Positions 1 to 32,000 of a stretch of 32,000 nucleotides of DNA are shown one piece after another. The translations under genes were made by a program, and so were the position numbers. Position 1 is the stretch's first letter; every line of letters starts with the position of its first letter. The notes below the pieces were generated by a model that worked only from the letters and a program-made list of their open reading frames with translations, was not told where the DNA came from and did no database searches. Source of the DNA: Okeania sp. (GTDB taxonomy: Bacteria; Cyanobacteriota; Cyanobacteriia; Cyanobacteriales; Microcoleaceae); contig NZ_JAYKGW010000224.1 in NCBI RefSeq assembly GCF_035285525.1, positions 1 through 32,000 of the forward strand. The letters are read 5' to 3'.

Positions 1-207
1 CCTTGTCTCCCTTGTCTCCCTTGTCTCCCTTGTCTACCTTGTCTCCCTTGTCTACCTTGTCTCCCTTGTCTCCCTTGTCTACCTTGTCTCCCTTGTCTAC
101 CTTGTCTCCCTTGTCTACCTTGTCTCCCTTGTCTCCCTTGTCTCCCTTGTCTCCCTTGTCTCCCTTGTCTCCCTTGTCTCCCGAAACTTCCGAAACTTCC
201 GAAACTT
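1..207. repeat. Tandem 9-bp array: 20 x CCTTGTCT(C/A) then 3 x CCGAAACTT; cut by the left window edge
   Basis: Direct reading: perfectly phased nonamers at 1-180, where the only variable site is unit position 9 (C or A). Three CCGAAACTT units follow at 181-207. The array is open in several frames on both strands (see findings). Confidence 0.95.
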
Positions 208-282
208 CCTTCTTCCATAATTAACTAAGGAATACCATTAAAGGGTATACTATTAAAAATATGGTGGCCAAGGAGAATACGA

Positions 283-1656
283 ATGCCCAAAAAACGCGGT
301 AGTGCCACCTCTTATACAGAAAGCAAGGTTAAAGTAGGCGTGTCTCTTACTCCCAGTAGCGCTGAGAAGCTAAAGGAGATAGCACATGAACTTGGTTTAT
401 CAAGGTCTGAGCTAGTTGAGCGCATTGCCAGAGGAGACCTTGCGGTTTTGAGAGAGGCAGCACAAATAACAGCAAAATTGAATAATCAGTTGGATACAGT
501 CAATAATACTTTGACTAAAAATGAGTCATCCGACAGTGAAGTAGATATTGTGACAATTCCAGAACCATTAAGTGAGTCTGTAGAAGTACAAACTCAATTA
601 TCGCAAAGTTATCAGACTTTAGAGCAAGAATTAGAATCTCAGATGGCACAGGTAAAGGATTTGGAAAACCAAATAGCTACCATGGTGTCAAGAGAAAGTT
701 ATGAAAATTTACAAAAACAATTAGAAGAAGATAAAAAAGTAATTGCTAATTCTCAGGCACAACTAGCTCAACTTAAGGAACTAGAAGAACAAGTAGCTTT
801 AATGATACCAAAGGAAAGCTATGAAACTTTGCAAGAAGAGTCTGAAGAGCAAAAAATACAGTTAGAGCTGTTAGAAGAGCAAGTAGCTACGATGGTGTCG
901 AAAGAAATTCATGATTCTTTGGCACATCAGTCACAACAGCAACAAGAGCAAATTCAGCAGCTAGAATTACAAGTAGCTTCTATGGTATCCCAGGAAGTAT
1001 ATAAAATTCTAGAGCAGGAGTCTGAAGAGCAAAAAATACACTTAGAGTTGTTAGAAGAACAAGTAGCTACGATGGTGTCGAAAGAAATTCACGATTCTTT
1101 GGCACATCAGTCACAACAACAACAAGAGCAAATTCAGCAACTAGAATTACAAGTAGCTTCTATGGTGTTGCAGGAAAGTTATGATCTTCTGCAACGTCAA
1201 TCAGAGGAACAAAAAAATAAGTTGCAACTCTTGGAAAAACAAATGGCTACAATGGTGTCAATGACAGCATACGAAACTTTGCAGAAAGAGTCAGCAGAAC
1301 AAAAAGCGGAACTGCAAACTTTCCAGGAAAAAGTAGATTTAATGGTGTCAAAAGAAGATTATGAAAATTTACAGCACCAGTTACAAGAGCAACTTAATAA
1401 GTTACAAAATCTGGAATCTAAATTTGGTTTAATGATACCAAAAGAAACTTATGAAGCACTCAAAAAAGAGTCTGAGTTTCAAAAAGAAATAATTGCAGAT
1501 TACCAAAATAAACTGAGTAAACTACAACAAGAATATAATAACCAATCTGAGGCTGTAGAAGCTTCTCAAAAACAAATTTCTGAGTTGAAAACTCCAGCGA
1601 TGATTGCAGAAAGTCGTATTCTTAATAAGTGGCAATATCGGACTTTTTCTAGATAA
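283..1656 (+). CDS. Ribbon-helix-helix (CopG/Arc-like) N-terminal domain fused to a long Q/E/L-rich coiled-coil repeat region
   Basis: ATG 283 is preceded by AAGGAG (270-275). VGVSLTPSSAEKLKEIAHELGLSRSELVERIARG has the strand-helix-helix pattern of RHH DNA binders. Residues ~110-440 hold about 9-10 copies of a ~30-aa unit (LEEQVAxMVSKExYExLQxxSEEQK). Confidence 0.75.
   Translation: MPKKRGSATSYTESKVKVGVSLTPSSAEKLKEIAHELGLSRSELVERIARGDLAVLREAAQITAKLNNQLDTVNNTLTKNESSDSEVDIVTIPEPLSESVEVQTQLSQSYQTLEQELESQMAQVKDLENQIATMVSRESYENLQKQLEEDKKVIANSQAQLAQLKELEEQVALMIPKESYETLQEESEEQKIQLELLEEQVATMVSKEIHDSLAHQSQQQQEQIQQLELQVASMVSQEVYKILEQESEEQKIHLELLEEQVATMVSKEIHDSLAHQSQQQQEQIQQLELQVASMVLQESYDLLQRQSEEQKNKLQLLEKQMATMVSMTAYETLQKESAEQKAELQTFQEKVDLMVSKEDYENLQHQLQEQLNKLQNLESKFGLMIPKETYEALKKESEFQKEIIADYQNKLSKLQQEYNNQSEAVEASQKQISELKTPAMIAESRILNKWQYRTFSR
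841..1200. repeat. Intragenic 2 x 180-bp tandem duplication (60-aa double unit of the coiled-coil repeat)
   Basis: 841-985 and 1021-1165 differ at only about 6 positions by eye. The copies diverge in the last ~35 bp. Confidence 0.9.
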
Positions 1657-2026
1657 AGTTAAAGTTCAAGAAAATAGATGATTCTTATTGAATACATTGA
1701 ATATTAAGTTTCCAGCTAATAATTTTTATAATCAAGCAGGAAACATATATATAATTTACGCAAATTGACCAAGAAATCGGGTCTATTACTTTAATTAATT
1801 GTAGTTTTTTTTAAACCAGAAAATTGATTTAATAAACCTGGTTTTTGCGTAAGTTTTGATAGAGTGCATCTCAATTTTAAAGAAAGCTAAAAATTTATGA
1901 CTTTTAGCAAATTAGCAACAGGAAATAGGTGGCAGAAAAAAAAGTATTTTTGCTCTTTGTAGGGAGTAGGGAGTAGAGAGTAGAGAGTAATATTGAGACA
2001 GGTAGTAAATTATTATTTATAAATTT

Positions 2027-3208
2027 ATGAGTACCAAAATAGTTATAGAAAATCTAATTAAAATTTACGGTAAAAAACATATTGCGGCTCTGAAATTATT
2101 TCGGGAGGGAAAAACCAGAGATGAGATATTACAATCTACAGGTAATGTTTTAGGATTAGCTGATGTTTCTCTGGAAATTGGCAAAGGAGAATTATTTGTA
2201 ATCATGGGGTTATCTGGTTCCGGAAAATCTACCCTAGTTCGTTGCATTAATCGTTTAATTAATCCTACGAGTGGACACATTTATATTGATGGTGAAGACA
2301 TTGCTCATGTTGATGAGAAAAGAATGCGAGAAATACGACTGAAGAAAATTTCGATGGTATTTCAACGTTTTGGGTTATTTCCTCATAAAACAGTGGCAGA
2401 AAATGTAGGGTATGGGTTAAAGATACGGGGGGTTGATACAAGTCATCGTCGTCAGAAAGCTTTAGAAACACTAGAGGTTGTGGGTTTGGAGAAATGGGCA
2501 GATTATAAACCTACTTCTTTGAGTGGGGGGATGCAGCAACGGGTGGGTTTAGCTCGTGCTTTAGCTACTGATGCCGAGATTTTATTGATGGATGAAGCTT
2601 TTAGCGCTCTCGACCCCCTAACTAGAGGAGAGATGCAGGATGAGTTGTTGCGACTTCAGAAAGAGTTGCAGAAAACAATAGTTTTTATTAGTCACGATAT
2701 GCAAGAGGGTATGAAGTTGGGCGATCGCATTGCGGTGATGAAAGATGGAGCGATTGTCCAATTAGGAACGCCGGAAGATTTAGTTATTAATCCTGTAAAT
2801 GATTATATTAAGGGCTTTACTGAAGAGGTAAATTCGGCTCAAGTTATTAGAGTAGGTTCAGTTATTAGTAAAAAAGTTTCTCTGAAGATTGGTCAAGATT
2901 CTATTAGTTCTGGACTGAAGAAAATGTTAAATCATAATCTCCAATTTATCTATGTAGTTGATGATCAGAATAAACCTATTGGTTTGGTGAAGAAAAAAAA
3001 TTTGGAAAGTAGTCTGAAACAAGGGAAAGAGGATATTAAAACTATTATGGAAACTGATTTTCCCATAGTGGATACTTATACTTGTTTAGAGGATATTTTT
3101 TATCTTTACAAACAAGGATTTCCCCTAGCAGTAATTGATGAGAAAAAAGAATTTCAAGGTATGGTAAAGGCAGTTGATGTATTGACAAGTTTGGGAGAAC
3201 CAAATTGA
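2027..3208 (+). CDS. proV: Glycine betaine/proline-type ABC transporter ATP-binding protein with C-terminal tandem CBS region (ProV/OpuAA family)
   Basis: Walker A GLSGSGKST, ABC signature LSGGMQQRV, Walker B ILLMDEAFSALD, H-loop ISHD. The C-terminal ~120 aa are CBS-pair-like, as in osmoprotectant importer ATPases. Confidence 0.9.
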   Translation: MSTKIVIENLIKIYGKKHIAALKLFREGKTRDEILQSTGNVLGLADVSLEIGKGELFVIMGLSGSGKSTLVRCINRLINPTSGHIYIDGEDIAHVDEKRMREIRLKKISMVFQRFGLFPHKTVAENVGYGLKIRGVDTSHRRQKALETLEVVGLEKWADYKPTSLSGGMQQRVGLARALATDAEILLMDEAFSALDPLTRGEMQDELLRLQKELQKTIVFISHDMQEGMKLGDRIAVMKDGAIVQLGTPEDLVINPVNDYIKGFTEEVNSAQVIRVGSVISKKVSLKIGQDSISSGLKKMLNHNLQFIYVVDDQNKPIGLVKKKNLESSLKQGKEDIKTIMETDFPIVDTYTCLEDIFYLYKQGFPLAVIDEKKEFQGMVKAVDVLTSLGEPN

Positions 3209-3492
3209 TTGAAATTATTATTAAATTAATATAGTGTTTTCCATTTTGATAGAATGTACCTGTCGCTGGTTTTCCGACCTGCACTACAATGATTTTACTA
3301 TTCACGCTTTGTATATCATTGGTCTAAAATATGTTGTATAAAAATCCTAAATAACCTGTGAAAAAACTGTAGGGGTTTGGTTTCCAAATCCCATTTTCCT
3401 TATAAGTGCGAATACTATTCTGTGGTTTACCATGCAGGAAAACTGCTGTAATAGAAATTACTATAAACCAAAATCACAGGAGATAGTTAATT

Positions 3493-5466
3493 ATGTTGAT
3501 TTTGAATTATTTATCTAATTATTTTATGGCTGAAACTCAAGGAGGATTAAACAATTTACTCAATCCTTTTCAGGATTATACTTTACCTTTAGACGAATGG
3601 GTTAACAATTTTGTTAATTTTTTGGTTGATAATTTTCGCCCTCTTTTTCAAGCTATCAGCTCACCTATTAGCGGAACTTTAGAAATAGTAAGAGCGACTT
3701 TTTTAGGAATCCCACCTCTAATTTTTTTGATAATTATCGGTATTCTAGTTTGGCAACTAGCAAGTAGAAAAGTAGCCATCTTTAGTGTTATTGCTCTTTG
3801 TCTTATTGGTTTTTGTGGCGCTTGGGAAGCAGCAATGGTTTCCTTATCTTTAATACTGACTGCCGTAATATTTTGTATGCTGGTGGGTATTCCTTTAGGT
3901 GTTGCTTGTGCCGTAAGCGATCGCTTTAATCAAGCATCAAGACCTCTCCTAGATGCTATGCAAACTCTTCCAACTTTCGTTTACTTAGTACCTGTAGTAA
4001 TGTTGTTTGGAATAGGGGAAGTTTCTGGTATAATAGCAACTTTTGTATTTGCGGTTCCACCCCTAATTCGTCTGACCAATCTTGGTATTAGGGAAGTATC
4101 CCCAGAAGTGGTAGAAGCTGCTCTGGCTTTTGGTTCAACTTCTGGACAAGTATTATGGGAAGTACAAATTCCTCTGGCTTTACCTACCATACTTGCGGGA
4201 ATAAATCAAGCGATTTTATTAGCTTTATCAATGTCAGTTGTCACCTCAATGATCGGAGTAGAGGGATTAGGACAAATGGTATTACAAGGTTTAGGACGTT
4301 TGAATGTGGGATTAGCTGCGGTAGGGGGGTTAGGTATTGTATTGATTGCGATAATGCTCGACCGTATTACTCAAGTTATTAGTCAAGGTAGTATTCAGTC
4401 TTGGCAAGAGCGAGGTTTAGTTGGATGGTGGCGGTCTCTTAAGTCTTCTAAACGTAATGGTACTTTTGGGGCAGTTTTCATGGTGACTTTGTTGGTTGTA
4501 ACAGTTTGGCAATTAATATCTCAAACAAATATCAAGTTAATAGAAGATTCATTGCCAGGGAAAGGCATAGTTGTTAGTCCAGTTTCTACTGTGTCAACCT
4601 ATGGTGTATTTGTTGCAGAAATTGTGAATATTGGACTGGAAAAATTAGGTTATGAGATAGAAGAACCGAAACAACTGGGTATTCCAGCAATTCACATTGC
4701 TGTTAGTAATGGAGATTTAGATTTTACTGCAGCTCATTGGGAAATTGCCCATGAAGAACTTTTTAACAGTAATGGTGGGGAAAAAAAATTAGAAAGGTTA
4801 GGAAATCTGATTTCTAATGCTATTCAGGGGTATCAAATAGATAAAAAAACTGCGGAAAAATACAATATTACTAATTTATCACAACTTCAAGACCCAGAAA
4901 TTGCTCGACTATTTGATTCTGATGATGATGGTAAAGCAAATTTAATTGGTTGTAATGCTGGTTGGATGTGTGAAAAAACTATTGCTCATCATTTACAAGC
5001 TTATGAACTTGAAGATACTGTGGAGCAAATTAGAGGAAATTATTCTGCTTTATTAGTAGATGCTATAACTCGTTATCGAGAAGGAGAACCAGTTCTATTT
5101 TTTGCTTGGAAACCACATTGGTCTTCCTCTACTTTAAAAGAAGGGGAAGATATAGAATGGTTGAATGTTCCTTTTACTTCTTTGTTAGGAACTATGGAAA
5201 AGTTTACGGAAAAAGAGACTTCCTTTAATGGTAAAAATCTCGGTTTTCCTGTTGATAATATTAAGATATTAGCTAATAAGAAATTTTTGGAAACTAACCC
5301 AGTTGCTAAAAGTTTTTTAGAGCAGGTTGAGGTTCCCATAGAGGATGTGAATATTCAACAGGAAAAAGTTCAAAATGGAGAGAATAAACCTGAAGATATT
5401 CGTCGTCATGCTGAAGAATGGGTGAGTAATAATCAAGCATTATTTGATAGTTGGGTAAATAATTAA
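3493..5466 (+). CDS. Fused ABC permease + substrate-binding protein for quaternary amines (OpuABC-like), paralogue 1
   Basis: The N-terminal ~290 aa are a ProW/OpuAB-type permease with EAA loop EAALAFGSTSGQVLWEVQIPLALPTILAG. An extra anchor helix follows (FGAVFMVTLLVVTVWQLI), then a ~300-aa OpuAC/ProX-like binding domain with conserved Trp motifs AHWE, GWMCE and AWKPHW. ATG is preceded by CAGGAGA. Confidence 0.88.
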   Translation: MLILNYLSNYFMAETQGGLNNLLNPFQDYTLPLDEWVNNFVNFLVDNFRPLFQAISSPISGTLEIVRATFLGIPPLIFLIIIGILVWQLASRKVAIFSVIALCLIGFCGAWEAAMVSLSLILTAVIFCMLVGIPLGVACAVSDRFNQASRPLLDAMQTLPTFVYLVPVVMLFGIGEVSGIIATFVFAVPPLIRLTNLGIREVSPEVVEAALAFGSTSGQVLWEVQIPLALPTILAGINQAILLALSMSVVTSMIGVEGLGQMVLQGLGRLNVGLAAVGGLGIVLIAIMLDRITQVISQGSIQSWQERGLVGWWRSLKSSKRNGTFGAVFMVTLLVVTVWQLISQTNIKLIEDSLPGKGIVVSPVSTVSTYGVFVAEIVNIGLEKLGYEIEEPKQLGIPAIHIAVSNGDLDFTAAHWEIAHEELFNSNGGEKKLERLGNLISNAIQGYQIDKKTAEKYNITNLSQLQDPEIARLFDSDDDGKANLIGCNAGWMCEKTIAHHLQAYELEDTVEQIRGNYSALLVDAITRYREGEPVLFFAWKPHWSSSTLKEGEDIEWLNVPFTSLLGTMEKFTEKETSFNGKNLGFPVDNIKILANKKFLETNPVAKSFLEQVEVPIEDVNIQQEKVQNGENKPEDIRRHAEEWVSNNQALFDSWVNN

Positions 5467-5493
5467 TAATTAATAATTAATAATTAATAATTA
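5461..5493. repeat. Heptamer tandem repeat (AATTAAT)x4.7, STRR-like, overlapping the stop codon
   Basis: Direct reading. The repeat supplies the last codons (…VNN stop) of the preceding CDS. Confidence 0.9.
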
Positions 5494-5499
5494 GATACT

Positions 5500-5744
5500 T
5501 AGGGCTTACTGAATAAATATAAAAGTGTTTGTCGGTAAAGATTTTAGCCTTTGCAGATACTAATAAAGTACCAGCTTTTGGGTGGTTCCAGTTCAAAAAT
5601 CTAGGATTTTGAGCATTTCGAGGGGTAGAAAATCAAGAGAAAATTATTCTGGCTACTTCTTCTATGATTCCCATTCAAATACGGATTCTGGCTTCTGGCT
5701 TCTGACTTCTCCACACTACTAAAAGACTTTTTCAGCAAACCCTA
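5500..5744. mobile_element. MITE-like dispersed repeat, family A (TIR TAGGGCTTRCTGAA … TTCAGCAAACCCTA), ~245 bp
   Basis: Terminal inverted repeats are visible. It is highly similar along its length to 25414-25659 and partly similar to 10613-10810, 17294-17752 and 21427-. Confidence 0.7.
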
Positions 5745-5926
5745 CTTAGATATAGAATTAGAGATAAAAAACTCTTTCATTATCAATTATCTATAAAACT
5801 CTTTCAAATTGGTATAACTCAATACGGTTCAGATAAGATTGAAACTGCTATCGTATGAAACCATTAAAGTAGCTCTTCAAATTACCGAAATGCAAAATAA
5901 AATTCTTAACTGAACCGTATTATTTT

Positions 5927-6892
5927 CTAACTAACCCCTAAAACATGAATAACCATACGTTGATTTTCATCAACAAAGTAATCTATGGGTTTTAATCCTC
6001 CTTTTATAGCCTGATTTTGAAAATAATCTACCGGATATTTATAAGAACTTAAGAGATGAAATTTTGTGCCTTTCTTAATATTTATCGGAATACCATCTAG
6101 AACAAAATTTTGATCTTCAGTTGCTCTGATATTATGTTCTACACAATGAGTCTCAGCTACCCAATTAAATTCATAATTAAATGCAGTTGGATCGAAGCCA
6201 GAAACTGGTAAGTCGCGATTGATGAAATATAAAATACTGAGTGCCACTTTTGCCATTCTTCCATCATTATAAGCTTTTCTTAATGACGACTCATTTTGAT
6301 TAGCATCCACACCAACAATGAGAATACCATCTGGTTGTAATGCTTGTGAAATTCTTCCGAAAAATTTCAGACAATTACTTATAGAAAGATTAGTAACTGT
6401 ACTACCTTTAAAAAAGACTACGGGTTTAGGAAAGTTTTGCACCAGTTCGACATTTTTAATAAAGTCATCTTGCATTATTTGAACTGGTATTTCTGGTAAT
6501 TCTCGTCCTAAAATTTCTTGAGTTTGGTGCAGATAAGTTTCACAAACATCTACAGGAATATAACTTTGAAATTTTTCAACTGCTTTGAGAAAGGGCAAAG
6601 TTTTATTCTGGAAAGCTATATCTGTACCAGGGCCAAATTCTATAATATTTGCTTCTGGTGGAACATAAGCAGCTATTTTTTTAGCTACATTATTAATTAA
6701 TTGGATTTCTTCTTTGTAAAGGTAGTAACCTAAATTTTGAGATATTAGTTCCATATAACATACTTCCCCATTGGCAGGATCATTCTCAATATTTGGGTCA
6801 GGAGTGCTATACAAATAAGCAGCCATATTTTCTTCCTGATCTCCTAGAAATAGAGCTTTTGTATCGGAAAGAAATAACTCATTAAAGTCCAT
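5927..6892 (-). CDS. EgtD-like SAM-dependent amino-acid N-alpha-methyltransferase (Methyltransf_33 family), substrate unknown
   Basis: 321 aa, the same length as mycobacterial EgtD. Collinear matches to EgtD as I recall it: YYxxxxE, IEFGPG, YIPVDV (FIPFDV), DDF (GDF), VVFFKGSTVTNL (VVFLGSTIGNL), LQPDGILIVGVDA (LQPGDSLLLGTDL), RKAYND (RAYDD), FDPTAFNY (FDLDAFEH). Confidence 0.8.
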   Translation of the reverse strand: MDFNELFLSDTKALFLGDQEENMAAYLYSTPDPNIENDPANGEVCYMELISQNLGYYLYKEEIQLINNVAKKIAAYVPPEANIIEFGPGTDIAFQNKTLPFLKAVEKFQSYIPVDVCETYLHQTQEILGRELPEIPVQIMQDDFIKNVELVQNFPKPVVFFKGSTVTNLSISNCLKFFGRISQALQPDGILIVGVDANQNESSLRKAYNDGRMAKVALSILYFINRDLPVSGFDPTAFNYEFNWVAETHCVEHNIRATEDQNFVLDGIPINIKKGTKFHLLSSYKYPVDYFQNQAIKGGLKPIDYFVDENQRMVIHVLGVS

Positions 6893-7310
6893 GATATTTT
6901 TTTCTCTTGACGTACACTAAGAATATATTATAGCTGATTTCGGGTACTGGTATTTAAGTAAGCTTTTTGAATCATTCTTTCTCAAAAATTTTTATTCATT
7001 TTAAGTATAATAATCCTAAATTAACTGTGATAATTTTTATAGTAGTTAATTTGAGCTGAAAATATTGAAAATTTTGATTTATAACTCCTAATTACTATAA
7101 AAATTCTGATGAAATTAATAGCAAATACTTATAGTTGTTAGAAGATATTTTTACCCTAAAACACAAGAGATAGTTTTCCAGATCGTTTATTTAAAATAAT
7201 AGAAAGTTATAAGGTATAATGCAAGCAGTTGATACACTTAAAAATTTACAGCAAACAAATAAAAAATTCGATTAAACCAACATTATAGGAGATAATCAAC
7301 ACAATTGATT

Positions 7311-9302
7311 ATGAACAATTTATCTAACTATTTTATCGCTCAAACTAAAGGAGAATTAAGCAATTTATTAAATCCATTTCAATCAGGTACTTTACCTCTA
7401 GATGAATGGGTTAATAATTCTGTGAATTTTCTAGTTGATAACTTTCGTCCTCTATTTCAAGCTATCAGTTTACCAATTAGCAAAACTCTAGAAATAGTAG
7501 AATCAACTTTTTTAGCAATTCCACCTTCAATTTTTTTAATAATAATTGCCATTCTAGTTTGGCAACTAGCTGGTAGAAAAATAGCTATTTATGCTTTGAT
7601 ATCTCTTAGTATTATCGGTTTTTGTGGTGCTTGGGAAGCAGCAATGATTTCCCTATCCTTAATACTAACATCCGTAATATTCTGTATGTTAGTCGGTATC
7701 CCTTTAGGTATTGCCTGCGCCGTCAGCGATCGCTTCAATAATATATTGCGTCCTCTTCTCGACGCGATGCAAACTCTTCCCACCTTCGTTTACTTAGTAC
7801 CTGTAGTAATGCTATTTGGAATAGGGGAAGTTTCTGGTATAATAGCAACCTTTGTATTTGCCGTTCCACCTTTAATTCGTCTGACCAATCTTGGTATTAG
7901 ACAAGTATCCCCAGAAGCAGTAGAAGCTGCCCATGCTTTTGGTTCAACTCCTGGACAAGTATTATTAGAAGTGCAAGTTCCTTTAGCATTACCTACCATA
8001 CTTGCTGGAGTAAATCAAGCCATTTTATTAGCTTTATCAATGTCAGTAGTCACCTCAATGATTGGAGTAGAGGGATTAGGACAAATGGTATTACAAGGTT
8101 TAGGGCGTTTGAATGTGGGATTAGCTGCCGTAGGAGGATTAGGTATTGTATTGATTGCAGTAATGCTTGACCGCATTACTCAAAGTATAAATAAAGGCAA
8201 TGTTCAGTCTTGGCAAAACCGTGGTTTAATTGGATGGTGGCGCTCTCGTAACTTGTCGAAACGCGCTCAAGTAACTGTAGGAATAAGTTGTGTAGTTGCT
8301 TTGCTAGTTGGGGTAACAAGTTGGCAATTAATATCTCAGACAAATACCAGATTAACTGAAACTTCATTACCAGGAAAAGGAATAGTAGTACGTCCAACTT
8401 ATGGTTTAGAAAGCTATGGTGAATTTGTCACAGACATTGTGAGTATTGGACTAGAAAAATTAGGATATGAAGTGAAAGGTCAAAAGCAACTAAATGTTCC
8501 AGCAATGCATATTGCTGTTAGTAATGGAGATTTAGATTTTGCGGGAACTCATTGGGAAGTTGCTCACCAAGAATTTTTTGACAGTAATGGTGGAGAAGAA
8601 AAATTAGAACGTTTAGGAACTCTTATTTCTCATTCTACTTTGGGATATGAAATAGATAAAAAAACTGCCGAAGAATACAATATTACTAATTTATCTCAAC
8701 TTCAAGATCCAAAAATTGCTCAACTTTTTGATTCTGATAATGATGGTAAAGCAAACTTAATTGGTTGTACTGCTGGTTGGATGTGCGAAAGAGTTATTAA
8801 TCATCATTTACAAGTTTACGGACTTGAGGATACTGTTGAGCAAGTTGAAGGTGATTATTCTGCCTTGTTAGCAGATACTTTAGGTCGTTATCGTGAAGGT
8901 AAACCTATTCTATATTTTGCTTGGCAACCCCATTGGTTTAATTTTGTTTTAAAAGAAGGGGAAGATGTAGAATTTTTGAGTGTTCCTTTTACATCGTTAT
9001 TAGGAAATATGGGCAATTTGACAGCAAAAGATACTTCATTAAATGGTAAAAATTTGGGTTTTCCTATTGATAATGTTAGGATATTAGCTAATAAGAAATT
9101 TTTGCAGGACAACCCAGTTGCGGAACGTTTATTTGAACAAATTGAAATTCCTATAAAAGACATTAATATTGAACAAGAAAAAGTTAAAAATGGGGAGAAT
9201 AAACCTGTAGATATTCGCCATCATGCTAAAGAATGGATTGCTAGTCATCAACAATTATTTGATAATTGGTTAGAGATAGCATCATTAGTTAATAATGGAT
9301 AA
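7311..9302 (+). CDS. Fused ABC permease + substrate-binding protein for quaternary amines (OpuABC-like), paralogue 2
   Basis: Collinear with 3493-5466 over the full length, with the same EAA loop, anchor helix and Trp motifs THWE, GWMCE, AWQPHW. I prefer ATG 7311 (AGGAGA at 7287-7292). The ORF track starts at TTG 7305. Confidence 0.88.
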   Translation: MNNLSNYFIAQTKGELSNLLNPFQSGTLPLDEWVNNSVNFLVDNFRPLFQAISLPISKTLEIVESTFLAIPPSIFLIIIAILVWQLAGRKIAIYALISLSIIGFCGAWEAAMISLSLILTSVIFCMLVGIPLGIACAVSDRFNNILRPLLDAMQTLPTFVYLVPVVMLFGIGEVSGIIATFVFAVPPLIRLTNLGIRQVSPEAVEAAHAFGSTPGQVLLEVQVPLALPTILAGVNQAILLALSMSVVTSMIGVEGLGQMVLQGLGRLNVGLAAVGGLGIVLIAVMLDRITQSINKGNVQSWQNRGLIGWWRSRNLSKRAQVTVGISCVVALLVGVTSWQLISQTNTRLTETSLPGKGIVVRPTYGLESYGEFVTDIVSIGLEKLGYEVKGQKQLNVPAMHIAVSNGDLDFAGTHWEVAHQEFFDSNGGEEKLERLGTLISHSTLGYEIDKKTAEEYNITNLSQLQDPKIAQLFDSDNDGKANLIGCTAGWMCERVINHHLQVYGLEDTVEQVEGDYSALLADTLGRYREGKPILYFAWQPHWFNFVLKEGEDVEFLSVPFTSLLGNMGNLTAKDTSLNGKNLGFPIDNVRILANKKFLQDNPVAERLFEQIEIPIKDINIEQEKVKNGENKPVDIRHHAKEWIASHQQLFDNWLEIASLVNNG

Positions 9303-9331
9303 TTAATAATTAATAATTAATAATGAATAAT
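9301..9331. repeat. Heptamer tandem repeat (AATTAAT-type), STRR-like, directly after the stop codon
   Basis: Direct reading. It is the same repeat type as at 5461-5493. Confidence 0.85.
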
Positions 9332-9555
9332 AGAAATACGGAGCGCGGTAAATCTCAGAAACCCGGTTTCTAGGTTTTGAGTAGTAAGTATTGAATGGTT
9401 AACTATTAGACATCTTCAGAAACTAAAATTTGCACAAGGAACTATTGTGGTTTAAAATTAACTTTTTGAAATGTCTATCTTTTTCCCTTTTGTTTAATTT
9501 ACCCCTTCTTATTTCCTCCTTCTTATTTCCTCCTTCTGACTTCTTACTTCTTTCT

Positions 9556-10524
9556 TTAAATCTGAATTACACCTGCATCAAAAACACGATTCCAAATATT
9601 AATACCCCTAACAATTAAACGGTCTTCATAAACATCAAATGCAGCAAAACTAAAATTCTCCGTAGAATATTCAGTCCACTCAGATCTACCTACAGGACGT
9701 TGTTTTGCTCCAGCACCAGAGATTAAATAAGTAGTACCATTAATTGGGCGAGTTCTTTCATAATTATGTTCATGTCCGTTAATATAAAGTTGCACCTTAT
9801 GTTTCTTAAATAAGGGAGTTAATGTACTAATAAGTTTTTGACTTGAGCCATACTTTCCAGAAGAATAAATTGGATGATGAGCAAATACTATTTTCCAGGG
9901 TGCTTTACTATTACTCAATTCTTTTTCTAGCCAATTTAATTGCACTTCCCAATCTTCTTTTTTAGCATTAGTATCTAAGGCAAAAAATTGAATTGGTTGA
10001 TACTCAAAAGTATAGTATCTTCCTGCCATATTAAAATTTGGATATTTTACTTGCGGCTCTCCATTATCAGTCCGAACATCATGGTTGCCTAAACAAGCAT
10101 AAAATTTCACTTTATTTTCTAGTAAATACTCGTATGGCTTCTCAAAAACATCATTAATTTTTTCAATTTCTCCATTTGGATAGATATTATCACCAGCAAG
10201 AACTACAAAACCAAAAGGAAATTTTGAATGATAGTGTTTCATAGCTCTAGCTACAGAATATTGAGGCATCTTTCCTGTACCAGTATCGGCAACAGAAACA
10301 AACCGAAAAATAGGAGCGGTTTTGGGATAGGAAATATCGCTTTTTACAGTTTGAGTAGAAAGAAGATTGTTTAGTTCTTTTTTATGAAATAAAAATTCTT
10401 TTAATTCTCCTAATTGTTTTCTAAAAAAACGCAGTTTCCGTATATTAAATGAAAATACTATACCTGCAAAAGTAATGCCACCCAGACCAGCTAATAATAA
10501 TAATCGACGACGTTTCATATTCAT
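9556..10524 (-). CDS. Exported/anchored metallophosphoesterase (purple-acid-phosphatase-like)
   Basis: Calcineurin-like phosphoesterase motifs in order: DTGTG, GDNIYPNG, GNHD, HHP, GHEHNYER. The N-terminus KRRRLLLLAGLGGITFAG looks like a Tat-type signal or an anchor. Confidence 0.85.
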   Translation of the reverse strand: MNMKRRRLLLLAGLGGITFAGIVFSFNIRKLRFFRKQLGELKEFLFHKKELNNLLSTQTVKSDISYPKTAPIFRFVSVADTGTGKMPQYSVARAMKHYHSKFPFGFVVLAGDNIYPNGEIEKINDVFEKPYEYLLENKVKFYACLGNHDVRTDNGEPQVKYPNFNMAGRYYTFEYQPIQFFALDTNAKKEDWEVQLNWLEKELSNSKAPWKIVFAHHPIYSSGKYGSSQKLISTLTPLFKKHKVQLYINGHEHNYERTRPINGTTYLISGAGAKQRPVGRSEWTEYSTENFSFAAFDVYEDRLIVRGINIWNRVFDAGVIQI

Positions 10525-10612
10525 AAGGCAATTTCCTAACTTATGAGATACTTAGTGTTAATAATTTTAGGTTCTATAAAAAATAAGTCATTTCAATTAT
10601 AACAATTATAAA

Positions 10613-10810
10613 TAGGGATTACTGATTAAATATAAAAGTCTTTACAGATAAAGTTTATAGCCTTTTTAAATCCCAAAAAAGTGCAACTTTTCCAGCTAAA
10701 ATAGCCAAAAAGTTAATATTTTAGGCAGACCAAAGGTAGAAAAATCAAGGAAAAATTATTCTTTCTAACGTCTTTGTCTTCCCACACTTAGCTTTTTTCA
10801 GCAAACCCTA
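10613..10810. mobile_element. MITE-like repeat, family A, shorter variant
   Basis: Starts TAGGGATTACTGATTAAAT and ends TTTTTCAGCAAACCCTA. The internal segments (…AAAATCAAGGAAAAATTATTCT…) match 5500-5744. Confidence 0.6.
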
Positions 10811-11041
10811 ATTACCCCAAAATTCTTACTTTTTCCCCTCCATCAACTGAAAAAATCGTACTTTTAGGGTTCCCGATAAATCAGTACCTAAAATTATTCA
10901 AACCTTTATCTATTAAATGCTTCTATATTTAATCAGCAAACCCTGAATAGGTTGTCACAAATCAAAAACTAGAAATAAACTCCGAAAATCTTACCCCTTC
11001 CTATTGCCTATTCCCGAAAAGCAGCAAGCTTCTTATACACA

Positions 11042-11134
11042 CAGGACTTACACAGATACCACATATATAACGTTTAAAACTCCATGCCCATGGAGTTTTT
11101 TAACTCTATACATAGCACCTTTGCATTAGTCCTG
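11042..11134. mobile_element. MITE-like repeat, family B (TIR CAGGACTTAC…/…TAGTCCTG) carrying a hairpin
   Basis: The ends CAGGACTTACACA … TGCATTAGTCCTG are inverted. The same termini occur at 19269-19389 and 21861-21978. Confidence 0.55.
11076..11101 (-). terminator. Hairpin with flanking T/A runs; possible terminator downstream of the CpcS gene
   Basis: AAAACTCCATG-CC-CATGGAGTTTT, followed by T-runs on both strands, ~145 nt downstream of the minus-strand stop at 11247. It lies inside a MITE, so function is uncertain. Confidence 0.3.
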
Positions 11135-11246
11135 ACACAAATAAAATATGATTGCTATATCAGTTATCAATAAACCAATTCAAACAACCAAATAAAATAT
11201 CGAGCTATAGAACCATACCTTCCCTTTTCTTTCTTCCTTGCTTCCC

Positions 11247-11831
11247 TCAAACTCTAGCAAGATTATTTTGAACCATTTCCTCTAATTGTTTACGAGTCAG
11301 ACAACGACGTTCAGAACAATAAGCCATTAAATTAACACCATTCATCATTCTTACCGTACTAACTCTAACCCGAAAATCATCAGTCAAAAACCAACAACGT
11401 TCTTGTCCTTGATTTCTTTCATATTCTGTATCAATAGTCAAGACTCCATCAGCAGCAAAATGATACCTACCCACCACCGGAATACCCTCAACATAACCAC
11501 GGTTACGCAAAAATTTTCCACTTCTACCAATTTCAGAACTTGGAATATCAACTAAAATAGCAGCATAATTTGGATTAGGTTCATCATCATTATCTAAATT
11601 ATCTTGCCAATTAAAACTTGCACCACCCCTTGCTAAAGCTGGATTTACTTTTTGCTCTTCACAAACGGCGATAACTTTAGGGTCATCTTTTGCTAAAACT
11701 TTGACAATTAAATTAGATTCTCCCGACTCATCAGGAGCAGAATCAAAATGATGAACAGTACGTTGAGAAAACCATGTTCCCTCACTTTTAATAAAAAAAT
11801 CCATCATTGTCATTGGTGGTGTTAATTTCAT
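11247..11831 (-). CDS. cpcS: Phycobiliprotein chromophore lyase, CpcS/CpeS family
   Basis: The N-terminus MDFFIKSEGTWFSQRTVHHF and later blocks (GGASFNWQ, GKFLRNRGYVEGIPVVGRYHFAADGVLTIDTEYE, ERCWF, RVRVSTV, AYCSERR) match the CpcS/CpcU/CpeS pattern as I recall it. GAGG precedes the ATG. The clade (S versus U) is not resolved. Confidence 0.8.
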   Translation of the reverse strand: MKLTPPMTMMDFFIKSEGTWFSQRTVHHFDSAPDESGESNLIVKVLAKDDPKVIAVCEEQKVNPALARGGASFNWQDNLDNDDEPNPNYAAILVDIPSSEIGRSGKFLRNRGYVEGIPVVGRYHFAADGVLTIDTEYERNQGQERCWFLTDDFRVRVSTVRMMNGVNLMAYCSERRCLTRKQLEEMVQNNLARV

Positions 11832-12262
11832 TTTTTTTACCTCTAAAATTTTGTTAATTAACTAGCTCTTAGCTTTTAGCATTTAGCTATCAACTCTTAG
11901 TAGCTCTAAATTAAAATTATTTACTTCTAAAAGTAAAATTTTCTTCTCAAAAATAATCTAGTTCCTCAATCAGTGCTTTTTTAGGAATATGCCCCAGATT
12001 TTTAGTTAAGAAAAATCAACAAAAATATAGTTGATAATCATAACATTATAAGATAAATCAAATGGAGACTTTATAAATAGATAATTAACAAATCTATATA
12101 TAGAATCCTAAATAGATTGTGAAATTTTCTCCTAGAAGTTTGGTTTCCTAACCTAATTTTTCCTTGGGTTTGGAAATAAAACGGCTACATTTTTTGTCAT
12201 AAATCATTTACGATTGCTATATACACAATTCCATTGTAAATACTAAATTATCTCTAGCTAAA

Positions 12263-13096
12263 ATGCAGTTTCAATCAGCAACAGAAATTATTCAAGCTTA
12301 TCAGCAAAACCCAAATCTTATTGGTAGTAATTTACAAGGTATAGACATTAGTGAAATTGAACTATATCAAATTAATCTCAGTCAAAGCAATTTACAACAA
12401 GCTAACTTAAATAATACTATTCTCATCGGAGCTAACTTCAGTCAAACTAACTTGAGTGGAGCAAATCTCAAAGGTGCCGATTTACGGAGAGCAAATCTTC
12501 AGGGTGCAAACTTGACTGGAGCAGATTTAACTAATACTTATTTGAATCGAGCTGAACTGCAAAATTCTAATTTTACTAATGCTAATTTAGAAGGTGCAAA
12601 ACTTCAAGTAGCATATTACGATAGTGCTACTATTTGGCCAGAAGGATTTGCTTATAAATCGTCAGGAGCAGTTGGACCTGGGGCTAATTTAACTGGAGCT
12701 TTCTTAAATACAGCTTACCTCAGAGGTGCTGACTTACGCGGTGCAAATTTGCGGGGTTCTTATTTGAGTGGTGCAGATTTGCGTGGTGCTAATTTAGAAG
12801 GTGCAGCTTTGAGTGGAGCAAATATGAAAGGAGCTTTTTTGATAGGTGCAAATTTGCGTCATGCTCGACTCAATGCTGTAGAGTTGGATGGAGCAGATTT
12901 ACGAGCTGCTGATTTAACCGGGGCAAGTTTGGATAATATTCTTAGTATTGCTGGAGTTGATTTTACTTTAGTCCAAGGATTGAGTGATGATACCAGAGCT
13001 ATGTTATCTGGATATTCAGGCAAAGATTTGGGGACTTGGAATTCTTTTAGTCGGACTAATACTCAGAATAGTTTATTATCTCACATAACGGCTTAA
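12263..13096 (+). CDS. Pentapeptide-repeat protein
   Basis: Two long blocks of A(N/D)LxG pentapeptides, e.g. ANLKGADLRRANLQGANLTGADL and ADLRGANLRGSYLSGADLRGANLEGAALSGANMKGAFLIGANL. Confidence 0.9.
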   Translation: MQFQSATEIIQAYQQNPNLIGSNLQGIDISEIELYQINLSQSNLQQANLNNTILIGANFSQTNLSGANLKGADLRRANLQGANLTGADLTNTYLNRAELQNSNFTNANLEGAKLQVAYYDSATIWPEGFAYKSSGAVGPGANLTGAFLNTAYLRGADLRGANLRGSYLSGADLRGANLEGAALSGANMKGAFLIGANLRHARLNAVELDGADLRAADLTGASLDNILSIAGVDFTLVQGLSDDTRAMLSGYSGKDLGTWNSFSRTNTQNSLLSHITA

Positions 13097-13320
13097 CTTC
13101 CTGATCTGACATCGCCAGGGAATAAATTCCTTGGCTCAAAGTTAAAGTCATCTCAAGATGACGACTAATGTTATTATCTTCATTTTTTGCCGCTCAAGCG
13201 ATCGCTACTCGAACCCAGAAATCTCGTTTCTTAAAGAAATCAGGTTTCTGAGCATAAGTCCAAGTCCTGATTCATTCTCTAAAGCTCCTGAAAAAATCGC
13301 GCCTCAAAGAATATATAGGG

Positions 13321-13349
13321 TTGCATCCTCACCAAAATTCTGATACAAT
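13321..13349 (+). promoter_or_regulatory. Near-consensus sigma70-type promoter TTGCAT-17 nt-TACAAT (copy 1)
   Basis: -35 TTGCAT at 13321-13326, exactly 17 nt of spacer, -10 TACAAT at 13344-13349. No CDS lies downstream on this strand. Confidence 0.5.
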
Positions 13350-13566
13350 ATATTTAACTGGGGTTTCTCGCCTATACTCATGATTTTTTATTCAACCCAA
13401 AGAATGTATTATGGTGGGTTGCAAGAGCAATAACTGTAGATTGGGTTGAGAAACCAAAACCCAATCTACTATAACTAAAAATCCCAAAACTATAACCTTA
13501 TAGTTTCATTTTTATTTTCATTCTCTAAAGCTCCTAAAAAAAATCGCGCCTCAAAGAATATTAGGG

Positions 13567-13595
13567 TTGCATCCTCACCAAAATTCTGATACAAT
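13567..13595 (+). promoter_or_regulatory. Near-consensus sigma70-type promoter TTGCAT-17 nt-TACAAT (copy 2)
   Basis: Identical hexamers and spacing inside the second repeat copy. It points into the 3' end of the minus-strand gene 13657-14517. Confidence 0.5.
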
Positions 13596-13656
13596 ATATT
13601 TAACTGGGGTTGCTCGCCTATACGCATGATTTTTTATTCAACAAATCCATAAATTT

Positions 13657-14517
13657 TCAGCGATCGCGAGGAACAACAAACCTCATTCCTCCTTGAGCGC
13701 CTAACTCATTCTTTTCATACCGGGGGATAACATGAATATTGCAGTGCATCATTTTTTGTCCCCCGGCGCGATTAACATTTATCCCCACATTAAACCCATC
13801 AGGTTGATAGCTTTCCTGTAAAATTTCCTGTACCCGATATACCATAAACCAACATTCTAATTGTTCCTCTATAGGCAACTCAAAATAATTTGCTAAATGA
13901 CGCTTCGGAATAATTAAAGTATGTCCTTTTGTGACCGGATAACCATCAAAAATAGCATAAGCTTTTGCCGATTCTGTAATCAACTTGAGACTTTTTCGAG
14001 GATTACAAAATAAACATTTATTATCCGAATTTTTTTGCTCATTATAATGAGAATATTCATAAATTTCACACAATTTATCAGTATAAATCGACTTAAAAGG
14101 TAAATCAACCAAACACTGATAAGTTGGTTTCTTATGTACAAAATGTTCTCGAAAACCCTCCTTTTTCAAATCTCTTCTCACAGCATAATAAGCCTTTCCC
14201 CCTGACCTTAATAACTGAGAAACTTGCATCAAAACTTCAAATATAACCTTCTCAAACAAAACATTTAAAACATAAAAACAGACAATAGTATCAAAAACTC
14301 CCTGGGGATATTCAGGAAAATAATAAGGATCGTAACCAGTAATATCAAAACCTTTTTCTCGTAGTAATTTAACATCATTACCCCAACCACAACCAAAATC
14401 AAGAATCCTACCTACCAACAAATTTTTCTCTAGCATTAATTTAGCTGGAAATGAGATAAATTTACGTTCTTTAGCAGTCAGGTGACTATATTTATTTGAT
14501 TGTTTATCAGTAAACAT
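13657..14517 (-). CDS. Fusion protein: class I SAM-dependent methyltransferase (N) + HIT-family domain (C) with an atypical H-x-N-x-H triad
   Basis: N-terminal half: motif I ILDFGCGWGND, plus DITGYDP and LLRSGGKAYY. C-terminal half: CLFC, GHTLIIPKRH, GFNVGINVNRAGGQKMMHCNIHVIPR (the HIT fold pattern). Confidence 0.75.
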   Translation of the reverse strand: MFTDKQSNKYSHLTAKERKFISFPAKLMLEKNLLVGRILDFGCGWGNDVKLLREKGFDITGYDPYYFPEYPQGVFDTIVCFYVLNVLFEKVIFEVLMQVSQLLRSGGKAYYAVRRDLKKEGFREHFVHKKPTYQCLVDLPFKSIYTDKLCEIYEYSHYNEQKNSDNKCLFCNPRKSLKLITESAKAYAIFDGYPVTKGHTLIIPKRHLANYFELPIEEQLECWFMVYRVQEILQESYQPDGFNVGINVNRAGGQKMMHCNIHVIPRYEKNELGAQGGMRFVVPRDR

Positions 14518-14829
14518 TATAGAGTAAAGAATAAAGTATTATCAGAAATCGGGTTTATAGTAGATAGATGTTAATATATAAAGTATTTAATAAACCAGGT
14601 TTCTCGTTTGCTATAGCAATCCGTGCGGAGGTTGCGGGTAATCAAAAATTAAAGAAAAAAAATACAACTCTTACCTATTCCCTGTTCTCTAGTTCCCTAA
14701 AAGCAACTAAGTTTTTGACACAAATCAAATAGGATTACTACAGCAGATTTAATATAAGGTTCTTAGGTATAATGATGATTGATTTTAGGTTCAGATTATC
14801 AATACTTATATTTAATTAAAGGTTAAGCT

Positions 14830-15552
14830 ATGACTAATATTGTCAAATCTTCTCTAAATAAAGAACAAACCACTGCCTGGTTAAGAGGACTAATGACCAT
14901 TGCTTATGCAGATGGAGAACTTGATACAGCAGAAAAAGATTTATTTGACCACTTTAGTCACGAAGAATTTGCTTCAAAAATTGAAATTTCCGAACTCAAA
15001 CCTATTAGTCCAGATGATTTAGCAAAAGTATTTGGAGAAAATCCTACTCTAGCAGAAAATTTTATGAGAACTGCTGTAATGGTAGCTTTAGCAGATGGAA
15101 TTTATTCTGTGACTGAGGATGAAGTGCTTCATAAATATTGTGATGCTTTGGGATTAAAGGTTAAAGCATTAGAAGCATTGCGGAAAAATTTGGAGAAAGC
15201 TAAGGAACAAGCAGAAAATGATACTTTAGAAAGTTGGCTAGAAGAAACTGAACATATAGATAGCTCTACTATTCCCCATGACCCCGAACACCATAAAACC
15301 GTTCTTGCTCCCATCAAAGATTGGTTGGATGGGTGGGATATTCACGATCCCAAAGTGGCTCACATGGTTTGTAAGATGATTCCTGCTCAATGTCCATTTG
15401 AACGAGATGTGGTGGTTTTTGGGAAGAAGGTAGCCCACATTCCAGCGATGTGCAAGCTTAACCCAGTTTACGATCAGTTAGTTGGTCTGCGTTTTCGCGC
15501 TTTATCATATTTGGCAGATGAATGTCAAGAGGATGTTTCTAAATATTTTTAG
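14830..15552 (+). CDS. TerB-like N-terminal domain + Mo-dependent-nitrogenase C-terminal (Mo-nitro_C-like) domain protein
   Basis: Two TerB-type helices are present: AYADGELDTAEKDLF and ALADGIYSVTEDEVL. The C-terminus CKMIPAQCPFERDVVVFGKKVAHIPAMCKLNPVYDQLVGLRFRALSYLADE resembles the cyanobacterial Mo-nitro_C family as I recall it. Confidence 0.6.
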   Translation: MTNIVKSSLNKEQTTAWLRGLMTIAYADGELDTAEKDLFDHFSHEEFASKIEISELKPISPDDLAKVFGENPTLAENFMRTAVMVALADGIYSVTEDEVLHKYCDALGLKVKALEALRKNLEKAKEQAENDTLESWLEETEHIDSSTIPHDPEHHKTVLAPIKDWLDGWDIHDPKVAHMVCKMIPAQCPFERDVVVFGKKVAHIPAMCKLNPVYDQLVGLRFRALSYLADECQEDVSKYF

Positions 15553-15672
15553 TTTTTAGTTTTTAGTTTTTAGGGAATAGGGAATAGGGAATAGGTATGG
15601 AGGGAACAGGTATGGAGGGAACACTTAACTGGGAATAGGGAACACTTAACTCTTAACTGGGAATAGGGAACA
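15551..15672. repeat. Heptamer-rich array (AGTTTTT x3, AGGGAAT x3, GGGAACA, CTTAACT units); left arm of inverted pair
   Basis: Direct reading. It starts on the stop codon of the preceding CDS. Its distal part is the reverse complement of 16226-16261. Confidence 0.85.
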
Positions 15673-15705
15673 AATAGTTAAAAATTAGGAGTTAAGTAAG
15701 TAAAA

Positions 15706-15999
15706 ATGTCTGGTATTAATGATTTTAAAGATTTAAAAATTTGGCAAAACGGAATGGATATTGCCGAAAAATGCTATTTCTTGACTAAACTTTTTCCCAA
15801 AGATGAATTATATGGTATGGTGCAACAAATAAGGAGAAGCGCTGTATCTATTCCTGCTAATATAGCTGAAGGTTATGGGCGAAGATACACTGGAGAATAT
15901 TTGAGATTCTTAAACATTGCTCAAGGTTCAATTAATGAATTAGAAACACACTTAATTTTGTCTGAACGAGTAGGGTTATGTGAAAAAAAAAAGAAATAG
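15706..15999 (+). CDS. Four-helix-bundle protein (23S rRNA intervening-sequence protein family, Avd-like), C-terminally shortened
   Basis: The family pattern is DLKIWQNGMDIAEKCYFLTKLFPKDELYGMVQQIRRSAVSIPANIAEGYGR … INELETHLIL. The ORF ends in an A10 run (15983-15992). The expected C-terminal helix continues in another frame. Confidence 0.75.
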   Translation: MSGINDFKDLKIWQNGMDIAEKCYFLTKLFPKDELYGMVQQIRRSAVSIPANIAEGYGRRYTGEYLRFLNIAQGSINELETHLILSERVGLCEKKKK

Positions 16000-16099
16000 A
16001 AACAATTATTTCTCTTCTCACAGAAGAAAGCTAAGATGATTATTGATTATTGCTTTGATTAAAAAACTTGAAACTTGAAAACTGACCACAATTTCTAAT

Positions 16100-16262
16100 T
16101 TCCTTCCTATTCCCTCAAAAAATACTTTTTTTCTTCCTTAACTACTTCCTATTCTCTGTTCTCTATTCCCTCAAAAAATACTTTTTTTTCCTAACTATTC
16201 TCTGTTCCCTATTCCCTACTATTCCCTGTTCCCAGTTAAGTGTTCCCAGTTAAGTGTTCCCT
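16100..16262. repeat. Heptamer-rich array; right arm of inverted pair, containing a 2 x ~27-bp direct repeat (TATTCCCTCAAAAAATACTTTTTTT)
   Basis: Direct reading. CTGTTCCCAGTTAAGTGTTCCCAGTTAAGTGTTCCC (16226-16261) is the inverse of the left-arm units. The arm ends 10 nt before the obg ATG. Confidence 0.85.
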
Positions 16263-16271
16263 AAAAAAATT

Positions 16272-17282
16272 ATGCAATTCATAGATCAAGCAGAAATTCA
16301 AGTCGAAGGTGGTAAAGGTGGCGATGGCATGGTGGCCTTTCGTCGCGAAAAATTTGTGCCTGCGGGTGGACCAGCAGGTGGTAATGGTGGCCGTGGTGGT
16401 TCAGTGATTTTAATGGCCGTTGCGAATCTGCAAACATTGTTGGACTTTAAATTTCAGCGCGTCTTTAAAGCAGAAAATGGTAAACGGGGTGGTCCGAAAA
16501 ATATGACTGGAGCAGCAGGAAGCGATCGCTTAATTGAAGTGCCTCCTGGTACGATGATTTATGATGCGGAAACTGAGGAATTATTGGGAGATTTAGTTAA
16601 AGCGGGGCAAACTTGTTGTGTTGCTCAAGGTGGTAAGGGTGGTTTAGGAAATAAACATTTTCTGAGTAATAGTAATCGCGCTCCGGAATACGCTTTACCT
16701 GGTTTAGAGGGTGAAGTGCGAATGTTGAGATTGGAGTTAAAGTTATTAGCTGAAGTGGGAATTATTGGATTGCCGAATGCAGGAAAGTCTACTTTAATAG
16801 CTGCTCTTTCTGCTGCTCGTCCGAAAATTGCTGATTATCCTTTTACTACTTTGGTGCCAAATTTAGGAGTTGTCAGAAAACCAACGGGAGATGGTACTGT
16901 TTTTGCAGATATTCCTGGGTTAATAGAGGGTGCTTCTGCTGGTTTAGGTTTGGGGCATGAATTTTTGAGGCATATTGAACGGACTAAGTTACTGTTGCAT
17001 TTGGTTGATATTACAGATATTAACCCAGAGGAAAATTTTGAGACTATTCAAAATGAGTTGAAAGCTTATGGGCGATATTTAGAAGAAAAGCAACAAGTTT
17101 TGGCTTTAAATAAAGTTGATGCAGTTGATGTGGAGAGTGCTGAAGTACAGGAGCTGGTGAATAGGTTTAGGGAAATTTCTGAGGGAAAAGTTTTTCTGGT
17201 TTCTGCTGTTGCGGGTATTGGTTTGGAAGAATTAATGCAGGAAATTTGGCAGTTATTAGATATGGAAACAATTAACAATTAA
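16272..17282 (+). CDS. obg: GTPase Obg/CgtA
   Basis: MQFIDQAEIQVEGGKGGDG is followed by glycine-rich Obg-fold repeats (GGNGGRGG, GGKGGLGN). G-domain motifs are GLPNAGKST, DIPG and NKVD. I prefer ATG 16272 to the upstream alternative start at 16254, which lies in the repeat. Confidence 0.93.
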   Translation: MQFIDQAEIQVEGGKGGDGMVAFRREKFVPAGGPAGGNGGRGGSVILMAVANLQTLLDFKFQRVFKAENGKRGGPKNMTGAAGSDRLIEVPPGTMIYDAETEELLGDLVKAGQTCCVAQGGKGGLGNKHFLSNSNRAPEYALPGLEGEVRMLRLELKLLAEVGIIGLPNAGKSTLIAALSAARPKIADYPFTTLVPNLGVVRKPTGDGTVFADIPGLIEGASAGLGLGHEFLRHIERTKLLLHLVDITDINPEENFETIQNELKAYGRYLEEKQQVLALNKVDAVDVESAEVQELVNRFREISEGKVFLVSAVAGIGLEELMQEIWQLLDMETINN

Positions 17283-17293
17283 CAATTAATAAT

Positions 17294-17752
17294 TAGGGCT
17301 TGCTGATTAGATCTAAAAGTATTCATAGATAAAAATTTTAGTCTTTTTAGAGTCAGAAAAAGTGCAAATTTTTAGGCTGTTTAGGTTCAGGTATCTTAAC
17401 ATTTTACATTAACTAGAACAAAAAAATTAAGAAACTATTTTTTCAACTACTTCTTCTGTAAATTATCTAAATTCTTACTCTTAACTAAGGTTGGCTGATT
17501 TATCGGGAACCGTAAAAGTCTTTTAATAGTAAGGAGAATCCTGCCATCCTGCCATCCAGGAGTCAGGAAAATCACACAAGAGGTAGTTAGAAGAATTATC
17601 CCTTGATTTACGGTTCCCGAAAAATCGGCTAATTATGGCAGAAAATCCTAGACTTTTTAGCTTGAGAGGCTTAAAAGCTGATACTTTTGACCCACCGAAA
17701 AATGCTCAAAAGTTTATCTGTAAAGACTTTTATCTTTAATCACCAAGCCCTA
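17294..17752. mobile_element. Composite MITE: family A element with a nested second element (TIR GGCTGATTTATCGGGAACCGTAAA / TTTACGGTTCCCGAAAAATCGGCT)
   Basis: The outer ends are TAGGGCTTGCTGATT … AATCACCAAGCCCTA. An inner inverted-repeat element sits at ~17483-17634. Confidence 0.55.
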
Positions 17753-17778
17753 ACTACTCCCTACTCCCTACTTCCTAT

Positions 17779-19170
17779 TTATCTAACAACATTAACAGCA
17801 ACAACCAAGAAGAATAAAATCACTAAAATTACAATACTTATAATCAATAAAAAAGAAATAATCGCCCACATTCTCTGATGTCTTTTAAAATCAGAAATAC
17901 TCTTCCATTCCCGACTTTTCCAAGCCCACTCATTTCCTTTAGCACCTAAAATTATTGCTGTTACTAACCACCCCATACCAGAAGTGAGAAAAATAAAATC
18001 ACTCCAAGCAAATAATCCTACCCAAACACGATTAGTTATACACCAAAAACCAGGTAATAAAAATCCACCCCAATTCCAACCAATAATTTCTGCGGGCACC
18101 TGATTAGAAGTATGAATAAGATTTTCTGATTCTACAACAGTAACTAACGATGTGTTTGTCTGTATTTCTTGATTTTTTGCCACAATATTACTAATTTCAG
18201 TTGGTGCAATAATTTCTGGAGTAGGAGGTTGTAATTCTGCTAATACTTCCTCTCCCGACTGGAAGCGATCGCGAGGAATAGGAGCCAACATTCTATTTAA
18301 AATTCCCTCAAACTTCGGACTTAATTTTAACACCTTATTCCATTGCCACTCCATTGTTCTAACATTAATTAATTCCGCAGGAACTTTACCAGTCATTAAT
18401 ACTAAACAAGTCACTGCTAAAGCATATAAATCACTATGATTTCCCACAATTCCTAACCGCATTTGTTCATCAGGAGCATAACCAAATTTACCTAATCTAG
18501 TAGCAGCATAAACAACATTATTAGAACTCTTCATTTTGTGAGAAACTTCAACAGCAATTTGTTTCACTCCACCTAAATCTATCAAAACAGGCAACCCATC
18601 ATCCGCTCGACAAATAATATTATCAGGAGCAATATCTCGATGAATAATTCCTTGATTATGTAGATAACTTAAAACTGGTAAAATTTGACGCATTAAGTCA
18701 ATTATTTCAACTTCACTAAAGAAATTACCTTGTTTTCGACGTTGATTTAGTAAAGATTCTAATGTTTGCCCCTCAATAAAATCTTGCACCAAAAATAAAC
18801 ATTTATTTTCCCGAATAAATTCCCAAAAACGAGGAATTTGAGGATGATTAATTTGATGCAATGTCATCGCTTCCCGTTGAAAAAGTTCTTCAGCTTTTTG
18901 AATAAATTCTGTACCTTGATTTCCTGGAGTTAATTGTTTTAAAACTACTGCTTGATTAAATCTACCTGTATCTTCTGCTAAGTAAGTTTTCCCAAATCCA
19001 CCTTGACCTATTTGCCGAACAACTATGTAGCGATTTCTTAATTTATTTCCTGGTTTTAATTCTCTAGATATTGTTGGAGAAGATTTTATTGCTTCTAGAG
19101 AAGTACCACAACTAAAGCAAAAACGGGAGGGAATAGGATTTTTATTTCCACAGTTTGTACAAGTAATCAT
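17779..19170 (-). CDS. Ser/Thr protein kinase with N-terminal zinc ribbon and C-terminal two-helix membrane domain
   Basis: CTNCGNKNPIPSRFCFSCG zinc ribbon. Kinase motifs: GQGGFGKTY, VLK, HRDIAPDNI, DLGG, APDE. The C-terminus GWNWGGFLLPGFWCI…WLVTAIILG plus a final hydrophobic tail forms the membrane domain. Confidence 0.9.
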   Translation of the reverse strand: MITCTNCGNKNPIPSRFCFSCGTSLEAIKSSPTISRELKPGNKLRNRYIVVRQIGQGGFGKTYLAEDTGRFNQAVVLKQLTPGNQGTEFIQKAEELFQREAMTLHQINHPQIPRFWEFIRENKCLFLVQDFIEGQTLESLLNQRRKQGNFFSEVEIIDLMRQILPVLSYLHNQGIIHRDIAPDNIICRADDGLPVLIDLGGVKQIAVEVSHKMKSSNNVVYAATRLGKFGYAPDEQMRLGIVGNHSDLYALAVTCLVLMTGKVPAELINVRTMEWQWNKVLKLSPKFEGILNRMLAPIPRDRFQSGEEVLAELQPPTPEIIAPTEISNIVAKNQEIQTNTSLVTVVESENLIHTSNQVPAEIIGWNWGGFLLPGFWCITNRVWVGLFAWSDFIFLTSGMGWLVTAIILGAKGNEWAWKSREWKSISDFKRHQRMWAIISFLLIISIVILVILFFLVVAVNVVR

Positions 19171-19268
19171 ATTTATTAACTCAAAGAAACCAGCAATAAG
19201 TCAGTTATCAGTTATCAGTACCTCGTCCAATGAGAAGACTTAAGATACTGAGTTTTCTGTTCTTAACC

Positions 19269-19389
19269 CAGGACTTACGCAAAATAACCTATTTCGTCGT
19301 TGCCAGGGACAAGGTTTACGTTTCATTTGCATAGCAAAGGAGTCCGTAAGGATAGCAATATCAAACACCCATAATTTGTTAAGTCCTGA
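19269..19389. mobile_element. MITE-like repeat, family B
   Basis: CAGGACTTACGCA … TTGTTAAGTCCTGA. The internal blocks (ATTGCTATCCTTACGGACTCC, GCAACGACGAAATAGG) match 21861-21978 in reverse complement. Confidence 0.6.
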
Positions 19390-19598
19390 TACCCTTAAAA
19401 GGCCAGGCTTGAAACCTGACTTTCTGGTTAATTGGCCTGTCAGTAGATAACTGTTAATATTATACTCTTTACAGAGAATGATTGCTACAAATGCTCCTTA
19501 ATATAAAATTCAGATGATTACTATTTTTATAATGCAAATAATAAGGATGATACCTGATAATTATCATCCTTAATAAGAATAGCATAATTAATATTTAA

Positions 19599-19799
19599 CT
19601 ATATTTTTGCAGTTTGATAACGTCTTTGTTTAATATTTATAAATGCCAACATATTATTGGTCTTTAAATACCAATTTATTTTCCTTGATAAATCAACAAT
19701 TAAGTTGATGGAAAATGGATGTCTTAAGAAAGCGATATAGGGTTTAAGAAACATTATCCACAGGGTAGTTTCTAATACTAAACTTTTGAGTTCATCCAT
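19599..19799 (-). CDS. Possible small protein (66 aa), no recognisable family
   Basis: AAGGAG lies 8 nt upstream of ATG 19799. A perfect 10-bp hairpin (19541-19569) lies ~30 nt past the stop. There is no homology evidence. Confidence 0.3.
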   Translation of the reverse strand: MDELKSLVLETTLWIMFLKPYIAFLRHPFSINLIVDLSRKINWYLKTNNMLAFINIKQRRYQTAKI

Positions 19800-20070
19800 G
19801 TATTTTTCTCCTTATATTTTCTCATCCTAAATAACAGTTTTAATCTGGGAAAGAGGCGTCTGTAAGCAGCCTTCAGCACTCTGCATTCAGAAGTGCAAGC
19901 AGAGGAATAAAGCTGAAGTTATACTGTTTCACGGCAGTAAAAAGTCATGTTTTGAGAACTTATAGACTCAAAACTTTGACACTAGAGTAATTTCAAGAAA
20001 TTATTTCACAATGAAAGTTGGAAACTCTCTGTGATATCAAATCTGGTAGTATCGGTAAAATTCTCTCTCT

Positions 20071-20179
20071 GTAAAGGTTTGGTCTCCAATTTATCGGAAA
20101 CCGCACTCTCTACAAACAAACTAAGAATTTTAGCTCTTTTCTGATGGTAGAACCTGATTCTCGAAAGCAGATTTGATAT
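20071..20179. repeat. Dispersed repeat, family C (GGTTTGGTCTCCAA… core)
   Basis: Aligns by eye with 23982-24072 (…CTACAAAC…AGAATTTT.GCTCTTTTCT.ATGG…GCAGATTTGATAT). Related cores occur at 3356-3395, 12118-12215 and 24143-24200. Confidence 0.6.
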
Positions 20180-21426
20180 GATATCCTTAATATGAATTGA
20201 TATCAGAAGGCGCGCAGTTACAGCAAATTACCAGTATAAGAATTACAGATATTAATAATTCACCAGATTTCAAGTAAATGAGGTAGAAGGGAAATGGCAA
20301 AAGCATTTTAGTGCGATTTTTCGGGAACCGTGCATTTTGCTCCCATGAATGTAACTCACACCTGGTAAAATCTGCTGTAAATTAACAGCACAGAATATTT
20401 GATAATGTCTGCACCATAAATGCGTAACACTGCATCAGTTTCTGTAACGAATTTTATAATCTGCCACTTTTTATGTTGCGCAACATTTTGTATTAGCAGT
20501 TGTCGAAAATAGCGATCGCTGACACTAAATAAGTAGCACACTTTGCGGAGCGCAAAAAGCGCACTACACTTATTCTCAACAAACGTAGAGGGTTTTAAAC
20601 CCTTAAATTTTTAGCCGATCTCTGTTCGCCAAGCATTCCCAATAATGAGAAATCCTATAGTAGCGATCGCTAATAAATACTAGATTCAGTATGAATAAGT
20701 CGGGTTTGAAGAAGGAAATCAGGAGTTTGGGCGATCGCCTGGAAATTTTTACTTCTACTCTAATTGCTACAGTAGAGATAGCTTTAAGTTTTCCAACCTT
20801 TTCGGTATTAGGAAAACTTTTTCCTGACAGCCAATTCTCTTGTTTATAAGAAGAGGTAATTATTAACAATTAATTATTAATTATTTAACTACTCATTCTT
20901 CCCTTCTACCGAAGGTATTGAAAATCACCAGAAGCGAATAGAGTGACTTAACTACCACGACTAATCCATCTGTTAATTAAGTTTTACCGCTAATTTAATC
21001 CCACTATATTGACTGAATGGAAATAAATTTTTTCTCTAGGTAGCTTCGTGACCAAACCACATATACAAATCTTCTAAACAGCTACTGAAAAGAAAACTGT
21101 TAGAAGTAACACTTTACTTATATGTAATTTTACTCTGCTACAAAGTATTGTTTTTGTTTCAGCAGTAAACTTTCTTAATTATCATCTTAATAAATATTTC
21201 GTTTTCGTCTAAGTATATATACCCGTACACAAAGGTGAGGTTTTCAACACTTGACTATTATTTACCTTTGAGAAAAATTCCACACTTCAATTTGTAGTAT
21301 TAAACTAGGAGTCAAAATTTTCTCTGGATTCTGACTCCTGGATTCTGGATTAGTACTACATTTTGACGTGCGGAATGTAAGTTTTAATATATTTAGCTAC
21401 TAATTAAAGTTAAAAGCGTTGAGAAA

Positions 21427-21710
21427 TAGGGCTGGCTGAATAAATATAGAAGCATTGATAGATAAAGATTTTAGAGTTTTTAGGTATCAAAAAGTCTGAA
21501 CTTGTAGGTTACTGAGGTACGGTTCCCGAAAAATCAGAAATTGAGCATTTTTGGCTAACTATGATATCGGGATTTAGGGAACGACCCTAGATATGGTGTT
21601 TAAAACCATGGCGCAATCGTTTTTCGCATCTATATATAGTACCTTGGCGTAAGTCCTGAATATAAGAATAACTCTTACTCTATTTCCGGCCAACTCCTCT
21701 TTCAGCAATT
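21427..21710. mobile_element. Degenerate family A MITE with other repeat fragments nested
   Basis: Starts TAGGGCTGGCTGAATAAATATAGAAG. It contains ACGGTTCCCGAAAAATC and a half family-B end (GGCGTAAGTCCTG). The right boundary is unclear. Confidence 0.35.
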
Positions 21711-21860
21711 AACAATGAAAAATTAATAATTAATAATTACTCCCTCTTAAAAGAAGGGGATTGGCTAAAAGGAAAATTTTTATTTATCCCCTTAAAGGGG
21801 GAGACTTCCAGGCGTGAATTGTTGAATGAATAATTATTGACTATAAACCCTTGATTATTA

Positions 21861-21978
21861 CAGGACTTACGCATAATCGACCAGTTTTAGGCATTTGAGA
21901 TTGCTATCCTAACAGACTGCTTCACAAACGCGCCTCGCGAGCAATGACAGAAATACGTTGCGCGTGTGTAAGTCCTAT
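21861..21978. mobile_element. MITE-like repeat, family B, inverted relative to 19269-19389
   Basis: CAGGACTTACGCA … TGTGTAAGTCCTAT, with internal blocks matching the reverse complement of the 19.3-kb copy. Confidence 0.6.
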
Positions 21979-22203
21979 ATTAACAGGACAGAAACACGCG
22001 CAACCAAGAAACCGGGTTTCTTGCCCTAATATTGTGGTTAAAACCACGAAATTTAGTTGATAAACCCAGTTTCTGCGTAAGTCCTATATTAGTTATTAAT
22101 TGTTTAGTAACTCCTATTTTTCTTAACTCTGTAAGGACATTCCATCCAACCTCCCTACGACTTCCTATCTCCACCATCAGACTTTTGTTAGCAAACCCCA
22201 AAT

Positions 22204-22305
22204 AAAGCTTTTAGCCTTTTTATATTGAAAAAAGTACTTAGTTTTTGGCTGTTGTTATGTCAAAATGATAAAATTTTGACCCTGACTACGAGAAAATTTG
22301 GCCGT
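22204..22305. repeat. ~100-bp dispersed repeat directly upstream of a + strand gene (partner at 24249-24349)
   Basis: About 88% identity by eye with 24249-24349 (AAAG.TTTTAGCCTTTTTATAT.GAAAAAAGTAC.TAGTTTTTGG.TGTTGTT…CCCTGACTA…TTTGGCCGT). Confidence 0.8.
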
Positions 22306-22442
22306 AGGACATTACCTCTGTCAAAATAGCGGTCAGGGTTTCCCTGGCTGAAGAATCCCCCATTTTCCCGTAAGGGCAACGTCGGGATTATATCAATAAA
22401 TGTCATTCAACTCCGTTTTGATTCATCTAACAACTCAAAGTT

Positions 22443-23768
22443 ATGCAAACATTCGTATTTATATGGTTGGGTCAAGTATTTTCTCTATTAGGTTCCAGTC
22501 TAAGTGAATTTGCTCTAGCAGTATGGGTATATCAAACAACAGGTTCAATTACCCACTATGCTTTATTGTCTTTATTCATTCATTTGCCTAGTATCTTTAT
22601 CTCTCCATTTGCTGGTGCGATGGTGGATCGTTGGAGTCGCCGTTGGGTAATGATTGTCAGTGACTCAATGAGTGGAGTAACAGCATTAGCAATAATGTTT
22701 TTAGTCTTCTCCGGGCAACTACAAGTTTGGCATATTTATGTAGCAGTGGGTATTAGTTCGGTTTGCAATGCCTTTCAATCACCAGCTTATATTTCTGCAA
22801 TTTCCCAACTTGTGCCAGTACAACACTTGAATCGAGCAAATGGTATGGTACAAGGTGCAATAGGAACTGCTAGAATTATTGGTCCAAGTATAGCGGGATT
22901 ATTAATAGCCAAAATTCATATTCATGGGATATTATTAGTAGACTTTAGTACCTATCTCCTAGCATTTTTCACTTTATTAACTGTCAAATTTCCTACCAGA
23001 CAACAGAAACATATAAGACGAAAAGTAAATATTAAATATTTATGGCAGGAAGTTGTTTCCGGGTGGAATCATGTGGTGGTTTCTACTGGTTTGCGCCAGT
23101 TAACAATTTTCTTTGGAGTTGTCTATTTAAGTGCAGGAGTATTGCAAGTTTTATTTTTGCCAATGGTATTAAGTTTTGCTTCGGAAAAAGAATTAGGAAT
23201 AGTGATGTCTGCTAGTGGTATAGGAATGTTATTCGGCAGTATCATGGTTAGTTTATGGGGATGTTCTCAACGTAGGATAGAGGGAATTTTATTTTTTGTA
23301 TTTATTCAAGGATTATGTTTCTGTTTAGCAGCATTAAAACCTGCTGTTATTGTCATTGGAATGGGTGGTTTTGGTTATCTATGTTCCCGGGCAATTATTG
23401 TTAGTTTGAACCATACTATTTGGCAACAAAAAGTACCTCAAAATTTACAAGGACGAGTATTTGCTTTGCAGAATATGATGGAAAAGTGTTTGTTAGTAAT
23501 TACTCACCTGAGTGTGGCGCCTTTAGTACAGTTTATGTTTAAGCCTTTGATGAGTGAAAATGGTATTTTAGCAAGTAGTATCGGCAGAATTATTGGAGTT
23601 GGAGATGGCAGAGGAATGGCTTTGTTATTTGTATTGATCGGTTTCTTGAATATTGGAGCAGTATTAACTGCCTATCGTACTCCAGAGTTGCGACGGGTGG
23701 AGAAAGAATTGCCTGATGTTGAGAGATTGAAAGTCGATGATACTGAAGGTTTTATCAATGCAGGATAA
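22443..23768 (+). CDS. MFS transporter (EntS/MFS_3-like efflux type)
   Basis: 441 aa with ~12 hydrophobic segments. An MFS loop-2/3 signature-like GAMVDRWSRRWVM is present. Confidence 0.8.
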   Translation: MQTFVFIWLGQVFSLLGSSLSEFALAVWVYQTTGSITHYALLSLFIHLPSIFISPFAGAMVDRWSRRWVMIVSDSMSGVTALAIMFLVFSGQLQVWHIYVAVGISSVCNAFQSPAYISAISQLVPVQHLNRANGMVQGAIGTARIIGPSIAGLLIAKIHIHGILLVDFSTYLLAFFTLLTVKFPTRQQKHIRRKVNIKYLWQEVVSGWNHVVVSTGLRQLTIFFGVVYLSAGVLQVLFLPMVLSFASEKELGIVMSASGIGMLFGSIMVSLWGCSQRRIEGILFFVFIQGLCFCLAALKPAVIVIGMGGFGYLCSRAIIVSLNHTIWQQKVPQNLQGRVFALQNMMEKCLLVITHLSVAPLVQFMFKPLMSENGILASSIGRIIGVGDGRGMALLFVLIGFLNIGAVLTAYRTPELRRVEKELPDVERLKVDDTEGFINAG

Positions 23769-23981
23769 TTCTTCATTAATGGATAATTGATAATGGATAA
23801 TTGATAATTACCTATCCTTAAAAGCTATCTCTTATAAAGTTTTAGCCTTATTTGGGTTTGTGGCAAAAAAAAGTGCAAGTTTTTAGGTTTGAGTGAGCAG
23901 AAAATTAGAATTTTCGGGTAGACAAGTACATAAAAATTAAGAGAAAATTATTCCTATCAATTTGTCTGTCTTCCCCAGAAT

Positions 23982-24072
23982 TGAAGAGCGTAGGGGTTTG
24001 GTCTCCAAACCCTCTACAAACTAGGAATTTTCGCTCTTTTCTAATGGCAACCTTATTCTCCAAAGCAAGCAG
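23982..24072. repeat. Dispersed repeat, family C
   Basis: GTAGGGGTTTGGTCTCCAAACCCTCTACAAACTAGGAATTTTCGCTCTTTTCTAATGG…GCAGATTTGATAT. A second inverted core lies at 24143-24200. Confidence 0.6.
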
Positions 24073-24209
24073 ATTTGATATTAGGGATGGGTTCCTTCCT
24101 TCTCAGATTTCCCAAAGTTTCTGACACTCTGTTTTTTCGCTAAACCCTACTTGGGTTTGGTCTCCAAACCCCTACAGTTTTTTCTCACAAATCATTTATG
24201 ATTTTTAAA

Positions 24210-24349
24210 TAGGGCTTGCTGAATAAATCTAAAAGCTTTAATAAATATAAAGTTTTAGCCTTTTTATATCGAAAAAAGTACCTAGTTTTTGGTTGTTGTT
24301 GTCTTAAAATGATCAAGTTTTAACCCTGACTATCAGAAAGTTTGGCCGT
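24210..24349. mobile_element. Family A left end fused to the ~100-bp repeat also seen at 22204-22305
   Basis: TAGGGCTTGCTGAATAAATCTAAAAG, followed by the shared 100-bp segment. No family A right end is present. Confidence 0.45.
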
Positions 24350-24398
24350 GACAAATAGTCTAAATTGTTCCCTACTCCCTACTCCCTAATAGATAATA

Positions 24399-25235
24399 AT
24401 GTACAAAACTCAAGCAGCAGATACAACAATAGAAGCTGAAAAAATCTGGTTTAAATTGATAAGCAAAATGCCTATAGAAACCAGAATTATGCAACATCAT
24501 AGAGCATCTATTCAGTCACAACAAATTTGGTGGGATTTATTTAAACAGGAACGTAAAAATTTAACAAATAAGCAATTAAAAATAGAGTATATCAAGTTAA
24601 TATTAGGAGAAGAATATTGTTTAATAAATAAATTAATTGATACAGATTTTATGATTATTTCGGAAATAGATTTAGCTATAAATATTGGGAAAATATTAGA
24701 TGATTTGTACATTCCTTATTATCTAAGTGGTGGTCTTGCTAGTTCTTTCTGGGGAGAACGGAGACAAACAGAAGATGTTGATATGGCAGTAATTTTAGAA
24801 CCAGAAAAAGTACCACAATTAATAGCAGCTTTATCAACAGAATTTTATGTTAGTGACATTGCTATAGATGATGCTATGAGTGGTCGTACTAATACTTTTA
24901 ATATTATTCACTTGGCATCCGTCATTAAGGCTGATATTTATTCTATTCAACAATCAAATAATTTTGATTTTTCCGCAATATCGCGCCGTCAACAAGTGGA
25001 ATTATTTTCCACAAATCAATTTATTTATATTGCTACTCCTGAAGATATTGTTTTACAGAAATTAAAATGGTACAAAATTGCAGATGATTATTCTCAAAAA
25101 CAATGGCGCGATGTATTAGGAATCTTAAAAGCTAGACAACAAATATTAGATTTTGACTATTTGAAATTATGGAGTAATTATCTACAATTAACGCCAGAAT
25201 TAGAAAAGGCTTTTGATGAAACAAACTTAACTTGA
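24399..25235 (+). CDS. Pol-beta-superfamily nucleotidyltransferase-fold protein, function unknown
   Basis: SGGLASSFWGERRQTEDVDM fits the minimal NTase signature G[GS]-x13-DhDh. The downstream ATPEDIVLQKLKWY…QKQWRDVLGILK pattern is one I have seen in cyanobacterial NTase-like hypotheticals. Confidence 0.5.
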   Translation: MYKTQAADTTIEAEKIWFKLISKMPIETRIMQHHRASIQSQQIWWDLFKQERKNLTNKQLKIEYIKLILGEEYCLINKLIDTDFMIISEIDLAINIGKILDDLYIPYYLSGGLASSFWGERRQTEDVDMAVILEPEKVPQLIAALSTEFYVSDIAIDDAMSGRTNTFNIIHLASVIKADIYSIQQSNNFDFSAISRRQQVELFSTNQFIYIATPEDIVLQKLKWYKIADDYSQKQWRDVLGILKARQQILDFDYLKLWSNYLQLTPELEKAFDETNLT

Positions 25236-25291
25236 TATTGCTAAACTAAGGAAACTCTATTGGGATGTTCAAAAAATAGATATTGACTAAT

Positions 25292-25359
25292 TTCTTTCAT
25301 GCCAAAACCTGTGTATTTTCTTACCTCTGGTTCGTGGAAACCCAAGACAATATCTTTTT
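25292..25359 (-). pseudogene. xisI 3'-terminal remnant (last ~20 codons)
   Basis: The reverse strand reads KDIVLGFHEPEVRKYTGFGMKE, against KDIVLGFHEPEVRKYTDFGMK-stop in the intact copy at 28262-28597. The rest of the gene is deleted. Confidence 0.8.
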
Positions 25360-25413
25360 GCTATATATAGCAATCTTTCGGAACGGAAATATTTGATAAC
25401 TTTCTAATATAAA

Positions 25414-25659
25414 TAGGGCTTGCTGAATTATTTATCAAAGTTTTTACGGGCATTGCTTTCAGCATTTATAGATACTAAGAAAGTACCAACTTTTAGGTGA
25501 TTCCAGCTTAAAAATCTACGATTTTGAGCCAAACTAGGGGTAAAAAATTAAGGGAAGATTCTTCTGGCTACTTCTTCTCTGATTCCCATTCCTCCTAAAT
25601 TCTGGATTCACCGATTCTGGCTCCTCCCCTCTACTAAAAGACTTTTTCCGCAAACCCTA
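25414..25659. mobile_element. MITE, family A, inserted in repeat copy A (the empty site is preserved in copy B at ~28768)
   Basis: TAGGGCTTGCTGAAT … CCGCAAACCCTA, ~246 bp, near-identical in layout to 5500-5744. Copy B lacks it at the homologous point. Confidence 0.8.
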
Positions 25660-25778
25660 AATAGTGTTTACTCAAGGTTTGTTTCAGGTCTTCTATTTCA
25701 GATTTGCCAACAAAAATATGATTCATTAATTACTAAAAATTAGAGCCACTCAGCAAAAGTTTTTTTTACAATCAAAAC

Positions 25779-26843
25779 TTATCTTATTAAAGCAGGTGGT
25801 AAATCTTTAAAAGATGCACCTGCTCCATTATAAAGTGGTAATCCAAAAATATTTGGAGTCTCACAATGAGTAGGTCTGGGAAAACAAAAATTACTTAAAT
25901 TATTGGCTGCAATAAAGAATAAACGCTTCCTTTTTTGTGGCGTTCCATAATCAGTAGCTAGTAACTGTTTATGAGTAATTTCATATCCTATATTATTAAA
26001 TGATTTATAAATTTCTTCTATCATATTAGTAGCTTTAACCTGAGCTAAACCATAAACATTTTCCATAACCACAATTTCAGGTTGTAATTCCTGAATATGA
26101 GCCACATAATCTTGATATAAAACACCTAATGGATCATTAGTTGCAGCTTGTTTACCAGCAACACTGAATGGCTGACATGGCGGCCCCCCAATTATAATGT
26201 CAGGTTTTTTTCCTATTTTTTCTAGCACTATTTCAGGTTTTAAATCTCTAATATCTGCCTTGAAAAAATTCCATTTTGGGCGATTTTTTTTGATAGTTTT
26301 TTCCACAAAATCTTCTATATCAGTAGAAAAAGCAGTTTCAAAATTAATCCTTTCATTTGATGCTTGCTCGAAACCTAAATCTAGTCCTCCTGCTCCAGTA
26401 AAATATGAAGCTATTTTCAATATTCTACTCTTATTTTGTCTTTGAAAATAACGATTAATTTCTCCAGCAATAGCTTTCCCTAATCTCACTGGTACCGCAT
26501 TACCAATTTGCTTTTGTACTTGCCCTAAAGTACCACAAAACTGATAATTTATAGGAAAATCTTGTAAACAAGCAGCTTCCCTGGGAGTGATATATCTATC
26601 CTCTATAGGATGAACAAATTTATTAAAAATATGCGCTGTTACTGTTAGAGAAGGTTTATCCATTTCTAGTCTAATTAAACGCATATTCGGACCCCCTGTT
26701 TTTTTAGCTCCTTTCCTAACAAAACTTTTGTGTTGAAGTCGAGGGGGTAGATTACCCATTTTACCTCCAGGGGGGAGATTTTTTATCCTTTCTAATACAA
26801 TTCCTGTATATTCTCTAGTTTCGTGGTTTACTACCTCTATCAT
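25779..26843 (-). CDS. DNA (cytosine-5) methyltransferase, circularly permuted (motifs IX-X precede I-VIII)
   Basis: Motif order along the protein: IX-like ITPREAACLQDFP, X QIGNAVP, then I YFTGAGGLDLGF, IV GGPPCQPFSVAG, VI VMENVYGL, VIII QKRKRLFFIA. The ATG overlaps the upstream ORF stop (ATGA). Confidence 0.88.
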   Translation of the reverse strand: MIEVVNHETREYTGIVLERIKNLPPGGKMGNLPPRLQHKSFVRKGAKKTGGPNMRLIRLEMDKPSLTVTAHIFNKFVHPIEDRYITPREAACLQDFPINYQFCGTLGQVQKQIGNAVPVRLGKAIAGEINRYFQRQNKSRILKIASYFTGAGGLDLGFEQASNERINFETAFSTDIEDFVEKTIKKNRPKWNFFKADIRDLKPEIVLEKIGKKPDIIIGGPPCQPFSVAGKQAATNDPLGVLYQDYVAHIQELQPEIVVMENVYGLAQVKATNMIEEIYKSFNNIGYEITHKQLLATDYGTPQKRKRLFFIAANNLSNFCFPRPTHCETPNIFGLPLYNGAGASFKDLPPALIR

Positions 26844-27349
26844 AGTTCAAAATCTCTTAAAATTGGCTCTTCTATTGTTATTATATAATCAAAAATCCTT
26901 CTCATTTTTTCCTGTTTCAGGACATTAAAACCTGAGAGATTTTCAACATCTTCTTCATATCCCCACAAAATTTTTAGGAAAGGAGAAATATATTCTTCGC
27001 CGTGACGATATGCTGGTAAATTAGAGATTAGAGCAGTCTTTACTTCCCGATATTCTTTGTAATTAGAAGCAATTTTTAAGACTTGGTATATACCTTTTTT
27101 AATATCATCTGTTCTATCCATACCTACACTGGTTTTACTATCGCTAATTGACTCTCGAATTGGCCATTTATCTATAGTTTTAGCGATCGCAGGTGGCGAA
27201 CCACTGGCATTTGATAAGTAATACATTTTATTATTTTTATCCCTGTTTTGATAAGCTGTTTTTGCTTCTAACCAAGTTTCTACAAAACTAAAGACTATTT
27301 GTTGATTTTTAGGAGTAATAATAAGTTCTACAGCGCTTTCAAAAGGCAA
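26840..27349 (-). CDS. Hypothetical protein, translationally coupled to the methyltransferase; possibly the C-terminal fragment of a decayed restriction endonuclease
   Basis: Only a TTG start is available. An in-frame stop lies 12 codons upstream. There is a 4-bp overlap with the MTase start. No recognisable motif. Confidence 0.4.
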   Translation of the reverse strand: MPFESAVELIITPKNQQIVFSFVETWLEAKTAYQNRDKNNKMYYLSNASGSPPAIAKTIDKWPIRESISDSKTSVGMDRTDDIKKGIYQVLKIASNYKEYREVKTALISNLPAYRHGEEYISPFLKILWGYEEDVENLSGFNVLKQEKMRRIFDYIITIEEPILRDFEL

Positions 27350-27419
27350 GAGTTTGGCATATACTTTTCCTAGAGGAAGAATTTATTGATTGTGCATATA
27401 AAGAGCTGAACTTGCATTT

Positions 27420-27833
27420 TTAAGTTGAGATGTTTGTTAGTATTACTTTCTGATGAGGTTTCTCTATTTCGATATTTTGCAGATAAAAAAGCATAGGATA
27501 AGTTATTAAAGGAGCAGATTTAACTTCTCCAAAAATTAGCAATCCTTCTTGATGATATAAAATAGCATCTGCTAACTCTGTACCTCCAATCGAAACTACT
27601 TTTTCTAAATTATTTGATAATTTTTCTATAAATTTGAGGATAACTTCACTGCTTAATTTTCCAATAGCACCAGATTGCGGTTTAGCTGCTTTTTGGTAAG
27701 TCCAAATTTCTCCTTTTTCATAGCAAGGAGAACAAAGGTTTATAAATCCTATATGAAAATTATAGGGAGCTGGAAGATTGTCGCAACTTTCAATATATGT
27801 TTCTATTCCTGATGTCGCATCTATAATAAGCAA
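27420..27833 (-). CDS. Hypothetical protein with a PD-(D/E)xK-like motif; possible restriction endonuclease fragment
   Basis: ELAD-x13-GEVKS has the canonical D…ExK spacing. Only a TTG start is available. It overlaps the next ORF in a different frame. Confidence 0.35.
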   Translation of the reverse strand: MLIIDATSGIETYIESCDNLPAPYNFHIGFINLCSPCYEKGEIWTYQKAAKPQSGAIGKLSSEVILKFIEKLSNNLEKVVSIGGTELADAILYHQEGLLIFGEVKSAPLITYPMLFYLQNIEIEKPHQKVILTNIST

Positions 27834-27975
27834 GAGACATTACCACATCAAAACAAAAAGCATGAGTATGGGAATTTTTATTACTAGCCCAATCTAATAA
27901 TTTTTCAATGGTTGAACACCAAGGATATTCTGATAAAGGCGGTTTACCTTTGAATTTTTCTATAGCTAAATTCAC
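27790..27975 (-). CDS. Short ORF (61 aa, GTG start); possible N-terminal fragment of the same endonuclease
   Basis: GTG is preceded by AGGA. The ORF overlaps 27420-27833 by 44 nt out of frame, consistent with a frameshift. Confidence 0.25.
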   Translation of the reverse strand: MNLAIEKFKGKPPLSEYPWCSTIEKLLDWASNKNSHTHAFCFDVVMSLAYYRCDIRNRNIY

Positions 27976-28039
27976 TATTTTCCTATCTTTTTAATTAAAT
28001 AAAATGGGATATATTTAGCATACAATACAATAAAATAGA

Positions 28040-28066
28040 CTAATACGCATTTAAAATGCGTATTAG
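28040..28066. repeat. Perfect 27-bp palindrome CTAATACGCATTT-A-AAATGCGTATTAG
   Basis: Direct reading: 13-bp arms around one central base. It lies 65 bp upstream of the GTG at 27975 and ~195 bp downstream of the xisI stop. Confidence 0.9.
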
Positions 28067-28147
28067 CAATTAAAAAGTAAAAATTAATAAGAGTTTTGTT
28101 GTTAAACAGGTATAAAATAAATATGTCGTTTAAATGCTTAACAGCTT

Positions 28148-28819
28148 ATTAGAAAAAGCTTTTGATGAAACAAACTTGACTTGATATTGCTAAATTGAAA
28201 AACTTTGTTTCCACTAAAAAAATTAGTAGGGCAGATATTCAAAAAATGAATATTAGCTAATTTATTTCATACCAAAATCTGTGTATTTTCTTACTTCTGG
28301 TTCGTGGAAACCCAAGACAATATCTTTTTTAGGAATACCTTCTTTTACTAATTCATCAGCAATCCCATCTTCCGTATTATCGCACTGAATCCAAACTTGA
28401 TTATTTATAATTTCCACATGAATTAGAAAACTATGAAAATGTTTTTGCTCTATCCATCCTTCGGAAATAATCACATATTGCCCATTTTTATTGTCAAAAG
28501 CAGCACGATTTTTAATCGGAACATTGGCATATTTAATATCAACATAAGGCTGCATAACTTTACAGATAATCATCTGATAATTTTCTAGTTTATCCATTGT
28601 GTAATTTCCTCTTTTTCTGGATTAAAAATAATTAGTTTTAAGCTCTTATCCTCTAGCAACATTTGACCGATTTATAAACTGAATAATCTTTCAAAAACTG
28701 CTTTTCTGATTGCTATATATAGGACTCTTTCGGAACGAATATATTTGATGACTTTGTAATATAAATAGTATTGACCCAAAGTTTATTTCAAGTCTTCTAT
28801 TTCCGATTTGCCAACAAAA
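28148..28819. repeat. Direct repeat copy B (contains a duplicated 3' end of the NTase gene, intact xisI and part of xisH)
   Basis: 28148-28190 repeats the last ~35 nt plus the stop of CDS 24399-25235 (EKAFDETNLT stop). See copy A. Confidence 0.85.
28262..28597 (-). CDS. xisI: XisI family protein (fdxN-element excision controlling factor-like)
   Basis: The MDKLENYQ… start, GWIEQKHFHSFLIHVEIINNQVWIQCDNTEDGIADELVKEGIPKKDIVLGFHEPEVRKYTDF and the 111-aa length are typical of XisI. Confidence 0.9.
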   Translation of the reverse strand: MDKLENYQMIICKVMQPYVDIKYANVPIKNRAAFDNKNGQYVIISEGWIEQKHFHSFLIHVEIINNQVWIQCDNTEDGIADELVKEGIPKKDIVLGFHEPEVRKYTDFGMK

Positions 28820-29002
28820 CTTTTAACTTCTACTGCTATTTTCTGCCCTTCTTTTTCCGCAGCTAAGATTTTTTCCGCTCCTAAATCAATAAAGATGTCT
28901 TTTTGACCAATTTTAAGACTTAAAGGATCGTCAGTAATTACCCATCCATCTTTGAATTAGTGCTTTTTTAACGCATTCGTGGTAAATATCTTTGGCTGGC
29001 AT
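28585..29002 (-). pseudogene. xisH: xisH pseudogene (1-nt insertion plus two in-frame TAA stops)
   Basis: Translation gives MPAKDIYHECVKKALI, a frameshift near 28954, then KDGWVITDDPLSLKIGQKDIFIDLGAEKILAAEKEGQKIAVEVKSFVGKSEIEDLK. After a stop (28783-28785) comes TLGQYYLYYKVIKYIRSERVLYIAIRKAVFERLFSL. After a second stop (28672-28674) comes IGQMLLEDKSLKLIIFNPEKEEITQWIN. The span is 418 nt, i.e. 139 codons plus 1 nt, collinear with ~138-aa XisH and overlapping the xisI ATG. Confidence 0.85.
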
Positions 29003-29057
29003 TTTTAAGAATAAATAATAATTATAATTATATCACCAAGAAAAGTATATCTTAGCA

Positions 29058-29087
29058 GTAGGTTGGGTTGAGGAACGAAACCCAACA
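29058..29087. repeat. Hairpin repeat GTAGGTTGGGTT…AACCCAACA
   Basis: Self-complementary GTTGGGTT / AACCCAAC arms. Related copies lie at 29312-29343 (inverted), 31016-31067 and 13436-13469. Confidence 0.8.
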
Positions 29088-29311
29088 AAATATAGCGCTA
29101 TGTACAAGTAAAAAGCCATCTCTGACTAAATTGTTGGTTCGGAAATGCAGCACAAACAGAGTTTATACTATTTCTCTGTAACAATGCGCTTAATAATTTT
29201 TAGGCAGACCCGAATTTTACTAATAGCTGTTATTTTTTATTAAGTGCAACATTAAGTTGAATTGGTATTAGAATTATTCTAACCTAAAATCGTATTATAA
29301 TATAATATCTA

Positions 29312-29343
29312 TGTTGGGTTTCACTTCGTTCTACCCAACCTAC
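29312..29343. repeat. Hairpin repeat TGTTGGGTTTC…CCCAACCTAC (inverse orientation)
   Basis: Its reverse complement matches 29058-29087 at both arms. Confidence 0.8.
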
Positions 29344-29369
29344 GTTTTTACTAATAATTAATAACTAAA

Positions 29370-30905
29370 ATGAAAGCATATATTATTGGAGCTGGACCCG
29401 GAACTAAAGAATATTTAACGGTCAAAGCATATTCCCTAATTACTCAAGCAGAAGTATTAATTTATGATGCTTTAGTTGATAATTCTATTTTAGAATTAGC
29501 ACCAGAAAATTGTTTGAAAATAGAGATGGGTAAACGTGGCGGTAAACCCAGTATTTCTCAGTCAGAAATTAATAGTTTATTAGTAGAAAAATGTCGTTTA
29601 GGAAAACAAGTAATTAGATTAAAAGGAGGCGATCCTTTTATTTTTGGTCGGGCTACTTCAGAGATTCAAACATTAATTGAAGCTGGTTGTGATTTTGAAA
29701 TTGTTCCAGGAATTTCTTCTGTTTTAGCTGCACCTTTATTGGCAAATATTCCGCTGACAGACCCGGTAATGAGTAGAATTTTTTTAGTCTTAACTGCTCA
29801 TAATATCGAAGCATTAGATTGGGAAACAATATCTAAAATTGAAACTTTAGTAATTTTAATGGGAGGAAAAAATTTAGGTCAAATTTTACATCAGTTATTA
29901 AGACATCAAAGAACCCCCCAAACTCCTGTTGCTATTATTCAAAATTGTGCCACTCCTAAACAACAAATTTGGATTGGTACCTTGAGGGATATTGCTCAAA
30001 AAACTTATGCTGAATATTTGTCGCCTTGTGTGATAATTGTAGGAGAAGTAGTTAGATTAAGAGACTATTTAAAATATCCAAATAATATGATTAAAGAAAA
30101 CTCAGAAGCAAAAACAGAAATAGCACCTTTAGCAAATAAAACTATTTTAGTAACTCGTTCCGCAGGGCAGTCTAGTAAGTTTACCGAACTTCTCAAAAAA
30201 CAAGGATCAAAAGTAATTGAAATGCCAGCTTTAGTTATTACTTCACCTTCAAGTTGGCACGATTTAGACATGGCTATTAATAATATAAATAGTTTTGATT
30301 GGTTAATTTTGACTTCAACAAATGGAGTAGAATATTTCTTTGCCAGATTAACAGAAAAAGGTAAAGATACTCGCGCTTTAGCTGGAGTAAAAATAGCAGT
30401 AGTTGGTAAAAAGACCGCAGAAAGTTTGCAGACTTTTGGTTTAACTCCAGATTTTATTCCACCTAATTTTGTGGCTGATTCTTTGGTGGCAAATTTCCCA
30501 GAAAATTTGAATGGAAAAAAGGTTTTATTTCCCAGGGTAGAAACTGGTGGTCGAGAAGTATTAGTAAAGGAATTAAATAGTCAAAATGCAGAGGTAATAG
30601 AAGTAGCTGCTTATGAGTCTAGTTGCCCAGAAAATATCGCACCGGAAGCTTTATTAGGTTTACAGAATTTGCAGATAGATGTTATTACTTTTGCTAGTTC
30701 TAAAACTGTGAGAAATTTTTGTAATTTAATTGAAAAAAATAAGGATAAGTTGCCTGAAAATTGGTTAGAAAATATTTGTATTGCTTCTATCGGACCTCAA
30801 ACTTCTGAAAGTTGTCAAAGTTTATTAGGTAGAGTTGATGTCGAAGCTAAAGAATATACTTTAGATGGTTTGACTTCAGCTATTATTGATAAAATTCAAA
30901 AGTAA
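29370..30905 (+). CDS. cobA: Bifunctional uroporphyrinogen-III C-methyltransferase / uroporphyrinogen-III synthase (CobA-HemD fusion)
   Basis: The N-terminal ~240 aa are a tetrapyrrole methylase: IIGAGPG, VLIYDALV, RLKGGDPFIFGR, VPGISS. The C-terminal ~260 aa are HemD-like: ILVTR, WLILTSTNGV, VGKKTA, ITFASS. Confidence 0.88.
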   Translation: MKAYIIGAGPGTKEYLTVKAYSLITQAEVLIYDALVDNSILELAPENCLKIEMGKRGGKPSISQSEINSLLVEKCRLGKQVIRLKGGDPFIFGRATSEIQTLIEAGCDFEIVPGISSVLAAPLLANIPLTDPVMSRIFLVLTAHNIEALDWETISKIETLVILMGGKNLGQILHQLLRHQRTPQTPVAIIQNCATPKQQIWIGTLRDIAQKTYAEYLSPCVIIVGEVVRLRDYLKYPNNMIKENSEAKTEIAPLANKTILVTRSAGQSSKFTELLKKQGSKVIEMPALVITSPSSWHDLDMAINNINSFDWLILTSTNGVEYFFARLTEKGKDTRALAGVKIAVVGKKTAESLQTFGLTPDFIPPNFVADSLVANFPENLNGKKVLFPRVETGGREVLVKELNSQNAEVIEVAAYESSCPENIAPEALLGLQNLQIDVITFASSKTVRNFCNLIEKNKDKLPENWLENICIASIGPQTSESCQSLLGRVDVEAKEYTLDGLTSAIIDKIQK

Positions 30906-31015
30906 GAATTAATTAATGCAAAAGTCACAAGTTACAGCAGATTCCAACTAAATGTTTCCAGTGGGATTTTTCGCTTTCTTATTAAGAAGTTAAAGAGGTA
31001 GGTTAAAAAGATTAT

Positions 31016-31067
31016 TGTTGGGTTTCGTCCCATGCTGCGCAATGCTAACGCAAACAACCCAACCTAC
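31016..31067. repeat. Hairpin repeat TGTTGGGTTTCG…CAACCCAACCTAC with enlarged loop
   Basis: Same arms as 29312-29343. Confidence 0.75.
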
Positions 31068-31103
31068 GTCTGTTACATCATTTTAAAATGAAACAATCCA
31101 GTA

Positions 31104-31160
31104 GGGGCGGGTTTTATCTAGAATTTTTATACTGACTCTAAAATTTAGACAAACCCGCCC
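31104..31160. repeat. Inverted repeat GGGCGGGTTT … AAACCCGCCC (10-bp arms, 36-nt loop) between convergent genes
   Basis: Arms at 31105-31114 and 31151-31160. It could act as a bidirectional terminator, but the loop is long. Confidence 0.5.
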
Positions 31161-31203
31161 TTTCAGTTATCAGTTTTAGATAAAAAAAATCAATGAAAAA
31201 TTC

Positions 31204-31608
31204 CTACAATTTGTTATTTTTTTCTACTAAATAAATTCTCAAATAACGTAAAATCATCCAAGTTAATGTACAGCCTAATACATAGTACCAAAAATCCCAC
31301 CAAGAAAAACTATTTCCTAACAACAATCTCCCAATTAATGTAGCTCTAATAGCTTGTAAAAAAGGTGGTTTCCATAATTGCAGAAATTCTAGAAATGAAG
31401 TAACAAGAAACACCCAAAAAGATACTAAACCTGGTGAAAGTTGAGGTCGAATCAAAATAACTAATAAAATCCAGCACGCTTCATAAAAAATCGAACTAAA
31501 AGAATTATTCAACCATTCAGCAAACATTCCTTCATAGAACTTAGTTGCTAAACCTAAAATTACAGTCAAAATCAAACTTATAAAAATAATATTTCTGTAC
31601 TTTTTCAT
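31204..31608 (-). CDS. Small integral membrane protein (4 hydrophobic helices; DUF2809-like by recollection)
   Basis: 134 aa with hydrophobic segments, and a C-terminal LLGNSFSWWDFWYYVLG motif reminiscent of DUF2809. Confidence 0.5.
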   Translation of the reverse strand: MKKYRNIIFISLILTVILGLATKFYEGMFAEWLNNSFSSIFYEACWILLVILIRPQLSPGLVSFWVFLVTSFLEFLQLWKPPFLQAIRATLIGRLLLGNSFSWWDFWYYVLGCTLTWMILRYLRIYLVEKNNKL

Positions 31609-31744
31609 AACTTTAATAAGTAGAGAAAAGAAATTAATCTGAAAAATTTACCTCAATATTCTAACCAAAGTCAAAATCAACCCGGTTTCTAAGTTGCTAT
31701 TAAAAGCGATCGCCTGACTTTACCAATAGTAAATAAATATTTTT

Positions 31745-32000
31745 TTAGGTGAAAACTAAATCTAAAATTGCTTGAGCTGCCCGATCGCATACCCCTTCTT
31801 TTCCCAAAGATTGACGCATTTCTTGATAATCAGCTAATGTTTGATTACGACGTTGAGAGTTCAATAAAAGTTCCAAAGCTTCAGAAATAATATTTTCCGC
31901 AGTAGCATTTTCTTGGAATAATTCTGGTACAATAGATTTCATTTGCACTAGATTCGGTGGAGACATAAATGGAATCGAAAATCTCAGAATATTTCTCGCT
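31745..32000 (-). CDS. lpxB: Lipid-A-disaccharide synthase, C-terminal part (gene continues beyond the right window edge)
   Basis: The frame is open to base 32000 (…ARNILRFSIPFMSPPNLV…). VPELFQENATAENIISEALELLLN…MRQSLG…AAQAILDL parallels the E. coli LpxB C-terminus (ELLQEECEPQKLAAALLPLLAN…AAQAVLELA). Confidence 0.7.
   Translation of the reverse strand, partial: ARNILRFSIPFMSPPNLVQMKSIVPELFQENATAENIISEALELLLNSQRRNQTLADYQEMRQSLGKEGVCDRAAQAILDLVFT

Follow-up and report, generated by a model that had tools for sequence, protein, structure and literature searches.

Betaines are major nitrogen-rich osmolytes and exchange currencies among marine microbes, and several of them lack a known gene or have an assignment in a single organism. 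To our knowledge, the characterised members of the EgtD fold that do not act on histidine all act on aromatic amino acids. The EgtD-family enzymes that make tyrosine and tryptophan betaine in fungi, EasF and the engineered EgtD variant M252V/E282A, together with the magnitude of its switch away from histidine, are reportedly covered by the work of Vit and co-workers from 2015. The roles of individual EgtD residues in substrate binding have been described (PMC8593015).

In marine Synechococcus, proX co-occurs with gbmt1/gbmt2 and lies next to them, for which a "leakage recovery" rationale has been given (PMC10087775), and leakage prevention is regarded as the main task of cyanobacterial solute transporters (PMC4390839). 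Glutamate betaine has been reported in hypersaline cyanobacteria, and two reviews mention no gene for it (PMC4390839, PMC7824335). Here we describe a locus of Okeania sp. in which a relative of EgtD is embedded among ProU-type genes. The whole stretch of DNA analysed (32,000 nucleotides) is referred to below as the window, and the features considered are as follows.

2027..3208, plus strand: ProV-type ABC ATPase with a C-terminal CBS domain (Pfam ABC_tran and CBS; TIGR01186 proV, 419 bits, cut-off 326.6)
3493..5466, plus strand: fusion of ProW permease and ProX binding protein, paralogue 1 (657 aa), convergent with the methyltransferase gene
5467..5926: convergent spacer between the 3' ends of proWX paralogue 1 and the methyltransferase gene (460 bp)
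5927..6892, minus strand: predicted EgtD-fold (Methyltransf_33) SAM-dependent N-alpha-methyltransferase (321 aa, ATG start)
6893..7304: divergent intergenic region between the methyltransferase gene and proWX paralogue 2 (412 bp, GC content 23.3%, window mean 33.7%)
7305..9302, plus strand: ProW permease-ProX binding protein fusion, paralogue 2 (665 aa, TTG start), divergent from the methyltransferase gene

An EgtD-fold methyltransferase gene flanked by transporter genes

The product of ORF 5927..6892, described as EgtD-like in an initial annotation, was recognised by the PF10017 (Methyltransf_33) profile with an E-value of 5.1e-49 and 167.4 bits (gathering threshold 23); residues 50-318 matched model positions 33-302 of 304. 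The N-terminus of the protein can be aligned with its homologues, which makes the ATG start credible. The AF2 model (pLDDT 93.7, pTM 0.87) displayed the two-domain EgtD fold: in a Foldseek search of the PDB the best 15 matches were all EgtD (TM 0.78-0.84), whereas the next-best fold after the EgtD chains had a TM below 0.5 and the GSMT structure 5gwx appeared at rank 50 (TM 0.45). SAM binding was judged by (i) motif I (ExGxGxx), (ii) an acidic residue after beta-2 and (iii) a DF motif, all of which were found (IIEFGPGT, IPVD115 and DDF144, corresponding to LVELGSGT, IPFD and GDF of EgtD). The dN/dS values against eight relatives ranged from 0.16 to 0.32. The ORF is an intact gene under purifying selection and no chance ORF.

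The score of the protein against the EgtD equivalog model TIGR03438 was 168.2 bits, below the cut-off of 290.9, and that against TIGR03439 (EasF) was 91.3 bits, below the cut-off of 205.55. Judged by these profiles, the Okeania methyltransferase is an EgtD-fold relative and no EgtD orthologue. Its NCBI entries (MEB3343173.1, WP_324238604.1) bear the name "L-histidine N(alpha)-methyltransferase", as does every named member of its clade in NCBI and UniRef; on the clade members the NCBI histidine label is probably wrong. A Pfam scan of the 17 larger ORFs of the window detected none coding for an FGE-sulfatase/DinB protein (EgtB), EgtC, EgtE or a rhodanese (EanB), in agreement with the initial annotation, which had listed no egtB/egtC/egtE-like gene.

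The proV gene is the sole ATPase gene of the cluster. The ProX parts of paralogues 1 and 2 scored 414 and 394 bits, respectively, with NF008334 (cut-off 215) and are 43-45% identical to E. coli ProX. The residues equivalent to its aromatic cage (W65/W140/W188) are W/W/W in both fusions, and paralogue 2 also keeps the equivalents of H69 and C142. Identity between the two paralogues amounts to 76% overall and is higher in the permease part (85%) than in the binding domain (69%). Both fusions are predicted to be genuine quaternary-amine binders; the profile scores and the retained cage bear out the placement of the methyltransferase gene between two importer genes of this kind.

The divergent region upstream of paralogue 2 is, as claimed, 412 bp long and AT-rich. 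It presumably contains both divergent promoters; a consensus promoter scan of this region returned sites no commoner than in shuffled sequence. The convergent spacer opens, on the stop codon of proWX paralogue 1, with five copies of the heptamer AATAATT, and no terminator-like site was found in it. An Rfam scan of the whole window matched no family.

Residues of the substrate pocket

Residues were read out from a profile-to-EgtD alignment, in which the chain index equals the UniProt number plus 2. A by-eye comparison had previously paired T-E282-V-S284-C-K-F of EgtD with L-L-S-S-Y-K-Y, with a Glu to Leu replacement; the profile alignment confirmed this pairing (L-L281-S-S283-Y-K-Y). N166 and Y206 of EgtD correspond to N168 and Y208 of the Okeania enzyme, and N168 lies inside F-K-G-S-T-V-T-N, so that the amino-group motif GST(V/I)xN is indeed kept. 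The EgtD positions retained in the Okeania enzyme are Y56, G161, T163, N166, Y206 and S284, whereas the imidazole triad T213/M252/E282 is replaced by M213/H253/L281. The histidine-binding residues are therefore not all conserved.

The binders of the alpha-carboxylate and alpha-amino groups (Y56, Y208, S283, N168) are invariant throughout the clade. The clade is further marked by the pocket signature Y46/Y59/K162/N198/H253/H279/L281/S282/S283, which does not vary even among members of 35% identity; canonical sequences from the same search and alignment displayed F47/T59/T213/M252/E282. The polar clade residues K162, H253, H279, S282, Y46 and Y59 argue for a polar side chain of the substrate, as do the O-methyltransferase and sulfotransferase genes that neighbour the methyltransferase gene in two relatives. 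Judged by the pocket, this side chain may be hydroxylated or acidic, with tyrosine, homoserine, threonine, serine, glutamate and aspartate, and possibly also glycine, as candidate substrates. Across clade members the side-chain sizes at positions 213 and 281 appeared loosely complementary by eye, an indecisive observation.

Distribution and genomic contexts of the clade

The clade is conserved and mostly cyanobacterial, has members down to 35% identity, and includes representatives from freshwater Cuspidothrix and from Ca. Albibeggiatoa. None of its 19 distinct contexts contained an EgtB or EanB neighbour, whereas both canonical controls, which are distant sequences, were located directly after an EanB-like rhodanese gene. 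ProU/OpuAC genes flank the methyltransferase gene in 5 of the 19 contexts (the window and loci L026, L011/L031, L027 and L040). In these ProU-linked loci the methyltransferase gene is always convergent with proX or proV, while gene order and fusion state otherwise vary. The copies in L026, L011, L027 and L040 are 68-73% identical. It is worth adding that the ProU-linked contexts fall in two sister subclades and are thus not fully independent. The ProX cage is W/W/W in L026 and Y/W/Y in L011, L040 and L027. L011 additionally carries an MscS channel gene, as well as a Sulfotransfer_1 gene divergent from the methyltransferase gene; pairs of SMR transporter genes adjoin the methyltransferase gene in L017 and L044.

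In the closest relatives (L009, L001, L022 and L006; 87-93% DNA identity), ProU linkage is lacking and nothing but the gene is in common with the window. DNA similarity to them extends only some 30 bp beyond the gene on its upstream side and 100-330 bp on its downstream side; no synteny was observed beyond the gene itself, the flanking genes being wholly different. IS605/TnpB genes lie near the methyltransferase gene in L009 and L041. Four copies, those of Dapis, Okeania KiyG1, O. hirsuta and one metagenome contig, are pseudogenes with stops or frameshifts.

A subclade of freshwater Nostocales, including Cuspidothrix, is 65% identical and has the same pocket signature. In its loci (L028, L044-47) a 4-nt overlap couples the methyltransferase gene to a COMT-type O-methyltransferase gene, within an operon-like row coding for (i) an epimerase, (ii) the Methyltransf_33 protein, (iii) the O-methyltransferase, (iv) a FAD halogenase-like enzyme and (v) an enzyme of the fatty-acid hydroxylase family, followed by the SMR pair. 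This row looks like one for a specialised metabolite and not for a bulk osmolyte.

Two sets of neighbours were considered and rejected. The genes for an HpnI-like GT21 glycosyltransferase and a DegT aminotransferase, found in six Okeania/Dapis loci, were not accepted as operon partners: the intergenic distances that were measured come to about 240-640 nt, the genomes are close and pseudogenes account for three of the six copies. The arrangement was put down to inherited synteny. The P-type ATPase encoded 3' of the Ca. Albibeggiatoa copy is of the heavy-metal type and was not accepted as KdpB.

A putative make-and-recapture module and its alternatives

Since the residues that recognise histidine have been lost and the gene is placed inside a betaine-uptake cluster, the enzyme probably makes another amino-acid betaine. 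Because the ProU embedding is seen again, with the genes in other orders, at four further loci, synthesis plus recapture, with gbmt1/gbmt2-proVWX of marine picocyanobacteria as a direct precedent (PMC10087775), is the best reading of the locus; that it comprises a synthase for a non-histidine amino-acid betaine and a ProU-type re-uptake module in Okeania has, in our judgement, about an even chance of being correct. In such a module, the SAM-dependent EgtD-fold enzyme would N-alpha-methylate a free alpha-amino acid other than histidine, most likely as far as the trimethyl betaine. This betaine would be the cargo, or one cargo, of ProV and the two ProW-ProX fusions around the gene, and the locus would serve the synthesis and recapture of a betaine compatible solute. 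The transfer of three methyl groups by the Okeania enzyme, the osmolyte role of the product and its uptake by the surrounding transporter are what we infer.

The initial annotation had proposed a synthesis and re-uptake module of this kind. The recurrent embedding lends it support, but ProU linkage was observed in only 5 of the 19 contexts and is lacking in the closest relatives, pseudogenes are present among the Okeania/Dapis relatives, and the Cuspidothrix-type subclade, with its identical pocket signature, points to specialised metabolism. Moreover, the ProX domains of the window could simply import external glycine betaine or proline betaine. A more far-reaching version, which we put forward tentatively and consider rather unlikely, is that the clade represents the first EgtD-fold family that trimethylates a non-aromatic amino acid into a cyanobacterial compatible solute, recaptured by dedicated ProX paralogues; it would possibly be a glutamate betaine synthase, or a novel pathway for glycine, threonine or homoserine betaine.

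The product might instead be an aromatic or specialised amino-acid betaine (e.g. of Tyr/Trp type), serving as a secondary metabolite or precursor, with the transporters acting as unrelated betaine importers or in the export and import of a bioactive cation. The aromatic specificity of the non-histidine EgtD-fold enzymes known to us, the presence in the PDB of EgtD M252V/E282A directed at tryptophan and the hydrophobic residue at the E282 position agree with this proposal. So do the coupling to O-methyltransferase, oxidative enzymes and an SMR pair in L028 and L044-47, the divergent sulfotransferase gene of L011, and the patchy distribution, cassette-like contexts and frequent pseudogenes, which fit an accessory metabolism. 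However, the marine contexts contained no NRPS/PKS or other natural-product genes, five loci (one with MscS) lie within osmoregulatory ProU clusters, and the pocket has gained a Lys and two His residues, whereas the switch of EgtD to tryptophan needed a larger or more hydrophobic pocket. We consider a product of this type doubtful. A narrower idea, that the enzyme is a homoserine-betaine (N,N,N-trimethylhomoserine) synthase, draws on homoserine betaine being the main solute of Trichodesmium, to which Okeania is most closely related (PMC6753628), on a polar pocket (H253, S282, Y46) that could bind a hydroxyl group, and on a 92%-identical copy from a Trichodesmium MAG. That contig, however, is only 2.8 kb long and possibly mis-binned, no T. 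erythraeum protein occurred among the 60 search matches (down to 26% identity) or the named cluster members, and the clade extends to Cuspidothrix and Ca. Albibeggiatoa. In addition, Hou et al. 2018 (PMC5864184), citing Pade 2016, already assign the salt-induced homoserine methyltransferase activity of T. erythraeum IMS101 to Tery_2447. The example of Trichodesmium adduced in the initial annotation was thus not supported, and the idea seems improbable.

If the adjacency were accidental, a mobile and dispensable methyltransferase cassette would have landed between two proWX copies and have no functional tie to them; the confinement of DNA similarity to the gene and its short flanks, the completely different flanking genes of the closest relatives, the nearby IS605/TnpB genes and the four pseudogenes would all be expected. 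The window copy, however, is intact and under purifying selection, and a like embedding, convergent with proX or proV, is found in the four more distant loci with other gene orders and fusion states. As ProX-type genes are rare per genome, repeated chance adjacency is unlikely, and we regard an accident of insertion as quite improbable. Least of all do we favour, as highly improbable, the idea that the gene codes for a genuine EgtD supplying hercynine to ergothioneine synthesis and that egtB/eanB lies elsewhere in the genome. It accords with the database names of the gene and its relatives, with the EgtD chains as best PDB matches, and with L038, in which an OpuAC-type transporter sits in an ergothioneine cluster. 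Against it stand the score far below the equivalog cut-off, the difference in EgtB/EanB neighbours from the controls, and the replacement of T213, M252 and E282, all of which are kept in genuine EanA/EgtD of the same alignment; the double mutation M252V/E282A (PDB 4pip) turns EgtD away from histidine.

With its conservation, its clear active-site signature and its repeated occurrence next to betaine transporters, the clade offers a concrete candidate enzyme. In the more far-reaching version above, a single enzyme would provide a route to a betaine that differs both from GSMT/SDMT and from choline oxidation. The histidine label probably represents a systematic database error, through which genome surveys would miscount these cyanobacteria as producers of ergothioneine or hercynine. 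An exhaustive search of the Methyltransf_33 family yielded 5,686 representatives at 50% identity, with many subfamilies carrying non-histidine pocket signatures; the known EgtD, Tyr and Trp activities therefore sample only a small part of the family.

Comparison with known systems

The Okeania enzyme shares with EgtD of M. smegmatis and M. tuberculosis (PDB 4pim, 4pio, 4uy6, 7scf) and with EanA (i) the fold (TM up to 0.84) and the SAM motifs, (ii) the residues for the alpha-carboxylate (Y56, Y206, S284) and alpha-amino group (N166, G161, T163), and (iii) the organisation as a stand-alone, single-domain protein of about 320 aa. In contrast, its structure-aligned identity to EgtD is only 21-22%, and that to EanA-like matches 26-29%; it has M/H/L in place of T213/M252/E282 and the clade-specific residues K162, Y59, H279 and S282, and its gene is accompanied by betaine importer genes instead of EgtB or EanB.

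The EanA/EanB locus L038 likewise contains a Methyltransf_33 gene clustered with genes for an ABC ATPase and an OpuAC-permease fusion, which we take to be an EgtUV-type ergothioneine importer. Its methyltransferase, however, has the canonical histidine signature and, as neighbours, EanB, a cysteine desulfurase and SufE, and its importer differs from that of the window in the order of the fusion and the subtype of binding protein.

With the fungal aromatic betaine synthases and engineered EgtD the Okeania enzyme has in common the EgtD fold, changes at the specificity-switching positions 252 and 282, and betaines other than hercynine as (in Okeania, putative) products. The fungal enzymes are eukaryotic and use aromatic substrates, whereas the Okeania clade is bacterial and its pocket has gained Lys and His, not small or hydrophobic residues.

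Nothing relevant emerged when the literature was searched for cyanobacterial EgtD relatives that use homoserine or make other betaines. Tery_2447 (Pade et al. 2016, cited in PMC5864184), compared here by its description, is a cyanobacterial SAM-dependent enzyme of the sister genus, to which trimethylation of an amino acid to the main compatible solute is ascribed. Since no T. erythraeum protein occurs among the relatives of the Okeania enzyme, it probably belongs to a different protein family; no mention of the neighbouring loci in the range Tery_2444-2450 was found in the papers and supplements.

A comparable arrangement is gbmt1/gbmt2-proVWX of marine Synechococcus and Prochlorococcus (PMC10087775), where cyanobacterial N-methyltransferase genes, in that case for glycine betaine synthesis, likewise directly adjoin the genes of a ProU-type ABC importer. 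For both loci a make-and-recapture function is proposed. The two systems differ in their enzymes, as gbmt1/gbmt2 code for class I methyltransferases of the GSMT/SDMT type, two of which share the three methylations, whereas the Okeania enzyme belongs to PF10017. They differ also in their binding proteins: the ProX associated with gbmt is about 30% similar to the L. lactis type, while that of Okeania is of the E. coli ProX type, is fused to ProW and is present as two paralogues.

The methyltransferase gene and the flanking transporter genes

The ORF at 5927..6892 is a real gene. An exact-sequence look-up identified its product as MEB3343173.1/WP_324238604.1, annotated as 'L-histidine N(alpha)-methyltransferase', and the protein covers nearly the whole of Pfam model PF10017 (Methyltransf_33, the EgtD family; E 5.1e-49). 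Comparison with eight relatives revealed purifying selection (dN/dS 0.16–0.32). The gene (MT33) and its neighbours, the latter identified by Pfam/HMM matches, are as follows:

2027..3208: ProV-type ABC ATPase with a CBS domain
3493..5466: fusion 1, ProW permease/ProX binding protein
5927..6892 (-): MT33, 321 aa, ATG start
7305..9302: fusion 2, ProW permease/ProX binding protein

The initial annotation had placed MT33 between two quaternary-amine importer genes and across a divergent, AT-rich region of 412 bp from one of them. This layout was borne out by the ORF, HMM and composition data: MT33 converges with fusion 1 (460-bp spacer) and diverges from fusion 2, the intervening 412 bp having 23% GC vs a window mean of 34%. 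The stated lack of egtB, egtC and egtE also held, as no EgtB-like (FGE-sulfatase/DinB), EgtC, EgtE or EanB-like protein was found among the 17 larger window ORFs scanned.

The ProX parts of both fusions greatly exceeded the curated equivalog cut-off for E. coli ProX, and the binding domain of fusion 1 matched E. coli ProX (PDB 1r9l) with E 5e-89. Residues W65, H69, W140, C142 and W188 of E. coli ProX are conserved in fusion 1, with identical residues in fusion 2; the aromatic cage is thus kept in both, in agreement with the proposed importer identity. At other loci the cage positions of MT33-linked ProX are W/W/W or Y/W/Y, and these domains are predicted to be genuine binders of quaternary ammonium compounds. 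Overall identity of the two fusions is 76%, but the binding domains (69%) are less alike than the permeases (85%), which suggests that the gene was duplicated and that the copies then diverged in ligand recognition. The importer cluster of the window contains only one ATPase gene. Heptanucleotide tandem repeats lie on the stop codons of both fusion genes (AATAATT x5, 5458-5493; TTAATAA x6, 9289-9331) and resemble the STRR (short tandemly repeated) sequences known from filamentous cyanobacteria.

Relation to EgtD

An AlphaFold2 model of MT33, built with 32 homologues as input, had a pLDDT of 93.7 and a pTM of 0.87. An EgtD fold is predicted because the best 15 PDB matches to the model were all EgtD chains (TM 0.78–0.84), the next fold having TM < 0.5. 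In contrast, the protein reached only 168 bits vs a cut-off of 290.9 with the NCBIfam equivalog TIGR03438, and 91 bits vs 205.6 with the EasF model.

Residues were mapped using a profile-to-EgtD alignment and a 200-sequence alignment. EgtD residues Y56, G161, T163, N166, Y206 and S284 are retained (Y56, G163, T165, N168, Y208 and S283 in the window protein); in M. tuberculosis EgtD structures they bind the alpha-carboxylate and alpha-amino group (PMC8593015). In place of the imidazole-recognising residues of EgtD, T213 (which positions an ordered water), M252 and E282, the window protein has M213, H253 and L281. These data answer for all five EgtD positions that the initial annotation had singled out (N166, Y206, M252, E282 and S284), and both alignments upheld its by-eye pairing of T-E-V-S-C-K-F with L-L-S-S-Y-K-Y, including the Glu-to-Leu change at E282. 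The SAM motifs are complete (IIEFGPGT, IPVD, DDF). HMM match, fold and SAM motifs all place MT33 in the Methyltransf_33 superfamily; it falls short of the EgtD equivalog score and does not have the histidine triad, and neither the window ORFs scanned nor the related contexts include a partner enzyme. On sequence grounds, MT33 is not an EgtD orthologue.

A distinct clade of Methyltransf_33 proteins

A single-sequence search yielded 60 relatives of MT33, about 50 of which form one clade (35–92% identity). Its members share (near-)invariant residues absent from EgtD, namely Y26, Y28, D38, Y46 (EgtD F47), Y59 (T59), K162 (L160), N198, H253 (M252), H279, S282 and S283, while position 281 (EgtD E282) is hydrophobic and variable. 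True EgtD/EanA-type sequences in the same 200-sequence alignment are set apart by F47/T59/T213/M252/E282. Named members come from Okeania, a Trichodesmium MAG, Moorena, Xenococcus, Cuspidothrix issatschenkoi, Calothrix rhizosoleniae and Ca. Albibeggiatoa, to which the genome-scan loci added Lyngbya aestuarii and Dapis. Every functional name that NCBI assigns to clade members is histidine methyltransferase.

An exhaustive profile search recovered 5,686 family representatives (718 with E < 1e-30), and many further pocket signatures were present among the best 150. Judged from these sequences, the diversity of the family goes well beyond that of the members characterised so far.

Genomic contexts of the relatives

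The 47 loci collected represent 19 distinct contexts, none of which contains EgtB, EanB, EgtC, EgtE or NRPS/PKS genes. As controls we used two distant matches with the canonical signature, P0058 and P0056; the two control loci are L036:4673-7005 and L038:1646-8040. Both matches directly follow a rhodanese of ~430 aa, i.e. the arrangement of the anaerobic ergothioneine pair EanB/EanA. The L038 control is also accompanied by a cysteine desulfurase, SufE, and an ABC ATPase with an OpuAC-permease fusion, which we take to be EgtUV-like.

In five of the 19 contexts MT33 is embedded among ProU-type genes, i.e. in the window and in the following loci (MT33 identity in brackets):

L026 (70%): proX and proWX divergent upstream, proV convergent downstream
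L011/L031 (72%): proW, MscS channel, sulfotransferase, then MT33, proX, proV; two GBBH-like dioxygenases nearby
L027 (68%): proX convergent
L040: three tandem MT33 paralogues, then a convergent OpuAC gene

In all five, MT33 converges with proX or proV. Gene order and fusion state otherwise vary, an indication that the linkage is under selection and not simply inherited as one block, although the five loci do fall within two sister subclades. MT33 also adjoins paired SMR transporter genes in another two contexts, L017 and L044-47.

The three L040 paralogues (8001-12433; 333 aa each, 78–80% mutually identical) have all signature residues intact; the triplication could reflect gene-dosage amplification or specialisation by step or substrate. 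Beside the L011 island (400-8054) are two tandem GBBH-like/TauD dioxygenases, which have the architecture of carnitine-pathway hydroxylases, together with a Sulfotransfer_1 gene and a ureidoglycolate-lyase-family gene. Modification or breakdown of a trimethylammonium compound is a possible role for these enzymes.

A different arrangement was found in freshwater Nostocales (L028:16-4912 and L044:1-6762, Cuspidothrix-type loci), where a row of genes encodes an NAD-epimerase, MT33, a COMT-type O-methyltransferase (OMT; 4-nt overlap with MT33), an FAD halogenase-like protein and a fatty-acid-hydroxylase-family protein, followed by two convergent SMR genes. This MT33 is 65% identical and has the same pocket signature. 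The locus looks like specialised metabolism, perhaps a small gene cluster that builds a tailored betaine.

Possible mobility and decay of MT33

The nearest relatives (L009, L001, L022 and L006; 87–93% DNA identity) have in common with the window only MT33, ~30 bp upstream and 100–330 bp downstream of it (window 5726-6920). Since their neighbouring genes are entirely different, MT33 looks like a mobile cassette. IS605/TnpB genes occur near MT33 in L009 and L041. Four copies are apparent pseudogenes, sequencing error remaining a possible cause of the lesions:

L004:9995-10966, Dapis sp. BLCC M172: stop replacing invariant E85 in SAM motif I
L025:4512-5480, one metagenome contig: in-frame stop
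L006:775-1736, Okeania sp. KiyG1: frameshift
L008:10001-10918, O. hirsuta: several frameshifts and stops

Other features of the window

At the edge of the window, ahead of the first ORF (1-209), is a 9-bp unit, CCTTGTCTC x20, then CCGAAACTT x3. The 457-aa protein encoded at 283-1656 carries a ribbon-helix-helix (CopG) domain at its N-terminus; its long body is rich in Gln/Glu, resembles a coiled coil and is made of 90/180-bp in-frame tandem repeats, one 180-bp unit being duplicated (95% identity). Two domain combinations were noted: a class I methyltransferase (PF13489) fused to a HIT-family nucleotide hydrolase/transferase domain (13657-14517 (-), 286 aa), and TerB with a 'Mo-dependent nitrogenase C-terminus' domain (PF06967; 14830-15552 (+)). 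Region 19171-22442 (~3.2 kb) contains no ORF of at least 90 aa on either strand, no tRNA and no Rfam match, consistent with the large non-coding fraction typical of Trichodesmium-like genomes; it could hide a pseudogene or non-coding RNA. A C5 cytosine DNA methyltransferase (354 aa) is directly preceded on the same strand by two small ORFs (169 and 137 aa, the first without a Pfam match); these genes (25779-27833 (-)) could form a module for restriction-modification or one with an orphan methylase.

Proposed function

We infer both a function and an osmolyte role for MT33. The best explanation, to which we give about even odds, is that MT33 uses a free non-histidine amino acid as substrate for N-alpha-methylation, which probably proceeds as far as the betaine, and that the flanking ProU-type importer would recapture this betaine after leakage. 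In cyanobacteria, compatible-solute transporters act mainly against leakage (PMC4390839), and 'leakage recovery' was proposed for marine picocyanobacteria, in which proX adjoins and co-occurs with the glycine-betaine methyltransferase genes gbmt1/gbmt2 (PMC10087775). Synthesis with recapture is weakened by the 12 of 19 contexts with no transporter linkage, and the cassette-like gene and its pseudogene copies also count against it, as do the Cuspidothrix-type loci with their specialised-metabolism look.

The clade-specific Lys, two His, and Tyr and Ser hydroxyls in the pocket suggest a polar, hydroxylated or acidic side chain. The OMT coupled to MT33 in the Cuspidothrix-type loci and the sulfotransferase present in L011 would both be in keeping with a substrate that bears a hydroxyl (Tyr, homoserine, Thr or Ser, for example); glycine is possible. 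Glutamate betaine, reported in hypersaline cyanobacteria with no gene mentioned in two reviews (PMC4390839, PMC7824335), is a further candidate product. Homoserine betaine, offered as an example in the initial annotation, is unsupported. A pathway gene has already been named in T. erythraeum IMS101, since 'homoserine methyltransferase (Tery_2447)' is reported there as induced at 43 ppt by Hou et al. 2018, who credit Pade et al. 2016 with the assignment (PMC5864184). Moreover, IMS101, the only organism with proven homoserine betaine, appears to lack the clade, as none of the named members among the relatives found is T. erythraeum; the sole Trichodesmium-labelled copy sits on a 2.8-kb MAG contig.

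Neither this clade nor any bacterial Methyltransf_33 enzyme with a substrate other than histidine was described in the literature that we searched; to our knowledge, the known non-histidine members are from fungi and have aromatic amino acids as substrates. The clade is a well-defined, easily testable candidate for an unassigned betaine pathway, and its assignment corrects a widespread histidine-methyltransferase annotation. In genomic logic, a putative betaine methyltransferase gene beside ProU, the window locus resembles gbmt1/gbmt2-proVWX, while in chemistry MT33, as a predicted amino-acid N-alpha-methyltransferase, resembles EgtD.
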